Shown: piece after piece, positions 1 through 64,000 of the stretch
Layout: every line of letters begins with the position of its first letter
Numbering within the stretch: position 1 is the first letter of the stretch
NCBI GenBank assembly: GCA_965224195.1
Contig: OZ245040.1
Location: 704,001 to 768,000 of the forward strand
Direction: 5' to 3'
Source: Nitrosopumilus sp.
GTDB taxonomy: Archaea; Thermoproteota; Nitrososphaeria; Nitrososphaerales; Nitrosopumilaceae
Length of the DNA: 64,000 nt
Notes under the pieces: generated by a model
The model's input: only the letters and a program-made list of their open reading frames with translations
Told to the model about the DNA's origin: nothing
Database searches by the model: none
Program-made: the position numbers and the translations under genes

Positions 1-3000
1 GAAAGCTTGGAGTGGGCTGGAAACTCTCCTTTAGGATGTTTTCTACTGTCTTTCCTATTGAGGTCATTGCCTCCCTGACTGACTCGGCAGTTACTTGATA
101 CTCTACTGTCTTGTCTTTCTCAACATAAAACAGCGTGGCCTTTGCTGGCAGCTCCCCCTTTAGTTCCTCGACTGCCTTTGCGTAGATGTTTAGCTGCGGA
201 TCAACAACTGCGTCTTTTTTGGATTTTGAAGACGAGCCGGACTTGAAATCCACCACTTCAAATCTCCCTTCGGGATTCTTTTCCAACCTGTCTATTCTTC
301 CAGTAAACACCACATTTGCAATGCTGACCTCAAATGACAGCTCTGTATCAACTAGCGTATTCTGTGCAGCCTCTTCCCATTTCAGGTACGTGTCAATCAT
401 CCTCTCGGCACGGCCCATTGCCTTGGTCTCATCTGTCTGGTTCTTGTAGGAGTGAAATATCCACTTTTCTTTTAGCTTTTCAAGTGCCACATCTAGGGTT
501 ATTTTTTTGCCTTTTGCCTTTTCATTTGCCATCTCTTCTGTCATGGAATGAATCACTGTTCCAAGGTCCAGTGAGGCGCTGTGAGGTTGGGGAACGCGCA
601 GTATCTTTTGAAACTTGAACTTTAAAGGACAGTCATTGTAGGCTTTTATGCTGCTGGCTGACAGTGAAAACTCTTCTGTGTTTATCAGGGGCTGTCTCTT
701 TCTGACAATCTCTGATGACAAATCCAGTTCATCAACATCAATCTTTAGGATGGTTGCAGGATCAAAGCCGTCAAGACTTTCGTGCCTTTCATAGTGCTTG
801 ATCCTTGACAGCTCCACGATTCTGTGCATTGCAGTGGTAAGATGCTGCTGGCTGATTGCACTTGCAGCCTCTCTCTGGAGCGACTCTTTTTTTCTTTGAA
901 CAGCATCTTCGGATTCTATGTTGAAATTCTCAGACTCGTCAAACTCTACTGTCTCTATTAGGGGATTATCCTCATAGTTTAGCTCACAAAGAAACTGTGA
1001 TGGCTGCTTCTCATTTACATTGCCTGCATATCTTTTCGGGTACAGCAGGTACAGCACATCCATTGTCCTAGTTGCGGCGACATAAAACAGGCGCCGCTCC
1101 TCATCTGTGTGCAATACTTTAGAGTCTGCTGTCCTGCCTGCCCCCTTCATCAGTTCTACAGGTATGGTAAAGACCGATTCTTTCCATGATCCGGGGAACC
1201 TGCCGTCTGCCAAGTCCGTCACAAACACAATCGGAAACTCTTTTCCCTTGCTTTTGTGCATTGTCAGGACATTTACAGTGTCCTCTGGTGTAAAGTCCTC
1301 CACTTCTATCTCAAAGTTCCCGATGATTGACAGGTGCTCTATAAAGTCCGATACTGAACTTGCAGGATTGATATCTTGAAACTCTTGGGCAATTTCGTAA
1401 AACTTGTTGAGCAGCAGAATGTTCTTTCTGTCAAATGGCTTTTCTGAGTTGATGGACTTTTTGTATATGCCTGAGATCTCAAATATTATTTTGTAAACTA
1501 GCTCACTTGTTGTTAAATGACCTGCGATGCGGATCACATTGTCAATCTGCTCAATTAACTCAGCTATCTCTGATTTTTGTGTTATCCTAAAATCCATGTG
1601 CTGTCTTACTGTGTATAGGACAAAGTCATGTTCTTCGCCGTAGACATGCCTTGCTTTTTTGTGAGCCGCATTTGTCAGCACTGCAATGTTTTGCTCATGT
1701 ATGCCGTGGCTTTTTAGCAGTCTGTAAACCTCCACTCCTGAGGTTGCAGAAGAGGCTGCAATCTTTAGAAACGCCACAAGATCCAAAATTGCCCTGTTGG
1801 CAAAGATATCAGTCTCGCCTACAAATGTGGCAGGAATCCCAAATGACCTTAGCGCATTTGTAAACTTTTGGCCCTCTGCATTCCTTCTTGACAGAATTGC
1901 AATGTCTTTGTATGCAATGGGTGATGTGACTCCGTCCTTTCGCTCCAGGGGTTTGCCCAGCATGTCCTGTATGGTCTTTGCGACAAACTCTATCTGGCCT
2001 TTGTCTGTGTGGGTAGTGACTACCTGGACTGGCATGCCGTCTTTTTCTTCAGAAAAGAGTGTTTTTAACTCTCTGTTCTGAATTGGATTTAGAATTTGAA
2101 TTGCAAGATCTGTGATGTTTTTTGTACTTCGATAGTTTCGACTGATATCTATCTTTTTAAAATTTGGAAAACTCTTCTGAAAATCTTTGAATATTCCAAA
2201 AAACGCGCCCTGAAACCTCATGATACACTGGTCGCCATCGCCCACCACTGTGACGTTGCCTTCCTTGCCAAGAATCTTGACCAGACTTAGCTGCGAAAAG
2301 TTGTTGTCTTGAAATTCATCTACTAGTATATACTTGAACCTGTCAAGATATTCTTGCAGTAGCACCTCGTCTTTTTCAAGTATCTCTATTGCCTTGGTTA
2401 CCATGTCATCAAAGTCAATAAGGCCCTTGCCTTCTCGGTATTTTTCATATTCTGTATAGACTTTGTTGAACTCGTAAAGTCTGTGAAGGGACTTTGACTG
2501 CTTTTTTATTTTTGCATCGTCCTGATCTGAATGTTCTAATTTTGCCATGCTTGCCTGTATGTATTTTTCAAGCTCGTCTGGTTTGATTCGCTCTTTTTTA
2601 AAGAAGCCAATGGCCCTAAGAACCAGCGTGTATGTCTGTATCTGATTGTTTCCGATATTGAGATAGTCTTGGTTGAAATCAAACCTGTCGGTGTTTTTGA
2701 TGCACCAAACCATCTGGGATGTCTTCCTGAAAATTTTTGCATCCCTGTTCAGCCCTGATTCCATAAAGTTGTCTTCTAGAATCTCCTTTGCAAAAGAATG
2801 AAACGTGCTGACTTTTGCATCCAGTATTCCTGATTTTTTTAGACGCTGTTTCATTTCACCTGCAGCCTTTTCTGTAAAGGTCATACAGAGAATAGATTGT
2901 GGTGGAATTCCAGACATGACAAGATTTTTGACCTTTTCTGTCAATACAAGCGTCTTTCCGCTGCCTGGTCCTGCAATTATTTGCAGCGGTCCATCTGTGT

Positions 3001-3040
3001 GAGATGCGGCTTGCAGCTGCTGTGAATTTAGCTCAACCAT
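1..3040 (-). CDS. ATP-dependent UvrD/PcrA-like helicase fused to a C-terminal PD-(D/E)XK nuclease (AddA/AdnA-like); runs off the window start
   Basis: Manual translation from ATG at 3040 (MVELNSQQLQAASHTDGPLQIIAGPGSGKT) gives MTFTEKAA, VDEFQD, VGDGDQ, NYRS, TMHKSKGKEF, EERRLFYVAATR, then YNDCPLKF and GRIDRLE...VVDFKSG. It is missing from the ORF track because no stop lies in the window. Confidence 0.9.
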   Translation of the reverse strand, partial: MVELNSQQLQAASHTDGPLQIIAGPGSGKTLVLTEKVKNLVMSGIPPQSILCMTFTEKAAGEMKQRLKKSGILDAKVSTFHSFAKEILEDNFMESGLNRDAKIFRKTSQMVWCIKNTDRFDFNQDYLNIGNNQIQTYTLVLRAIGFFKKERIKPDELEKYIQASMAKLEHSDQDDAKIKKQSKSLHRLYEFNKVYTEYEKYREGKGLIDFDDMVTKAIEILEKDEVLLQEYLDRFKYILVDEFQDNNFSQLSLVKILGKEGNVTVVGDGDQCIMRFQGAFFGIFKDFQKSFPNFKKIDISRNYRSTKNITDLAIQILNPIQNRELKTLFSEEKDGMPVQVVTTHTDKGQIEFVAKTIQDMLGKPLERKDGVTSPIAYKDIAILSRRNAEGQKFTNALRSFGIPATFVGETDIFANRAILDLVAFLKIAASSATSGVEVYRLLKSHGIHEQNIAVLTNAAHKKARHVYGEEHDFVLYTVRQHMDFRITQKSEIAELIEQIDNVIRIAGHLTTSELVYKIIFEISGIYKKSINSEKPFDRKNILLLNKFYEIAQEFQDINPASSVSDFIEHLSIIGNFEIEVEDFTPEDTVNVLTMHKSKGKEFPIVFVTDLADGRFPGSWKESVFTIPVELMKGAGRTADSKVLHTDEERRLFYVAATRTMDVLYLLYPKRYAGNVNEKQPSQFLCELNYEDNPLIETVEFDESENFNIESEDAVQRKKESLQREAASAISQQHLTTAMHRIVELSRIKHYERHESLDGFDPATILKIDVDELDLSSEIVRKRQPLINTEEFSLSASSIKAYNDCPLKFKFQKILRVPQPHSASLDLGTVIHSMTEEMANEKAKGKKITLDVALEKLKEKWIFHSYKNQTDETKAMGRAERMIDTYLKWEEAAQNTLVDTELSFEVSIANVVFTGRIDRLEKNPEGRFEVVDFKSGSSSKSKKDAVVDPQLNIYAKAVEELKGELPAKATLFYVEKDKTVEYQVTAESVREAMTSIGKTVENILKESFQPTPSF

Positions 3041-3143
3041 GTGTCTGTGATTATATGATGACATACTAAAAGTTTACAGCGTGCATGTGTGGATGAGTTT
3101 ACATGCCTGGTCTTACCGTGAAGTGTTCTGATGGTGTGGTTTA

Positions 3144-6100
3144 CGTAACATTTTGGTTACGGAAATTCCTCCCATCAGGGGAGGTTCAGGTCAATACAGT
3201 ATGGGCTTCAATGGGGCCGTAACATTTTGGTTACGGAAATTGGGGAAAATGACATATACAATATATACTGTATATACGCTTCAATGGGGCCGTAACATTT
3301 TGGTTACGGAAATTGCATGGACCTCCAGATATAATTTACTCAACTTGTTCCGGCTTCAATGGGGCCGTAACATTTTGGTTACGGAAATGTATCTAATGGT
3401 CTTGGACCTGGACTTTTCTCACGAGCTTCAATGGGGCCGTAACATTTTGGTTACGGAAATTTGCGGAGATTTTCATCATTTCTTGCAAGAGTTGTATAGC
3501 TTCAATGGGGCCGTAACATTTTGGTTACGGAAATTATGGGTTAACCGTCTGGATGATTTGGAAGAAGTGTAGCTTCAATGGGGCCGTAACATTTTGGTTA
3601 CGGAAATTGCCTGGCCGGATATTTTTAGAATGCGGCGTATCCGGGCTTCAATGGGGCCGTAACATTTTGGTTACGGAAATTAATCACTCCCTGCTGCCAC
3701 TACCAGCAGATGACACAGCTTCAATGGGGCCGTAACATTTTGGTTACGGAAATCACGGGATGGAGTATAAACGATATTGAGCATTCTGCTTCAATGGGGC
3801 CGTAACATTTTGGTTACGGAAATAAGATGGCCAAGAAGAAGAGGCAGCACCAGCACCAGGCTTCAATGGGGCCGTAACATTTTGGTTACGGAAATCGTTG
3901 TAGATATCACCGGTGACAGAGTCTTCGTCTAGCTTCAATGGGGCCGTAACATTTTGGTTACGGAAATTTATCTGCCGTAATTTCAATTGAATCAATTGCA
4001 GTCTGCTTCAATGGGGCCGTAACATTTTGGTTACGGAAATCAGGTACCAGCATGGGCATAACTGACATGGTGGGCAAGCTTCAATGGGGCCGTAACATTT
4101 TGGTTACGGAAATTAGATTAGTTCTGCGTTGTTTCCTTCTCGGCATATTGGCTTCAATGGGGCCGTAACATTTTGGTTACGGAAATAAAAATTGACATAC
4201 ACTATGCCAATTTCCAGATTGGTAAGCTTCAATGGGGCCGTAACATTTTGGTTACGGAAATATCCCACTGTTGCCAGTGATGACACGTGTGACATCCTTG
4301 CTTCAATGGGGCCGTAACATTTTGGTTACGGAAATTGTGTCGACTATGATGGGGAGGATGTGCAGTATGTCTAAGCTTCAATGGGGCCGTAACATTTTGG
4401 TTACGGAAATAAAAAAGAAGTGGGTGAACCACGGTTATCATTTATTAGCTTCAATGGGGCCGTAACATTTTGGTTACGGAAATATTTCAGGTCTGCTTTT
4501 CTCAAGGTTGCACCGGGTTGCTTCAATGGGGCCGTAACATTTTGGTTACGGAAATAAATCATACGGGCCTTGAAGCGACCCGCTGCAAAGCAAGCTTCAA
4601 TGGGGCCGTAACATTTTGGTTACGGAAATTATTCCTGGCAGATGTCATGGACAAAATCAGTGGTCATGCTTCAATGGGGCCGTAACATTTTGGTTACGGA
4701 AATTAGGAACACCTGCATAACAGTAAGACATTTATCCGTAGCTTCAATGGGGCCGTAACATTTTGGTTACGGAAATGTGTCTCGCTCAAGCAGTGTCTTT
4801 GTTACGTCATTGTCTGAGCTTCAATGGGGCCGTAACATTTTGGTTACGGAAATCGTTTTGTGGTGACGTGTACCTGTTGGCACCGGTGTGCTTCAATGGG
4901 GCCGTAACATTTTGGTTACGGAAATCAGGGAGCTTTCTCGGGATACCGGTCAGCTTGGCTTTGCTTCAATGGGGCCGTAACATTTTGGTTACGGAAATCA
5001 TGCTATTCCGACGTGGTAGGTGTATCTACGAATTGCTTCAATGGGGCCGTAACATTTTGGTTACGGAAATCATATCTGAGATTTGCTCCTTCCAGATCTG
5101 TGCCAATGCTTCAATGGGGCCGTAACATTTTGGTTACGGAAATCATATGATATCGGGTATGGCCGTCCAATGTCCTCGGGCTTCAATGGGGCCGTAACAT
5201 TTTGGTTACGGAAATGGGATGAAGTACGGGCAAAAATAAATCGTGCAACCATGCTTCAATGGGGCCGTAACATTTTGGTTACGGAAATATGGCTACAAAG
5301 TCATAACTGTAATGGTGGTTAACGCGCTTCAATGGGGCCGTAACATTTTGGTTACGGAAATTAATGCTGAGTTGTTAACCAAATTCACATTCGTAAAGCT
5401 TCAATGGGGCCGTAACATTTTGGTTACGGAAATCGGTATCGAAACCTATCACAAGCCCAACCCTGAAAACTAGCTTCAATGGGGCCGTAACATTTTGGTT
5501 ACGGAAATCCGGTGGTGATTCTGCAATAGCTGATAGTTACACATTGCTTCAATGGGGCCGTAACATTTTGGTTACGGAAATCAGTTAAGATGACGGATTA
5601 TATAGATCAGTCCGAAATCGGCTTCAATGGGGCCGTAACATTTTGGTTACGGAAATCATTGCGTATACAGCGTGCTCATGTGCTTTTCAATGGCTTCAAT
5701 GGGGCCGTAACATTTTGGTTACGGAAATCACCTGACGGAGGAGTTGATGGCGGTGATGGTGATGGGCTTCAATGGGGCCGTAACATTTTGGTTACGGAAA
5801 TTTGTCAGGGCGAGTGAGACGAGGGTTGGCACGTATGCTTCAATGGGGCCGTAACATTTTGGTTACGGAAATTCGGCAGATAGACGGAGTGTTATGATGC
5901 CAGTCGAACCGCTTCAATGGGGCCGTAACATTTTGGTTACGGAAATCAAAGGACATATGTACTGCCCAAAATGTCGCAGACCTGCTTCAATGGGGCCGTA
6001 ACATTTTGGTTACGGAAATTAACCCAGGGATTCCCGGCGTAATCGATGGAGTTGTGCTTCAATGGGGCCGTAACATTTTGGTTACGGAAATCCGAGACTC

Positions 6101-9100
6101 TTGACATTGCGGAATCGCTTGGATCAAGCTTCAATGGGGCCGTAACATTTTGGTTACGGAAATTGCCTGTACCAAGATGTGATTTTATCGAGGGCATCCT
6201 TGCTTCAATGGGGCCGTAACATTTTGGTTACGGAAATCCGTAAAGGCTGCTGACCAGTGGAGGTCTAGTATCTAAGCTTCAATGGGGCCGTAACATTTTG
6301 GTTACGGAAATAATGCAAAGGCATGATTCATGAAATGGGTTACAGTCTGCTTCAATGGGGCCGTAACATTTTGGTTACGGAAATCTGAACCGATTGCCGC
6401 GTATGCCTTTTCTTTCTTCTTGGCTTCAATGGGGCCGTAACATTTTGGTTACGGAAATGCGTATATAGCAGTTATAATTTCAGAAACAGAATATGCTTCA
6501 ATGGGGCCGTAACATTTTGGTTACGGAAATTTATAGCTCATGACATTGTCAGTGTGGAAGTCATTTAGCTTCAATGGGGCCGTAACATTTTGGTTACGGA
6601 AATGCACCAAAAAAAGGGTAACTTGGGTGTTTACAATTCTGCTTCAATGGGGCCGTAACATTTTGGTTACGGAAATCGAGTTAACCCCATGTCTAGGGTC
6701 GTGGTGTCAAGAGCTTCAATGGGGCCGTAACATTTTGGTTACGGAAATTCAGATGCAAATGGGGAAATTGTCATGGGCGCAGAATAGCTTCAATGGGGCC
6801 GTAACATTTTGGTTACGGAAATATCGCCGTTGCCAGTGTGCCACCTACAGTATCTCTCGCTTCAATGGGGCCGTAACATTTTGGTTACGGAAATAAAATT
6901 CGGAAACAACTAGAGCAGGACAAACTGAATAGCTTCAATGGGGCCGTAACATTTTGGTTACGGAAATATTTCCACAACGGAAACGTTGTGGCCCCATTGA
7001 AATAGCTTCAATGGGGCCGTAACATTTTGGTTACGGAAATCAGAAAAGGCTAGACGTGTATTTGACAGCAGGAGCATGCTTCAATGGGGCCGTAACATTT
7101 TGGTTACGGAAATTCACGGAAAATATGCCGACATTCGCTTAACGCCTCACGCTTCAATGGGGCCGTAACATTTTGGTTACGGAAATCAAAAATTAATGCT
7201 TGGAAATAAGTTCTCAAATCTAAGTGCTTCAATGGGGCCGTAACATTTTGGTTACGGAAATCAAAATTGCAGAATAAATGTCAAGTTCTTCCAGCTTGCT
7301 TCAATGGGGCCGTAACATTTTGGTTACGGAAATCACAAGGGAGCCACAACATATAAGCCCAGTTATTATAGCTTCAATGGGGCCGTAACATTTTGGTTAC
7401 GGAAATATGCCAATGTTTGCACGACCAGTTACAAACTTGTTCTCTCGCTTCAATGGGGCCGTAACATTTTGGTTACGGAAATTTGCAGGATGCCGTATCT
7501 GAGACGGAGACTAATTGAGCTTCAATGGGGCCGTAACATTTTGGTTACGGAAATCAGTTGGGCCTTTATTTCTCTGACCAGGTTGGCAGTGCTTCAATGG
7601 GGCCGTAACATTTTGGTTACGGAAATTCAGATTTGCTCCAAACATTTCTGCCCCTCTCAGAGCTTCAATGGGGCCGTAACATTTTGGTTACGGAAATCTA
7701 AAGAATTCAGGCAGTAAATCCGCCATATCTATCGCTTCAATGGGGCCGTAACATTTTGGTTACGGAAATTAGAAGATAGAGTGCGATTAAATGTTTGGTA
7801 GGGCATTAGCTTCAATGGGGCCGTAACATTTTGGTTACGGAAATACAGTAATTCCTGAAAAAGTGAATACTGCTGAACTAGCTTCAATGGGGCCGTAACA
7901 TTTTGGTTACGGAAATTCGAGCCATCAATGTTTGACAAATTCGTTCTACTGTGCTTCAATGGGGCCGTAACATTTTGGTTACGGAAATACGGGATATTGA
8001 TTCATTAACTCGTCAACGATTCTGAGCTTCAATGGGGCCGTAACATTTTGGTTACGGAAATTTTGGTTTCTTCGGATGTTTTCAGCGCACTAATTCCGTG
8101 CTTCAATGGGGCCGTAACATTTTGGTTACGGAAATCGATAGGTGATGACCTAGATAATGTCATAATTGATTAGCTTCAATGGGGCCGTAACATTTTGGTT
8201 ACGGAAATAAATCTGTTGCATTCAGCCAATAATGTGCTCCAACAGCTTCAATGGGGCCGTAACATTTTGGTTACGGAAATGCGGAAAACAAACAAAGCAC
8301 ATCACTCGAAAAAGAACAGCTTCAATGGGGCCGTAACATTTTGGTTACGGAAATCTCACAAGATTTACAGGTTAATCCGCCAAGTTAACTGCTTCAATGG
8401 GGCCGTAACATTTTGGTTACGGAAATTTGCAAAGCCAACCATATGCAAACCGTCTTGAATCGTCAAGAGCTTCAATGGGGCCGTAACATTTTGGTTACGG
8501 AAATTTATAACAATTCAAACATTGCTGAAGACTCTGACCTGCTTCAATGGGGCCGTAACATTTTGGTTACGGAAATCTTGAAAGGCGCAAATCTAAAAGG
8601 AGCAAACCTAGTGCTTCAATGGGGCCGTAACATTTTGGTTACGGAAATTCGGTTATAATCTCTGATTGTCATTAGTCCTCTTATCGCTTCAATGGGGCCG
8701 TAACATTTTGGTTACGGAAATCTGATACGTCGATGTCGATTGATGCCTTTCTTTTGCCGCTTCAATGGGGCCGTAACATTTTGGTTACGGAAATTTAGTC
8801 CAAAACTGGATTAACAGAAATTCCTCAAAGCTTCAATGGGGCCGTAACATTTTGGTTACGGAAATTTGACATAGTGGCTATCAAATTAGTGGCTCCTTGC
8901 ATATGCTTCAATGGGGCCGTAACATTTTGGTTACGGAAATAGGTCAAGATGGTTTAGAAATCATTGTTTTTTATAAGCTTCAATGGGGCCGTAACATTTT
9001 GGTTACGGAAATAAAATACAAACGAGGACTAAAAGCAGCTAGCACTGCAGCTTCAATGGGGCCGTAACATTTTGGTTACGGAAATCAGTTGATGAACTGA

Positions 9101-9740
9101 ACCAGAGTTCAGTTTTAGTCAGCTTCAATGGGGCCGTAACATTTTGGTTACGGAAATTCGGAACGATTGTAATAATTACAAGTGACCCGAAAAGCTTCAA
9201 TGGGGCCGTAACATTTTGGTTACGGAAATCTAATCCGTCTTGGGAATATGCTTTTTGACCGTGGATCTGCTTCAATGGGGCCGTAACATTTTGGTTACGG
9301 AAATGATGTGTATGCGTGCCTGTACCAAGATATAATTTTGTGCTTCAATGGGGCCGTAACATTTTGGTTACGGAAATCATGGAATTTTATTACACTGCAG
9401 TATCACGAGGGAGGCTTCAATGGGGCCGTAACATTTTGGTTACGGAAATTTATGCAGGTCACATGTGTTCGCTGTGGATACACAAAGCTTCAATGGGGCC
9501 GTAACATTTTGGTTACGGAAATGTGCAGTAGGTCTACCTCGACATCTACAGAATTATAGCTTCAATGGGGCCGTAACATTTTGGTTACGGAAATTTTTTC
9601 CAGCAAAAAATTGAAAAGAGATACACAACTAAGCTTCAATGGGGCCGTAACATTTTGGTTACGGAAATTCCGAGTACCCTCACGGAGTTAGAACTGAGTG
9701 AGTAGCTTCAATGGGGCCGTAACATTTTGGTTACGGAAAT
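3144..9740 (-). CRISPR. CRISPR array: 90 full 36-bp repeats plus one truncated trailer repeat, 90 spacers (mostly 36-39 bp)
   Basis: On + the repeat is GCTTCAATGGGGCCGTAACATTTTGGTTACGGAAAT (first full copy 3205-3240, last 9705-9740). On - it is ATTTCCGTAACCAAAATGTTACGGCCCCATTGAAGC, with stem CCGTAAC/GTTACGG and an ATTGAAGC 3' end. The truncated copy at 3144-3166 and the AT-rich leader next to cas2 give minus orientation. Units were counted by hand. Confidence 0.98.
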
Positions 9741-9911
9741 AGCAGAAATTGTGCTCAAGTTTTTACTATTTGTATAATTATACATACGTTTGTTTATTTA
9801 CTTCACAATATGTTGTTAACTATAAAAACCAATTTTTAGTTTTTCATAGATCTTATATTGTTATGACAAGCGCTTCTGCATGTGTACGTCATCACATCGT
9901 CCCTCGTCAAG
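9741..9911 (-). promoter_or_regulatory. CRISPR leader
   Basis: AT-rich non-coding stretch between the cas2 stop and the first repeat. It has a TATA-like TTTTTATA on - near 9821-9828 and the palindrome TGTATAATTATACA at 9771-9784. Confidence 0.8.
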
Positions 9912-10202
9912 TTATATTATTATTGCAGACTCTTTTTTTGTGTTTATCGGTTCACCTAGTGTGCTTATACAATTTTTACCTCTACCATCAACAGGTCCAA
10001 CATCAATTATTAAAACTCTGTCTTCTTTTAAATTTAATATCTCTTTTAGATCCCCTTTCATTAGAACCAATTCCTTTGGATTTACATCGCACATAAATAC
10101 AGAATATTGAACCGGTATGCCATAACCGTTCATTTTTTTGTATGTATCTGCAAGTCGTCTAGGCTCACTCACATCATAACATACAAAATATCTATTACGC
10201 AA
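9912..10202 (-). CDS. cas2: CRISPR-associated endonuclease Cas2
   Basis: 96 aa with YFVCYDVS...RRL and VQYSVFMC motifs; directly follows cas1. Confidence 0.95.
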   Translation of the reverse strand: MRNRYFVCYDVSEPRRLADTYKKMNGYGIPVQYSVFMCDVNPKELVLMKGDLKEILNLKEDRVLIIDVGPVDGRGKNCISTLGEPINTKKESAIII

Positions 10203-10205
10203 TAA

Positions 10206-11876
10206 TTATCGTGTCCTAAATGATAAATAAGAAGGTAATTCCCCTAAAAGGTATCGGGATAAAAGTCTTGCCTGAATTTCCATGATTCTTCTATAACTTA
10301 CAACGTATCCTAATAATGGGTGTGTGATTGGAGTATCCATCCTTCGCTCAAAGGCATTGATGATCTTGCTTTTTCCATTTTTTGTAAGAGTCACACCGAA
10401 CTTTGTTCTTATAATATCTGCATTTGATAATTCACCATTATTGATTATTGTAATGCAAACTGAATCTGCAATTATTGGCCTGAATTCTTCAATTAAATCT
10501 AAGGCAAGTGCAGGTTTACCATATCTGGGTTTATGAAGAAACCCTAGATAGGGATCAAGGCCTACTCGTAATAGAGTAACTGTTGCCTGTTTTGTAAGCA
10601 TCGTATACAAAAATGAAAGTATCGCATTTACTGGGTCTAGAGGAGGGCGTTTGTTTCGCCCATTAAAATCAAAATCATACAAATTTGTTTTTAGCATTCC
10701 ATTAAATTCTGAAAAATAAATCTTTGCTGCAATTCCTTCAATTCCAAGAATTTGTTCGTACTTTTTAGCAACACGTGCCTTCTCTGCAAATTTATCAATC
10801 TCAGTGGATACCGTATTTGGCAGATGTTTGTGATTTCTACGCAACAACGTAATGCAATTTTTGATCTTCCCAAATACAATCTCTCTCGCAACTGGCATGA
10901 ATAATTTATCTTCTGCTGCTTGTTTGTATTGGCATAATCTTAGTTCCACATTCTTATGAGACATTCCATTAGTAATCCCTGTAAACCATCCACCATAGCT
11001 CAGATAGCATATTGGAATATTATTATCACACAGATAACGTACTGCTTGAGTCGTAACTTGAATATTTCCCATTATTGTGATATTGGAGATGTCAAGCATC
11101 CTGATTTTTTTTAACACATTACCTTGATATTTGATTACTATGCAATCATGATCCTTTGATACTACGGCGCCTTGTTCCTGAACATATACTGGCATTGAAT
11201 CATCTACAGCAGGATACATGCGTCTAACTTGACTTTTTTTAATTAATTTCTTAGACTTGCCTGCAAGCAGATTTATCTCATCTGGAAGACATATTCCAAC
11301 CAGAGCACATCTGGGGCATTTTGGACTGTCTACTAGTGGGGGTGGCATTATATTTGAACGTGCCATGTCACGCATTTGCTGGATCATCTTTTCTGTCTTC
11401 TCAACTAGAACATCTGAAAATACAACTTCTATGCGCTGTTTTGATGATATGTAATATATGATTCCTTTTGTACATGTATATCCGTGAGATCTAAGTAATA
11501 ATCCCTGACCACATATCTGAATCTTGTGATAATCATGTACTTTATCTGGAATATTTGGAACGGCACCACGTTTGTATTCTATGGGTGTGGCATATGATCC
11601 ATCTAATTCTAGCAGGTCCATCTTTGCAATGAGACCAACATTGCTGTCTGAAACAGTAATTGATCTTGCATGAATTACTTGATCAGGATCTTCTCTTAGT
11701 TTTTTATTTCCTGACGGTTTATCTACATTTCTGTGCTGCATCTTTCCATCTATTACATCTACAGTATCTGTAAACTCATTTTGTATCCACTGCATGTATG
11801 CTGAACGTGGACAATATGCATATTCTGCAAGCATACTTACAGGAATGAATCTTGGTTCTTTGTATTCTGCCATCAT
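10206..11876 (-). CDS. cas1: Cas4-Cas1 fusion (type I-G)
   Basis: N-terminal Cas4 (YCPR, DLLE..PIEYKRG, CPRCALVGIC Fe-S cysteines). C-terminal Cas1 (GIEG, RNKRPPLDPVNAILSFLY, GFLH, ALDLIEEFR). Confidence 0.95.
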   Translation of the reverse strand: MMAEYKEPRFIPVSMLAEYAYCPRSAYMQWIQNEFTDTVDVIDGKMQHRNVDKPSGNKKLREDPDQVIHARSITVSDSNVGLIAKMDLLELDGSYATPIEYKRGAVPNIPDKVHDYHKIQICGQGLLLRSHGYTCTKGIIYYISSKQRIEVVFSDVLVEKTEKMIQQMRDMARSNIMPPPLVDSPKCPRCALVGICLPDEINLLAGKSKKLIKKSQVRRMYPAVDDSMPVYVQEQGAVVSKDHDCIVIKYQGNVLKKIRMLDISNITIMGNIQVTTQAVRYLCDNNIPICYLSYGGWFTGITNGMSHKNVELRLCQYKQAAEDKLFMPVAREIVFGKIKNCITLLRRNHKHLPNTVSTEIDKFAEKARVAKKYEQILGIEGIAAKIYFSEFNGMLKTNLYDFDFNGRNKRPPLDPVNAILSFLYTMLTKQATVTLLRVGLDPYLGFLHKPRYGKPALALDLIEEFRPIIADSVCITIINNGELSNADIIRTKFGVTLTKNGKSKIINAFERRMDTPITHPLLGYVVSYRRIMEIQARLLSRYLLGELPSYLSFRTR

Positions 11877-12589
11877 TCTTCATATGGCACAAACATTCCA
11901 AGTCCAAAATGACATCCATATCCCAAAAAAAGCGGTCCAGATACAGGATTGCTAAATTCCAGCATTACCTCATATCCTGGCATCGGTTTTTCATTTGGTT
12001 TTCTAATACGCTTGAACTCTTTTGGTTGTATTTTAGATAGATGCATTGGTATGCTATTGTCCTTTACAACCACATTTATTATTTTATATAAAGGATATCT
12101 CCGTTTCAATTCCAATTCTACTTGATTCTTTGGAGTATCAGACACCTTATTGCCACGGATTTTTGTATGCCGATTTAATACAAAAGGCGTTTTTGAAATC
12201 CATTTTTTATGTTCCTGCATCATTGAATTATCTTCATTGATATTGTCACAAAGTATTACATGTGCACGTATGTTGTCGTGTTTAGAATATATCTCATCTA
12301 CTGCTTTAACCGCATCTAGTTCCAATATTGTAAGTTTAGTATCTGTCATAATTGTTATATGATCAATATATCCATCACAATCATCATCAGTGGGAATATA
12401 AAAAACATGTTCATGCCCATATAGTGGCATGCCATTAGAATCCTTTCCGGCCAGTGTTCTTGAAACATTGTTATTGTTTTGTCTTCCATAATGGGACATT
12501 ATTGCCAATCTGATTAAACTGCCAACATTAATTGTAAAAGTTATTGAAATATTGTTTTCATAAATTTGATATCTTAATGTGTTGCACAT
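11873..12589 (-). CDS. Stand-alone Csb2 C-terminal/Cas6-like RAMP protein (second copy)
   Basis: GHEHVFYIPTDDDCDGYIDH, WISKTPFVLNRH and the G-rich loop GPLFLGYGCHFGLGMF resemble the Cas6 half of Csb2. It has no Cas5-like N-terminal half. Confidence 0.75.
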   Translation of the reverse strand: MCNTLRYQIYENNISITFTINVGSLIRLAIMSHYGRQNNNNVSRTLAGKDSNGMPLYGHEHVFYIPTDDDCDGYIDHITIMTDTKLTILELDAVKAVDEIYSKHDNIRAHVILCDNINEDNSMMQEHKKWISKTPFVLNRHTKIRGNKVSDTPKNQVELELKRRYPLYKIINVVVKDNSIPMHLSKIQPKEFKRIRKPNEKPMPGYEVMLEFSNPVSGPLFLGYGCHFGLGMFVPYEE

Positions 12590-12598
12590 CTTATCATG

Positions 12599-13525
12599 TC
12601 AAACTTCCTTTGTTCCTTTTGTAAATCTCATTTGTTTATCTTTGGTAATTCTTTCTGAAGAATACAATTCCAATCCAATTTTGTCAAGTTCTTCTGGCTT
12701 AAACTTGGAGTAATCTGTAGACAAAATACCTCGAATTTCGTCCAGACCTGCAAACTCTTCCCATATTGGCCATACAAATTTTTTGTCATTCCATCCAATA
12801 GTACGTACATGCTTACCATCGTATAGTGTGGGATAAAGAGAAATAGCTTCTACTGCAAGTCTGTTTGCTCCATGCATAGATGGGTTAAAACTCGGTACAG
12901 GATCAAATATCAGCAGTGCATGCTCTCGTAGAAGAGATATAGGATCCCAATACATAGAAACACCGTCATCCAAATAATCCCATTCTTTAAAGAGTGTGGT
13001 ATGGATCCCTTCTTTCTTTCTTTCTATTTCCCCCACAAGCTTGTTTGCATTCCCAAATAAAGTTGCGTTTCCAGTTACAAACCGAAACAAACTATCTTTA
13101 ATTTCTTCTTTGTCTGGAAAAGCAACAGATGCAGCAAAATCATATAGGCGTCTTTTGCTTGAAAAATTATTAGAATCGATCTTATTCATAATCAGATCCA
13201 TAATAAAACCCATAAATTCATTGTATTGATCATATTTGTTGGCCTTTGTAGATTTTGAGTCCTTTTTATTTTTCCCCTTCATAATCCCTCCATAATCAAT
13301 GTCTTGTGGCTCAAACAAAGGATCATCTTTGCCAAGATGCTCTGCAAGTAGATCAGATATCTCTTCTTCTGTTGGTTCTTTACCATCTTTACATCGTATC
13401 TCTGCATTGGTATTCCAACGTAACTCCCATTCTGATTTTGGTTCTATCATGTCAAGTACTCTAATAGTTCCAAGGGATACCAAAAAATTAAATGGGTTGT
13501 CAGGGTATAAACTGTGTAAGATCAA
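12599..13525 (-). CDS. Type I-G large subunit, Csb3-like (Cas8g/Cas8u)
   Basis: Follows cas3. The N-terminal LHSLYPDNPFNFLVSLGTIRVL and C-terminal GANRLAVEAISLYP..FVWPIW resemble the Cas8u family. The likely start is the TTG overlapping the cas3 stop (308 aa); the ORF track extends it to 13594. Confidence 0.7.
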   Translation of the reverse strand: MILHSLYPDNPFNFLVSLGTIRVLDMIEPKSEWELRWNTNAEIRCKDGKEPTEEEISDLLAEHLGKDDPLFEPQDIDYGGIMKGKNKKDSKSTKANKYDQYNEFMGFIMDLIMNKIDSNNFSSKRRLYDFAASVAFPDKEEIKDSLFRFVTGNATLFGNANKLVGEIERKKEGIHTTLFKEWDYLDDGVSMYWDPISLLREHALLIFDPVPSFNPSMHGANRLAVEAISLYPTLYDGKHVRTIGWNDKKFVWPIWEEFAGLDEIRGILSTDYSKFKPEELDKIGLELYSSERITKDKQMRFTKGTKEV

Positions 13526-16329
13526 TTTGTGCCACCGCTTGCTTCCCAATCCGCAAGTATGAATAAGGCCTCCAACCATGCAAGTCCCCACCACCCATAC
13601 TTTCTAACACATATCCAAAAACGTTTTGCAGCTCCACTTCCAACACGCTCAATTCCAGTAGACGCTTGAGCTTGTAGCGTTTTCCCATCCAAAACATACT
13701 CTATATTTGGATTTTCATCATCGATGACTACTGGTACAAACGGTCTACAATGACCATGATGGGATTCTACTAGGTGTAAAAATAAATCATTATCGAAAGT
13801 ATTCAGTGTTTTAGCAAATTCTGATGAAATAAATTCATGCCTAAAGCCCTTTGGGTAATATATGACACTTGAATCTTTTTTCTTCCCGTTATCTTTTGCA
13901 CGAAGTTGTGGATGGTGCATTTTTGATCTATACAGCATGTCTTGGAATCTTTTGTCTGCCTTTCCTATGTCGTGCACCTTTGCAGTCATTTCAAATAATG
14001 CAGTAAAATCATCTAGTTTTAGTTTTTCTACATATTTCTTAACATTTTTCACAACATCATCTGTATGATCCTCTAAAATTTCTTTTGGGGTATCTTTGTC
14101 TTTTTTTTGGCCTGTTTTATATCTGGATTTGATTAGCAAAATGTTGTCATCTAGCTCTCCAATATGATCTATAGGAGAATTTGTCATATCACTGTCGATT
14201 TTTAAAGTTTTGTCAATTGCTTTCAGGGAATCCCACAATGGAGTTTTTTCTAGTGATTTCCATATTGTTTTTTTAATTTTTTCAATATCCATCTTTGAAT
14301 ATTCATTTTTTATAGCATGAATAAGATCTTTTCCCTCATCTGTCATCTTTACTGGAAAGTTATTTCCCATTCTAATTACTAGTTTCTTTGTTGATTCAAA
14401 TGTAGCTTTTTCGGCAATGTCTACACATGTCTTGTCTGTATTTTCATTTGACCCATATTCATCCATGTCCGGTATGTGACCTAGTTTTGACCATCCTCCA
14501 TCTTCAGTACGTAGCACAATAACATCACTAGGTTTTATATCATCTGGGTTAATTTCACCGTTCTGACCTGATTTTTTACCGCGCCAAACCCATGCACTTA
14601 TCTTTGCTCGCTTCTCATTGTCCATGCCTTTTGCTCGCTTCTCATTGTCCATGCCTTCTGCTAACTGCCATTCCACATCTCCATCAGCGCATAAATCCTT
14701 TTCATTTTTTAGATATTTGCGAATATCCCATATTGGGACTTGCATGGATTCAATAGATTTTGGTAAAAGTGCATTCATTATGTCTTCCCAATTGGCATCT
14801 AGGCCAGAACGCCATATTACAGAGACCATTGGTGAGCCTCGCTCAAAGCCATGTAGAAATGGAGATATGTCAGGATCAATGTGAAGATGGTTGTGTGTTT
14901 GACATAACAGATCCATATGAGATGGTAAAAGATTGCATGATACTGGTCCTGGCATAACAAATTCTGCCACCTGATCATAATTACATTTATCAATTATTTT
15001 CTTGAATTTTTTTATCCCAAAATCTATCGTGTCGTTTGTGGCATTATTTTTAAGAAAGTCCCATGTTTTGCTTACTGTATCACCATATATAAAATCACTA
15101 CCATTACTATTTACGACAGATTTTGGCGCAACTATCGAACACCGTGAATTTAGATATTCGCCGCTACGGTTAAGCCTTCCAAATCTTTGCCTAAGTGAAT
15201 CTAAACTTGATGCCTCACTGACCATACCTGCAAAATCAAGATCAGCACCTACCTCAAGACACTGTGTTGTCACGATAAATGTTACTTCAGTGGGTTTTTT
15301 TTCACCTGTCTTAAATGGTTTTATATCGCGCCATAATTTATCACGATCCCATGGTCTCATTCTTCCAATCATGAGATGTGTATTGTGATGGCCACTTTCC
15401 TTTAATTTGCGATATACCTCTTTTGCTGTTGCGATTCTGTTTACAACTATGGCAATTGCTTTAATGTTGTCTTTCTCTAACTCTAAAGCTTGTTTTTGAA
15501 TATCTGATGCAAGTTTCTCATAATCCTTACTGTCTTTTGCATTTGATTCTATTAACTTACACATTTTAGAGGCCTCAACTATGCGTTTTATTTTATCATG
15601 TTTATAGTCAGCATCAGAGAGTTCAAATCTTTCTGTCTCTTTAATGGGTGTTGCAGTCATTTCTACCACACCCCATGGTCTAGGGATTGATTTACCCTCA
15701 ATCCAAGGTTCCTTCCTAAATTCTTCAATACGTCTTAATGTCTCTGTGAATGGTTTGCTGATATGCGTCTCATCTAGTATCCAAAGACAATCATATCCCA
15801 AAAGCCCTGCATTTACAAGTCTAGACATACGTCCTAGGCCATATCCGCGAAAGAGTAATCTGGATCCTGCTTGATCTACAGTTGATGCGATAACAATTGG
15901 TTGTACTGGATTACTACTCCATTCATTATCAATATGAGTTCCACCCCGGAGGACAGCATGCATTAGAGCTGTTTTACCTCCAGAAATATCACACAGGCTC
16001 TTTTTCACCCTCCCCAGTATCGAGTCATCTGTTGATTTCTCTAACTCATCGGATATTTTCTTGGCACGCTCATTTCCTTCATCTACAACTATTCGTCTGT
16101 TGACAACAAACACTATTCTTCTTGGATTCTTCTCAGGATTACATGCAAGTGCATATACTGCTATATCTATGCATGACGTCTTTCCACATCCAGTTGGAAC
16201 ATTTATGCTTTCAGGCCATCTACCTGTCTCAATTACTTGCTCGGCAAGCTTGCTTTGCCACGGGTATGGCTCATATCCATGTATTTCTCGATAAAAATCC
16301 TTAAACTCACAGGAAGTTAATTCAACCAT
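13522..16329 (-). CDS. cas3: Type I-G Cas3 helicase with C-terminal HD nuclease
   Basis: PYPWQ, PTGCGKT, STVDQ.GSRLLFRGYG, DETH, MTAT, EVGADLDF and QRFGRLNR, followed by C-terminal EDH, HDIGK, RHE, HHG and LAD motifs. Confidence 0.93.
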   Translation of the reverse strand: MVELTSCEFKDFYREIHGYEPYPWQSKLAEQVIETGRWPESINVPTGCGKTSCIDIAVYALACNPEKNPRRIVFVVNRRIVVDEGNERAKKISDELEKSTDDSILGRVKKSLCDISGGKTALMHAVLRGGTHIDNEWSSNPVQPIVIASTVDQAGSRLLFRGYGLGRMSRLVNAGLLGYDCLWILDETHISKPFTETLRRIEEFRKEPWIEGKSIPRPWGVVEMTATPIKETERFELSDADYKHDKIKRIVEASKMCKLIESNAKDSKDYEKLASDIQKQALELEKDNIKAIAIVVNRIATAKEVYRKLKESGHHNTHLMIGRMRPWDRDKLWRDIKPFKTGEKKPTEVTFIVTTQCLEVGADLDFAGMVSEASSLDSLRQRFGRLNRSGEYLNSRCSIVAPKSVVNSNGSDFIYGDTVSKTWDFLKNNATNDTIDFGIKKFKKIIDKCNYDQVAEFVMPGPVSCNLLPSHMDLLCQTHNHLHIDPDISPFLHGFERGSPMVSVIWRSGLDANWEDIMNALLPKSIESMQVPIWDIRKYLKNEKDLCADGDVEWQLAEGMDNEKRAKGMDNEKRAKISAWVWRGKKSGQNGEINPDDIKPSDVIVLRTEDGGWSKLGHIPDMDEYGSNENTDKTCVDIAEKATFESTKKLVIRMGNNFPVKMTDEGKDLIHAIKNEYSKMDIEKIKKTIWKSLEKTPLWDSLKAIDKTLKIDSDMTNSPIDHIGELDDNILLIKSRYKTGQKKDKDTPKEILEDHTDDVVKNVKKYVEKLKLDDFTALFEMTAKVHDIGKADKRFQDMLYRSKMHHPQLRAKDNGKKKDSSVIYYPKGFRHEFISSEFAKTLNTFDNDLFLHLVESHHGHCRPFVPVVIDDENPNIEYVLDGKTLQAQASTGIERVGSGAAKRFWICVRKYGWWGLAWLEALFILADWEASGGTN
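14603..14657. repeat. In-frame 27-bp tandem duplication inside cas3
   Basis: TTTGCTCGCTTCTCATTGTCCATGCCT occurs twice, encoding GMDNEKRAK twice. Confidence 0.95.
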
Positions 16330-17780
16330 TGTTTATCCCACCATGGCCTACACAAACCATACCCATTATATCTTCCAGCTCCTAATAATAATGGACCTGT
16401 GATTTTTTCCTTGAATTGAAGTCGTGCATGCACTTGTATTCTGTTTTCTGCATACTTTGGAAATGTGTTGGACTTTGGCACTCCCTTTAGAAATGCAATA
16501 TTTGATATGGATACATCAGGTTCAGGAAGATTTTGATATGTGCATGATTTGGATATTATTTCCCCCGCTTTGTCATTCCAGGTTGTACTATCTTTTACAC
16601 GTGGAATTCTATCTAATATTATTGGTGTTGTTGTAACCCATGTTCTTGCAGATTCTTTCCAAGTATTCGGGTCTAGCGTTCTTATGGGGTGATCCGGAGG
16701 ATCCAAAGAAAACACTATGTCATCATAATTTTTATTCTTGATTCTAATCTCCGTGGATTCTTTAGTGCCAAACAATGCCTTTGAAATAACATCTTCACTT
16801 TTAGAATCTCTTTCACGTGGAAATATGATTGCAACGCCACGAATTAATCCGTCTGCATATGAATGGCCTGTAAAAGATAATGGTACTATTGCAATATGTG
16901 GCTTTTTACTTGGATTTCCATCCGTATCAAGTCCTGATATATATTCTGGCGAATTACTTTCCTGTATTTTATTTCTTAGAGATCGTATTACATGTTTGCT
17001 GTGTAATAAACTGGGTTTTTGATCACTTGTAATTGGCATAATCCACATATCTGAAAATTGACCTCGAATACAGGGTGCTTTCTGATCTTGTTTTTTAGAA
17101 TATCTGTATTCTGGTAGAGATATGGCATTAAGACGTGCTTTTCTGATAAAATATTCATCATGACTTTTAAGAATGTCTTTTACCATAAATGATTTTTCTA
17201 GTTTGGATAATAGTCCTTTTGATGCCCAGCGAACTGTGGTATCTCCAAACTTGTCTGGAATCATGGCAGGATCTATGCTGACTTTTGAATCATTAACGGT
17301 TAATGAGACAAAACTGCTACTGTGACCCAACCTATGAACTCGAGAACAAAGTGTCTTTAACGTATTCGAGTATTTTTGAGAATCTGCATCATCCCATACA
17401 AAATACACTGGGTCATACCCTGTTATGGTGGTGGGAAACATGCGTGACTTGCGTATTCTATTTAGAGGTATTTCTAATGTTGTCAACAGTGCACCGCCTT
17501 TTTTGACTTTTTTCCCAATTTCATCATTTATTGGAACATATGTTTCTACAATATCACGTTTGGTAATTTTATCTGGTTCATAATATATCCAAGGGGGGCT
17601 ACATTGTTCAAGCCACTCTAAAGCTTTCTTTTCATTTTGTTTTTCACCTCCATCAAAATATGCCGACACCATTGCCATAAACAATCTGCCTGGATGTGGT
17701 GGCCATTCTGGTTTTTTATCTTGTTTTAAATTTGTTGCAGTATAGCGTCCTGTCAAAAACTCTATGCTGATAGACAGCAT
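16317..17780 (-). CDS. csb2: Type I-G Cas5/Cas6 fusion Csb2
   Basis: FLTGRY, PEWPPHPGRLFMAMV, ALEWLE, YVPIND, LGHSSSFV, WVTTTPIILDR and GPLLLGAGRYNGYGLCRP. Confidence 0.92.
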   Translation of the reverse strand: MLSISIEFLTGRYTATNLKQDKKPEWPPHPGRLFMAMVSAYFDGGEKQNEKKALEWLEQCSPPWIYYEPDKITKRDIVETYVPINDEIGKKVKKGGALLTTLEIPLNRIRKSRMFPTTITGYDPVYFVWDDADSQKYSNTLKTLCSRVHRLGHSSSFVSLTVNDSKVSIDPAMIPDKFGDTTVRWASKGLLSKLEKSFMVKDILKSHDEYFIRKARLNAISLPEYRYSKKQDQKAPCIRGQFSDMWIMPITSDQKPSLLHSKHVIRSLRNKIQESNSPEYISGLDTDGNPSKKPHIAIVPLSFTGHSYADGLIRGVAIIFPRERDSKSEDVISKALFGTKESTEIRIKNKNYDDIVFSLDPPDHPIRTLDPNTWKESARTWVTTTPIILDRIPRVKDSTTWNDKAGEIISKSCTYQNLPEPDVSISNIAFLKGVPKSNTFPKYAENRIQVHARLQFKEKITGPLLLGAGRYNGYGLCRPWWDKQWLN

Positions 17781-17782
17781 AG

Positions 17783-19057
17783 TTAATCTCCTTTTGAATC
17801 ATCTTCTAATCCACTTTGTGAATTTTTTATACACTGAATAAGATCCTGATTTGGTAATAATTTCATAGGTGTTGTATCCCATGGCAAATCATTACTAGTT
17901 GCATCTTTAATCGAGTCTTCTAATAATTTAATTGCACCTTTACTGTCAAGAGTAAATGTTTTATCCATATTGCCGAGTACATCCCAAGTTGTTGGTTCTT
18001 TTTGTATCAAAACACATCTTGAGCGAAGATCCAATCCATTTTCCACCGAAAGCGTAAATGCTACAAGTCCAAGTGCTGTTAATACTGCTCTTGCTGCATC
18101 ATCTTTTTGTATATTTATTGATTTTTCATTTTCATTAGGAAAATGTAGTTTTCGGAGTCCAGCAAGAGAGATAACACATGTCTGTTCTGCATATTCTATT
18201 GTTGCTCCATTTGCAGCGATATCCCCTTTTTTGATAGTGTTGTCGTTAGAAAGGGGATTACTTGAACCAGGTAAGTTATCACTATATGTATTGAGACTTG
18301 GTGCGACATTTCCTAGGTTTATGTTAGATAATTTCCCTTCTCGATATTTTGTTGACTTGTCTTTTTCGTCCTTTTTTGCTTCATTTTCATCAAGCGTCCA
18401 ACCTCCATCTTCTTTTTCCCATACTCTGCTATCAGAAGTTTTTTGGATTAAAGGATCAATACGGCTTGAAGTACCAACTCCAAACACTGCATTAATGCCA
18501 ACTATTTCACTAGTAATTACCCGTTCAAATTTGTTTCCCGATCCTCCTTTTGGACCTGCAGAGTCCCACATGCCAAAAAGTAATGCTGTAGGACATGTGC
18601 CAAACAGAGATGTAGAAGAATAAGGTGTAGAGTTTAGTATTTTGATACCCTCTTCAGATTCACGAAACGGCTTACCATTTAAAATACATTCCCTAAACAA
18701 TGCATCAGCTATGCGGTGCGGTGCCTGAAGGCTTGTTAAACGATTTCCTACAATGTCTAAATCATCTTTACTTGATTCAGAAAAATCAATTACAGCTAAC
18801 GGTAGTTTTATTTTTTCAGAATCAACAGCATTTTGTAATGCTTCCTCCATACGATTTGCTTGGCTAGCAACAGAATCCATCAAAACACATTTGGTTGTTT
18901 TTTCATTAACCAATCTGTCTTCTATGGCATACACTCCTCCTGCATATGTAGAGGGAAATATTTTACTATGTTGCCCACCGGCTGGATATAATTTGTTAAT
19001 TGTTCTTATGGCCACCTGATCTTTTATAATTTCCTTAAATTCTTGAAATTCTAACAT
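17783..19057 (-). CDS. csb1: Type I-G Cas7 backbone Csb1
   Basis: KIFPSTYAG, DSVASQANRME, APHRIADA, PTALLFGMWDS, SSRIDP, ISLAGLRKL and LRSRCVL. Confidence 0.92.
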   Translation of the reverse strand: MLEFQEFKEIIKDQVAIRTINKLYPAGGQHSKIFPSTYAGGVYAIEDRLVNEKTTKCVLMDSVASQANRMEEALQNAVDSEKIKLPLAVIDFSESSKDDLDIVGNRLTSLQAPHRIADALFRECILNGKPFRESEEGIKILNSTPYSSTSLFGTCPTALLFGMWDSAGPKGGSGNKFERVITSEIVGINAVFGVGTSSRIDPLIQKTSDSRVWEKEDGGWTLDENEAKKDEKDKSTKYREGKLSNINLGNVAPSLNTYSDNLPGSSNPLSNDNTIKKGDIAANGATIEYAEQTCVISLAGLRKLHFPNENEKSINIQKDDAARAVLTALGLVAFTLSVENGLDLRSRCVLIQKEPTTWDVLGNMDKTFTLDSKGAIKLLEDSIKDATSNDLPWDTTPMKLLPNQDLIQCIKNSQSGLEDDSKGD

Positions 19058-19079
19058 TGTGATCTATATTGAGATAATC

Positions 19080-19087
19080 TATATAAA
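19080..19087 (-). promoter_or_regulatory. Putative TATA box of the cas operon
   Basis: TTTATATA on -, 23-30 nt upstream of the csb1 ATG, typical of leaderless archaeal promoter spacing. Confidence 0.55.
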
Positions 19088-20144
19088 CTGTGTTGCACAA
19101 CTAGCCATTTGACCTAGATTATTGTACCAATAAACCATTAGATCATTAATTAATTTCATCACTCAGGCTTTAGATCAGAATATTCTTCATAATCTCATGA
19201 AACCGTAATTGGAAAAAATACAACAAATCATTAGTTAGACGTGGAGAAACCATGTTGTCTTTTGATGCAATAGATTCATGGAGTACCGAACTCAAAGAGA
19301 TGAACCACAAAAAAGAGGGAGTGGCATTAATTTGAATATTCTGAATCCTTCATGAAATCAGCAACTGGAATACTGTCATCTCTATTTGCATCTGCCATTC
19401 AGACAAGCAGAAGGTCTGATAAAATCACACCTACAAGAAAAGACAAAAACTCCTTATCCTATTTTGCAATCTGGAAACGTCTCAACAAGCTGAACCTCAA
19501 AATTAATCCTAGATTAGGAAAAGATACCGTAATTGCAATTGACAGCACCAGAGTCAAGGCTGCAGACAGAGGTGGGAGTGGATGAGGCAAAGGAGAAGAA
19601 GGGTTCCTGAAGATTCATGTGGCAGCCGTGTAAAATCAAAACAAATCACAGGTTTAGAAATCACATATGACAAGTCACATGATCTAAAATCTTTTATCTC
19701 TCTATAGTTGAACAATCAAAAAAAAATTGGCAGTGCAACTGAAACTCTAGCTGATGGTGCAATGATGCCACAGATAATTTCTCATATTTGTACCATGAAG
19801 GTATCATTACATGAAGATGTCATTCCAGGAATAAAAACAAGAAAGAACTCATCTGTAAACACTGATTGTTATCCAAGACGAAAATCGGTTTTGGCTCAAA
19901 TTTTCAACCATGAGTTGTGGAAGAACAGCGTAAGCTAGGAACATACGGATTGCAGAGTCAGTATTTTCTGCATTCAAGCGAATGTTTGGTGAGGCATGTC
20001 ACATCCCACAAAAGAAAAAATATGATTCATGAACTCAAAATAAAAGTCTGTTTGTACAATAAGATGATTGCAATGCAATAAAACGATTTGAAACAATTGA
20101 TTCATTCAAGGAATGTTGATGATTTTTGTGGTTGGGAAACACAG
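19088..20144 (+). mobile_element. Degenerate IS5-family (IS903-like) element with a fragmented transposase
   Basis: Fragments KYNKSLVRRGE, AIDSTRVK, KIHVA, LADGA and AESVFSAFKRMFGE fall in several frames. Imperfect TIRs are CTGTGTTGCACAAC (19088) and GTTGGGAAACACAG (ends 20144). No TSD is visible. Confidence 0.75.
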
Positions 20145-20229
20145 CATGACAAAGTACTGTTTGATGTAAGGTGTGTGATACTCGACGTATGGCAGTGATT
20201 GCCTTGATGCTAAAGCCCATACCAAAAGG

Positions 20230-20303
20230 CGCCTCCCACCAGACTTGAACTGGTGACCAACCGGTTAACAGCCGGTTGCTCTACCACGCTGAGCTAGGGA
20301 GGC
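20230..20303 (-). tRNA. tRNA-Asn(GTT)
   Basis: GCCTCCC acceptor stem, TAGCTCAG D-arm, ACCGG CTGTTAA CCGGT anticodon arm, GTTCAAGT T-loop and GGGAGGCG end. Confidence 0.95.
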
Positions 20304-20367
20304 ACACGATTGTACCTTGGCAAAAGTGATTTAATCTTTGCGACTATTGCTTAATCAGCTAAAATCC

Positions 20368-20655
20368 TTAGTTAAATTTGGCAAAAAATTCTTTGATCTC
20401 TTTTGAATGACTCTCTACTAATTCGATAATCTCAATGTGTTCTCCGGCAGTAGGCTCTCTCTGGTGTACAACTTGAAATGCGCCAAGTGCAGAACCGACC
20501 ATTTCTCCAACAAAAAACCCACATAAAAAATCCCCAATATTTCCACAGTCCCAAGTTTCACCGATTCTTGGAGATGCACCTGCAGACTTGTATAACTCCA
20601 AAGTCTGTTCAATTAAATCTGTTGTCTGTTTTGCAAATTCAGGATCAAGGGTCAT
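20368..20655 (-). CDS. Hypothetical protein (95 aa)
   Basis: Clean ORF immediately downstream of rpl6 on the same strand. Confidence 0.75.
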   Translation of the reverse strand: MTLDPEFAKQTTDLIEQTLELYKSAGASPRIGETWDCGNIGDFLCGFFVGEMVGSALGAFQVVHQREPTAGEHIEIIELVESHSKEIKEFFAKFN

Positions 20656-20671
20656 TTGTTAGATTGGAGTT

Positions 20672-21229
20672 TTACTTGTCTATGCCTTTTTTCTTTTCAA
20701 ATACATATACACCGTCAAGGAACACCCTATGGTCTTTGTTCTTTACTTTGGATTTTAATTCAATGTTAGCAGCTGTTTGTGTTATGTCTGTCCACACCTC
20801 ACCAGCAAGTATGACGTCTTCCCCTTTGGGAATTACTTTGGTGTTTCCAACCGTGTGTGCAATTCTTGGTGCTCGCTCTCCCTGAAAATTCTCAATTATG
20901 ATTTTCTTTCCCTCCACTTTAACTGTAATTGGAAAGTGAGAAAACACAATTTTCATTTTTATTGTGTATCCAGTAACTAGGCCTTCACAAATATTTCTGA
21001 TGATTGATCTTGCAGTGTGCAATATTGCATAATCTCTTTTTTTATGTTCAATTGTAGTCAGGAGAATTTTGCCTTTTGCAATTTCAATATTCACTGGAAT
21101 GCTTCTAAAGTTTTTGTGGGTTTTTCCTAATGGTCCGACAAAATGCAACATGTGTTTCTTTAGTGAGACAGTTACCCCTTCAGGGATTGCTATCTCGTCT
21201 TTGAATTCTTCAATTTGTTTAGTAGACAT
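20672..21229 (-). CDS. rpl6: 50S ribosomal protein L6 (uL6)
   Basis: IPEGVTV, GPLGK, NFQGERAPR and DHRVFLDGVY. Confidence 0.97.
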   Translation of the reverse strand: MSTKQIEEFKDEIAIPEGVTVSLKKHMLHFVGPLGKTHKNFRSIPVNIEIAKGKILLTTIEHKKRDYAILHTARSIIRNICEGLVTGYTIKMKIVFSHFPITVKVEGKKIIIENFQGERAPRIAHTVGNTKVIPKGEDVILAGEVWTDITQTAANIELKSKVKNKDHRVFLDGVYVFEKKKGIDK

Positions 21230-21611
21230 AACCTATCAAAAATCCTCCAATTCCTTTTGTTAGTGCTTCATGATGGGACATTACTCCTTGGTTTGTTGTT
21301 ACCAAAAGCATTCCTCTGTCATATGCCGGCAAATATTGCTGCTCCCAACTGTTGTATTCGTCAGTTTTAACTTTGAATCTTGGGGAGATTGCACCACATT
21401 TTATAATTTTTGCCAATAGTTTAATTTTAAATTTTCCGCCTCTTTTGTCATCGATGTGTTCAAACTCTCCAATGTAGCCGTCTTTTTGAAGTGTTTTTAG
21501 AACTTCAATGCCTAGTTTTGATGTTGGAAGTATAACGCAATCGGTATTTCTTCTTGCTTCATTATTGTAAAGTGTGACAAATAGATTTGCTAAGATGTTT
21601 GTTGCCGGCAT
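21219..21611 (-). CDS. rps8: 30S ribosomal protein S8 (uS8)
   Basis: GYIGEFEHIDDKRGGK, CGAISPRF, TTNQGVMSH and GGFLIGYVY. Confidence 0.97.
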   Translation of the reverse strand: MPATNILANLFVTLYNNEARRNTDCVILPTSKLGIEVLKTLQKDGYIGEFEHIDDKRGGKFKIKLLAKIIKCGAISPRFKVKTDEYNSWEQQYLPAYDRGMLLVTTNQGVMSHHEALTKGIGGFLIGYVY

Positions 21612-21617
21612 GTTATA

Positions 21618-21797
21618 TCACTTGTTTTTCCTGAACCCTAAAGATGTTGCTACTTCTCTGAAGCATCGTCTACATAACATTAAATCATATTTTTGTATAA
21701 CTGCTGTATAGTCTCCGCATCTTTTACACCATCTGGAACCTCTTCCAAAGTCATGTTTTTTTCTTCCAGTTGCTTCGTATGATCTATCTTTTGGCAT
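21618..21797 (-). CDS. rps14: 30S ribosomal protein S14 (uS14), 59 aa, below the ORF-track cutoff
   Basis: Manual translation: MPKDRSYEATGRKKHDFGRGSRWCKRCGDYTAVIQKYDLMLCRRCFREVATSLGFRKNK. Confidence 0.95.
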   Translation of the reverse strand: MPKDRSYEATGRKKHDFGRGSRWCKRCGDYTAVIQKYDLMLCRRCFREVATSLGFRKNK

Positions 21798-22318
21798 TAT
21801 GTTATGGTCACTCCAAATTCTTTTGCTAGATAATCTTTTGCTTCTTGACTTTTGATGAGATGATTTTTTCCAACTCTTGCCTTGTGTTTACTTCGAGTTC
21901 TAATTCCATATCCGGGTCTAGCTAATGCAATTGAAATTCCTAATCCTAAAATTCCCAATTGTGGATCATATTTTACACCTGGAATGTCTATGTGTTCATT
22001 AATTCCAAATGAAAAGTTTCCAAAATTATCAAATGATTTACCGTTAACTGTATTGCCTTTGGCTTCAAGCAGCCTTTTCAACAACATTACTGCATCATCG
22101 CCGCGAACTGTCACTGCTACTCCTATTGGTTCTCCTTTTCTTACTCCCCAATCTCTGTATGCTGATTTTGCATTACGCGTAGAAGGTTTTTTTCCAGAAA
22201 TTTGCTGCAATGCAACTCCTGCAGTAGTAATTGCATCTCCTGATTTACCCAAGCCCATGTTTAGAACAACTTTCTCTAAAGAGATTTTCTTCATTGGGGA
22301 TTCTGCTGCTTGGGACAT
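21797..22318 (-). CDS. rpl5: 50S ribosomal protein L5 (uL5)
   Basis: KVVLNMG, GVRKGEPIGVAVTVRG and FDNFGNFSFGINEHIDIPG. Confidence 0.97.
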   Translation of the reverse strand: MSQAAESPMKKISLEKVVLNMGLGKSGDAITTAGVALQQISGKKPSTRNAKSAYRDWGVRKGEPIGVAVTVRGDDAVMLLKRLLEAKGNTVNGKSFDNFGNFSFGINEHIDIPGVKYDPQLGILGLGISIALARPGYGIRTRSKHKARVGKNHLIKSQEAKDYLAKEFGVTIT

Positions 22319-22322
22319 GAGA

Positions 22323-23039
22323 TCACTTTAATTGAATTATTGGCTCCTGTTTTCCAATTGGCATAATGATGTCTGCAGGAATTTCTATTTTTCTATCTTC
22401 TAATGAAAGGATGACTCTCTTTGGAAGACTGAATGTTCCCTCTTCAATAGTTTCAATTTTACCAATTTGACCTGCGTTGTTTCCTCTTGTGACGAGTCCT
22501 TGAGAACCTGCTTCTAATTTAACAACTTCAAGAATTTTTTGTTCTGGAACTTGAATTAAACATGCATCACCGACATTTACTTTGGTATCTGAAACAATTG
22601 AACGGCCATCATGGAATCCAATTTGTAATTTCCCTTTGTTAATTGTAGTTTTAGTTGTAACTCTAACTAACTTTTTAGATTTTTCTGATTCGTTAATTTT
22701 AATTGGTTTTAACAATTTGTCTTCTGTTGGAACTAGGCGATAAATATCTGAAACATTTGCTAGTTCTACAACATCCATTAATCCAATTGAATGGTGAAGT
22801 GATTTTCTAACAACACCGTCAATTTTTACATTTCCAGAATAAATTGAAGCCTTTGCTTCTCTTAGACTTGTAACGATGTTTAGCATATCTCTAAGAAAAA
22901 CTGCAGTTGGTATAGAGTAACTTTTTGCATGTGAACCTGGTTTTACAGTAATTACAAATCTCTTGTCTTTTCTGGTAATTCCCCAGAATTGTGGAGCCAT
23001 TTGACGTTTGAGTTTCTTACTACCTGCGATACTAACCAT
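22323..23039 (-). CDS. rps4e: 30S ribosomal protein S4e (eS4)
   Basis: KKLKRQMAPQFW, IGLMDVV, QIGFHDGR and TRGNNAGQIG. Confidence 0.96.
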   Translation of the reverse strand: MVSIAGSKKLKRQMAPQFWGITRKDKRFVITVKPGSHAKSYSIPTAVFLRDMLNIVTSLREAKASIYSGNVKIDGVVRKSLHHSIGLMDVVELANVSDIYRLVPTEDKLLKPIKINESEKSKKLVRVTTKTTINKGKLQIGFHDGRSIVSDTKVNVGDACLIQVPEQKILEVVKLEAGSQGLVTRGNNAGQIGKIETIEEGTFSLPKRVILSLEDRKIEIPADIIMPIGKQEPIIQLK

Positions 23040-23506
23040 TAATTGCCATCTTCCTCTTTTTTGACTTTTTCTGCTCCTTTTGTTTCTTTAGGGGCCACTT
23101 TTACAGGCTCTGTTTCTGTTTCAATTTTTACTTTTTCTGTTTTTGGTTGTTTTCTAGGATCTTTTCCTTCAAGTTTTGCAATTCTCCATTTGTCTTCTGT
23201 ATTTAATGAAGTAACTACAAGATTAGATGTGTGAATGTAAACGTCAAATTTATCTCCTTTAGTTTTTTCTTTCTTTACTCCTTCAATTGCAACACTGCTT
23301 TTTTGTGTAGATATTTTTGCTATTTTACCGTCAACTCCTTTGAATTCCCCTCTTAGAATGGTAACGCCATCCCCTTCTACAACTCTTACGCTTCTTTTAC
23401 CGTATTTTTTATGAAGATCTTTAGAAAGTGCACTTCCAAGTTGTTTACTTTTAGTTTTGTAAGTTGCCTGATAAATCATCTGGTTGCGCATTTTAGTTGG
23501 TTTCAT
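23039..23506 (-). CDS. rpl24: 50S ribosomal protein L24 (uL24)
   Basis: [34 protein letters not shown] motif. Confidence 0.95.
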
Positions 23507-23510
23507 TTTA

Positions 23511-23933
23511 TTATACCACCATTGATGCCAAGTTAGCTACCCTTGGCCATTTTTCTGTAGCTTCTGCTGCAACTGGTCCTTTGATGTCTGTTCCTTTAGT
23601 TTCTCCTTCTGGAGTGATAAGCACTGCTGCGTTATCTTCAAAACAAACTCTTACACCGTTTAATCTTCTAACTGCATATTTTTGTCTAATAATTACTGCG
23701 CCATACACTTGTTTTCTCAACTCTGCAGGTCCTTTCTTTACTACAACATTACAAAAATCGCCAACAGATGCTGATGCCAATCTAGATGATCTTGTTTTAT
23801 GTCTTGGAACATTGATTACCTCTAAAATTTTAGCGCCAGAATTATCTGCACATACAATATTTGCACCGACAGGAATTACTTTGGTAACATATGGCCTGAA
23901 TTCCTCTACTCCTTTGCCTGCTTGTTTTGCCAT
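23511..23933 (-). CDS. rpl14: 50S ribosomal protein L14 (uL14)
   Basis: [19 protein letters not shown] and GPVAAE. Confidence 0.97.
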
Positions 23934-24256
23934 TATGCTTTAACCTCCACAACAACATATGATACTGATTTTGAGATCGGTCTACATTCTGCAGTTAAAA
24001 CATGATCTCCTGCTTCAACATCTATGCAGCCTGGTACGTGTGCGTGAATTGTACTTGTACCTCTTGCATATCTCTTAAATTTACTAAAGTAAATTGGTGC
24101 ATCTTTTTGTAATGTAATGGTCTGTTTTGCTTTGGCTCCTGTTACTTTACCGTCAAAGAGTTTTCCTCTGATTGATAATCCGCCATGGAATGGACAATTT
24201 TTGTCTTCACATTCTCTAGTTGGTCCTTTAACTTTTAATCCGATATTTTGAGTCAT
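23933..24256 (-). CDS. rps17: 30S ribosomal protein S17 (uS17)
   Basis: DKNCPFHG and AECRPISKSVSYVV. Confidence 0.96.
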   Translation of the reverse strand: MTQNIGLKVKGPTRECEDKNCPFHGGLSIRGKLFDGKVTGAKAKQTITLQKDAPIYFSKFKRYARGTSTIHAHVPGCIDVEAGDHVLTAECRPISKSVSYVVVEVKA

Positions 24257-24519
24257 GCTTTTCCTCCGATTCTATCAAATGGTCTTTTTGTAATTTTTAC
24301 ACCTTCAACTACCACATCCTTACCTTGAATGAAGAATTTCCAACTGCTGGTTGACTTTGCAATGGATTTTGAACCATTTTCTGTGTTTATTGTAAACATT
24401 GATTTTGTTTCATTGATAATTCTTCCATTTAATCCTATTACTTGTGGGTTGGTAGATTGAATGATCTCAGTATCTAATCCGATAAATTCATGCGATGTTA
24501 TGTTATCTGTAGTAATCAT
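24253..24519 (-). CDS. rnp1: Ribonuclease P protein component 1 (Rpp29/Pop4)
   Basis: HEFIGL, GLNGRIINETK and RPFDRI; conserved position between L29 and S17. Confidence 0.9.
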   Translation of the reverse strand: MITTDNITSHEFIGLDTEIIQSTNPQVIGLNGRIINETKSMFTINTENGSKSIAKSTSSWKFFIQGKDVVVEGVKITKRPFDRIGGKA

Positions 24520-24722
24520 CTCTCTTTCCTCATTTCAGTTAGTCTAGTGAGCATTCTTGCAATATCATGTCGTAATGGTTTTAGTTTTCCACTTTCTTTT
24601 CGTAATGTCCCTTTAGAGCCATCAATTCTAAGTTTAGCAAGTTCACTACGTGATTCTTGAATTTTGCTTTTAAGATCTTTTTCATTTAATTGTTTAATTG
24701 TCTTCATGGTGAGTCTGGTCAT
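24516..24722 (-). CDS. rpl29: 50S ribosomal protein L29 (uL29)
   Basis: 68 aa with [10 protein letters not shown]; conserved position. Confidence 0.93.
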
Positions 24723-25537
24723 TTCAGTTTGGCCTCCTCTTCTTCTAATGTTTCAAGTGTTTCCATTTTCTTTGATTCAAGTGCAATTTTTTCAGATTCT
24801 GATTCTGCATCATCTTTTTTACCTTCTACTTTGACAACTTCTACTTTAGCACCTTCGACTTCTATTTCTTCAACTTTGATTTTTACATCTTTAGGTTTAT
24901 CGTCTTTAGATTTATCACCTTTAGATTGTCTTGATTTTGTTGCTTTTTCAGTTCTCATTTCAAATTCTGGAACGAGTTTTTCTTTTTTTGCAATTCTAAT
25001 CCTAACTCCAATTAATCCCATTGCTGTTTTTACGTGTGCAATGTCTTCATCTACTATGATTTCAGCATGATGCCCTGCTCTTGGTAAAATCCCTTGAGTG
25101 TGTTTTTCAAATGCTGAACGGTCCCCTCTGAGTTTTCCGGAAATTGTAATTTGAACGCCCATTGCGCCGCCTTCCATTATTTGCTTAAGTGTCCACATGG
25201 TTGCTCTTCTAAAGGCCGTTCCTCTTTCCAAGTGTGATGCCATTCTGTTACACATTACACTTGGTGCCAATTCTGGTTTTTCAATCTCAACAACTGAAAT
25301 TTGTGGGTTTTTTAATCCAAAGTCTGTTGCAAGTTTATCGGTAAGTGCTCTAATTCCTGAACCTTTTCTTCCAATTACAATTCCAGGTCTTGTCACATGT
25401 AATGCAACTCTGGTACCTACAGGAGTTTTTGATATTTCTGCATGGGAGAAACCTGCGTCTTTGATTGCTTCTCTAAGGTAGTCTTTGAGTAGCATCATGT
25501 TATAGTTGTCTTTAATTACATTTTTTACAGCTGACAT
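24719..25537 (-). CDS. rps3: 30S ribosomal protein S3 (uS3)
   Basis: KH domain [22 protein letters not shown] and a charged C-terminal tail. Confidence 0.97.
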
Positions 25538-25539
25538 TT

Positions 25540-25998
25540 CTAAATCTCCTTTGCCACCAATTCTACATGTGTTAATACATTGTTCTTTGCAGTTGCTCTT
25601 CCCATTGCTCTTGGGGTGAATCTTTTTACAACAACTCCTTTGTGAACAGTTGCGTTTACAATTCTTAATCTATCTAAATCCATTCCTTTGTATTCTGCAT
25701 TTGATTCTAAATTATCTAAAACTTTGATGAATTCTTTTGCAGTTTTTTGTGGATAACGTCCTGACATTACTCCTGGATCTGGTCTATGTGCAACTTGATT
25801 TTTGTATCTTCCAAATGGAACTGCTCTTTTTTTGTTAATTACTGCAATAAGATAATCTCTTGCTTTTTCAATTGATAATCCTTTAATTGAAACTGCAACT
25901 TCACGTGCATGTTTGTGTGAAATGTCTTTTTCACGAAGTGAAGAACGTACATGTCTAGTTGGGTCATAATTTTGGAATGCGTAATTGAATCTACCCAT
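25540..25998 (-). CDS. rpl22: 50S ribosomal protein L22 (uL22)
   Basis: [23 protein letters not shown] and PRAMGRA; likely start is MGRFNY. Confidence 0.96.
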
Positions 25999-26003
25999 AA
26001 TAA

Positions 26004-26399
26004 TCACTTTAATGGTACATAGAGGCTGGATCTTGATGCACCTACACCTGGGGCACCATGTGAAACCTTCTTGTTCGTTATTACATACTCTCCCAAATAA
26101 TGCCCAATCATTTCAGTTGCTATTACAACTGGTTGGAATTCTTTTCCGGAGAATGTGTTTACTGTAACGCCTACCATGTATGGCAGAACAATCAAATCTC
26201 TTACATGAGTTTTGATAGGGTTTTTTAATTTACCTGCTTTTGCAGATTTAATCTCTTCAATCAATTTTCTTTTTCCATCTGTAATCCCTCTAGTGAGTGA
26301 TCGTCTTTGTCTGGAATTAAATAATAAGAATAATTTTTCTAGTGACAAACTGTCTAGTTCCTCTTTTGGAATGCCTCTGTATAAAAATTCTTTAGCCAT
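26004..26399 (-). CDS. rps19: 30S ribosomal protein S19 (uS19)
   Basis: IKTHVRD, MIGHYLGEY and GASRSSLYVPLK. Confidence 0.97.
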   Translation of the reverse strand: MAKEFLYRGIPKEELDSLSLEKLFLLFNSRQRRSLTRGITDGKRKLIEEIKSAKAGKLKNPIKTHVRDLIVLPYMVGVTVNTFSGKEFQPVVIATEMIGHYLGEYVITNKKVSHGAPGVGASRSSLYVPLK

Positions 26400-26440
26400 C
26401 TCTATTCTCCTCTGTTAGTGTTCGAGTTCTATGGTCCATA

Positions 26441-26707
26441 TTATAGCATTCCTATCTTTGTTGCCAAATCTCTGGCTTTTTCGGTATTTTCAAACTGAAC
26501 AAATGCTTTTTTGCCGTAAATTGTTCTTGCAGTATTTACTTTTTTGACATTTTGATTGTACAGTGTCTTCACTGCTTCTGAAATTTCTGATTTATTTGCG
26601 GATATCTCTACTATGAAACAAATTTTACTTTCATTCTCTACCATTGCAAAAGTTTTTTCCGTAATGTGCGGCTTGATGATAATTTTCATTGCTTGATCTA
26701 CATTCAT
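26441..26707 (-). CDS. rpl23: 50S ribosomal protein L23 (uL23)
   Basis: PHITEK, ANKSEI, KVNT and KKAFV. Confidence 0.95.
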   Translation of the reverse strand: MNVDQAMKIIIKPHITEKTFAMVENESKICFIVEISANKSEISEAVKTLYNQNVKKVNTARTIYGKKAFVQFENTEKARDLATKIGML

Positions 26708-27516
26708 TGTATTTTCACCATTACTTTGAGATGTGTTGATTTTATTTTTCCAATTTCTTCTATTGCGGATTTGGAATATACTGTTAATCTAATTGGATCA
26801 GAACCTGGGGCTAAATCTAATACGCTCAGGTCTTTGACATTTCTTACTTCTACGCCTGGCAATGCACCTGTTGCTTGTGAAAGATTAGTTGAATTAAAAG
26901 TTACAAACAAAACACTCTTGCCTACTTTCTTGGTTCTGCCTCTAAGTCTTGATTGTCCAGAACGTGGTTTTCTTGCGTCTAATCTTTCAACGTCTTGTGA
27001 TAATTTTAAGGCGTCTAAGACTTTGGTAATTTCACTTGTTTTAGAGATAGATTCAATGTCATCTGACACTATAATTGGGAATGATTCTATTCCTTTCACT
27101 TTGTGACCTCTTAATTCCACAAGATCTTTTGATGCCGTTGCTGCAATTGCAGAACATAATGCTAGTTTGTTCTCTTTTTTGTTTAATTTTTTGTAAATTA
27201 CCTTCTCAACAATTGGTGGATGTGCTTGTCTTCCACCTCTAGTAGATGCGACTTCAGCTCCTTGACCTTGTCTTCCGCCGCCCCCACCTTGCATTCTTGC
27301 AACACGAGATACGCCTTGACCTGTTGGAGGATCATTAGAATCTGCAACTACGTCCATGCCTGCCATTGGTTTTCTTCCTTGTCTTTGGAATTTGTGAGAT
27401 GTTAAATTAGTAACAGCTTTGTGAATTAGGTCTCTTCTAAATGGAGTTGAGAATATTATTGGTAATTCAATTTCTGCATCTTTAGTTCCTGTTGTTGTGT
27501 AAGTTGATGTTTTCAT
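26704..27516 (-). CDS. rpl4: 50S ribosomal protein L4 (uL4)
   Basis: RRDLIHKA, GGRQAHPP, KLNKKE and LDLAPG. Confidence 0.96.
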   Translation of the reverse strand: MKTSTYTTTGTKDAEIELPIIFSTPFRRDLIHKAVTNLTSHKFQRQGRKPMAGMDVVADSNDPPTGQGVSRVARMQGGGGGRQGQGAEVASTRGGRQAHPPIVEKVIYKKLNKKENKLALCSAIAATASKDLVELRGHKVKGIESFPIIVSDDIESISKTSEITKVLDALKLSQDVERLDARKPRSGQSRLRGRTKKVGKSVLFVTFNSTNLSQATGALPGVEVRNVKDLSVLDLAPGSDPIRLTVYSKSAIEEIGKIKSTHLKVMVKIQ

Positions 27517-28511
27517 TATACTACAACCTCCAAGATGTTTGGTTTATTGACTTTAACTGGTGCATTTCTAATTTGACTTCTTAGTTTGATTAATCTCTTG
27601 TATGTTCCTGGAACTGAACCTTTTAGAATGATGAAATCCCCTTTAACTAAACCAAAGTGTTTGTATCCACCATCTGGATTAATTTTTATTTCATCTGATT
27701 CGGTATTTCCCATAATCATAATTCGTTTATCATATTCTACTCTTTGATGGAATCCTGTCTGTCCTGATCTTGGAACTGTATACATGACACTTTGTGGTGA
27801 AATAGGGCCTAATGAACCAACTTCTCTAACAGTCTTTCTTGATTTGTGTTGTTTCTTTTTTACACCCCATCTTCTCATTGTACCTTGCCATCCATGACCT
27901 TTAGTAATTGCTGCAACATCTACAGTTGAACCTGTTTCAAAAATTTGATCAATTTTAATTTCTTTACCTAAATGTTCTTTGACATGTGCAAATTGTTTTG
28001 CAATGTCTCCTCCACTAACCATTGATTCAAAAACATATGGTTTTTTCATTTCTAATCCTGCTGCCCTTGGTGAAACTGCAACAATTGCGTAAATTTCTTT
28101 AATTTTTCTTAATCTTGATTCTGCATTTTCCATTGATCCTGCAATATTTTTAATTGTAATTTCTTTGGCAATATTTTTTGGAATGTCTTCTGCATACACA
28201 TCAAATTCTGCATGCTTGCCATCATGATCTTTTGAATATCCTCTAATTCCCAAAATCAATACTGGTGGAGTTACTAGCACTGTTCCTAAACTTACTAGTT
28301 GTTTTCCTGCGTTTGGAACTTTATCACGATCATCAATACTGACAATTTGAACACAGCCTGCTTTGAAACCACAATGTGCTAAAAATTTTGGCTCTTCAGT
28401 AGATGATCTTACTGGCCAAGCTCTAATTCTTGCCTCCATTGTCTTTGCACGTACTCTACGTGAGTATGCAAGACTCCCTCTACGTGGTTGATGTCTTTTT
28501 CGAGCTCCCAT
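27516..28511 (-). CDS. rpl3: 50S ribosomal protein L3 (uL3)
   Basis: PRRGSLAY, GFKAG, ITKGHGWQG, GFHQRVEYDKRI and LKGSVPG. Confidence 0.97.
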   Translation of the reverse strand: MGARKRHQPRRGSLAYSRRVRAKTMEARIRAWPVRSSTEEPKFLAHCGFKAGCVQIVSIDDRDKVPNAGKQLVSLGTVLVTPPVLILGIRGYSKDHDGKHAEFDVYAEDIPKNIAKEITIKNIAGSMENAESRLRKIKEIYAIVAVSPRAAGLEMKKPYVFESMVSGGDIAKQFAHVKEHLGKEIKIDQIFETGSTVDVAAITKGHGWQGTMRRWGVKKKQHKSRKTVREVGSLGPISPQSVMYTVPRSGQTGFHQRVEYDKRIMIMGNTESDEIKINPDGGYKHFGLVKGDFIILKGSVPGTYKRLIKLRSQIRNAPVKVNKPNILEVVV

Positions 28512-28559
28512 GACTAAATCGCATCATCGATTTCCCTCTATTAAACCATGTGAGGTATC

Positions 28560-28587
28560 GTTAACCATTAAAAAAATCTAGGTTAAC
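28560..28587. promoter_or_regulatory. GTTAAC-N16-GTTAAC motif upstream of the rpl3 promoter
   Basis: GTTAAC at 28560-28565 and 28582-28587, with a TATA-like TTTAATAG on - at 28545-28538. Confidence 0.4.
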
Positions 28588-28604
28588 CAACTATGCCTAA
28601 TTTG

Positions 28605-28715
28605 TTATGGTGAAAATAATTCTGAGACGGAATTCCAAATTGTATATCCTCCAATTATGATTCCAAAAATGCCTAAACCAATTGCAAGCAGCAAAAAATT
28701 TTTTCTTTCAGGCAT
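28605..28715 (-). CDS. Small membrane protein (36 aa)
   Basis: MPERKNFLLLAIGLGIFGIIIGGYTIWNSVSELFSP, starting just after the methyltransferase stop. Confidence 0.5.
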   Translation of the reverse strand: MPERKNFLLLAIGLGIFGIIIGGYTIWNSVSELFSP

Positions 28716-28722
28716 TTTCTGA

Positions 28723-29532
28723 TTAGTTATTGGCGTTAATTATTGCCAACGTTCCTAGTAGTGCTTCTTCTAGACGTACAGTTTCAGTTGCTTGGTTTGG
28801 GAAAAAGTTTATTGATTTTGCATTTTGAACTTTATTCATTCTTCCTCCAATTATCTCGTGAACTCCTTTTTCAGGTGATCCAAAGACAACCAGGGTATGT
28901 CCGTCTGATTTTGTATATTTTGATAATTGTTCATTTGATACTGGTTTACCTTTTCTTGATGTTATGATGATGTTTCCTTTCCATTCTGATAGTATGGAAA
29001 ACAAATTTGCTCTTTCTTTTACTGAATATCCCCAATATTCTGGAACTTCACTTTTATCAATATCCTTGATTGATAGTTTAGGGTATCCTTCTTTGAATTT
29101 TACAGTTAATCTTTTCCCATTTGTAACATTGTTGCCATAATATCGAATTAATTGGTTAATTCCAACATCTACAAATTTTTCTCCCTTTGAACTTACTACT
29201 ATTCCTTCTCTAATGTCTCCTGCTTTAATTTTTTTAGAATTTACTGGTGTAACATGACTCGGAATTTTTAATGGTTGTAAAACTCCTGCAAATTTTAAAT
29301 CATTCATTTTTGGAAATAATCTTCTTCTCAAAAATTGAGGTGTTTCTAAATATCTTAGAATCATTATCATTAACCCTGGGTCTGTTTTTTTATTTCCTTC
29401 TTGATAGATGTAGATTGTATCAATTTTAAAAATTGCACAAGCTCTTGCTAGAATAGAAATTTTTCTAGTTTTGTCAATTTTGAGGGACTCATCTGATAAT
29501 GCAGACTCGGGAATCGCAACAGATAATTTCAA
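28723..29532 (-). CDS. SPOUT-family putative RNA methyltransferase (DUF171/SPOUT1-like)
   Basis: LSVAIP, ARACAIF, YLETPQFLRR, YWGY, VFGSPEKG and PNQATETVRLEEA. Confidence 0.88.
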   Translation of the reverse strand: MKLSVAIPESALSDESLKIDKTRKISILARACAIFKIDTIYIYQEGNKKTDPGLMIMILRYLETPQFLRRRLFPKMNDLKFAGVLQPLKIPSHVTPVNSKKIKAGDIREGIVVSSKGEKFVDVGINQLIRYYGNNVTNGKRLTVKFKEGYPKLSIKDIDKSEVPEYWGYSVKERANLFSILSEWKGNIIITSRKGKPVSNEQLSKYTKSDGHTLVVFGSPEKGVHEIIGGRMNKVQNAKSINFFPNQATETVRLEEALLGTLAIINANN

Positions 29533-29563
29533 TGTAATTTAATCTCGCAGGCTCTTAAAATAA

Positions 29564-30301
29564 TTATTTTTGTTCGTGTGGGTATTTTGTTTTAGCATCG
29601 GTTGCATATTTTGTAATTTGCTCATCTGATACTAATTCATACAATCCTGTTTCTTTTTTGATAACTGCCATTCTGATGTGACTTGTTCCTTTTTTATCTT
29701 CACTTGAAAGGTAAATTCCTGCAGAAGCTAATGTTGCAGCATCATTAAGTGATAGATCTTCTTTGTATGTTTTCTCTAAAAAGTCAGTTACTTGATCAGA
29801 ACCAGAACCAATTGCTATTGCATCATAAGAAATGAATGTTCCACTAGGATCTGTTAGATACAATTGCGGTGTGTTGTTTACAACCCCGCCAAGAATTAGT
29901 GCAACACCGTATGGTCTAACACCTGCGTATTGAGTATATTGTTGACATTGATCAGCTAAATGTTTAGCAATTGTTTCAACTTCAACTGGTTCATCATAAA
30001 TCATCTTGTTACTTTGTGAAAAGAATCTTGCATTGTCTACTTGACTTCTAGCATCTGGAATATATCCTGCTGCTGCAACTCCTACATGATCATCAATTTG
30101 AAAAATCTTTTGAGCTGTTTCTGAAATTTGTAATTTTCTTAGTTTTTCCTCTACTGCAATAACAATACCTTCTTTGCATTTTACGCCAACAGCAATTGTT
30201 CCTCTTCTTACAGTTTCAATAGCATATTCGACTTGGTATAGTCTGCCATCTGGTGAGAATACTGTAATTGCTCTATCGTAACCTTGTTGTGCAGGAAGCA
30301 T
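29564..30301 (-). CDS. psmA: Proteasome alpha subunit
   Basis: GYDRAITVFSPDGRLYQVEYA, RPYGVAL, TDPSG and AIGSG. Confidence 0.97.
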   Translation of the reverse strand: MLPAQQGYDRAITVFSPDGRLYQVEYAIETVRRGTIAVGVKCKEGIVIAVEEKLRKLQISETAQKIFQIDDHVGVAAAGYIPDARSQVDNARFFSQSNKMIYDEPVEVETIAKHLADQCQQYTQYAGVRPYGVALILGGVVNNTPQLYLTDPSGTFISYDAIAIGSGSDQVTDFLEKTYKEDLSLNDAATLASAGIYLSSEDKKGTSHIRMAVIKKETGLYELVSDEQITKYATDAKTKYPHEQK

Positions 30302-30435
30302 TTGATTGCAATGCTTTGATTATACAATTTAAACCATGCCCATAATTGAAAGTGATTTCTATGTTGATCGGAGCCTATATGTTTTGAAATATAATCAATC
30401 AAACGTTAATTTGAAACTGAATTTATGATGGATTT

Positions 30436-30852
30436 ATGAAATTTGAAATTGAATTTACAGGGCATGAAAATATTCGCTCTAATCATCAAAAAACGATAGA
30501 AATTACTAAGGAATCCAATTTGACTCCTCAAGGAGATTGTATTGTTGGTGTGAATGCAAAATCTAGCTGTGCTGATTTATCTGAAGAATTAAAAAACAAA
30601 CTCAAAAATTTCGAGTCTAAAGTAACTTTTTCAATCAAAGTAGGTAATGAAGAGTTTGTAATTAAGGGGAGGGGACACCCTGATCTTATTCTAACTCATA
30701 CTGAGAATATTGTTATAAGAAAAAGTGATTTTATCTGTCCCCGAACTCTTGCTGTAAAATGTGACAAGGCATCTGATTTGTTACCTCGTAGTATGGTTAC
30801 ACAGTTACAAGATCCAAAAACTACTGGAGTATTTACTATCACTGTTGAGTGA
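30436..30852 (+). CDS. DUF371 family protein
   Basis: GHENIRSNHQKTIEITKE..LTPQGDCIVGV and VIRKSDFICPRTLAV. Confidence 0.85.
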   Translation: MKFEIEFTGHENIRSNHQKTIEITKESNLTPQGDCIVGVNAKSSCADLSEELKNKLKNFESKVTFSIKVGNEEFVIKGRGHPDLILTHTENIVIRKSDFICPRTLAVKCDKASDLLPRSMVTQLQDPKTTGVFTITVE

Positions 30853-31097
30853 TACTGTCACAATTTTATAGTTAATACATTGAAAGTTGTCATGGGTCGT
30901 AAAACTAATTTCTTCCTTCTAGTTCCATTAGCTACTTTTGCTGCAATCATTATTGGATTTGGAATGTATATGACGATCTGCAAAAATTCAAACATTCCTA
31001 TTAGTTGCTAAAATCAAATTACCATAGTCATAAAAATCCTAAATTTTACTGATGATTTGTTAGTCCTAACTGTATACAAAAAATCTACTTCTTTTTT

Positions 31098-33267
31098 ATG
31101 GTTGGCTGGGGGTTGATTGTTCTTGCAACTATGCTGTCTTTAGGTTCTGCACATTTTGTGTATGCTGAAACTGTAACTGATAAACAAGCCACCTTGTCAG
31201 GTGATCTAGAAAATAACCCTGTCGCACAAGATATTTTAGAAAAAATTGAAAAAAGTAAACGTTGGATTGAAAAATTACAACAGAGAAATTTTGAAGCTAC
31301 ACAAAAACAAAAAGAACTAGAGGCTAAAAGAGTAGAAGTATTACGCTATCTTGAAAATGATTTAAAAAAATGGGAAGAATTGTGGGGTGCTTATACATTT
31401 GATAATTTGTTGGAGAAGGTATTAGAAAATAGCCCTGCAAAAGATACTGATTCTATCAACTCATCCCAATACTCTCCAGTACATCATGATTGATGCCAGG
31501 CAAGCAAGTCCAAGATAGTTCTCGCAGCTCCTTTCATATCTTATTACTTTTTCTAAATCCACACTTGAGCCATGCAAAGAATCTCTCCACTACAAACCTG
31601 GTCCTGCTGTAATTGCTTTGCATGTTTTTTGGCACAACAAGCTTGGAATTATTCCTGTATGGAATGCAGCCAGCCACCCCATTCCGTTGCATCTCAGATA
31701 GTCTCTGATGCATCTTGCATCATGGCCCTTCTCTGCATGGACTGAAACAGTCCCTTCTGCCATCTCATCATCATCATCATCCAAAAACTCTGAAATGTTT
31801 TGCATGACATCAATGAATTTTGCACTGTCATGAATATTTGCAGGACTCATTACAATTGATATTGGCAATCCGTTTTGCTCTGCTGCAACATGTATCTTTG
31901 TGCCTAGAATCTTCTTGAATCCGTCATATCCAGTTACGTCGCCCCCCTTTTTTTATTGTGGATTGTTGATGAGTCAGCTGATATTTTCTGCATGTTAATC
32001 TTGTTTTGCCTGTATGCTGATTTTATTGCACATCTGAGAATCTTTTTTCAAATTCCTTTCTGCTGCAGATTTTGGAATCTCCTGTGTGCAGATGATTTGG
32101 AGCCATACCTTGAAGGCAGGTCAGGCCCATCTGCAGCCCGCAATCAGTACAAACATTATTGCATCAATTGTGGTCCTGTCGTCTGCACTTTGCCTGCCAG
32201 CACTTGCCGGTCTTGGCAGATGTGGCCTTGTTGTGTTCCATTGCGAATCTGTCATTTCTGTGAATTTCATGAAAATGAGTGTTGGTGTTAATGCAGACAG
32301 ATCCCGATGATCATCAAAATTTGCCTAAGCGGTTAGTTTTGGGATTAGTTGAATGTATGATCATCCTCTAAAATTCACTGCATCCAAAATTAGTGCTGGG
32401 CGTATTGCATTACAAAATGTTTTGGTACATGGAGGAACTCCAGAAGAGGCACGTGATGCATTTGTTGATGCAGCTAAAATAACTAGGGCTGAGATGTTAT
32501 CTGCAAATGGCATTTACAATATTCTAAATAATAATGCATACTATAACCAACAAATTCTTTTTAATACGGATGGTCATTTTGATTTAACTTTATCCGGTGA
32601 ACAATTAAGAAAATATTATCAAGACTATAGAACAAATCCTGAATATCTAAAAGCAAATCCTTTTGATAAATTATCTTGGGAAGATTTGGGAAAAAATAAT
32701 CCTGGAACTGAATGTAGGATTGGATTTGTTTTAGTATATGGAATAAATGTTGATGATTATGTTTGTACTACTGAATATACTGCAGAAATGTGGGTTTGAC
32801 ATCAAATGGGTACTATAGTTGATGAATCTTTTTCAGAAATAAAATCAATTGACATTGAAAAATTACAGAAAGATAGAGTTTTGAAAAAAGTGCATAATCT
32901 AAATTCTAAAATTAATACAATGCAAGAACATCATGAAAAAAAATTAGTTGAAATAAAGCAGGATTATGAGGTCCTTTTCATTAAAACGAATGAAAAAATA
33001 ACTTTGGAAGAAAAACAGGCAATAGCAAAATATGGAAAATCTGACTCTAAAAAAATCACTCTTAGTAAGAACATTACAGATATTCGAGAAAAATATGCTG
33101 CACTAAAAGATGAGATGATGGATGAAAAATCTAGAATATTAAAAATTATGAATAAACAGTATCTACATGATATGGATGATTTTGCAAGTAATTACAAACA
33201 TGACTCTGAAATGAACCTATTTTGGAATTCTGAAGTGCCTATTTTTGAGATCAGTTTGAATGAGTAA
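31098..33267 (+). pseudogene. Secreted coiled-coil hypothetical gene split by an IS, with a further internal stop
   Basis: The frame ...SPAKDTDS resumes as MYDHPLKF after the IS. An in-frame TGA at 32797-32799 separates 32353-32799 from 32806-33267. Confidence 0.7.
31457..32351 (-). mobile_element. IS5-family (IS427/IS1031-like) element with a degenerate transposase
   Basis: TIRs CAACTCATCCCAA and TTGGGATTAGTTG. Fragments MKFTEMTDSQW, GYDGFKKILGTKIHVA and VERFFAWL. A7G6 slippery site near 31942-31954. Flanks TAT/AAT may be a 3-bp TSD. Confidence 0.85.
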
Positions 33268-33332
33268 TGATCATGTTTTTGTTAATTCTCCTTTAGCAAG
33301 ATTCTCTTAAAGTATGGTAAGGCTAGTTCATT

Positions 33333-33674
33333 ATGGTAAAATCTACAATAGAATTGCCAATTTTAAAAAAACCTACAGATGCAGAGTTGAAGAAACTCAA
33401 AGATTATTTTAAAGAAATGCCTGTGGTGGAAATTTTATCTGGTCTAAAATTTGCAAAGAATAGATGGTCTGCCAAAGACGCTGGAACTTTGAAGGTTGGA
33501 AGGAAAAGCATAGTTCAGAAAGAAGTTCACTCTGTTACTATTGAACAAGCGCAATGGAGATTAAAGAATTGGAAGATGATGATTGCTAATTATCGTAGAC
33601 GTGGGCATAGTTATCCTACTATTTCTAGAATAAAGAAAATTTTAATTCAAAAAAGCAAAAAGAGATCTAAATAA
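33333..33674 (+). CDS. Basic hypothetical protein (113 aa)
   Basis: Clean ORF with an upstream TATA-like TTAAA; Lys/Arg-rich. Confidence 0.7.
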   Translation: MVKSTIELPILKKPTDAELKKLKDYFKEMPVVEILSGLKFAKNRWSAKDAGTLKVGRKSIVQKEVHSVTIEQAQWRLKNWKMMIANYRRRGHSYPTISRIKKILIQKSKKRSK

Positions 33675-33677
33675 TTT

Positions 33678-34055
33678 CTAATTGAATTGAGTATTCCATT
33701 GATTCGACCATTTGCGAATAAGAAATACTGTTATGCTGTATTCTACTATTAGAATTAGTAAGAATATTGGTAATCCTGATGGATGATCTGTTCTAAATAT
33801 CATTTCTATCCAATTAATTTCCAAATCATCCATGTCTTCTGAAATATTTTCTTTATTGATTCCATTAATGTTGTATTCTGGAATTAAACTGGCATACATC
33901 GCACCTAATGACAATTCCACCATTATTGCTATCAGGAGATATTTTCTAAACTTCTTTATGTTGTAAGCTGCATGCCAATTCATAATTGGAATAAAACAAT
34001 AGATTGTTTGTCTTGTCAAGCTTACAGGGCCATTGGCAGGCATAAAATCATGCAT
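33678..34055 (-). CDS. Hypothetical membrane protein
   Basis: 125 aa with hydrophobic segments. Confidence 0.6.
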   Translation of the reverse strand: MHDFMPANGPVSLTRQTIYCFIPIMNWHAAYNIKKFRKYLLIAIMVELSLGAMYASLIPEYNINGINKENISEDMDDLEINWIEMIFRTDHPSGLPIFLLILIVEYSITVFLIRKWSNQWNTQFN

Positions 34056-34107
34056 TTCTGATTACTATTTAGTATTGCTAAAGATTTCTTCTAAAAAATA
34101 AAATAGG

Positions 34108-35402
34108 TTATTGGGTCCATCCCCAATTAACTAATTTTTGAACACTAGGTGCTTTAACACAAGCTGGTCCGCCAGATGGTTTAAACATTAATTCCATTGA
34201 TGCTTTACATTCAATATCTTCTGGTTGTACTCCTTCTTTGATCTGTTTTAATGGAGCTAAAGATGTATCTTCTGTATTGGAATCTTCCATAGATGGCGTT
34301 TCATCTGGCTTGTTTTGATCATCGGTTTCCATGGATAAAGTTTCATCTAATTCTACAACTATTGCTGAATCACTTCCAAAAACTTCTTCCATATGTTCTG
34401 AATCTGTAGATTCTACGCCACCCAGTATTTCAAACTCTTTGATGATATCATCAGCTAGTAATGTAACTTCTGATGGATCTACCTTTTGATCATATGCTAA
34501 CCAAATTTCAACATAGGTATCATCAACATCTCCAGAAGTTTCAATATCGTTTCTTATCTCTTCAAAGATTTGCTGTGATCTCCAAATGAATGCTGAACCG
34601 TCTTGAAATTCTGCTGCTTCTACAATCATTCCATCCTCAATTGCCTCCATATACTCGACTTTGGATGTTTCAAGTAAACCGTTGATTAATTGTGCTTTAA
34701 ACGATGAATCATTACTGAGTTCATCTCCAATTACAATATCTCTTGCTTCTTGAATAATTTCTTTTGCATCATCAATTGCAGACTGTGCATCACTTCTGGT
34801 GACTCCTGTACTTGCTTTATCCTTTAATTCAAACAATGTTTGTTCTAGTTTTGCTTTGAATTCTGGATTATCTTCCAGATGAGTACTCATAGTTTCAAAT
34901 AATTCTGAAATTGGATGTGTTGCATGAACTAATGCTAGTTCAGAATTGGCTTCATCAAGATTCATTTCTAATGCCCAAAAATGCCCTAATGTCTCCTCAA
35001 GTGTTCCTGCAAATTCTAATTTTAAATCTCTATCAGAATCTGCAAAAGCTAATGGGGTGCTCATTAGAACGGATTTGCTTGTACTATGTTCCTAGTATAG
35101 CGGGGCTTTCCGCCAACACGTTCCCCGCTAGTGCTCATTAGAACGGATTTGCTTGTACTATGTTCCTCTGAATGATCATTCATTGGAACGCTTGTAGAAC
35201 TTCTAAATGCGGTAGACCAGCTATCTTGATATGCTGCTTTTCCACCTGGGTAATCTGAACATAACGTTAATCCACAGATATCGGTACTTCCTGATGCACC
35301 ATTTTTACTTTTTAATGCACCAGCATCTGAAACAAAATTTGTTCCAAAAACTCCAACAACCAGGATTACTGCCATGATAATTACCAGACTTTTGTTTGTC
35401 AT
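34108..35402 (-). pseudogene. Secreted protein gene split by a 74-bp duplication plus insertion
   Basis: ORFs 35064-35402 (signal peptide) and 34108-35064 fuse in frame (406 aa) if one 37-bp copy and the 37-bp insert are removed. The C-terminus has a PLKQ..C..CVK..GW motif. Confidence 0.75.
35057..35167. repeat. 37-bp direct repeat pair flanking a 37-bp unique insert
   Basis: GTGCTCATTAGAACGGATTTGCTTGTACTATGTTCCT at 35057-35093 and 35131-35167. The insert AGTATAGCGGGGCTTTCCGCCAACACGTTCCCCGCTA lies at 35094-35130. Confidence 0.95.
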
Positions 35403-35500
35403 GAAGTTCAGAAATAATTGGCATATTTAATCGTGGACATTTTTCTATACTGTCATTACAAGTCTATGGAATGAGAGTGGAATATTGAATTATATTTTTT

Positions 35501-36151
35501 CTAGATGAAGATGTCTGTTTTCTTCTCAACAATTTGTTGTTTGAGTGAATCTGGTATGTCTGGAATTGAAGATTTTGTCTGTCCAGCAATTGCACTGTGT
35601 GCTTCTTCTAGAATTGCCAATGTGTCTGCATTTGTTTCTGGCACCATACTCATACTATCTCCAACTCCAACTGATGAACCGGACATAACATCTCCTAGTA
35701 TTTGTGACAAATCTTGCATGGATGCATTTGCTTCAGGTATAATTCCACTAAGTGATGGACTTAATCCCTTAATTATTGCCATACATGGACTGAGTGTTAC
35801 TACTACATCTCCTAATTCTGACACCGTATCTAATCTAAGTTTAACTTGTTCCATAGATAACTTTGCTCCACCAACCATATTCTTCATTTTTCTAACTTGA
35901 GCTAATTCTCCAGCATATGCTTGAGCATATCCTGTCTTGTTATTTCTTTGTGCATTTACTATTTTTTCAAAAATCACATCATGTTTTTTTTGTAATTTTT
36001 CATTAATTCCGTCTAATTTTGAAATCTGAGATTGTAATTTTCTTTGTGCAAAATCAATTTTGTTTTTTAATGGCTCATCAGGCTTTACTTTACTTATTAC
36101 TTTTTGAGAAATACTTTCTCCTTCTGTTTTGTTCCAAGAGTTACTGATCAT
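35501..36151 (-). CDS. Snf7/ESCRT-III (CdvB paralogue)
   Basis: Coiled-coil with AYAGELAQVRKMK and LRLDTVSELGDVVVTLSPCM, typical of thaumarchaeal CdvB paralogues. Confidence 0.85.
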   Translation of the reverse strand: MISNSWNKTEGESISQKVISKVKPDEPLKNKIDFAQRKLQSQISKLDGINEKLQKKHDVIFEKIVNAQRNNKTGYAQAYAGELAQVRKMKNMVGGAKLSMEQVKLRLDTVSELGDVVVTLSPCMAIIKGLSPSLSGIIPEANASMQDLSQILGDVMSGSSVGVGDSMSMVPETNADTLAILEEAHSAIAGQTKSSIPDIPDSLKQQIVEKKTDIFI

Positions 36152-36241
36152 GTCTGAACCAAATTATGGTTGTTTTTTTTGCTTTAAACAGAGTTGTCAC
36201 TTTGGGTAGTGTCACTGGAGTTACACAAGTATGCAGTTACA

Positions 36242-37351
36242 CTATCCAAAGGTAAATGTGAACATTTGAAAGCCTTTGCCTTTTACTTTAATCTCAATTA
36301 GATGAGTAGAACTCGTATCACTATTGATGATATTGTACAATCCTGGTCCTGTTACATGTAGCATGTTATCCTTTACAATATCCTTTCCTGAATATTCTGA
36401 CGGTAATGGTTCTCCATCTAGTAGTATTTCTAATTCTGCAGAATTCTCAGTTACAATATTTACTTCTTTAGCATTGTAAAGTAACTTGATAGTTCCTGTT
36501 TCTGAAATTAATTCCATGCCATCATCATAATTTTTCCAATCTCCTATTGGATAGAATTTATGCAAGTCTATACTTTCTGGTTCAGAATATGAGATGGTTT
36601 TTCCTGGTTGAAATCCTTCTTCACTGCCTAATTGATTTCTATTTTGTGCAAACTTGTAACCAAAATATAGTTCGGGAGTTCTAAACAATGAATGTTCAAA
36701 CTCTTCAATATCTACAAGAGATGTTGATGGTGCCGTCTGAATCCCTAATGCTGTAGATCTTTCTTCCAATAATTTCTGAATAACTTTCTCTGTTTCTTGA
36801 TAGCTTCCCTCTCCAATATGATCATATCTGATATGCCCTTCATGGTCTGCAATGTATTTTCTTGGCCAATATCTATTTTCAAATGCTTTCCAAGTTTCCA
36901 TGTCGTTATCTAATACAACTGGATAGCTAATTCCATGTTTTTCAATTGCCATTTTTACATTTTCAGGATCTTTTTCAAATTCAAATTCAGGTGAATGAAT
37001 TCCTACAATAAGTAACCCTTGGTCTGAATATTTGTCATCCCATGCAGTAATGTATGGTAATGTTCTAACACAATTAATACAACTGTATGTCCAAACATCA
37101 TACAGAACAACCCTACCTTCTATCTCTTTAGATAATTCTTCTGGTGTGGTGTTTAGATATCTAGCAATTCCTACTAATTTTGGAGCTTTTTTGAATCCTG
37201 ACTTGTCAATTTCTGAAAATGAATTCGTATCTGTAAATGTGGTAGATGATTGCACTTCTTGATCTAATGATGAAAAAATCACACCTACAACGCCTAGTCC
37301 TGAGGCTATTATGATTCCAAAGATTAATCCTGTTTTTATTTCTGAATTCAT
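36242..37351 (-). CDS. DipZ-like membrane-anchored thioredoxin/redoxin
   Basis: WTYSCINCVRTLP, GIHSPEFEFEK, YWPRKY, GEGSY and TPELYFG. Confidence 0.88.
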   Translation of the reverse strand: MNSEIKTGLIFGIIIASGLGVVGVIFSSLDQEVQSSTTFTDTNSFSEIDKSGFKKAPKLVGIARYLNTTPEELSKEIEGRVVLYDVWTYSCINCVRTLPYITAWDDKYSDQGLLIVGIHSPEFEFEKDPENVKMAIEKHGISYPVVLDNDMETWKAFENRYWPRKYIADHEGHIRYDHIGEGSYQETEKVIQKLLEERSTALGIQTAPSTSLVDIEEFEHSLFRTPELYFGYKFAQNRNQLGSEEGFQPGKTISYSEPESIDLHKFYPIGDWKNYDDGMELISETGTIKLLYNAKEVNIVTENSAELEILLDGEPLPSEYSGKDIVKDNMLHVTGPGLYNIINSDTSSTHLIEIKVKGKGFQMFTFTFG

Positions 37352-37355
37352 AAGA

Positions 37356-38087
37356 TCACCCTAGTAGTACCAGCTCGTTAAGAAGTGGAAAGTTTGCAAT
37401 ATATGCAAGTTGATTTGTAAATACTAGAATTCCTAATACTATTATGAATGCACCCAAAATTACATTATAATATTTTAGATGTTTTGACATTGAACGAATT
37501 ATCTTTGTGGCTCTAGAGAAAAAGATTCCTATCAAAATGAATGGAATTCCTAATCCTAATGAATATGCTAGCAATAAACTAAACGAAATTGATGGTGTGG
37601 TGGCAGCTAAAGTAAGAATTGTTCCAAGTATTGGTCCAACACATGGTGTCCATCCTGCGGCAAATGCTAAACCAAATGCAAATGACATTGGATAGCTTGA
37701 TTTTGAATTTTTAGGGAAAAATTTCTTTTCTACATTTAATGAACGAATTTTTGTAGACAATAACAAAAATATTCCAAATGAAACAATGATGATCCCTCCT
37801 ACCATGTTTAGGCTTTCTGTAAAGTCGCTTGCTGCATTGGAAAGAACACTGTTGATTAAGACTCCCAGTATGGAAAATACTACTGAAAAACCTAACACAA
37901 AAAATACCGTATTTAGAACAATGTTTGTTCTATTGATGGAGAGAACTGTTCCATTTTTAGAACCTAATTCTGACACTGTTGTTCCTGATATGTAAGCTAG
38001 AAAAGCTGGGATCATTGGTAAAATACAAGGTGCAACAAACGAACCCAATCCTGCAAGTAATGCTACCAGAATAGTGGGGTCTGCCAT
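37356..38087 (-). CDS. ccdA: CcdA/DsbD-family transmembrane electron transporter
   Basis: SFVAPCILPMIPAFL, GWTPCVGPILG and YSLGLGIPF. Confidence 0.9.
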   Translation of the reverse strand: MADPTILVALLAGLGSFVAPCILPMIPAFLAYISGTTVSELGSKNGTVLSINRTNIVLNTVFFVLGFSVVFSILGVLINSVLSNAASDFTESLNMVGGIIIVSFGIFLLLSTKIRSLNVEKKFFPKNSKSSYPMSFAFGLAFAAGWTPCVGPILGTILTLAATTPSISFSLLLAYSLGLGIPFILIGIFFSRATKIIRSMSKHLKYYNVILGAFIIVLGILVFTNQLAYIANFPLLNELVLLG

Positions 38088-38182
38088 ATCGTCAATTTGT
38101 AATTTTTCCTTTAAAGCATTCTTCCAATTTTGTCCCTAATCTTCTATAATCACTTTTTAACTGGGAGGTGACTGATTTTGAT

Positions 38183-38287
38183 ATGAATAAACGATTTGTC
38201 ATTGTTGGAGTGACTTTAGGAATCATAGTTGTTATTGCAGTAATTATTGGCTCACCTGCAATTGGTGGCTTTGATGCAATGCGCTAG
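38183..38287 (+). CDS. Small membrane protein (34 aa)
   Basis: MNKRFVIVGVTLGIIVVIAVIIGSPAIGGFDAMR, with GGAGGTGA upstream. Confidence 0.45.
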   Translation: MNKRFVIVGVTLGIIVVIAVIIGSPAIGGFDAMR

Positions 38288-39426
38288 TCGCTAAATTTTT
38301 TGTAGGCTTTTTCAAAAATTTCTAGTGAATTTTCAATCTCAGTGCCTGATAGCCATGAAGTAACTGAAATTCTCAATCTTGCTTGGTTTTTTGGAACTGT
38401 TGGGTATCTAATTGGTTGGGCAAATATACCATTATCAAACAAAAATTTCCCAAATTCTATTGCCTGTTTTTCATCTCCTACAATAATTGGTATGATTTGA
38501 CTGGATGAATTTATTTCAAAACCTAATTGTTTAAGACCTTTTGTGAGTTGTTTTATGTTTTTTACTAATTTTCTTTTTTGCTTTTCTCTATTTGATTGGA
38601 ATCTTTTGAATGAATACTCTACCAAAAAAGATGGCAAGGCTGAAGTATAGATGAAAGATTTTGATTTATTGACACATAAATCAATTACATTGTTATGAGA
38701 TGAAACATATCCTCCAAATGATCCTAATCCTTTACTCAAACTACTGATATACAAATCAATTTTCTTTGCAACTTTAAAATGGTCTGGTGTTCCTTTTCCA
38801 TCTTTACCTATTACAAAATCCCCATGTGCATCGTCTACTATTGTGATTGCATTTGATTTGTTTGAAATTTCTGTAATTTGTTTTAATGGTGCTAGATCAC
38901 CATCCATGCTAAAAATTCCTTCAGTTATTATAAATTTATTTTTTCCTTTTTGTTTTATTTTCTTATTCAAATCTTGTATGTCATTATGTTTGTAAATTGA
39001 AACTTTAGCATCTGTTAGCTTGCATGATTCAATTATACTTGCATGGTTAAATTCATCACTAAGAATCAAGTCTCCTTTTTTTGTAACTGCAGAAATGGTA
39101 CCCAAATTTGCCATGTACCCTGTAGGGTAGATTAAAGAATTTTGATGTGACTTGTGTTTTGCTAGTGCTTTTTCTAATTTTCCATATGACTCATCATTTC
39201 CTGAAACTAGTCTGGAACTTGATTGTAATTGTTTGATTTGAATTTTTGTAGTTGGTATGCCCAAATAATCATTTGAGCACAAGTTGAGAAGCTGTTTGTT
39301 ATTGATAGTTATTTTTGAACCGTTGGCTATACCATATCTCATTTTACGATAAAGATTTTTTTCTTTCAGATTTTCCAATTCTGAATCTACAAAGTTCAGT
39401 TTACGCTTGGAGGCCAATTTTTTCAA
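38284..39426 (-). CDS. bioF: 8-amino-7-oxononanoate synthase
   Basis: SNDYLG, GYMANLG, NHASII, EGIFSMDGD, DDAHG and SLSKGLG; lies in the bio cluster. Confidence 0.9.
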   Translation of the reverse strand: MKKLASKRKLNFVDSELENLKEKNLYRKMRYGIANGSKITINNKQLLNLCSNDYLGIPTTKIQIKQLQSSSRLVSGNDESYGKLEKALAKHKSHQNSLIYPTGYMANLGTISAVTKKGDLILSDEFNHASIIESCKLTDAKVSIYKHNDIQDLNKKIKQKGKNKFIITEGIFSMDGDLAPLKQITEISNKSNAITIVDDAHGDFVIGKDGKGTPDHFKVAKKIDLYISSLSKGLGSFGGYVSSHNNVIDLCVNKSKSFIYTSALPSFLVEYSFKRFQSNREKQKRKLVKNIKQLTKGLKQLGFEINSSSQIIPIIVGDEKQAIEFGKFLFDNGIFAQPIRYPTVPKNQARLRISVTSWLSGTEIENSLEIFEKAYKKFSD

Positions 39427-40378
39427 TCATTTTACGGTCTTTTTCAGCCTCATTTCCATCCATGGTGAGGTATCCTGCAGTAATTATTCCATTTGCTCCA
39501 CTTTGCAGTAATTCTTCTCCAGAATCATCAAGATTCGTTTCACGTCCACCAGAAATTTTGATAACTGACTCAGGCAATAGGAATCGGATCACAGAAAACA
39601 TCCTGACAATTTCCGAATTTGGTAAGTCTGCTTGTAATTCTAATGGTGTTCCTGGAACTGGAACTAGAATGTTTATTGTTACTTCTTCGGGATATAGTCT
39701 AGCTAACTCTAATGCTAATTCTAATCTTTGTTCTCGTGTTTCTCCTAATCCTATGATTCCACCAGTGCATAATTCTAGTCCAGCTTCTCTTGCGATGTCT
39801 AGTGTTTTTAATCTGTCTTCGTATATGTGTGTTGTACATATTTCAGAAAATTTTGATTTTGCAGTCTCTAGATTATGGTTATATCTTTTCACTTTGAGTT
39901 CTTTTAGTTTTTTTGCTTGTTCAGGTGTAAGAAAACCCAAACTGCATTCAACACTAATCCCTACTTTATCATTAATTTCTGTAATGATTTTGCAAACCTT
40001 TTGAAAATCTGTAGTAGATGGTTCTCTCCATGCTGCAACAAGACAATATGACTCTGCCCCTTCTTCTTTTGCTTTTTTTGCTTTGCTTACTACTTCTTCT
40101 GGTGTTGGTAATTGATATGATTCTATTCCTGTATCAAAAAATGCGGATTGTCCACAAAATGTACAGTCTTCACTACATGCATTTTTTTTAATATTGTTTA
40201 ACTGTTCAACATCAACTTTATCCCCATTAAAATCTCGAGTAATTTCATTTGCACATTTTGCCAAATCTTTAAGATTCTCCTCAGGAATATCTAGTAATTT
40301 TTTTGCATCTTCCACTGTTATGTGATTTCCTGAAAATACCTTTTCTTGGCACTCTTTGATAAATTCCAGAGCACTCAT
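39401..40378 (-). CDS. bioB: Biotin synthase (radical SAM)
   Basis: CSEDCTFCGQS, YNHNLET, CTGGIIGLGE and ISGGRE. Confidence 0.95.
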   Translation of the reverse strand: MSALEFIKECQEKVFSGNHITVEDAKKLLDIPEENLKDLAKCANEITRDFNGDKVDVEQLNNIKKNACSEDCTFCGQSAFFDTGIESYQLPTPEEVVSKAKKAKEEGAESYCLVAAWREPSTTDFQKVCKIITEINDKVGISVECSLGFLTPEQAKKLKELKVKRYNHNLETAKSKFSEICTTHIYEDRLKTLDIAREAGLELCTGGIIGLGETREQRLELALELARLYPEEVTINILVPVPGTPLELQADLPNSEIVRMFSVIRFLLPESVIKISGGRETNLDDSGEELLQSGANGIITAGYLTMDGNEAEKDRKMIEKIGLQA

Positions 40379-40420
40379 AATTTTATTAAAATAATTCTAT
40401 TTTATAACATTACTGGAAAG

Positions 40421-40448
40421 GTTAACCCCAACTGGATGGGGGGTTAAC
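40421..40448. promoter_or_regulatory. Putative BirA-type operator GTTAAC-N16-GTTAAC upstream of bioB
   Basis: GTTAACCCC...GGGGTTAAC inverted repeat matching the TGTtAAC-N14-16-GTTaACA BirA consensus, with a TATA-like TTATAAAA on - at 40407-40400. Confidence 0.55.
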
Positions 40449-40450
40449 AG

Positions 40451-41767
40451 TCAAATCACCTTTGGTTTTGCAGATTTGATTGTAGATATTGTTCTTTTTA
40501 GGAGTAAATCTAACTCTGATTCAGATATTGCCAATGGGGGTACAAGCATGACTATGTTCCCCAGTGTTCTAAGATAGATTCCATTCTTTTTCCCTTCCTC
40601 AAAGAAAATTTTGTTTATGGACTTTTTAGGTGCAATTGGTATTTTTTTTGATTTATCCTTTACCAGTTCAATCCCCATGAGCATTCCTTTGTGTCTAATA
40701 TCTCCTACAATGTCTATCTCTGAAATTTCGTTATAATATTTTCCAAATATTTTAGATGTTTTTTGAATTTTTTTAATCAAATTATTTTTCTTGTACATTT
40801 TGAGATTCTCATATGCTACTGCAGCAGCAATTGGATTTCCAGTATACGTATGTCCATGGAATAGATGTTTCCAATCATTAAACTCTCCTAAAAATGAATC
40901 ATAAATTTTCTTATTTGTTAATGTTGCAGCCATTGTTAAATATCCTCCAGTTAACATTTTCCCATATGCTACAATATCTGGAGTGCTTTTTTGTTCTTCA
41001 TACTGAGCCATTGATCCCAATCTACCAAATCCCGTTGCTATTTCATCCAAAACAAGTAACACCCCATATTTTTTACACAGTTGACTGATCTTTTTCTGAA
41101 ATCCTTTAGGATAAATTATAACACCTCCTGCAACCTGTGCCCCACTTTCCATTACAAATGCTGCAATGCTGTCTTTTTTAGCAAATTTTTTTTCAATTTT
41201 ATCTAAACAATAATTTTGATAGTCTGTTAAAGTAAATTCTTTTGGCATTCTGTATTTGTTTGGAGCTGGAAATTGTATTGTTGAAAATAATTGTTTTTTA
41301 AATTTACCAAAAAATTCTGGAACATATCCCACAGACATTGCACCAAAGGTATCTCCATGATATCCATTTTGTAACGTTGCAATTTCTATTTTCTTTTTAT
41401 TACCCATATTTTTCCAATATTGTAATGCTATTTTGATTGCAATTTCCATTGCAGATGAACCATTATCTGAATAAAATACCTTGTACATTCTAGGCGATAT
41501 CTTTACAAGACTATCTGCAAGTTTTTCTACAGGTTCTGTTGTTAGGTTAAACTGTGATGAATGCTGCACTTTCTTGCTTTGTTGATTAATGGATTTGATT
41601 AGTTGTGAGTTTGAATGTCCCCATACGTTACACCACATTGAGGCTACACCGTCTATCATTTTGTTACCTTTAGAATCTGTTAACCATACTCCTTTTGCAC
41701 CAGTAATTTCTGTAAATTCTCTCCATTCTTTCATCTGGGTGTTTGGGTGCCAAACAGAACTTTTCAA
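40451..41767 (-). CDS. bioA: Adenosylmethionine-8-amino-7-oxononanoate aminotransferase
   Basis: VWHPNTQM, SMWCNVWGH, YHGDTFG, DEIATGFGRLG, GKMLTGGY and HGHTYTGNP. Confidence 0.95.
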   Translation of the reverse strand: MKSSVWHPNTQMKEWREFTEITGAKGVWLTDSKGNKMIDGVASMWCNVWGHSNSQLIKSINQQSKKVQHSSQFNLTTEPVEKLADSLVKISPRMYKVFYSDNGSSAMEIAIKIALQYWKNMGNKKKIEIATLQNGYHGDTFGAMSVGYVPEFFGKFKKQLFSTIQFPAPNKYRMPKEFTLTDYQNYCLDKIEKKFAKKDSIAAFVMESGAQVAGGVIIYPKGFQKKISQLCKKYGVLLVLDEIATGFGRLGSMAQYEEQKSTPDIVAYGKMLTGGYLTMAATLTNKKIYDSFLGEFNDWKHLFHGHTYTGNPIAAAVAYENLKMYKKNNLIKKIQKTSKIFGKYYNEISEIDIVGDIRHKGMLMGIELVKDKSKKIPIAPKKSINKIFFEEGKKNGIYLRTLGNIVMLVPPLAISESELDLLLKRTISTIKSAKPKVI

Positions 41768-41836
41768 CGGATTTTGTATAGTTTCAGATCTTAATAATTA
41801 ACCGATGAATTAATCAATGAATTATTCTAAAGATTT

Positions 41837-42523
41837 TTGTTGAAATCTCTCTTTATCACAGGAACTGACACTGATGTTGGGAAAACCTACATCACAGCGG
41901 GGCTTGCAGTTGTACTTCAAAAAATGAATGTAGATGTCGGTGTGATGAAGCCATTTGCGGCAGGATCTGCTGAAAAAAAAGGGTACAAATCTGAAGACAT
42001 TAAGATATTATCTCGTGCAGCACAAGTATGTGATCCTGAAAAATTAGTAAATCCCTATTTTTCCCCAATTCCTGCATCCCCATACACTGCATGGAAGAGA
42101 CTAAAAACAAAACCAAGAATTTCTACTATTCTATCTAGCTTTAAAAAATTAACAAAACTTCACGACATGATTCTAGTAGAGGGAATGGGCGGAATCATGA
42201 CTCCTATTCTCAAAGACTATTACATTACAAACTTGATTAAAGAAATGAAAATTTCCACAGTAATTGTAACTAGAAGTAAAGTTGGAACTGTAAATCATAC
42301 TATAATGACAGTAAAGATGTGTGAAAAATACAAAATTCCTGTTAAGGGAATTATAATTAATGATTTTGATAATGGTTATGCAGTTAAAGACTTGACTCGT
42401 GACTTGGAAAATCTTACTGGTGTGCCTGTTTTAGGTTCTATTCCTTTTATCAAAAATATGAGTAATGCATCATTATTTAAAATTTTTAAAAAGAATCTTG
42501 ATTTAAAATTACTATTAAAATAA
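41837..42523 (+). CDS. bioD: Dethiobiotin synthase
   Basis: FITGTDTDVGKT, MKP, VEGMGG and GTVNHT. Confidence 0.95.
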   Translation: MLKSLFITGTDTDVGKTYITAGLAVVLQKMNVDVGVMKPFAAGSAEKKGYKSEDIKILSRAAQVCDPEKLVNPYFSPIPASPYTAWKRLKTKPRISTILSSFKKLTKLHDMILVEGMGGIMTPILKDYYITNLIKEMKISTVIVTRSKVGTVNHTIMTVKMCEKYKIPVKGIIINDFDNGYAVKDLTRDLENLTGVPVLGSIPFIKNMSNASLFKIFKKNLDLKLLLK

Positions 42524-42768
42524 TTTAAAATATATTTTTAAAATAAAAGAAGACTATGGTACTGTGGTTATATCAAAACATTGCTGAAAATTACAACTGA
42601 TAGAACAAAGCCCCATATTCCAACATGAATATTTTTTGTATTCTTGATTTGAATATCTTTTGCACTCATGATAAAGTATGATGATACGTATATCATAATA
42701 ACTAGTATGTGATTTTTTATAATAACATGGAAAATTGGATTAATTCAGGCTGAAATTTGTAAAAATTA

Positions 42769-43317
42769 CTAAATTCGTAAAATTTTAAATTTATTTGTGC
42801 CACTAACATTGCTGAATTTTGCAATTTCAAAGATTATTTTTGAGAATGAATTATCTTCTTTATTTAGTATGAATGATTTTTTTCCCACTTTGATATTTTC
42901 TGATAGCACTAACCATATGTTTTCTTTTTCAGGCTGAATTTTCTCTAATAATGATACCATTTCATTTATTGTTTTAATGTTTGAGGATTTGGGTATACAA
43001 ACCAACAATGTTTTTTTAGAATCTTTTTCCAAGGTCTTGATACCTGGAATTACAATATCTAATTCATTTCCGTTATACTCTACCTTTCTTTGGCTTGTAA
43101 TTAGTGCGTTAGTGAGCAAATAATGTAATAATCCTGTAGCTAACACTCCTATCACTTCATCTTTTTTTCCCATTGTTAGAATGTGATCATAGCAATTCTT
43201 TGTCACATCTTCAATTATTTGGTCAAATTTTTTTTCAGTGACTAATTTTGGAATTATTTCTGAATTTTCTATATATTCAAACAAATAATCCTTAATTGGG
43301 TTTGATTCTTCTTCCAT
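42769..43317 (-). CDS. Hypothetical protein (182 aa)
   Basis: Clean ORF; QRKVE...ELDIVIP weakly suggests a restriction-endonuclease-like fold. Confidence 0.65.
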   Translation of the reverse strand: MEEESNPIKDYLFEYIENSEIIPKLVTEKKFDQIIEDVTKNCYDHILTMGKKDEVIGVLATGLLHYLLTNALITSQRKVEYNGNELDIVIPGIKTLEKDSKKTLLVCIPKSSNIKTINEMVSLLEKIQPEKENIWLVLSENIKVGKKSFILNKEDNSFSKIIFEIAKFSNVSGTNKFKILRI

Positions 43318-43395
43318 ATCTTAACAGCAACTATGATTCTTTTTAATAAAATCTTTGTTAGGTTATTTTAAAAAGCCAAATGTGTAATCTTTATC

Positions 43396-43851
43396 ATGGT
43401 AATTGTTGGAGATTTAATTGAATTATTTGATGAGGAACAAGATTCTGACAATACTACAGTTTTTAAAAATTTAGAAAGTATTCCATGGACTATTCATGAC
43501 GAATGTAAAATACTTGTAGAGATTTTTTCATTATATTCCATTAATTCTGGAATCATTGTAATCAATGATGTGCATTTTGAATTATTTGATCAAGTAAAAA
43601 AATCTGAATTTAGTCATATTTTTGTTCATATAGATCAATATGAGGAGATGTTCATACTGTTTTTTGAATTTGCGATTGAAACTGGAGTCGATGAATTTGT
43701 ACATTTTGGATTTGTTCCAGCCAGTGATTTTTTTGAGGCTTTGTCTTCTAATCCTGGTTTAAAAATAAAAACAAAAAACTTCAAAATTTCTGAGGATGCT
43801 GTAAAAAGAATTTTGGGAAAACTAGATAATTTTAACTCAAAATATTCTTAA
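43396..43851 (+). CDS. Hypothetical protein (151 aa)
   Basis: Clean acidic ORF with no recognised motif. Confidence 0.55.
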   Translation: MVIVGDLIELFDEEQDSDNTTVFKNLESIPWTIHDECKILVEIFSLYSINSGIIVINDVHFELFDQVKKSEFSHIFVHIDQYEEMFILFFEFAIETGVDEFVHFGFVPASDFFEALSSNPGLKIKTKNFKISEDAVKRILGKLDNFNSKYS

Positions 43852-44026
43852 AATTCACCGTTTTAATATTATTCGTTGTAAACAATTTCATTATCTGTGA
43901 ATACGTTAGCGTCCTACTAAACTGTTATCTTATTTCGGAACTGGTAAGTTATCGAGGCTTTGTGCATTCACAAAGTCCCGCCAATTTACCAGTTCCCAAA
44001 ATTGGAATAAGAAATATGTTTCATTA

Positions 44027-44596
44027 ATGGAAAAATATCTTGACAAAATAACTCCACAGGTAGGAGAACAATGGAGAACAGATGAATTATATCTCAAAAT
44101 CAAGGGCGATAAAAAATATCTCTTTGCCATGCTAGATTCAGAAACTAGATTTTGGCTGTCTCAAATGGTATCAGAACACAAGGGAAATGATGATGTATCT
44201 CCAATGTTTGCAGAAGCTAAGAGAAAAGCAAAGAAAGTTCCAACTACATTAATTTCTGATGGTGCTGCTAATTTTCATCATGCTTGGAAACAACAATACA
44301 AAGCCAAAAATTTTCTACATAAGGACACAGAACATCATAGACACATTCATTTATCAGGCGATATGAATAATAACCAAATGGAATCTTTTAATTCAAACAC
44401 TCTAAGAGCAAGAGAGAAAGTAATAAGAGGAATCAAAAAAGATAACTCTGCATTGCTCAAAGGTATGCAGATTCACCACAATTTCATAAGACCTCATCAA
44501 GGATTAGATGGAGATACACCAGCAGATAGATCAGGGATTATCATACAAGGAGATAACAAATGGAAGACCATAATCCAAAATGCAAGTAAGAATTAG
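44027..44596 (+). pseudogene. N-terminally truncated IS6-like DDE transposase
   Basis: WRTDELYLKIKG, MLDSETRFWL, ISDGA, NNNQMESFN and HNFIRPHQGL. The upstream coding NWNKKYVSL is cut by the hairpin unit. Confidence 0.8.
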
Positions 44597-44880
44597 GAAT
44601 CTAGTTTGTCTACTCTTGCAGTAAGATTGGCAATATTATCACCATCAGTTTCCAACATCTCAAAAACATCAGGGATTATTTTTGTATCCTTTTCAACAAT
44701 ATTTAATTTTGATTCAATTTTATCCAGTCTCTTTTCCATATCATCAAATCTTTGATACACAAAATTAAATTTTTCATTAAGTGGAGTTACCAATAATTTG
44801 TTAATTTGTGTGGTAATTTCCTTATGAAGACATATGTTAGACTTTGTAATGAAATCCTTAGTTTCTTTATCAAGTACCAT
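44593..44880 (-). CDS. Small coiled-coil protein carried inside the element
   Basis: 95 aa with a heptad pattern (FDDMEKRLDKIESKL). Confidence 0.6.
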   Translation of the reverse strand: MVLDKETKDFITKSNICLHKEITTQINKLLVTPLNEKFNFVYQRFDDMEKRLDKIESKLNIVEKDTKIIPDVFEMLETDGDNIANLTARVDKLDS

Positions 44881-45194
44881 ATTATATCATACACAATTTG
44901 ATTATTTAATACATACTTTGTCGCCTAAGTTGATGTACGGTACATGGTAAATATACATACGGTACTGGTTGGTACGTAAGCCTCGACACTTTCCACGAAT
45001 AAGATTTGTAGCCAAGCCTCGCTAACTTACCAAAACCAAATCATGGGAACTGGTAAATTGGCGGGACTTTGTGAATGCACAAAGCCTCGATAACTTACCA
45101 GTTCCTTCAAATTATTGTCAATTATTATGATATCGAATCGTCAGCTCCTGACACTTTCCAGAAGAAAACAGCTCCCGCTAAGTTACCAGTTCCC

Positions 45195-45455
45195 TTATTT
45201 CATGTCCCAAATACAAGTATCATGATTAAATGAGTGTGTACTGTTATCGATTTTTTTATCTGGGGCAAAACCACCAGGGATACAAAATTCAACATATGGA
45301 TTATTGCCTGTAGATGTTGTCTTTTCTACTATTGCTTCGGGTTCTATGTATCTCTCTGGGGTATTCATTCGTTCGTTAGCTGCAATAACTAGAAACAGTC
45401 CTACTGAAATCAAGGCAATTATTGGAATTATCCAATATCTGGATTCTTCATCCAT
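45195..45455 (-). CDS. Small membrane-anchored hypothetical protein
   Basis: N-terminal TM helix and two Cys; the stop codon lies in the right TSD. Confidence 0.6.
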   Translation of the reverse strand: MDEESRYWIIPIIALISVGLFLVIAANERMNTPERYIEPEAIVEKTTSTGNNPYVEFCIPGGFAPDKKIDNSTHSFNHDTCIWDMK

Positions 45456-45566
45456 GAATTTACAAAAATGAATTACCGTTATAATTCTGACTATTCATAA
45501 AATCTGATCGGTGAAGGGTTTGAAAATTTAAAAACTAAAATAAAATTTTGTTAACGAACGATATGT

Positions 45567-46961
45567 CTATTCGTTGTAAATATAGCGTCTTTCGCCTCTG
45601 GATTCTTTTTCAGTATCAACATGAACAAGAACAAATTCTTTCTTTGAATGTACCATGGATTTTTCAGGGGAGACTTTGTTTTCGTGCAATTCTTCATATT
45701 CCTCCCATGTGAGTCTACGTCTATCTCCAATTTCTGCTTCCAAATTCATCTCCTTTACAATTTCTTTGTAAGCGGGTTGAACTACTCCACTAAACACCAT
45801 TGCACTACTTCCACTCCCATATGAGCCAAATCCAATTCTTTTTCCTTCAAGATCAATTCCTTTTTGATATTCAAATTCTAAACTGCTTCTAAATCCTAAA
45901 TAAAGTGATGCAGTATACAAATTTCCTATCATACTTGATGCAATTAGTGAACTAGATAGTTTTGATTCGTAAACTTCCTGATATGATTGAGTTTTTGTAA
46001 ATAGTTTAGTAAATTCGTGATCTTTTGTCATAAATTCTTCATCTCCCAGTACTGATTCAATAGTTCCTCGAGGATCTTTTGGAATTGGCTCTTCAATTCC
46101 TATTTCGTTTAGAATGTTATTCCATCTTGGTAATTGTCTCCATTCATGTCTAACAAGATATGCTAATGCTTTCTTTCCCATGTTACTATAAGGCAAATGC
46201 ATGTTAATGTAGTCCATATGATCCAAAATTGTCTCGCCTGATTCCATTTTGATTAATCCTGAGGATATGACTTTTTTCTTATATGCTTCAAGTGCTTTTC
46301 TTACTTGAATCATGTAAAGTAAATTAGAATATTGTCCATGAACAATAGGGGTTTCTTTTCCAAAAGGTCTGTAGAAATCATATTCATCTTTAATTGATGT
46401 TGAAGTTACTTTGGGATCAAATGCTAATAATTTTGGGTTATCATTTAGAAGCATTGCAACTGCCCCTGCTCCTTGTGTCATTTCACCGCTAGAGCCCATA
46501 TCGTATTTTGCAATATCTGAAACTACTACAAGTGCTGCCTTTCCATCTGCTTCATCAGCTCTAATCCAGTTGGCATTGTCATAAAGAGCATAAGAACCAC
46601 TCACACATGCAAATTTTGTTTCAACCCCGCCACAGTGCTCAAATGCACCTTGACCATAAACTTGCTCTAACATTCCAATGACGTAAGAATTCATTGCTTT
46701 TGATTCATCAAATGCTGATTCAGTTGAAACGTATAATCTTCCTATGTCTTCTGGTGAAAGTTTATTTTTTTGCATAATTCGTAAACATGCATTAGCTGCA
46801 AGACATGCTGGGTCTTGATTAGAATCAACCATTGCCATCTGTGAAATGCCTAAACCTTTTTGTAATTTTACAGGGTCTAATCCTCTATTATCTGCAAAAT
46901 CAGCTGCATCGATATACAATCTTGGAATGTATATTGCAATGTCATCTATTCCAGCTACCAT
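45567..46961 (-). CDS. Hydroxymethylglutaryl-CoA synthase
   Basis: GIDDIAIYIP, TESAFDESK, KFACVSG (catalytic Cys), TQGAGAVAM, DFYRP, HLPY, GNLYTASL and SYGSG. Confidence 0.93.
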   Translation of the reverse strand: MVAGIDDIAIYIPRLYIDAADFADNRGLDPVKLQKGLGISQMAMVDSNQDPACLAANACLRIMQKNKLSPEDIGRLYVSTESAFDESKAMNSYVIGMLEQVYGQGAFEHCGGVETKFACVSGSYALYDNANWIRADEADGKAALVVVSDIAKYDMGSSGEMTQGAGAVAMLLNDNPKLLAFDPKVTSTSIKDEYDFYRPFGKETPIVHGQYSNLLYMIQVRKALEAYKKKVISSGLIKMESGETILDHMDYINMHLPYSNMGKKALAYLVRHEWRQLPRWNNILNEIGIEEPIPKDPRGTIESVLGDEEFMTKDHEFTKLFTKTQSYQEVYESKLSSSLIASSMIGNLYTASLYLGFRSSLEFEYQKGIDLEGKRIGFGSYGSGSSAMVFSGVVQPAYKEIVKEMNLEAEIGDRRRLTWEEYEELHENKVSPEKSMVHSKKEFVLVHVDTEKESRGERRYIYNE

Positions 46962-47070
46962 AAGCTAGATCTCGGAATTTCATTAATAAGGATATTGGGT
47001 AAATTCTAAATAACTAGGAGGGAAATTTTAGTAATTTTTGGCAATCTATTCACAAATTGATCGCAAAATA

Positions 47071-47775
47071 CTATTTTTCTAATTCTTCATTAAAAATTTT
47101 TTCAAATGTCTCAAATGGCTGTGCTCCAAAAAGTCTGGTTGTTTCACCATCTGAATTTATAACAAAAAATGCAGGCGTTCCTGTTAATTCTAAAGATCTT
47201 GCATCTTCATTACTATCTACAATTGTTTGTGAATGTTTTCCATCAATCATACATTCAGACCATACATCCACATCTAATCCAATTTCTTGAGCAAATGTTG
47301 CTAGATTTTCTGATGATGCCCATCCATTATTTTCACCAGTCCAGTTTGAATACAAAATGTCATGATATTCCCAAAACAATCCTTGATCTTTGGCGCAATG
47401 AGCACCATGTGATGCATTGACAGAGTCAGGACCGATAATATTGTAATCTTTAAAAATCATTTTAACTTTTCCTGTCTCTACATATTTTTTCAGAATATCA
47501 TCTTCTGTAGAATGAAAGAATACATTACAAAAATGGCATTGATAATCTCCAAATTCAATTAATGTAATTGGTGCATTTGGATTTCCTAGAATTGGTGACC
47601 CATTGTCCACAAATGTGTCTATTGTAACTTTAGGAGGGCCTGCTTGCTGAACTGATGTACTAGGTTCTATTTGAAATTCATTTGGGCTTGAAATGCTATC
47701 AAATCCGACAAATGTGATGACTAGTGCAACTGATGCAATTACAGCCACTATTGCCAAGGAAGGAACATGAATCAA
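47071..47775 (-). CDS. DsbA-family thioredoxin-fold protein
   Basis: GNPNAPITLIEFGDYQCHFC, GTPAFF and GAQPFE; likely TTG start at 47775. Confidence 0.88.
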   Translation of the reverse strand: MIHVPSLAIVAVIASVALVITFVGFDSISSPNEFQIEPSTSVQQAGPPKVTIDTFVDNGSPILGNPNAPITLIEFGDYQCHFCNVFFHSTEDDILKKYVETGKVKMIFKDYNIIGPDSVNASHGAHCAKDQGLFWEYHDILYSNWTGENNGWASSENLATFAQEIGLDVDVWSECMIDGKHSQTIVDSNEDARSLELTGTPAFFVINSDGETTRLFGAQPFETFEKIFNEELEK

Positions 47776-47900
47776 TAATGTTGATCTTTTTTTGATACAT
47801 TTAGTCTTTTGTAGATGATAAACCCATCTATGTTTAATATCTAAAATTTTTATCAATATTTAATAAAGTACTATTATTCTAAACTAAACTAGCATCAAAT

Positions 47901-48760
47901 ATGGTTTCCAAAGATGTTGTGTTGATTATAGAGGATAGCATTGCTATTGGGATACTACTAAAAGAGTTTCTGACCAAATTATCTTATTCTGATATTAAAA
48001 TTACAGAAACTGGGGAAACTGGTATCACTACTTTTAGAGAACTTGTTGAAAATAATACTTTTCCATTGGTTTTTCTTGATTATAATCTTCCGGACAGCAA
48101 CTGCAAAATCTGTAATGTCGCAAATTCTAACAATTAAGCCTGACACAAAAGTAATCATTGAAACTGCAAATAGCAAGGATGAAGATATAATAAAAGAGGT
48201 AATTGGATTGGGCGCTTATCACTATATCCAAAAACCAATTCATTTTAACGACATTAAAGAAATCATTGAAATTTTAGAAGAAGATACAATTCCTGATCCT
48301 GATTCAGAAAATATTGATGATAGTTACAAATTAGTTGATAGATACTTTAACACTTACAAACGCGTTAGTATTGCACGATTATTAGAACAAAGTCAATTGT
48401 CTGAAAACAATCTTTTCAACCATGTCAAATAACTTGAATCTGAAAAAAATATTTCACAATTAGATAATATTCGTGAATTGTGTTGTAATTCATGTGATAG
48501 CTTAAGATTAGCTCAAATTTTTCAATGTCCATCTTGCAAAAATTCTAATTTTGAACAAACAAAACTAATTGAACATTTTGATTGTGGTAATGTTTCCGAA
48601 GAATCTACTTATGCTGATAATACATGTCCTAAATGTAATAAACAGATTAAAGCATTAGGTGTGGATTATCGTGTTTTGAAAATATTATTTTGAATTGCGG
48701 ATTTAAAGATGAATTTCAAGAAGATCACGGACAGGTTTATGGCTACGCATTAAGAGTTGA
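47901..48760 (+). pseudogene. Response regulator (REC plus TackOD1-like Zn-ribbon output), frameshifted
   Basis: The REC domain (VLIIEDS...FLDYNLPD) continues in another frame (IIETA...YIQKPI). After a stop at 48430-48432 comes CNSC..CPSC..HFDC..CPKC..LGVDYR. The end coordinate is approximate. Confidence 0.75.
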
Positions 48761-48865
48761 AGATAAACTTTAACATCATATCAAAGTAATGCCTGATGGC
48801 AATATTGAATCAGAAATGGAACCACCACCTGCATATCCTGCAGTACATCTAAATCAAGAGCATAG

Positions 48866-49935
48866 TAGATGAGTTGCGCAATTACAAACAAAAATCTAAC
48901 TTTTCTATCATTTAATTCTTAATTTTATGGAATTGTAATGAATTCTTCTTTCCATTTAATCTTGAAATTGACAGTCCCACAAACAATTTCACTTATCACA
49001 TCATATCTGCATAATTTGTTTCTAAACACATCGCGATTTATCCGAAATTGCTTGACTTGTGCAATAACATGTCCAACTTTTATTCTAATTTTTGACTGCA
49101 TCTTGTTCCACTTCTTTTGAGTAACAGTCAATTTTTTTCCTTTCTTTTTCTTGTATGGCAAAACACTTGCCTATTCTGGAAAGTCTTTTTCCATCCCCAA
49201 ATATCCAAGATCATAAGACTGCAGCAACCCTTCAGATAATGTTGGATGCTTTGATTTGTAAATTCTGTAATCATGATGGCTGCCAGGCGAATGTGCAGAT
49301 TTGTGGATTGTTATCCCATCAGGATTTATGGCGATTTGATTTTGTACTGCATGTTTTTTCTTTTTGCCTGAATGGTGTGTCCTTCTTTTCTTTTTGTTTT
49401 TTGGTCTTGGGATGGGCTGTTCTGTGCCATCAGTGATTGCAACTAATTCCGGAAAGAATTCTTGCAATTCCTGCATGCCGTTAATCTTTTTTGAATCTGC
49501 ATATTTTTTGGCAGCAATTATAATGGACTGCTTCACTGCAGGCTCCAAACATCTGATGTTTCTCATTACGTTTGGTTTGTCCAAATCAAATATCATCCCT
49601 GGCATGTCATATGTTGTGTACATTCTGTAGTACATGAAAAACATTAGAATTCTGCCTTTGAAGGATAAGTCAAACTTGTGTCCTGCACCAATGTCTCTTT
49701 CTCTGTTTTTGGACAATCTCTTTTGTTCTGCAGTTTTGTAATTTTTCTTTATTTCTTTGTATAGGGAATCAAACTGTGGAACAGTTAGTCCTGCTATTGA
49801 CAGGAATTGCTTTGGTTTTTTTGCCAGTTTGTGCAATTAAACATGAATTGAAAATAATTCAGTCTTAGCTTTGGATCTTATGATTAGAAAATGTTGAGAT
49901 TATGCTCAAATTGGACTAATTGCACAACTTATCTA
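48866..49935 (-). mobile_element. IS5-family (ISL2-like, DDE_Tnp_4) element whose transposase has a premature stop
   Basis: TIRs TAGATGAGTTGCGCAATTA and TAATTGCACAACTTATCTA. ORFs 49171-49836 (DGTEQPIPRP, HSGKKK, DLGYLG) and 48925-49161 are in frame across a TAG. Confidence 0.85.
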
Positions 49936-49954
49936 GTCATGCTAATTAGAAATT

Positions 49955-50227
49955 ATGGAAAATGGTGATAATTATTATATCAATAATTATTTTGAAAACA
50001 TGAACCAAAAAGAAATGAATGATATTGTAAAAGAAGAATTGAGACATATTCCAAAAGGTTATGGGCCTAGACATGGATGGTTAAGATTCTATTACAACAG
50101 ACGCAGAAGGCATGATCTATCAAAAGGAAGAACAAAAGAAGAAACATTACAACATTGTATTGATGAAATAAAAGAACAAGATCCCAACTGGCATCCTGAA
50201 TTTGATGCTACTTTTTTCAAGATTTGA
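49955..50227 (+). CDS. Hypothetical protein
   Basis: 90-aa ORF with no recognised motif. Confidence 0.5.
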   Translation: MENGDNYYINNYFENMNQKEMNDIVKEELRHIPKGYGPRHGWLRFYYNRRRRHDLSKGRTKEETLQHCIDEIKEQDPNWHPEFDATFFKI

Positions 50228-50417
50228 ATTCTTAAATAACTGAGACTTGTGTATAGGAGAAGTCCAAGAAAGTTATGCATCTTATTTGGATGAGTATCAA
50301 CAAAAATTACAAAATATTTATCCTTAATTTTTTACGCCCAGTATTAAATTTTTTCTGTATATTGTAATGAAAAATAAACCAACTGCTATGATACCACATG
50401 ATCATTAGTATGAATTC

Positions 50418-51218
50418 ATGGCAAAAAGATACAAGTCAAAACTATCATACATGTTAAGAGAAATACCAATAAAATACATCAAAGTTTGGAAGGAAGCTCA
50501 GGCAAGAAAGATGGACAGGGATGGGATAGTAGATCTTGCAAAATCAATCAAAAATGATGGTCTGCTGAATCCACCAATGGTTCAAAAGGTGTCAAAAAAC
50601 GAGTATTTGCTAATGTCTGGACAAAGAAGATTAGCTGCAATGAAGAGGTTACGTGCTAAAACCATTCCTGCACATGTAATAACGAAAAAAACAGAAATGA
50701 CACTAGAGGAGGCAAAGGCCTCATCCGTAGTTGAGAATATTCACAGAAATGACATGACTCAAAAGGATATAGTTGCAGCAGCCAAGATACTAGCTGAAAA
50801 AATTGGTAAACGTGATGCTGCAAAATATCTTGGTGTAACTATTGTAACTCTATACAGGTATTTGGGCTTTGATGCAGTACCTGAACTTCTAAAGGAATTG
50901 GTTCCAAGTGTCATATCTCGTGATGATATTACGAAAATATTTTTGGCAGTCTCTAATGTTAATTCTGCTAAAAACATTGCAGAAAAATTGTACGGTATGG
51001 AGTTGCAGCTAAAAAAGCAATATGTTAAAATGCTGTGTATTTATCCTTCAAAATCTCATAATTCTTTATTGCAACTGGCTAAATCTTCAATGGTGAATCA
51101 AAAGATCTCTTTGAGACTAACAAAACGTGCTGCTAAATCACTCAAAGTCAAATCAAATAAATGTGATTTATCTCCTAATGATTTGGCTAAGCAAATATTG
51201 GAAAAATATCTAAAATAA
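50418..51218 (+). CDS. ParB/Srx N-terminal domain protein with an HTH
   Basis: LAKSIKNDGLLNPPMV, SGQRRLAA, VENIHRNDM and AAKYLGVTIVTLYRYL. Confidence 0.85.
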   Translation: MAKRYKSKLSYMLREIPIKYIKVWKEAQARKMDRDGIVDLAKSIKNDGLLNPPMVQKVSKNEYLLMSGQRRLAAMKRLRAKTIPAHVITKKTEMTLEEAKASSVVENIHRNDMTQKDIVAAAKILAEKIGKRDAAKYLGVTIVTLYRYLGFDAVPELLKELVPSVISRDDITKIFLAVSNVNSAKNIAEKLYGMELQLKKQYVKMLCIYPSKSHNSLLQLAKSSMVNQKISLRLTKRAAKSLKVKSNKCDLSPNDLAKQILEKYLK

Positions 51219-51242
51219 CACTACTTGATAACTATACAAACA

Positions 51243-51848
51243 TTATTTATCTAAATTTAACAACGCTGCTTTTTTTACTTCAAATTCTTCAGCAGTAATC
51301 ATACCCTTTTCCATTAGATCATGATACTTTGATATTTTGACTATTGTCTCATCATCTCCAGTTTTAGCTTTGGGGGATACTTTGGATGGAATGGATTTAA
51401 TTTCTTGTTTTATTTCACTGCCAATAACTTTTAATTCTTTTTTCATATTCTCAGTGTCGTTGTAATCATTATTTAGTGATTTTTTCCAGTCTTTTTTATT
51501 TTTGTATTTAAAGTGTTGTAAATTGTATTGTGTAGTCCAATTGAACATCAAATATATCAAAAATGTTGTGATGCCTAATGGCATTACAATATACCAACCC
51601 ACATAAAGTATCAGAGATAAACCATACACAAAAGAATCAAAAAAATGAAAAGGAATCAATACATCTACTAAAAACCCAGAACCATCAGATATCACAGATT
51701 CTATTGCTCGTGTATCTGGTTGAGAATAATACTGGTAATAATCATTGACAAATGTCATATCATCAATTAATAGGAATATAATTACATCAATTACAAATAA
51801 TACAAATATTGCACTTAGAAGAACAGACAGCAATACACTGAAACCCAC
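51243..51848 (-). CDS. Membrane protein with a C-terminal SHOCT domain
   Basis: TM segments and ISKYHDLMEKGMITAEEFEVKKAALL. Confidence 0.7.
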   Translation of the reverse strand: MGFSVLLSVLLSAIFVLFVIDVIIFLLIDDMTFVNDYYQYYSQPDTRAIESVISDGSGFLVDVLIPFHFFDSFVYGLSLILYVGWYIVMPLGITTFLIYLMFNWTTQYNLQHFKYKNKKDWKKSLNNDYNDTENMKKELKVIGSEIKQEIKSIPSKVSPKAKTGDDETIVKISKYHDLMEKGMITAEEFEVKKAALLNLDK

Positions 51849-52462
51849 TTTATGGATTTATTCATCTTTTTAGTCCATAACAGAGCGAAAATTGATTCTG
51901 CAAAAAAACACGCCCAGAATCTACTAAGTGGTTTCTCAGAATAATTGTCTAGAGTCTTTGTAGTTTTGAGACTTGACACATTCTCAAACAAAAATTATAC
52001 AATAAAAGATTTACTACTGTTAAATCACTTTAAAAGAATGTAAAGACTAATTTTTCAGAATATTTTTAATGATTTTAATAAACAATTAAAGGAAACCATT
52101 ACCCCTTTCTGTCAAAAGTCTAGTTATGTAATATGCAAAATTTACAATAGTAAAGAAAAACTCTACAGATCCATATTTATCAGTCAAGATGATTTTTCAG
52201 CCACATTCACCTGTAGAAACTGTACTGATGAAGGTAAATTAGACAAACGTCATGAGGAATATTTGGTTTAGATTTAATCTTGAATTTGAAAATATAACAT
52301 CTTTACATAATACTAATCCTAGAAAAGCTGAAAACAAACTACAAAAACTAGTTAAAAAACTCCAAAAATATAACAAGAAAATGAGTATCATGATAAATTA
52401 CTTGAGGAATTAATTTTTATTTTGTTGCCAATTGTATTTATAAAAATCAAAACACCATTGAT

Positions 52463-52570
52463 ATGATTATGTCTGGTGATACATTCTCTGTAACATTTGA
52501 TGAATCTGGCCATTTCCCTTATCATTGCATGGTTCACCCCTGGAAGACGGGTTCTGTTATGATGTACTAA
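52463..52570 (+). pseudogene. C-terminal remnant of a plastocyanin/cupredoxin gene
   Basis: MIMSGDTFSVTFDESGHFPYHCMVHPWKTGSV. The Cys-x2-His copper-loop motif remains, the Met ligand position is K, and there is no N-terminal part. Confidence 0.6.
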
Positions 52571-52727
52571 CTTTTTGACTTTGTCTTTATTTTGAAATTG
52601 ATGGATGGTATCTTGTATGGAAATGGATTAAAGATCATAAAGGAAGAATTTTTAGTTTTATAATGGTGTTTGTCGGCATGGCTGTAATGTTTTATGTTCC
52701 GCGTTAAAACTTGTTCATCAGTTAATG

Positions 52728-53654
52728 CTAATTTTTTCTTATTTTACTAAATGATGCTCCAAGGATTTTCTTTCGAGTAATTACAAGTGTCTTAAAAATT
52801 ACATCAAAAACATCATCTGTTTTATTTCCTAAAATCCTGATGATTATTCCAGATGAATCTGGAAGAATGGATGTTCCGACATAAATGAGATTATTATTTC
52901 TAATGTCTTTGTTTATAATACTTTCAAGTTCAATTATGTTTTTCTTTTTAGTTAAAATGTAAACGGTTCCAATTATTTTGTACTCGCCTAATATTCCAAA
53001 ATCTTGCAATCTTTGTTTTTTTGGATCAATTTTTGTATTTTCTAAAAATCTTATTTTGTTATCTTGATTTTTACAATGGGTTCTCAAATAACATATGTCG
53101 TACTCAAAAGATTCCCCCATTGCAACTCTTCCTGGAGTTAAAATTTCTGAATAAACTAAAGTGGAATTATTATGTACGTTGAGATTTACTTTTTGATAAT
53201 ATCTAGAATTCTTGTTGGGGATTATTTGATCAGGAATGTATTCAAGATAACAATTCTCATCAACTGTAATGTTTAGAAGTTGTGAGGCAAAATTTGAATT
53301 CATACTATAGATGCTAGTTGCACCCTGAGTTGTCATATATGCAACAGCATTATTTTTTAAAGACACATCTATTCGATATCTATCTCCTTGCAAAATTCCA
53401 CCTGATGGTGAAATGACATAAAGATATGCCATTTCAGGAAGTGAATTTTCAGGATAGAGTGCTCGATGAAATTGTAATGGAACTTGGGAAAATTGTTTTG
53501 TAACAATAGTCTTGCCAGTGATATCTTTTTGCAATTCCAAATCAAGAATTCCTACTTTTCCTGATTTTCCAACTCCAAGTTGCTCTACTTTAGTATCATA
53601 AGTTTGAATTTCTGTTGGAATATCATTTGGAGTATAATATTCTAGTTTATTCAA
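52728..53654 (-). CDS. ureD: Urease accessory protein UreD
   Basis: SPSGGILQGD, TTQGAT, LEYIPDQIIP and PGRVAMGESF. Confidence 0.92.
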   Translation of the reverse strand: MNKLEYYTPNDIPTEIQTYDTKVEQLGVGKSGKVGILDLELQKDITGKTIVTKQFSQVPLQFHRALYPENSLPEMAYLYVISPSGGILQGDRYRIDVSLKNNAVAYMTTQGATSIYSMNSNFASQLLNITVDENCYLEYIPDQIIPNKNSRYYQKVNLNVHNNSTLVYSEILTPGRVAMGESFEYDICYLRTHCKNQDNKIRFLENTKIDPKKQRLQDFGILGEYKIIGTVYILTKKKNIIELESIINKDIRNNNLIYVGTSILPDSSGIIIRILGNKTDDVFDVIFKTLVITRKKILGASFSKIRKN

Positions 53655-53657
53655 TAA

Positions 53658-54314
53658 TCACACCTTTTGTGTAAGTTCTGATTTTGGTGCAGAGTCAAAC
53701 AAAACATCATGAATAATATGTTCTGTAATTTTCATTACTCCCTCATCAGTTTTACAATTGATAAATTCAAATGGTTTTTCGTTTCTAATTTTTTGTGCAT
53801 CTCTTTTCATAATTTCAAGATCTGCTCCAACTAATGTAGCAAGATCAATCTTGTTAATCACTAAAAGATCACAACTCTCAATTCCCAATCCGCCCTTTCT
53901 TGGATATTTGTCTCCACCTGCAACATCAATTATGTAAATAAAATAATCTGCAAGAAGTGGACTGAATGTAGTTGTAATGTTGTCTCCTCCACTTTCAATA
54001 ATTATAAGGTCAAGATCAATATGCTCTGACTCTATTTCTTCTATTACTGCAAGATTCATGGAAGGATCTTCTCTGATTGCAGTATGGGGACAACCGCCTG
54101 TAGCAAGACCAATCACTAAATTTTCTGGAAGCAGTCCTCTTTTTGTAGCTAAATTATCCCTCATTCTATCTGCATCTTCTTTTGAAATCACATCATTTGA
54201 GATTATACTTACACTGTATCCCTTTTCAGCCAACATTGGAACCACCCGCTCAATTAGCATACTTTTTCCTGAACCAACAGGTCCTCCGATACCAATTCTT
54301 GCAATACGAGTCAT
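53658..54314 (-). CDS. ureG: Urease accessory GTPase UreG
   Basis: [29 protein letters not shown] and NKIDL. Confidence 0.96.
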
Positions 54315-54331
54315 AACAAAAAATTCAATTT

Positions 54332-55033
54332 TTATGTAATAAACATTTTAGAATCCATTTTTTCATGAGACATTTGAACAATATCTACTTGTGGAGCAAA
54401 TTGCCACATTTCAAAAAGTGATTTATTTGAATATTCTTCAACGGTTTGACTGATAATTGGTTTTATACTGTGAATAATTTTTTGAGCATCAAAATGTTGA
54501 ATTAATCCTAATCGTAATGCTGCACCAACAATACCCACAGTAAAACCATGTAACATCATCATCATGCTTTTTTCTTTTTTAATTTTTAATGCATTACAAC
54601 AAACTGCAAATGCAACAGGAAATACACCATGTATTTTGTGTTGTGTTATATTATTTTTGTATTGATTCAAAATATTATTATCTGTTACAAATTCTGACAC
54701 ACATTTGATTAATTGAACCCCTGATCTAACTGATGCATCACGAATTTCTTTTATGGATTTTGTAGCAAACCCAATGTTATCTGCCTCAATTACTTTATCA
54801 AAATCATCTTGATTGGCACTTTCAAATGCGTTTGCAAGTGCAACACAGTCAGATGGCCCTATCTGTTGAATAATGTTAATTCGAATTAAATCTATTAAAT
54901 CATCCATACCTTGAATCTTTTTTTCTGTGAAAAGAAATTCTAACCCGTTTGATGTAGCAAAAATACCTGTAGGGAAAAATGAATCTGATAGTTGCATTAC
55001 TCCAAGCTCTTCTTCTATCTCATCAATGTCCAT
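54332..55033 (-). CDS. ureF: Urease accessory protein UreF
   Basis: [20 protein letters not shown] and [11 protein letters not shown]. Confidence 0.93.
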
Positions 55034-55508
55034 GTATATCAGCTCCTGAATTAGGGGAAAATATTCTTTCTTCTATACTCATTTCCACATGATTAATAAT
55101 ATTCTGAAATAACTTTCTAAATACTTCTAATTCTGAATCTGCTTGAATTGGAAACAAAATCTCTTCTTTTTGAATCGATATTGGTCTATGTCGATTTCCA
55201 ATAATATGTCCTAAAAGCACCATCACCTCAACACTATGTTCAGTTTTAAGTTTAACAGAGATTACTTTTTCGGGTAATTGTTCTACAACAATTGTTGTAT
55301 CTCCATTTTTAATAACATCGCCATTGTGGAGTTTTACACCTGGATCCAAGTTTAACCCAACATCTGTACCATGATCTGTTTTTCGCCTCAAAATTCTTTT
55401 TTCCAATTCTATTCGTGAAATTTGGAGTTTCTCAAAATTTTCACTTTTTAAGTCATTAAATTCTTCATCAAGAAAAATATTTCCTATTGGAGTACTAATT
55501 TCTAGCAT
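55023..55508 (-). CDS. ureE: Urease accessory protein UreE
   Basis: RRKTDHG, LHNGD, GHIIGNRHRP and a C-terminal HGH. Confidence 0.9.
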   Translation of the reverse strand: MLEISTPIGNIFLDEEFNDLKSENFEKLQISRIELEKRILRRKTDHGTDVGLNLDPGVKLHNGDVIKNGDTTIVVEQLPEKVISVKLKTEHSVEVMVLLGHIIGNRHRPISIQKEEILFPIQADSELEVFRKLFQNIINHVEMSIEERIFSPNSGADIHGH

Positions 55509-55596
55509 GAATGACTTTATTTTTTGACTAAGTTATATTTATTAGATTCTTGTAATATTTTTAATAATTAAATACTCTATGACGCTATTTAGTTCA

Positions 55597-55899
55597 ATGA
55601 TGCTTACTCCTAGAGAATTAGAAAAATTAAATGTTTTTATTACATCAGAACTTGCCCGAAGAAGAAAAAATCGAGGACTTAAACTCAATCATCCTGAAGC
55701 TGTGTCCATTCTTGCAGACCACATATTAGAAGGCGCAAGAGATGGAAGAAACGTTCCAGAACTTATGAGTTCTGGAAAAAATGTATTATCAAAAGATGAT
55801 GTATTACCTGGTGTTTCAGAACTAATCCACACCATTCAAGTTGAAGCAACTTTTACTGATGGAACAAAATTAGTAACAGTTCATGACCCTATTGTGTGA
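55597..55899 (+). CDS. ureA: Urease gamma subunit
   Basis: [20 protein letters not shown] and [17 protein letters not shown]. Confidence 0.96.
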
Positions 55900-55904
55900 G
55901 AGAT

Positions 55905-56267
55905 ATGATTCCTGGAGAATATTTTCTATCTGCTGAACCAATTACTGCTAATATTGGTAAATCAACCATACCTGTCAATGTTAAAAATACTGGAGACAGG
56001 CCTATCCAAGTTGGCTCACATACACATTTTTTTGAAACAAACAAAGCATTAGAGTTTGCAAGAAAAAAATCCTATGGGTGTCATCTCAATATTCCTTCTG
56101 GAACCTCAGTAAGATTTGAGCCAGGAGAAACAAAAGAAGTGGAATTAACAGAATTTGGTGGAAAAAGAATTGTGTTTGGATTTAGTGGACTGGTAAATGG
56201 AAAACTAAAAGACAAACAAGATGAGGCATTCAAAAAAGCTATTGAAAAAGGATTCAAGGGATTATAA
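55905..56267 (+). CDS. ureB: Urease beta subunit
   Basis: [23 protein letters not shown] and [12 protein letters not shown]. Confidence 0.96.
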
Positions 56268-56269
56268 TC

Positions 56270-57982
56270 ATGACTCTAAATATTCCAAGAAAAACATATG
56301 TTGATTTGTTTGGCCCTACAGTTGGAGATAGAATTCGTCTTGCAGATACTGATTTGATTATAGAAATTGAAAAAGACTTGAGCAAATACGGTGATGAGGT
56401 TGTATTTGGAGGAGGAAAGAGCATACGAGATGGACAGGGACAAGCAAGTGGAGTGTCTAGATCAGAATCACTTGATCTTGTAATTACAAATGCAATTGTA
56501 ATTGATCCTATTTTTGGAATTGTTAAAGCTGACATTGGAGTAAAACATGGAAAAATTGTTGGTATAGGAAATGCAGGTAATCCTGATATCATGGATGATG
56601 TTGATATGATAATATCTTCTAACACTGAGATAATTGCAGGAGAACATACAATTTGTACCCCTGGAACAGTTGATTCACACATTCATTTTATTTCTCCTCA
56701 ACAAGCCATACATGCAATTTGTAATGGTACCACTACAATGATTGGCGGTGGAACTGGCCCAGCTGATGGAACAAATGCAACTACATGTACACCAGGTAAG
56801 TGGAACATACACAGAATGATTGAATCAGTTGATGAATTACCATTGAACTTTGGATTTCTTGCAAAAGGAAATGATTCATGTGAAGTTGCATTACTTGAAC
56901 AAATTGAAGCAGGAGCTTGTGGTTTGAAATTACACGAAGATTGGGGGTCTACTCCCGCAACAATTAACTCTGCCTTGAATGTTGCAGACAAAACTGACAC
57001 TCAAGTTGCAATACATACAGATACTCTAAATGAATGTGGATTTGTTGATGATACCATTGAAGCAATTAATGGACGAACAATTCACACTTACCATACTGAA
57101 GGAGCTGGAGGAGGACATGCTCCAGATATAATGAAAATTGCTGGTGAGAAAAACATACTTCCCTCATCTACAAATCCTACAAGACCTTTTACAGTAAATA
57201 CATTAGCAGAACATCTTGACATGATGATGGTATGTCATCACCTAAACCCATCAGTACCTGAAGATGTATCCTTTGCAATGTCCAGAATTAGAGGAGAGAC
57301 AATTGCAGCAGAAGATGTACTACATGATATTGGAGTTTTGAGTATGATGTCTTCAGACAGTCAAGCTATGGGAAGAGTGGGAGAAGTCACAACTAGGAAT
57401 TGGCAGACAGCCGATAAAATGAAAAAGATGACTGGTAGTCTCCCAGAGGATAATACTCAAAATGATAATTTTAGAATAAAGAGATATCTTGCTAAAATTA
57501 CAATTAATCCAGCCATTACTCATGGAGTTTCAGATTATGTAGGCTCATTACAGCCTGGAAGATTAGCAGACATTGTAATTTGGTCTCCTAAATTCTTTGG
57601 AGTTAAACCAAAAATGATCATAAAAGGTGGTTTTATTGCATACTCACTCATGGGAGATCCTAATGCTTCAATTCCAACTACGGAACCCGTATTGTATCGT
57701 CCTATGTTTGGAGCCCTTGGCCAAACAAAATATTCCACTTCTGTAACATTCACATCTCAACTGGCATTAGACAAGGGTATTGAATCTGAAATCAATTCAA
57801 AAAAGAATTTAGTTCCTGTGAAGAACTGTCGTTTTATTGGAAAAAAAGATATGCTATACAATGATCGTACACCAAACATCGAGGTTAATTCTGAGACATA
57901 TGAAGTAAAAGTTGATGGAAAACTTGCAACTGTAGATCCTGCAGATAAAGTTTCAATTGCTAGGCTTTACAATTTATTTTAA
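56270..57982 (+). CDS. ureC: Urease alpha subunit
   Basis: [40 protein letters not shown] and SSDSQAMGR. Confidence 0.98.
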
Positions 57983-57986
57983 AAAT

Positions 57987-58699
57987 TTAGTTTAATGAAA
58001 ATAATTTGTTATCTAACCCAACTGTAATTACAATGTTAAGACCTATGATGAAAGTTATACCAGATATTACATATCTTAGATATTTAGTAGCTAAACTTAT
58101 TTTTGATAATAAAATTAATGGTAATCCAATTACACTGCTAGCAACAGTCATACCAATTATACTGCCAATACCAAATAAAATCAAAAAATAAATCATCATA
58201 TCAAAACCATTCATTGTAGAGGCAACCAATGCTACAAGAGCACCGCTACCAACAATTCCATATATGCATCATATGAGATATGATTTATTCCCATGTTTAT
58301 GATCAACACTATGATTATTTGAATGGGTGTGAGAAATTCCATTTGGGTGTGTGTGGGGATGAACATATTTTTGTTTAAAGATACTTTTGTTTGCAAATGT
58401 AAAAATTCCTAAAACAATCAACATAAAACCCACAAGAACTTCTGTACTAATAAAAAAATTCTCAAGTATGTTTAATGACAAACCTGCAATCAATAAACCA
58501 ATTAAAATTATACTAGATGTGTGTCCCATTCCACTTAAAGAAGAGATTATAGTCAAACTCTTCAAGTCAGATTTTTTTGAATCACTTGGGTTGTTGCTAT
58601 TTTTTAATAGTTGAGTAGAGACAGCTAAGATAATCAGGTTCAAAAGCATGTAATAATCCAATCATCAGTCCTGCAATTATTATTAAAAAAGGTCGTCAT
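57987..58699 (-). pseudogene. UreH/NiCoT-like nickel transporter, frameshifted
   Basis: Fragments GLMIGLLHAFEPD, GMGHTSSI, His-rich HPHTHPNGISHTHS, GIVGSGALVA and FGIGSIIGM lie in different frames. Confidence 0.75.
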
Positions 58700-58747
58700 A
58701 TTTAGGAACTATAACATTAAATAACTTGTATATATTAATTAAAATAC

Positions 58748-60736
58748 TTGGTTAGGAAAATTGTGCTATCCATATTTATTTTATTCTTTGTTACTGTAAT
58801 AATGCTTGCAGGAATTCCGCAAACTGTTTTTGCAGCAGGAGCAATTTCAGAAGGATTTGCAATAGGTGAGGCTTTACCTGAATGGATAGGCTGGGCTGTT
58901 GTTGTAGGTCTTGGCGCAGTATTTGCAGTAATTATTACAATTGAAGTAAAAATTGAAGAAAAGTATCTTGGTCTTAACCAGACATCTGAGATGTTTAACA
59001 CTGCTGGACGAACCATCAAAACTGGCCTTACTGCAGCTGCAATTGTTTCAGCCTGGACATGGGCAGCCACTCTTCTACAATCATCTACTGTAGCTTATCA
59101 ATATGGAATTAGTGGTCCATTCTGGTATGCTGCAGGTGCATCAATTCAAGTCTTATTGTTTGGTATTTTAGCTATTGAACTAAAACGTAAAGCACCAAAT
59201 GCACACACTTTTCTTGAAATTATTCGTGCAAGATATGGTAACGGTTCTCACAAAGTCTTCCTAGTATTTGCATTAATGACTAACATGATTGTAACTGCTA
59301 TGTTGTTGTTAGGAGGTTCAGCAGTTGTCAATGGTCTAACTGGTATGGATATTTCATTGGCAGCTTTCTTAATTCCTATTGGAGTAATGATTTACACTTT
59401 AGTTGGTGGATTAAAAGCAACTTTCGTTGCAGATTACATGCATACTATAATTATATTTGTTGTAATCTTGACATTTGTTGCAGCCGTATATGTCAACCAA
59501 GATATTACTGGTGGTATAGAGGGAATGTACGAAAAACTTGTTGCAGCGGCTGACCTGCGTCCGATTGATGGCAATACTGCAGGGGCATTTCTTACTATGG
59601 CATCAATTGGAGGTCTAATGTTTGGTATCATTAACATTGTTGGAAACTTTGGGACAGTATTTGTTGATCAAGCATACTGGCAGAGAGCTATCGCTGCAAA
59701 ACCTTCTTCTACTGTTAAGGGATTCTTACTTGGAGGTGCATGTTGGTTTGCTATTCCATTTACTTTAGCCACAACAATGGGGTTGACTGCTGTGGCGCTT
59801 GATGTAGATTTAACTCCAGCTCAGGTTCAACTGGGATTGGTAGTTCCAGCTGCTGCAACTGCATTAATGGGTGAATTAGGTGCTATTATGGTTCTTACTA
59901 TGTTATTTATGGCAGTAACTTCTGCTGGATCTGCTGAACTAATTGCAGTTTCATCAATTATCACTTATGATATTTATCGGACGTATAGGAATCCAAATGC
60001 TTCAGGTAAAAAGCTAGTAAAAATATCTAGGATGGCTATTGTTGGCTTTGGTATTGGAATGGGCGGTTTGGCTGTGTTACTATTACATATGGGATTGAGT
60101 CTTGGCTTTGTCTACTTGGCAATGGGTATTATCATTGGTGCTGCTGTAATTCCAATTGCTCTGACAATACTTTGGAAGAGAACCAATAGAATTGCTGCTA
60201 CAGCAGGTGCAGTGATTGGTCTAATGGTCGCAATAAGTACTTGGATTATTACAGCAGCTTCATTACCCGAATTTGGTGGAGAAATTAATCTTGCAAGTCT
60301 TGGTCACAATTATTCTATGTTGTTTGGGAATGTTGCTGGAATTTTGACTGGTGGTGCAATTGCACTATTTGGAAGTCTTGGTAGGAAAAGTACCTTTGAA
60401 TGGAATGATCTCAAAGATAAGATTACTCTTGTCGAAGTAAGTGCTGTACAATCTGAACTGACTAGCGAAGATGAAAAAACTCTAAAAAAGGCTTTCAAGT
60501 TTAGTCTAAAAGGTGGCGGTATCATGACATTGATATTAATTATCGCATGGCCAGTCCCCTTAATCGTATCAGGCCATGTCTTTGATTTGTTGTCTTATGG
60601 TGTCTGGGTCGGAATATCTATAACTTGGGTAAGTATTGCATCAGCCATCATTATCTTCTTGCCAATCATTGAAGCAAGAAAAGGTATTTCCCAAGTGATT
60701 CGTGGCAAAAAGGCAACGGCTGGAGAAAGTAATTGA
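58748..60736 (+). CDS. Sodium:solute symporter-family urea transporter (DUR3-like)
   Basis: SAWTWAATLLQSS, GPFWYAAGA, GGLKATF, NFGTVFVDQAYWQRAIAA and SAGSAELIAVSS; adjacent to the urease genes. Confidence 0.93.
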   Translation: MVRKIVLSIFILFFVTVIMLAGIPQTVFAAGAISEGFAIGEALPEWIGWAVVVGLGAVFAVIITIEVKIEEKYLGLNQTSEMFNTAGRTIKTGLTAAAIVSAWTWAATLLQSSTVAYQYGISGPFWYAAGASIQVLLFGILAIELKRKAPNAHTFLEIIRARYGNGSHKVFLVFALMTNMIVTAMLLLGGSAVVNGLTGMDISLAAFLIPIGVMIYTLVGGLKATFVADYMHTIIIFVVILTFVAAVYVNQDITGGIEGMYEKLVAAADLRPIDGNTAGAFLTMASIGGLMFGIINIVGNFGTVFVDQAYWQRAIAAKPSSTVKGFLLGGACWFAIPFTLATTMGLTAVALDVDLTPAQVQLGLVVPAAATALMGELGAIMVLTMLFMAVTSAGSAELIAVSSIITYDIYRTYRNPNASGKKLVKISRMAIVGFGIGMGGLAVLLLHMGLSLGFVYLAMGIIIGAAVIPIALTILWKRTNRIAATAGAVIGLMVAISTWIITAASLPEFGGEINLASLGHNYSMLFGNVAGILTGGAIALFGSLGRKSTFEWNDLKDKITLVEVSAVQSELTSEDEKTLKKAFKFSLKGGGIMTLILIIAWPVPLIVSGHVFDLLSYGVWVGISITWVSIASAIIIFLPIIEARKGISQVIRGKKATAGESN

Positions 60737-61254
60737 CTTCTTGCACTGGTTGCAATATACCTCTAGGTTGGAAAAAATATAATTTTCAAAAACAGTGGCG
60801 TGTTCGTGGATACTTTTGCAAAAATTGTATGAATAAAATAGGTCAAGATTTTGATAGTAATGGAAAAATTACAATTCCTAAAAGAACATGTGATTCTTGT
60901 AATCAAGAATTCTTTTTCTTAACTACAACTTGGCAGGACAAACAACGACATCGCTGTTGTAATGTTTGTAAAGATCTTAGTTTTACTGAATCATCAAGAT
61001 ATGATTTATTGCCTCTAATTCCTAGCAGAATTCCAATCATGATGGCCATCTTTGCATGTTTTGGTATATTGTTAATGATTGTTGGATTTGTGTATGTTTT
61101 GTTAGTGGCTCCGCAACAAGATTCTAACATACTGCATATAATCATAGGTAGTTCTATGACTGGTGCTGGGTTTATGTTGGCAAGAAAAATGGTTAAAATT
61201 CGTAACATACTTTTGGGAAAAACTCTACAGATCCAATCTGATGATCTAAAATAA
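60733..61254 (+). CDS. Cys-rich (CxxC pairs) membrane protein coupled to the urea transporter
   Basis: The TTG start overlaps the DUR3 stop. CTGC, CKNC, CDSC and CNVC are followed by two TM helices. Confidence 0.6.
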   Translation: MTSCTGCNIPLGWKKYNFQKQWRVRGYFCKNCMNKIGQDFDSNGKITIPKRTCDSCNQEFFFLTTTWQDKQRHRCCNVCKDLSFTESSRYDLLPLIPSRIPIMMAIFACFGILLMIVGFVYVLLVAPQQDSNILHIIIGSSMTGAGFMLARKMVKIRNILLGKTLQIQSDDLK

Positions 61255-61638
61255 TTTTTTCCACTTCCCAAAAATTCTTATTCTTTTTTGTATATTGAAT
61301 TATTATGAGAACAAGTGATCCAAAATATAGAAAATACATGTTTGCGTTGATTGGTATATGTGCTGCAATAATATTATTAGTAAATATGTGATATGCTATT
61401 ACTACTATACTGCAGTATAAGCGGGAATGATAAAGCATAAAAAATACAAATAATCTAAAAATACATTATAATTCTTTGAATTATTTAAATATGATTACAC
61501 ATAACCTATGAAGAAATGTTTAATTAATTTAATCATAAATGAATATTATATTTAATTGATTATCAGCATATCAATAAAGTTAAGAAAACTATTTGACCAA
61601 AGTTTAATATAGTTAATTCTAATTTTATCGATCGAACG

Positions 61639-63756
61639 ATGACTGCTGTGAAGAAAATTTTTGAAGAAATTATTTTAACAGATCACAAGGTCATTACTGA
61701 AGAAACATCAAAATCTATTCTCAAAACTTATGGAGTTAAAGTTCCACCTTATGCACTTGCTACTTCTGTGGATGATGCAGTAAAACAAGCAAAAAAAATT
61801 GGATTTCCTCTTGTAATGAAAGTAGTGTCTCCACAAATTTTACACAAAACTGATGTTGGTGGAGTAAAAGTTGGAATTGATAATGTCAATGATGTAAAAA
61901 AGACCTTCAATGACATGTATGGTCGTCTTTCTAAAAAGAAAGGTGTTGAAGTTAAAGGAATTCTTTTGGAAAAAATGGCTCCAAAGGGTGTCGAACTAAT
62001 TGTAGGTATTCAAAATGATCCACAATTTGGTCCAATGATTATGGTTGGATTAGGTGGCGTAATGACTGAAATTTTTAAAGATGTTGCATTTAGAATGTTA
62101 CCAATCACTACATCTGATGCAAAATCCATGATAAATGAACTCAAAGGTTCTAAACTTCTCAAAGGTTTCAGAGGTAGTGCACCAATTGATCTTAATATGG
62201 TAGCAAAAATGTTAGTCCAAATTGGAAAATTAGGCGTAGAAAATGCAGATTACATTAACAGTATAGATTTCAATCCGGTAGTCGTTTATCCGAAATCACA
62301 CTTTGTGGTTGATGCAAAAATCATTCTAAACAATCAATTGAAAAAGAATTCTATTTCAAAAGCAAAACCTATCATTACATCAATGGAGTCATTCTTTACT
62401 CCAAAATCTGTTGCCCTCGTTGGTGCATCTGCAATACCTGGAAAAATTGGTAATTCTGTATTAGATGCACTTGGAAAACAAGATTATAAAGGTAAAGTGT
62501 ATCCAATTAATCCTAAACAAAAATCAATTCTTGGAATCAAATGCTATCCATCATTAGATGCAATAACTGCAAAAGTTGATCTGGTTGTTGTTTGTATTGA
62601 TCTTTCGTTATGTGGACCAATAATGAAGACATGTGCTAAGAAAGGAATCCATAATGTTGTAATCGTTTCAGGTGGTGGTAAAGAACTTGGTGGTGATAGA
62701 GCCGCTATGGAAGCTGAAGTAAAAAAATTATCGATAAAAAACAAAATTCGTGTAATTGGTCCTAATTGTATTGGAATGTTTAATGCCGCAAATAGACTTG
62801 ATTGTGCATTTCAAGGACAAGAAAGAATGGTTCGTTCAAAATTAGGCAATGTTGCATTTTTCTCACAAAGCGGAACCATGGGAATTAGTATGTTAGAAAG
62901 TGCTGATTTGTTTGGATTATCCAAGATGATTAGTTTTGGTAATCGTTCTGATGTTGATGAAGCAGATATGATATGGTATGCTGCAAATGATCCTCAAACT
63001 AAAGTAATTGGATTATACGTTGAAGGATTTGGTGATGGAAGAAAATTCATCAATACTGCAAAACGTGTAATGAAAGAGACAAAGAAACCTATCGTTATTT
63101 GGAAGAGTGGTAGAACTGCTGCAGGTGCAAAACAAGCTGCATCCCATACAGGCTCACTTGGAGGCTCAAATGCAGTGATTATGGGTGCATTCAAACAAGC
63201 AGGAATTATTTCAGTTGATAGTTATCAAGAATTAGTTGGAGTCTTAAAGGCCCTAGCATGGCAACCTCCTGCAAAATGTAATCGTGTTGCTATGACAAGT
63301 AATGGTGCTGGTCCAATGATTGGTGGAATTGATCAATTAGAAAGAATGGGTCTTACAATAGGAAAATTATCTCCAAAAATTATGAAAAAGATTAAGGATC
63401 ATTTCCCTCCAACTGTTCCAATTCACAATGGTAATCCAGCAGATGTGGGCGGCGGTGCAACTGCAGACGACTATAGATTTGTTATCCAACAATTCTTAGA
63501 TGAAAATAATGTTGATATTGCAATGCCATGGTTTGTCTTCCAAGATGATCCACTTGAGGAAACAATTGTTGGTTATCTAGCAGAACTCTCAAGGAAAAAG
63601 AAGAAACCTATTCTTGCCGGTGGTAATGGCGGTCCATATACTGAAAAAATGATAAAATTGATTGAGAAACACAATGTTCCAGTCTATCAAGATCTTAGAA
63701 CTTGGGTTGCAGCAGCATCTGCATTAGCCCATTGGGGCAAAGTGCTCGGAAAATAG
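61639..63756 (+). CDS. 3-hydroxypropionyl-CoA synthetase (ADP-forming), 3HP/4HB cycle
   Basis: 705 aa with an N-terminal ATP-grasp (HKTDVGGV) and a CoA-binding domain (GPNCIG, SQSG, SHTGSL). It lies directly upstream of a crotonase, as in thaumarchaeal HP/HB loci. Confidence 0.85.

Positions 63757-64000
<244 letters not shown>

What the first reader, a model, noticed from the sequence alone, without database searches (positions are those of the whole stretch)
6968..7004. A spacer that is a complete, inverted, foreign CRISPR repeat (possible anti-CRISPR-repeat immunity)
Seen: the spacer reads ATTTCCACAACGGAAACGTTGTGGCCCCATTGAAATA on +. It aligns without gaps to this array's sense repeat ATTTCCGTAACCAAAATGTTACGGCCCCATTGAAGC at 27/36 positions. 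The stem differences are compensatory: G-C to A-T, T-A to C-G, plus an added G-C pair, giving CCACAACG-GAAA-CGTTGTGG. It also ends in a canonical ATTGAAAT. It therefore looks like an evolved repeat of a related I-G system, not a mutated local copy. It is antisense to the array, and its edges match the repeat edges to within 1 nt. Known: some viruses and MGEs carry mini-arrays and solitary repeat units that act as RNA anti-CRISPRs. Inference: the host acquired a guide against a virus-borne mini-array or solitary repeat, or against a competing CRISPR-carrying element. Such a guide could hit many repeat copies. Alternatively, Cas1 captured an excised repeat unit as a prespacer.
Basis: partly seen in the sequence, partly recalled or inferred. 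Interest (0 to 1): 0.92.

Follow-up and report, generated by a model that had tools for sequence, protein, structure and literature searches.

The report
CRISPR spacer copied from foreign repeat
One of the 89 memory units in this archaeon's CRISPR array is an upside-down copy of the repeat of a related CRISPR system, so the cell seems to have once taken a piece of another CRISPR array as if it were invader DNA; this is a rare curiosity seen only once.

Summary
Window 6968-7004 (+) is a 37-nt spacer between two perfect repeats of a 90-repeat type I-G array that is transcribed on the minus strand. Read on the plus strand, it is a full-length member of the I-G repeat family of this Nitrosopumilus genus. 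It matches the host repeat at 27/36 at offset 0, and 6 of its 9 differences keep or lengthen the hairpin. A covariance model built from six natural variants, without this spacer, finds it end to end (46.4 bits). The nearest natural repeat (31/36, identical 8-bp stem arms) lies in a cas-less array next to conjugation-type genes and IS elements in another Nitrosopumilus genome. The exact variant was found nowhere else. Among 1,127 spacers from 13 related genomes it is the only repeat-like one. The best reading is that the I-G adaptation machinery captured DNA of a foreign, probably element-borne, I-G array. Because Cas4 cuts at the PAM and the other end is set by length, the two matching edges need only one coincidence. 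Capture specifically at repeat borders remains possible. A virus-borne source and any anti-array function are unshown. Interest is moderate.

The parts
6968..7004 (+). The odd spacer, 37 nt. Positions 6968-7003 read on + as a full 36-nt I-G family repeat with stem CCACAACG/CGTTGTGG and loop GAAA. Position 7004 (A) is one extra base at the end next to the PAM. It is the 38th spacer from the leader.
6932..6967 (-). Host repeat on the leader-distal side of the odd spacer. It follows the spacer in the transcript. On the DNA it forms a near-palindrome with the spacer.
7005..7040 (-). Host repeat on the leader-proximal side. It precedes the spacer in the transcript. In the predicted fold it pairs with the spacer along its whole length.
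3205..9740 (-). CRISPR array of 90 identical 36-nt repeats (sense ATTTCCGTAACCAAAATGTTACGGCCCCATTGAAGC) and 89 spacers.
3139..3166 (-). Degenerate terminal repeat at the trailer end of the array.
   Evidence: 18.5 bits
9741..9911 (-). AT-rich leader between cas2 and the first repeat. It is inferred from its position.
   Evidence: inference from gene order
9912..10202 (-). cas2
10206..11876 (-). cas4g/cas1g fusion, the adaptation nuclease-integrase
   Evidence: NF049935, 714.7 bits, cut-off 560
11873..12589 (-). 238-aa protein matching only the C-terminal (Cas6-like) half of Csb2
12599..13594 (-). type I-G Cas3-extension family protein
13522..16329 (-). cas3g helicase-nuclease
16317..17780 (-). 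csb2 (Cas5-Cas6 fusion)
17783..19057 (-). csb1/cas7g

Best explanation
The spacer is a record of foreign DNA that carried a related type I-G CRISPR repeat. The most likely source is a stand-alone array on a conjugative or other mobile element, or DNA of another Nitrosopumilus strain.

The host's Cas4/Cas1-Cas2 complex captured it in the ordinary way. The Cas4 domain cut at a PAM that lay one base beyond the 3' end of a foreign repeat, on the strand antisense to that repeat. The other end was trimmed to the usual 36-37 nt. Because the repeat is 36 nt long, the captured piece coincides with one whole repeat in inverted orientation.

The resulting crRNA would guide I-G Cascade-Cas3 to DNA that carries this repeat variant next to a PAM. 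The host's own repeats differ at 9 positions, including seed positions 2 and 3, and so should be spared.

Shown: the identity, orientation and edges of the spacer, its family membership, the existence of a near relative in a cas-less array with element-like flanks, and the rarity of the event.

Inferred: the source, the PAM, the capture route, and any interference activity.
For: 1. The locus is a complete I-G adaptation and interference operon followed by leader and array on the same strand.
2. The spacer is a full-length family member on the opposite strand. A covariance model built from six natural variants without it scores 46.4 bits, E about 5e-10, over positions 1-36. It is the only strong plus-strand hit in 64 kb.
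3. It keeps all three stem pairs that change on both sides across the family.
4. A scan of one genome for each of 185,579 species found the stem core in 1 record. That record holds 11 tandem repeats plus one degenerate copy and matches the spacer at 31/36 with identical stem arms. In the genus this is 1 of 150 other genomes.
5. With my queries that genome has no Cas4g/Cas1g, Cas3g or Cas7g. Its array is flanked upstream by a TadC-type membrane protein, a 939-aa DUF87/AAA_10 ATPase, a prepilin peptidase and IS66. Downstream lie IS66, IS5-like and IS110 transposases.
6. Krupovic et al. 2019 (PMC6563490, passages read) list VirB4- and TadC-type proteins and prepilin peptidase as hallmarks of thaumarchaeal ICEs. 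They also report ICE-borne arrays without cas genes.
7. In I-G, Cas4 cuts at the PAM and the non-PAM end is trimmed by length (PMC10504553, passages read). One coincidence therefore explains both edges and the extra base at 7004.
8. The 37-nt length is the modal spacer length here (31 of 89).
9. CRISPR arrays are known protospacer hotspots (PMC5737086, passages read).
10. The own genome has no second copy within 3 mismatches, so the source was not in this genome.
Against: - The exact repeat variant (GAAA loop, ATTGAAAT end) was found nowhere. It was absent from 400 other family genomes within 3 mismatches, from the other 150 genus genomes within 2 mismatches of the loop-free pattern, from IMG/VR and from the metagenome contigs.
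- Its 3' end differs from all eight natural variants seen.
- Rfam's CRISPR-DR16 model does not report it at E<=10, although it finds the host repeats at 25-31.5 bits, below the gathering score of 35.
- Assume the TTN PAM reported for other I-G systems (PMC9638904, passage read). The repeat then holds 9 fixed TT sites. A TTN one base past the repeat occurs at only 82 of 1,127 repeat units. Partial-repeat captures should therefore far outnumber whole-repeat captures, yet I found 0 partial captures and 1 whole capture.
- No other spacer of this array matches the relative's genome.
- The PAM of this system could not be determined. Only 1 protospacer was found.
Confidence: 0.55

Rival explanations
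1. Capture specific to repeat borders. The host Cas4/1-Cas2 recognised the related foreign repeat as an integration site and nicked both of its borders, as it does at its own leader-proximal repeat. The released repeat-length duplex, just the size of a prespacer, was then integrated. The whole-repeat frame would then be a direct product of the mechanism and not a coincidence.
For: The edges coincide with the repeat to within 1 nt. There is 1 whole-repeat capture and 0 partial captures among 1,127 spacers. Under a TTN PAM, partial frames should be roughly 100 times more available. Nicking of both sides of the repeat during integration, and the resulting hotspots at arrays, are documented (PMC5737086, passages read). 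The spacer's termini ATTTC...GAAAT are inverted repeats of each other.
Against: The spacer is 37 nt, not 36. The extra base lies at the PAM end, as ordinary Cas4 cutting predicts. The event is single: 1 of 1,127 spacers in 13 genomes. A built-in mechanism should recur wherever related arrays meet. No such reaction product is reported in the passages I read. The '1 versus 0' count rests on an assumed PAM. It may also be biased by selection against partial captures whose seed matches the host's own repeats.
Confidence: 0.2
2. The source was a virus-borne solitary repeat unit or mini-array (an RNA anti-CRISPR or an interviral-conflict array). The spacer would then be host immunity against that virus.
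For: Solitary repeats and mini-arrays in viruses are documented (PMC10651486 and PMC11656645, passages read). Two IMG/VR contigs carry mini-arrays of the wider '...CGTGGCCCCATTGAAGC' repeat type. L095 has 4 units at 24.6-31.9 bits and L071 has 2 units at 20.7-25.7 bits. A solitary unit would have a fixed flank, so a PAM could sit at a fixed place. It could also have a divergent 3' end like the one seen here.
Against: No IMG/VR contig has the stem core. The whole array has no match in 50,697 phage records. The two viral mini-arrays are far from this sequence (9-12 mismatches). One of them is high-GC and not Nitrosopumilus-like. The captured repeat is less like the host's own repeat (27/36) than like another strain's (31/36). 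An RNA mimic aimed at this host would be expected to look like the host's repeat.
Confidence: 0.12
3. Local origin. A host repeat was inverted or duplicated in place by replication slippage or template switching and then drifted. Alternatively, the feature is an assembly or sequencing artefact.
For: The repeat plus the inverted repeat-like spacer forms a long near-palindrome. The repeat-spacer-repeat unit folds at -45.6 kcal/mol, against -23.8 (sd 3.4) for the other 88 units. Such structures can promote template switching. Reads could not be checked.
Against: Six of the 7 internal differences preserve or extend base pairing. The resulting stem arms are identical to those of a natural array in another genome, which drift would not give. 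The 73-nt period and both flanking repeats are intact. All 90 host repeats are identical, so there is no sign of local decay. A chimera between two arrays would carry foreign spacers, not one lone inverted repeat.
Confidence: 0.04

Closest known systems
Stand-alone CRISPR arrays on thaumarchaeal integrative-conjugative elements (NCAV2-E1, NitIsl-E1; Krupovic et al. 2019, PMC6563490, passages read)
   Same: These are arrays without cas genes, carried by mobile elements of the same phylum, that rely on the host's Cas proteins. The nearest relative of the captured repeat also lies in a cas-less array, beside a VirB4/HerA-type ATPase, a TadC-type protein and a prepilin peptidase.
   Different: Those arrays are type I-B, with repeats identical to the host's. 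The paper reports spacers against other elements, not a host spacer that is itself a repeat. For the G372 region I did not identify an integrase or element borders.
CRISPR arrays as hotspots of spacer uptake (Shiimori et al. 2017, PMC5737086, passages read; they cite the same for E. coli I-E)
   Same: DNA at and around arrays is preferentially sampled by Cas1-Cas2(-Cas4), because integration nicks both sides of a repeat.
   Different: Those hotspots are in the cell's own arrays and extend over flanking DNA. A spacer that equals one heterologous repeat is not described in the passages I read.
RNA anti-CRISPRs / viral solitary repeat units (Camara-Wilpert et al. 2023, PMC10651486, abstract and passages read)
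   Same: In both cases a single CRISPR repeat unit occurs outside its normal place and is tied to conflict between CRISPR systems and mobile elements.
   Different: Racrs sit in viral genomes, are transcribed in the sense orientation and mimic the host's repeat to trap Cas proteins. Here the unit sits in the host array as a spacer, is antisense, and differs from the host repeat at 9 of 36 positions. The paper's main text has 0 occurrences of 'spacers targeting' or 'spacer matching'.
Virus-borne mini-CRISPR arrays in interviral conflicts (Medvedeva et al. 2019, PMC6858448, search listing and abstract start only)
   Same: These are CRISPR components carried by mobile elements and used in competition.
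   Different: There the element carries the array and targets rival viruses. Here a cellular array holds a guide against a CRISPR repeat.

Membership tests
I-G CRISPR repeat family of this Nitrosopumilus genus (is the odd spacer a member?) | Full-length match to a sequence-plus-structure model of the family built without the candidate | tested here: met
   Model R1 was built from six natural variants. The hit is at 6968-7003 (+), positions 1-36 of 36, 46.4 bits, E about 5e-10 (rough calibration). The host repeats score 60.7 bits on the minus strand.
I-G CRISPR repeat family of this Nitrosopumilus genus (is the odd spacer a member?) | Hairpin whose stem covaries across members | tested here: met
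   Pairs 6-23, 7-22 and 8-21 change on both sides across 7 sequences, and the spacer keeps all of them. 91.1% of cells are paired, against 21-41% when the partner is slid. Only 7 sequences were used, so the power is low.
I-G CRISPR repeat family of this Nitrosopumilus genus (is the odd spacer a member?) | Invariant 3' block GGCCCCATTGAA, four bases between the hairpin base and the 8-nt handle | tested here: met
   Alignment A1. The spacing agrees with the Csb2 cleavage rule in PMC9638904 (passage read).
I-G CRISPR repeat family of this Nitrosopumilus genus (is the odd spacer a member?) | Handle ending in AAGC, or AAGG in one array, as in all natural variants seen | tested here: not met
   The spacer ends in AAAT. 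Eight natural variants end in AAGC or AAGG.
I-G CRISPR repeat family of this Nitrosopumilus genus (is the odd spacer a member?) | The same sequence occurs elsewhere as tandem, regularly spaced copies | tested here: not met
   The exact variant was not found. Only a 31/36 relative occurs as an array.
I-G CRISPR repeat family of this Nitrosopumilus genus (is the odd spacer a member?) | Match to a curated Rfam CRISPR-DR model | tested here: not met
   There is no CRISPR-DR hit on the plus strand at E<=10. The host repeats hit CRISPR-DR16 at 25.3-31.5 bits, below the gathering score of 35.
Type I-G CRISPR-Cas system (the host locus) | Cas4-Cas1 fusion, Cas2, Cas3g, Csb2 (Cas5-Cas6 fusion) and Csb1/Cas7g | tested here: met
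   All pass the NCBIfam curated cut-offs. Cas4g/Cas1g scores 714.7 bits (cut-off 560) and Cas3g scores 698.2 bits (cut-off 400). Pfam agrees.
Type I-G CRISPR-Cas system (the host locus) | Large subunit Cas8g/Csx17 | tested here: inconclusive
   None of the 7 cas-region ORFs searched matched a Cas8g model. The stretch 19058-20367 has no ORF of 90 aa or more. The 331-aa Cas3-extension protein and the long C-terminus of the 424-aa Cas7g were not examined further.
RNA anti-CRISPR (Racr) / viral solitary repeat unit as the source | Encoded in a virus or prophage as a solitary unit that mimics the host's repeat | tested here: not met
   There is no viral contig with the stem core and no phage-record match. 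Identity to the host repeat is only 27/36. The absence of a hit does not exclude an unsampled virus.
Self-targeting spacer | A matching protospacer elsewhere in the same genome | tested here: not met
   The only copy within 3 mismatches is the spacer itself. The host repeats differ at 9 positions, including spacer positions 2 and 3. The genome is 99.85% complete in 2 contigs.

The most novel reading that the evidence does not exclude
The I-G adaptation complex treats a heterologous but related CRISPR repeat as a substrate. It cuts at both repeat borders and stores the excised repeat as a spacer. This would give the cell a guide that polices incoming element-borne arrays, which would otherwise use the host's Cas proteins. 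It would be a CRISPR-against-CRISPR layer of conflict in marine ammonia-oxidising archaea.
Probability: 0.15. Interest if true: 0.8.

Novelty: new variant of a known kind. Interest (0 to 1): 0.45.

Why it matters
If the reading holds, it is direct genomic evidence that a CRISPR array can itself be sampled as foreign DNA. It would also show that arrays of one repeat family move between Nitrosopumilus strains, probably on conjugative elements.

It gives a concrete substrate for asking how a Cas4/1-Cas2 integrase handles repeats that are similar but not identical to its own. It also raises the question of whether hosts defend against elements that carry 'parasitic' arrays.

It rests on one event with no identified source. 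For now it is a lead, not a demonstrated defence layer.

Tried and rejected
Searches for the source:
- Own genome, within 3 mismatches: only the spacer itself.
- 400 other genomes of the family, within 3 mismatches: 0.
- 150 other genomes of the genus, loop-free pattern within 2 mismatches: 1, namely G372.
- One genome for each of 185,579 species, exact loop-free core: 1 record.
- IMG/VR, exact loop-free core: 0.
- Metagenome contigs, exact GAAA-loop core and then the loop-free core: 0 and 0.
- Phage records, whole array by blastn: no match.

Searches for targets and the PAM:
- The array against the genus gave only repeat-to-repeat matches. Only 2 first-look candidates per genome were scored there, so weak protospacer matches could be missed.
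- 958 spacers of related arrays against the own genome gave 1 protospacer at 95% over 40/40, with 5' flank ...TAC. That is too few for a PAM.
- The host's 89 spacers have no significant match elsewhere in the own genome. The best is 22 nt at 95%.

Eighty were listed and screened (81 matches). Only L095 and L071 looked repeat-like.

Literature phrase searches for a repeat-derived or repeat-like spacer returned 0 papers. These were exact-phrase searches of the open library only, so I claim only that I found no precedent. Supplementary files were not opened, and they may hold spacer-target tables that bear on this.

Rejected readings:
- Copy from a second array in the same genome.
- Decayed local inverted repeat.
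- Capture from processed RNA. The edges are repeat borders, not the Csb2 cut site. No reverse-transcriptase domain turned up in the cas proteins searched.
- tracrRNA-like anti-repeat. The locus is type I-G, for which I know of no such role (recalled).

Complex prediction, structure prediction and the protein-homology searches were not used because nothing here turned on a protein.
Full report
WHAT IS THERE

A direct read of window 5000-10000 and the repeat finder show a CRISPR array from 3205 to 9740. It has 90 identical 36-nt repeats (90 of 90 with 0 mismatches, and none elsewhere in the 2.07-Mb, 99.85%-complete genome). There are 89 spacers of 34-42 nt. Thirty are 36 nt and 31 are 37 nt.

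It lies between perfect repeats with the normal 73-nt period.

On the minus strand, upstream of the array, lies a complete type I-G gene set:
- Cas7g/Csb1: 17783-19057
- Csb2: 16317-17780
- Cas3g: 13522-16329
- a Cas3-extension protein: 12599-13594
- a 238-aa protein like the C-terminal half of Csb2: 11873-12589
- the Cas4g/Cas1g fusion: 10206-11876
- Cas2: 9912-10202

An AT-rich stretch follows at 9741-9911, which I take as the leader.

Four things agree that the array is read on the minus strand:
- the gene order;
- a degenerate last repeat at 3139-3166;
- the strand of the Rfam CRISPR-DR16 matches;
- the position of the 8-nt ATTGAAGC handle, four bases past the hairpin base, which is the rule found for I-G Csb2 (PMC9638904, passage read).

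The odd spacer is the 38th from the leader, so 37 later acquisitions followed it.

IS THE RESEMBLANCE REAL?

Yes. Read on the plus strand, the spacer matches the sense form of the host repeat at 27 of 36 positions at offset 0. The next best of the 89 spacers scores 18 and the median is 14.

The binomial chance is 6e-10 per offset. It is about 3e-6 after correcting for spacers, orientations and offsets. In 20,000 random 37-mers the maximum was 22.

The nine differences are two compensatory pair changes (7/22 and 8/21), one new G-C pair (12/17), one loop base (13) and the last two bases (35, 36).

I collected natural repeats of the same family from other genomes of the genus. Eight variants were seen in 12 other genomes. 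Their stems differ by paired changes. On an alignment of six of these natural variants plus the spacer, three stem pairs change on both sides, and the spacer keeps every pair (only 7 sequences, so low power).

A covariance model built from six natural variants, without the spacer, finds it over its full length on the plus strand at 46.4 bits, E about 5e-10. The 90 host repeats are found on the minus strand. The next plus-strand hit in the 64-kb window scores 16.7 bits.

Two results go against membership:
- Rfam's curated CRISPR-DR16 model does not report the spacer at E<=10.
- The spacer ends in AAAT, whereas all natural variants end in AAGC or AAGG.

WHERE DID IT COME FROM?

It did not come from this genome, because the 36-mer is unique within 3 mismatches.

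The exact variant was not found in any collection:
- 0 of 400 other family genomes within 3 mismatches;
- 0 IMG/VR contigs for the loop-free core;
- 0 metagenome contigs in two scans;
- no phage-record match for the whole array.

The loop-free stem core does occur in exactly one record among one genome per 185,579 species. This is the same as 1 of 150 other genomes of the genus (handle G372). That record has 11 tandem repeats, CTTTCCACAACGATAACGTTGTGGCCCCATTGAAGC, plus one degenerate copy. This is 31/36 to the spacer, with the same 8-bp stem arms.

With the window's proteins as queries, that genome shows no Cas4g/Cas1g (only a 30%-identical Cas1 about 450 kb away). It shows no Cas3g beyond a 22-bit fragment and no Cas7g.

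The flanks of its array look like a mobile element:
- Upstream: a T2SSF/TadC-type membrane protein, an IS66 transposase, a 939-aa DUF87/AAA_10 ATPase, a laminin-G-domain protein and a type IV prepilin peptidase.
- Downstream: IS66 fragments, an IS5-like transposase and an IS110 transposase, then further IS elements and a class I tRNA synthetase.

Krupovic et al. 2019 (PMC6563490, passages read) list VirB4- and TadC-type proteins and prepilin peptidase among the conserved parts of thaumarchaeal integrative-conjugative elements. They describe two such elements that carry arrays without cas genes. I did not identify an integrase or element borders, so 'ICE-borne' is suggested, not shown.

No other spacer of the host array matches that genome convincingly. 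The best is 28 nt at 89%, E 0.06.

HOW WAS IT MADE?

In I-G systems the Cas4 domain cuts exactly at the PAM, and that end is integrated on the spacer side. The non-PAM end is trimmed to length by the Cas1 domain and integrated on the leader side (PMC10504553, passages read).

In the array's sense orientation, the PAM end of this spacer is the 7004 side. If a PAM lay one base past the 3' end of a foreign repeat, on the antisense strand, the modal 37-nt length would place the other end on the repeat's first base. The two matching edges are therefore one coincidence, and the extra A at 7004 is expected.

How likely is that coincidence? Assume the TTN PAM reported for other I-G systems (PMC9638904; not determined here). 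The needed AA at spacer bases 3-4 then occurs in 82 of 1,127 family spacers. The repeat itself holds 9 fixed TT sites. Frames that begin inside the repeat should therefore be about a hundred times more available.

Yet among 1,127 unique spacers from arrays of 13 genomes I found one whole-repeat capture and no partial capture. For 10-mers of the invariant block there was 1 hit, the odd spacer itself. For 9-mers there were 2 hits, against a shuffled mean of 0.74 and a maximum of 3.

This imbalance is the main evidence for the rival reading, in which the integrase cuts the related repeat at both borders and the excised unit becomes the prespacer. Arrays are known uptake hotspots because both sides of a repeat are nicked during integration (PMC5737086, passages read).

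Three points count against that rival:
- the 37-nt length;
- the single occurrence;
- possible selection against partial captures, whose PAM and seed would also be present in all 90 host repeats.

I put ordinary capture at 0.55 and border-specific capture at 0.2.

WHAT WOULD IT DO?

This part is inference only. The crRNA would carry the antisense of the foreign repeat. It would guide Cascade-Cas3 to DNA holding that repeat variant next to a PAM, that is, to some but not all units of such an array.

The host's own repeats differ at spacer positions 2, 3, 16, 17, 21, 25, 26, 30 and 31. Two seed mismatches plus seven others should prevent autoimmunity. This fits the spacer's survival through 37 later acquisitions.

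There may be a cost. In the transcript the preceding host repeat can pair with the spacer over its whole length. The repeat-spacer-repeat unit folds at -45.6 kcal/mol, against a mean of -23.8 (sd 3.4, minimum -36.0) for the other 88 units. This could hinder processing of two crRNAs, although folding during transcription may favour the local hairpins.

WHAT COULD NOT BE DONE

- The PAM of this system is unknown. Only one protospacer was found.
- The genus-wide search for targets scored only two candidates per genome.
- Literature searches for a precedent were exact-phrase searches of the open library. They found none. Supplementary tables were not seen.

VERDICT

The closest natural relative points to an element-borne, cas-less array rather than a virus.

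The event is unique among 1,127 spacers, its source is unsampled, and no function is shown. It is a rare and neat variant of ordinary spacer acquisition. There is a modest chance (about 0.15) that it reflects a repeat-specific capture route or a real CRISPR-against-CRISPR defence. Interest 0.45.

Noticed in passing
own genome G000:C1:1626154-1626332 (locus L162:6155-6333, minus strand); outside the window: A relic mini-array of three I-G-family repeat units sits far from the main array. One unit scores 55.6 bits with the family model. One has a different stem (CCTCACC/GGTGAGG, 24.7 bits). One is degenerate (15.3 bits). It lies beside a 264-aa PD-(D/E)XK-type ORF, in a stretch that also holds DUF3800 and an AAA_15 ATPase. 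It suggests that other I-G arrays entered or decayed in this lineage before.
   Followed up: partly
window 19058-20367 and the cas operon 9912-19057: No Cas8g/Csx17 large subunit was recognised among the ORFs searched, and there is no ORF of 90 aa or more in 19058-20367. The operon has instead a Cas3-extension protein, an extra 238-aa Csb2 C-terminal-like protein, and a 424-aa Cas7g of which only residues 16-190 match the Csb1 model.
   Followed up: no
window 6164-6201 and 9305-9341: Two spacers of the array share a 14-mer and overlap on what looks like the same target in two variants. This is the only such pair among the 89 spacers.
   Followed up: no
L095:441-704 (IMG/VR contig, high GC): A mini-array of four units of a related repeat type sits on a viral contig. 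Its first spacer (477-512) resembles the contig's own sequence just upstream (352-390), as in the mini-arrays described for interviral conflicts.
   Followed up: no
L071:9188-9294 (IMG/VR contig): Two repeat-like units of the same wider type (20.7 and 25.7 bits) are separated by a 35-nt spacer and followed by a terminator-like hairpin.
   Followed up: no
G372:C1:1957300-1977200 (L030) and L010:2100-8000: The cas-less 11-repeat array lies between a conjugation-type gene set (TadC-type protein, DUF87/AAA_10 ATPase, prepilin peptidase) and a nest of IS66, IS5-like and IS110 elements. The region has 58% G+C, against 51% in the 20 kb downstream.
   Followed up: partly
G000:C1:858342-858381 (outside the window): A spacer of another genome's I-G array (G443, L033 position 3596) matches the own chromosome at 95% over 40 of 40 nt. 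The target gene was not examined.
   Followed up: no
G000:C2 (L163, 7,434 bases): The genome's second contig is small and holds seven ORFs of 100 aa or more, including one of 633 aa. Whether it is a plasmid, a virus or an unplaced piece was not examined. No spacer matches it beyond 14 nt.
   Followed up: no
window 2-3064 (minus strand): A 1,021-aa UvrD-type helicase fused to a PD-(D/E)XK (Cas4-like) nuclease domain lies directly beyond the trailer end of the array.
   Followed up: no

What the first reader, a model, noticed from the sequence alone, without database searches (positions are those of the whole stretch)
35057..35167. Repeat-spacer-repeat scar inside a host gene: candidate ectopic Cas1 integration (newborn mini-array)
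Seen: 37 bp of coding sequence is exactly duplicated around a 37-bp insert. The insert is GC-rich (22/37) and has its own inverted repeat, TAGCGGGG/CCCCGCTA. Removing 74 bp restores one in-frame 406-aa ORF (...HSTSKSVLMST-PLAFADS...). The 74-bp unit almost equals the array period (36-bp repeat plus ~37-bp spacer). Nearby sequence loosely echoes the repeat (GCTAATGGGG at 35048 vs GCTTCAATGGGG; ACGGATTT vs ACGGAAAT), though not in exact register. Known: Cas1-Cas2 integration duplicates a repeat-length target, and off-target integration has been shown experimentally in E. coli. Inference: this is a natural off-target spacer acquisition that knocked out a secreted protein gene. Both junctions read CTAGT, so a transposon or repair footprint is an alternative.
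Basis: partly seen in the sequence, partly recalled or inferred. Interest (0 to 1): 0.85.

Follow-up and report, generated by a model that had tools for sequence, protein, structure and literature searches.

The report
Stray CRISPR spacer splits a gene
A spacer-sized piece of foreign-looking DNA, flanked by a duplication as long as a CRISPR repeat, sits inside a secreted-protein gene and breaks it, and it is one of about thirty such scars in this genome, which together look like a natural record of the CRISPR integrase inserting spacers in the wrong place.

Summary
An exact 37-bp direct repeat (35057-35093 and 35131-35167) flanks a unique 37-bp insert. Removing one 74-bp period gives a single 406-codon frame.

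- The same genome holds 32 clean isolated scars of this geometry: duplication 34-39 bp, insert 32-41 bp, period 70-76.
- Eight of the 32 inserts are full-length copies of other host loci, and the homology stops exactly at the insert ends.
- Twelve of 38 scars tested have uninterrupted paralogous sites.
- Where the boundaries can be resolved, the duplication is 36 bp. That is the repeat length of the type I-G array and Cas4/Cas1 fusion in this window.
- A second species, whose only detected CRISPR system is I-G, carries 25 such scars.
- 560 kb of a relative with no Cas1 match carries none.

Not supported: the "echo" of the repeat near the site is at chance level. No source or PAM was found for this insert.

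The kind of event is known from E. coli experiments. This natural scale, in archaeal-type I-G systems, did not turn up in print.

The parts
35057..35093 (.). Copy 1 of the duplicated target (37 bp exact). It encodes the end of the N-terminal part of the gene on the minus strand.
   Evidence: D1, 100% identity, spacing 74
35094..35130 (.). Inserted spacer-length DNA: 37 bp, 59% G+C, 8-bp internal inverted repeat. Single copy, source unknown.
   Evidence: no other copy or source found; hairpin; 8-bp inverted repeats occur in 3 of 288 array spacers
35131..35167 (.). Copy 2 of the duplicated target (37 bp exact).
34108..35402 (-). Disrupted gene for a secreted protein of no Pfam family. It is now two open frames (112 aa and 318 aa). 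One 406-codon frame results if a single 74-bp period is removed.
   Evidence: Orthologues of 320-329 aa.
3205..9740 (-). Type I-G CRISPR array: 90 identical 36-bp repeats and 89 spacers of 34-42 nt (period mostly 72-73). Transcription direction is inferred from the leader and trailer positions.
3141..3167 (-). Degenerate partial repeat at the trailer end of the array.
9741..9911 (-). AT-rich putative leader between the array and cas2 (inferred).
9912..10202 (-). cas2
   Evidence: TIGR01573, E 8.8e-9
10206..11876 (-). cas4/cas1 fusion (Cas4g/Cas1g). This is the integrase most likely responsible.
   Evidence: NF049935, 714.7 bits, cut-off 560
11873..19057 (-). Remaining I-G cas genes: Csb2-like (11873-12589), Cas3-extension (12599-13594), Cas3g (13522-16329), Csb2 (16317-17780), Csb1/Cas7g (17783-19057).

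Best explanation
This is a scar of ectopic (off-target) CRISPR spacer integration.

A Cas1-Cas2 integrase loaded with a roughly 37-nt prespacer of foreign origin attacked two phosphodiester bonds about 36 bp apart on opposite strands. It did so inside a secreted-protein gene instead of at the leader-proximal CRISPR repeat. Gap filling then duplicated the stretch between the two cuts. The result is duplication-insert-duplication, with the same geometry as repeat-spacer-repeat. The 74-bp gain shifts the frame and splits the gene.

The integrase is most likely the type I-G Cas4/Cas1-Cas2 encoded 25 kb away in this window (about 0.65-0.7 given a Cas1 origin). The observed 37 bp would then be a 36-bp stagger plus one chance-matching base.

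Shown:
- the structure, its uniqueness, and frame restoration;
- the existence of a genome-wide class with the same geometry;
- copied inserts with sharp ends, empty sites, and occurrence in a second genome that has only I-G.

Inferred:
- that Cas1 catalysed this event;
- which of the three Cas1 proteins did it;
- that the insert came from a mobile element.

The scar is probably inert. Its flanking copies do not resemble the CRISPR repeat, it has no leader, and no scar has gained a second insert.
For: 1. Geometry. The duplication is 37 bp exact and the insert 37 bp. The array repeat is 36 bp and its spacers are mostly 36-37 nt.

2. A class, not a one-off. With the three arrays excluded, the genome has 36 near-exact duplications at periods 70-76 (70:2, 71:4, 72:8, 73:11, 74:6, 75:3, 76:2). 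Neighbouring periods have 0-2 each, apart from tandem-repeat proteins at 60, 120, 153, 156 and 180. 32 are clean, with a duplication of 34-39 bp.

3. The inserts are copied fragments. 8 of 32 match another locus of the same genome over their whole length with 0-3 mismatches. A ninth-listed case, 1277616, matches less well at one end. Homology ends exactly at the insert ends.

4. Empty sites. With one period removed in silico, 12 of 38 scars tested align across the junction to paralogous copies. Examples are 98.6% over 367 nt with no gap, and 95% to one of 15 or more copies.

5. Stagger length. Where the sources fix the boundaries, the duplication is exactly 36 bp in 2 scars here (173581, 898236), and is 35 and 34-36 in two others. 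It is exactly 36 bp in 2 scars of G126. The mean maximal duplication is 36.9 bp here and 36.4 bp in G126. About 0.8 bp of that is expected from chance matches (my estimate).

6. Replicate. G126 has a Cas4g/Cas1g match as its only Cas1-family hit and a single 164-repeat array of a 36-bp repeat of the same family. It has 29 isolated hits at periods 70-76. 25 are clean, and 6 of those 25 inserts are full-length copies of other loci of its own genome (5 at 100%, 1 at 97%).

7. Control. 560 kb (41%) of G010, which has no Cas1-family match, has 0 such scars. About 10 would be expected at the density seen here.

8. Composition. Non-self inserts average 42% G+C, like array spacers at 41%. Self-derived inserts average 37% and the host is 33.6%.

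9. Filtering. 0 of 288 array spacers has a full-length match elsewhere in the genome, against 8 of 32 ectopic inserts. This is expected if only array spacers are exposed to autoimmunity.

10. Active machinery. There are three cas1 genes, each beside an array of identical repeats.

11. Precedent. Paired off-target integration at repeat-length spacing is documented in vitro for P. furiosus Cas1-Cas2 (PMC6698737, abstract and passages). Off-target integration is documented in vivo for E. coli (Nivala 2018, seen only through citing passages).
Against: For this particular scar:
- No protospacer source was found in the own genome, in 150 genus genomes, or in the viral, phage, metagenome and genome collections.
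- No orthologous or paralogous empty site exists. The relatives have a different 5' end to the gene, so the pre-insertion state rests on frame restoration alone.
- The exact duplication is 37 bp, one more than the I-G repeat. It equals the 37-bp repeat of another array in the genome.
- The site does not resemble a CRISPR repeat: 13 of 36 in-register identities, and a local alignment score at chance level.

For the class:
- The 14 traced protospacers (8 here, 6 in G126) show no shared PAM. That is unexpected for a Cas4-containing system.
- Similarity of duplication ends to the I-G repeat end was significant here (P = 1e-4) but not in G126 (P = 0.4).

Checks and controls:
- No read-level check was possible.
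- The control genome was only partly sampled, and it is a smaller genome that may tolerate insertions less.
- The break in homology with relatives falls inside or at the edge of the duplicated 37 bp. This coincidence is unexplained.
Confidence: 0.88

Rival explanations
1. Same mechanism, different enzyme. The scar was made by the Cas1-Cas2 (with separate Cas4) of the second system in the genome. Its array at C1:1457181-1466783 has a 37-bp repeat and spacers of mostly 35-36 nt.
For: - The exact duplication here is 37 bp, which equals that repeat.
- That array's period of 72-74 fits equally well.
- Its cas1 is intact and sits beside 132 identical repeats.
- The duplication lengths in this genome (36:9, 37:10, 38:7) lean longer than in G126 (36:11, 37:8, 38:3). 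A mixture of two enzymes is therefore possible.
Against: - Scars with resolved boundaries give 36, 36, 35 and 34-36 bp, never a forced 37.
- G126 makes the same scars with I-G alone.
- Similarity of the ends was strongest to the I-G repeat end (P = 1e-4, against 0.002-0.008 for the other repeats).
Confidence: 0.25
2. A Cas-independent repair product: a templated insertion or template switch during double-strand-break repair or replication, which happened to duplicate 37 bp and insert 37 bp.
For: - CTAGT occurs at both junctions, which could be read as microhomology.
- The insert can form a hairpin.
- The site coincides with an older recombination junction in the gene.
Against: - The insert matches no host DNA that could have served as template.
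- Repair would not produce dozens of events with a duplication fixed near 36 bp and inserts of 32-41 bp, in two genomes, with none in 560 kb of a relative with no Cas1 match.
Confidence: 0.04
3. Assembly or sequencing artefact.
Against: - The same kind of structure occurs 32 times here and 25 times in an independent assembly.
- 10 of the 32 scars have 1-2 mismatches between their two copies.
- In G126 one scar occurs in two diverged copies, and a second such pair has the 30-bp geometry.
- Artefacts would not copy distant loci with sharp ends.
Confidence: 0.02
4. Insertion or excision footprint of a transposon or MITE.
For: The insert has an 8-bp inverted repeat near its ends. The genome is rich in multicopy elements.
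Against: - The insert is single-copy in the genome and absent from 150 other genomes of the genus at up to 3 mismatches.
- All 32 inserts differ from one another.
- A 36-37-bp target duplication is far longer than usual transposase duplications (recalled, not tested).
- 8-bp inverted repeats also occur in 3 of 288 ordinary array spacers.
Confidence: 0.01

Closest known systems
Non-canonical (off-target) spacer integration and 'neo-CRISPR' loci in E. coli type I-E (Nivala, Shipman and Church 2018). The paper itself is not held. I know it only from citing passages in 10.1101/148544, PMC7054753 and PMC9456107.
   Same: Cas1-Cas2 inserts a spacer at a non-CRISPR genomic site, which creates a repeat-spacer-repeat-like unit. 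The citing text says circumstantial evidence was found in two other species.
   Different: - That work used overproduced Cas1-Cas2 and supplied oligonucleotides in E. coli (I-E, IHF-dependent).
- Here the events are natural, fixed in assemblies, and in an archaeal-type genome with a I-G Cas4/Cas1 fusion.
- There are about 30 per genome, inside genes and mobile elements, and a quarter have traceable self-derived inserts.
- No scar has grown into an array.
In vitro non-CRISPR integration by Pyrococcus furiosus Cas1-Cas2 (PMC6698737; abstract and passages read).
   Same: - Full-site integrations occur at paired sites on opposite strands, separated by the repeat length (30 bp there, about 36 bp here).
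- There is a preference for G/C at the attacked positions and some positionally conserved bases.
- Here C or G occupies the first duplicated base in 40 of 64 junctions. G at offset +3 occurs in 30 of 50 junctions in G126 and 20 of 64 here.
   Different: - That study used plasmid targets in vitro. This is a chromosomal record under selection.
- The subtype, repeat length and motif all differ.
- Resemblance to the cognate repeat is weak here and not reproducible between the two genomes.
Type I-G Cas4/Cas1-Cas2 adaptation. Methanosarcina barkeri: PMC10274657, passages read. Geobacter sulfurreducens: PMC6547450, search listing only.
   Same: - The gene architecture is the same, and the fusion here scores 714.7 bits against NF049935.
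- That work reports that spacer-side integration is less precise than leader-side integration (60-70% against 80-90% at the correct site).
- It also reports integration at non-specific locations for some substrates.
   Different: - Those studies describe PAM-dependent, directional integration into the array.
- The scars here show no common PAM in 14 traced protospacers.
- They lie outside arrays.
Casposon integration by casposases, which are Cas1 homologues (search listing only; target-duplication length recalled).
   Same: Cas1-family integrase chemistry with a target-site duplication.
   Different: - Casposons are kilobase-sized elements with terminal inverted repeats and a duplication of about 14-15 bp (recalled).
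- Here the inserts are 32-41 bp, all different, with about 36-bp duplications.
- The three cas1 genes found in this genome all lie beside arrays.

Membership tests
Ectopic Cas1-Cas2 spacer-integration scar | Target duplication of CRISPR-repeat length | tested here: met
   The duplication is 37 bp exact, against repeats of 36 and 37 bp in this genome. Across the class the mean maximal duplication is 36.9 bp. Resolved cases are 36, 36, 35 and 34-36 bp.
Ectopic Cas1-Cas2 spacer-integration scar | Insert of spacer length | tested here: met
   The insert is 37 bp. I-G array spacers are 34-42 nt, with 61 of 89 being 36 or 37 nt.
Ectopic Cas1-Cas2 spacer-integration scar | Insert is a discrete fragment copied from elsewhere and unrelated to the flanks | tested here: inconclusive
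   For this scar the insert is unrelated to the flanks and to all host DNA, but no source was found. For the class the feature is met: 8 of 32 here and 6 of 25 in G126 have traced sources with sharp ends.
Ectopic Cas1-Cas2 spacer-integration scar | An uninterrupted (empty) version of the site exists | tested here: inconclusive
   For this scar, removing one period restores a 406-codon frame. No relative or paralogue shares this 5' gene end. For the class the feature is met for 12 of 38 scars through paralogous copies.
Ectopic Cas1-Cas2 spacer-integration scar | cas1-cas2 with a matching repeat length in the same genome | tested here: met
   The Cas4g/Cas1g fusion and cas2 are in the window. 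Three cas1 genes lie beside three arrays.
Ectopic Cas1-Cas2 spacer-integration scar | Scars occur with the system and not without it | tested here: met
   There are 32 clean scars here and 25 in G126, which has I-G only. There are 0 in 560 kb of G010, which has no Cas1 match. This rests on three genomes, and the control was sampled at 41%.
Ectopic Cas1-Cas2 spacer-integration scar | A PAM beside the protospacers | tested here: not met
   No common flanking motif is seen in either orientation among the 8 and 6 traced protospacers. The sample is small and the scar orientation is unknown.
Ectopic Cas1-Cas2 spacer-integration scar | Catalysis by Cas1 demonstrated | not testable with these tools
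   Needs biochemistry or genetics.
Functional CRISPR mini-array (neo-CRISPR locus) | Flanking copies resemble the cognate repeat, so that crRNA could be processed | tested here: not met
   In-register identities to either repeat, in either orientation, are 11-13 of 36-37. The local score is reached by 31% of random sites.
Functional CRISPR mini-array (neo-CRISPR locus) | Further acquisition (three or more copies, two or more inserts) | tested here: not met
   In the lists, no scar has a neighbour one period away that shares its duplicated sequence. I checked this by inspecting the lists, not with a dedicated test.
Functional CRISPR mini-array (neo-CRISPR locus) | Transcription and processing of the unit | not testable with these tools
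Transposon or MITE insertion or footprint | Insert is a repeated element, or a conserved end of one | tested here: not met
   Single copy in the genome. Present in 0 of 150 other genus genomes at up to 3 mismatches. The 32 inserts are all different.
Casposon | Kilobase-sized element carrying a casposase, with a short duplication | tested here: not met
   The insert is 37 bp. The three cas1 matches in the genome are all adjacent to arrays. The casposon duplication length is recalled, not tested.

The most novel reading that the evidence does not exclude
Type I-G Cas4/Cas1-Cas2 integrases in this genus habitually integrate spacers across the whole chromosome. They leave 13-16 clean scars per Mb. 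This would make CRISPR adaptation a measurable insertional mutagen that breaks or lengthens genes.

Because the scars are not processed into crRNA, they escape autoimmune selection. They would therefore preserve the unfiltered acquisition spectrum, of which about a quarter is self-derived and shows no obvious PAM.

The 36-bp direct repeats could also allow precise reversal, so some scars may act as reversible gene switches or as seeds of new arrays.
Probability: 0.55. Interest if true: 0.8.

Novelty: new member of a known kind. Interest (0 to 1): 0.72.

Why it matters
Off-target spacer integration has mainly been shown with overproduced E. coli Cas1-Cas2 or with purified proteins in vitro. A citing text describes the natural evidence as circumstantial, in two species.

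Here two wild genomes carry dozens of fixed scars each. That makes several open questions directly testable from sequence:
- how specific a Cas4/Cas1 integrase is in vivo;
- whether the second cut is set by a ruler (about 36 bp, whatever the sequence);
- what fraction of raw acquisitions is self-derived (8 of 32 and 6 of 25 here, against 0 of 288 in the arrays);
- what CRISPR adaptation costs the host in broken genes.

It also gives annotators a simple signature: a unique duplication of repeat length around a unique insert of spacer length. That signature explains otherwise puzzling frameshifts and in-frame 24-25-codon insertions.

Tried and rejected
**Source of the insert.** I looked in the following places and found nothing:
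- the own genome at up to 3 mismatches and by blastn-short;
- 150 other genomes of the genus at up to 3 mismatches;
- viral contigs, with the exact 37-mer and two sub-strings;
- the phage collection by blastn, where the only hits were partial with E of 2 or more;
- metagenome and genome contigs, with an exact 28-mer.

These scans need exact matches, so a diverged source would be missed.

**Repeat 'echo' at the site.** Rejected as chance.

**PAM.** No shared flank was found among the 14 traced protospacers.

**Target motif.**
- A post-hoc motif (GYTNCAA at the duplication edge) occurred in 7 of 64 junctions against 0.94 expected.
- Similarity of duplication ends to the I-G repeat end gave P = 1e-4 here, but this did not replicate in G126 (P = 0.4).
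- Overall local similarity of the sites to the repeats is not raised (P = 0.91 and 0.98).
- Only the position-specific biases (C/G at the edge, G at +3, A at +5 and +6) recur in both genomes.

**Clustering near arrays.** The signal is weak here (15 of 32 within 100 kb against 30% expected, P = 0.03) and absent in G126 (1 of 25, P = 0.95). I dropped it.

**Orthologous empty sites.**
- For our locus the relatives differ upstream of window 35055.
- For the 905-925 kb region the relatives matched only parts of the query away from most scars. I did not follow these up. Paralogues inside the genome served instead.

**Gene-fusion idea.** The 5' part of the gene (promoter and about 85 codons) is homologous to the 5' part of a plastocyanin-family gene of other genomes. 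The junction with the native signal-peptide end lies inside the duplicated 37 bp. I found no mechanism that links this to the integration, and I leave it as a coincidence of about 3%.

**Rows dropped before counts.**
- From the 36 hits at periods 70-76 I removed one inside a tandem-repeat protein gene (C1:146508).
- I also removed those whose refined duplication fell outside 34-39 bp (for example 798295, 813401, 1619794). That leaves 32.
- Atypical hits at periods 78-80 (778950, 923061, 1129510) were not counted.
- In G126, 29 hits became 25 by the same rule.

**Not run.** The structure, complex, protein-atlas and homologous-protein searches were not used because the question did not need them.

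**Literature.** Searches found no report of natural genome-wide ectopic spacer scars in archaea or in I-G systems. Only the held full-text library was searched. Supplements were not consulted.
Full report
**Observation.** The window holds an exact 37-bp direct repeat at 35057-35093 and 35131-35167. The bases outside each copy differ, so 37 bp is the maximum.

The 37 bp in between has these properties:
- It is unique in the window.
- It is unique in the 2.07-Mb, two-contig genome.
- It is 59% G+C, against a genome value of 33.6%.
- It forms an 8-bp stem.

On the minus strand the structure splits a gene into open frames of 112 and 318 aa. Deleting one 74-bp period in a script gives a single 406-codon frame. 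Neither part has a Pfam family. The N-terminus looks like a signal peptide (my reading).

**Neighbourhood and orthologues.** Upstream lies a Snf7-family gene, followed by a thioredoxin-like gene. This synteny is kept in relatives.

Orthologues are 73-80% identical at the protein level and up to 95% at the DNA level in G127. They are 320-329 aa long and start with a short signal peptide.

In this genome the promoter region and about 85 codons come instead from the 5' end of a different secreted-protein gene family. One member of that family carries a plastocyanin-type domain. Homology to the nearest relative begins at window 35055, at the outer edge of the duplication. Homology to the other family ends at 35149, inside the duplication.

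Both copies of the repeat contain this junction, so the swap is older than the duplication. I have no explanation for the coincidence of position, which has roughly a 3% chance.

**CRISPR-Cas context.**
- The window carries a type I-G system: Csb1/Cas7g, Csb2, Cas3g, a Cas3-extension protein, a Cas4g/Cas1g fusion and Cas2.
- Next to it is an array of 90 identical 36-bp repeats with 89 spacers of 34-42 nt.
- A degenerate repeat marks the far end as the trailer, and an AT-rich stretch next to cas2 is the likely leader.
- The genome has two more arrays, with 30-bp and 37-bp repeats. Each has its own cas1.

**The genome-wide class.** I scanned the chromosome for near-exact duplications (at least 26 of 28 matching) at every period from 40 to 200. 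I excluded the three arrays and low-complexity repeats.

There is a sharp peak of 36 hits at periods 70-76, with the mode at 73. Neighbouring periods have 0-2 hits. The other peaks (60, 120, 153, 156, 180) are tandem-repeat proteins.

After refining the boundaries, 32 hits have a duplication of 34-39 bp (mean 36.9) around a unique insert, with a mean period of 72.9. The finding is one of them. In 22 the two copies are identical, in 8 they differ at one base, and in 2 they differ at two. The events therefore have different ages. Two further hits have a 30-bp duplication with inserts of 36 and 39 bp, which is the geometry of the 30-bp-repeat array.

**They are insertions of copied fragments.**
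- Eight of the 32 inserts match another locus of the same genome over their full length. Several of those sources are multicopy. The match ends exactly at the insert boundary on both sides.
- With one period removed in silico, 12 of 38 scars tested align straight across the junction to paralogous copies elsewhere in the genome. Examples are 98.6% over 367 nt without a gap, and 95% to one of more than a dozen copies.
- None of the 288 array spacers has a full-length match elsewhere in the genome.
- Inserts without a host source average 42% G+C, like array spacers at 41%.

Together these show a process that cuts spacer-length pieces from DNA and pastes them with a duplication of about 36 bp. They also fit the idea that only array spacers are purged when they match the host.

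**Which integrase.** Where a traced source fixes both boundaries, the duplication is 36 bp in two scars here, 35 bp in one, and 34-36 bp in one. The others are compatible with 36.

The Cas4g/Cas1g family is over its cut-off in 11 of 151 genomes of the genus. I fetched one of them whole, G126.
- Its only Cas1-family match is the fusion.
- Its only array has 164 repeats of 36 bp from the same repeat family.
- It has 29 isolated hits at periods 70-76, of which 25 are clean. Their duplications are 34:1, 35:2, 36:11, 37:8, 38:3.
- Six of those 25 inserts are full-length copies of its own loci, five at 100% and one at 97% identity.
- Two scars have a resolved duplication of exactly 36 bp.

As a control I scanned 560 kb of G010, which has no Cas1-family match. 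It has no scar of this kind, where about 10 would be expected at the density seen here. The rest of that genome could not be fetched.

I-G alone is therefore sufficient for such scars. For the scar in question, the 37-bp-repeat system remains a live alternative.

**Target and PAM.** The site of the finding does not resemble a repeat. Across the class, overall similarity to the repeats is not raised. An end-specific resemblance to the I-G repeat end seen here did not replicate in G126.

Both genomes do share positional biases at the duplication edges:
- C or G at the first base in 40 of 64 junctions here.
- G at +3 in 20 of 64 junctions here and 30 of 50 in G126.
- A at +5 and +6.

These biases occur at both ends, as expected of a two-fold symmetric integrase. 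They recall the G/C preference and repeat-length pairing reported for P. furiosus Cas1-Cas2 in vitro (PMC6698737).

No common PAM flanks the 14 traced protospacers. Work on the M. barkeri I-G fusion reports PAM-dependent, directional integration, with a less precise spacer-side step (PMC10274657, passages). One possibility, which is only an inference, is that PAM-less prespacers are the ones that go astray.

**Mechanism.** A Cas1-Cas2 complex carrying a roughly 37-nt prespacer made two transesterifications about 36 bp apart in the gene. Repair of the single-stranded gaps duplicated the interval. The 74-bp gain shifts the frame.

- Of the 32 scars, 8 have an in-frame period.
- The in-frame scars that lie in longer frames (for example 886994, 911485, 1326527, 1698884) leave the frame open and lengthened.
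- The out-of-frame scars in long frames break them. The finding itself goes from 414 codons to 327 and 120.
- No scar has a third copy, so the units do not grow.

**Comparison and novelty.** The kind of event is known. Off-target integration and 'neo-CRISPR' loci were reported in E. coli, with circumstantial natural evidence in two species. I know this through citing passages only, because the paper itself is not held.

What is new here is the natural scale, the subtype and host, the traceable self-derived inserts, and the replication in a second species. My four literature searches found no such report.

**Caveats.**
- No read-level check was possible.
- Earlier-findings notes were unavailable.
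- The comparison rests on three genomes, and one of them was partly sampled.
- The source of this particular insert is unknown.
- The enzyme assignment for this scar is probabilistic.

Noticed in passing
window 6968-7004: One spacer of the I-G array is itself a CRISPR-repeat-like sequence. It has the same end motifs and an internal stem like the I-G repeat family, and it lies in the opposite orientation to the array's repeats. It looks as if it was acquired from a foreign I-G array.
   Followed up: no
window 35057-35500: The disrupted gene carries the promoter and about 85 codons of a different secreted-protein gene family (a plastocyanin-domain family in G128) in place of the short signal peptide of its orthologues. 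The swap junction lies inside the duplicated 37 bp.
   Followed up: partly
window 19064-20367: A 1.3-kb stretch upstream of the first I-G gene has no open frame over 84 codons. No Cas8g/Csx17-like protein was among the eight proteins I scanned.
   Followed up: no
window 2-3064 (-): A large UvrD/PcrA-like helicase with a C-terminal Cas4-like nuclease domain lies next to the trailer end of the array.
   Followed up: no
own genome C1:703813-703920, 81-188 bp before the window start: Another scar of the same class (35-bp duplication, 38-bp AT-rich insert) lies just outside the window, near the helicase gene.
   Followed up: partly
own genome C1:912673 and C1:1228750: Two scars have a 30-bp duplication and inserts of 36 and 39 bp. 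This is the geometry of the genome's 30-bp-repeat array, so a second integrase may occasionally miss as well.
   Followed up: no
G126 C1:1251065, 1448839, 1483340, 1826944 (loci L121, L131, L133, L151): G126 has several scars with a duplication of about 30 bp (period 64-66), although only a 36-bp-repeat array and one Cas1 match were found. Two of them are inverted copies of one another. This may record a lost CRISPR system.
   Followed up: no
own genome, e.g. C1:649891-650055 and 20 or more other places: A roughly 165-bp element is present in at least 25 copies at 95-100% identity. Several scars lie in or beside multicopy elements.
   Followed up: no
other genomes of the genus (e.g. G117, G032, G108, G159): Several Cas1-like open frames of about 410-420 aa occur per genome, matching only the Cas1 half of the fusion model. 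They are casposase-like.
   Followed up: no
own genome C1:1626224-1626330: A solitary degenerate I-G-like repeat (4 mismatches) is followed about 40 bp later by a partial second copy. This looks like the remnant of a small array.
   Followed up: no
own genome arrays (C1:713013 vs 1457881; 944548 vs 1465498): Spacers of different arrays overlap by 19-22 nt, so the three systems have sampled the same targets. The 30-bp-repeat array contains a duplicated pair of spacers.
   Followed up: no
L038 (G127) 1487-1900: In the closest relative the orthologue of the disrupted gene appears degraded by other means. Its start codon is lost and its frame is truncated to 108 aa. The gene is therefore dispensable in this lineage.
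   Followed up: partly
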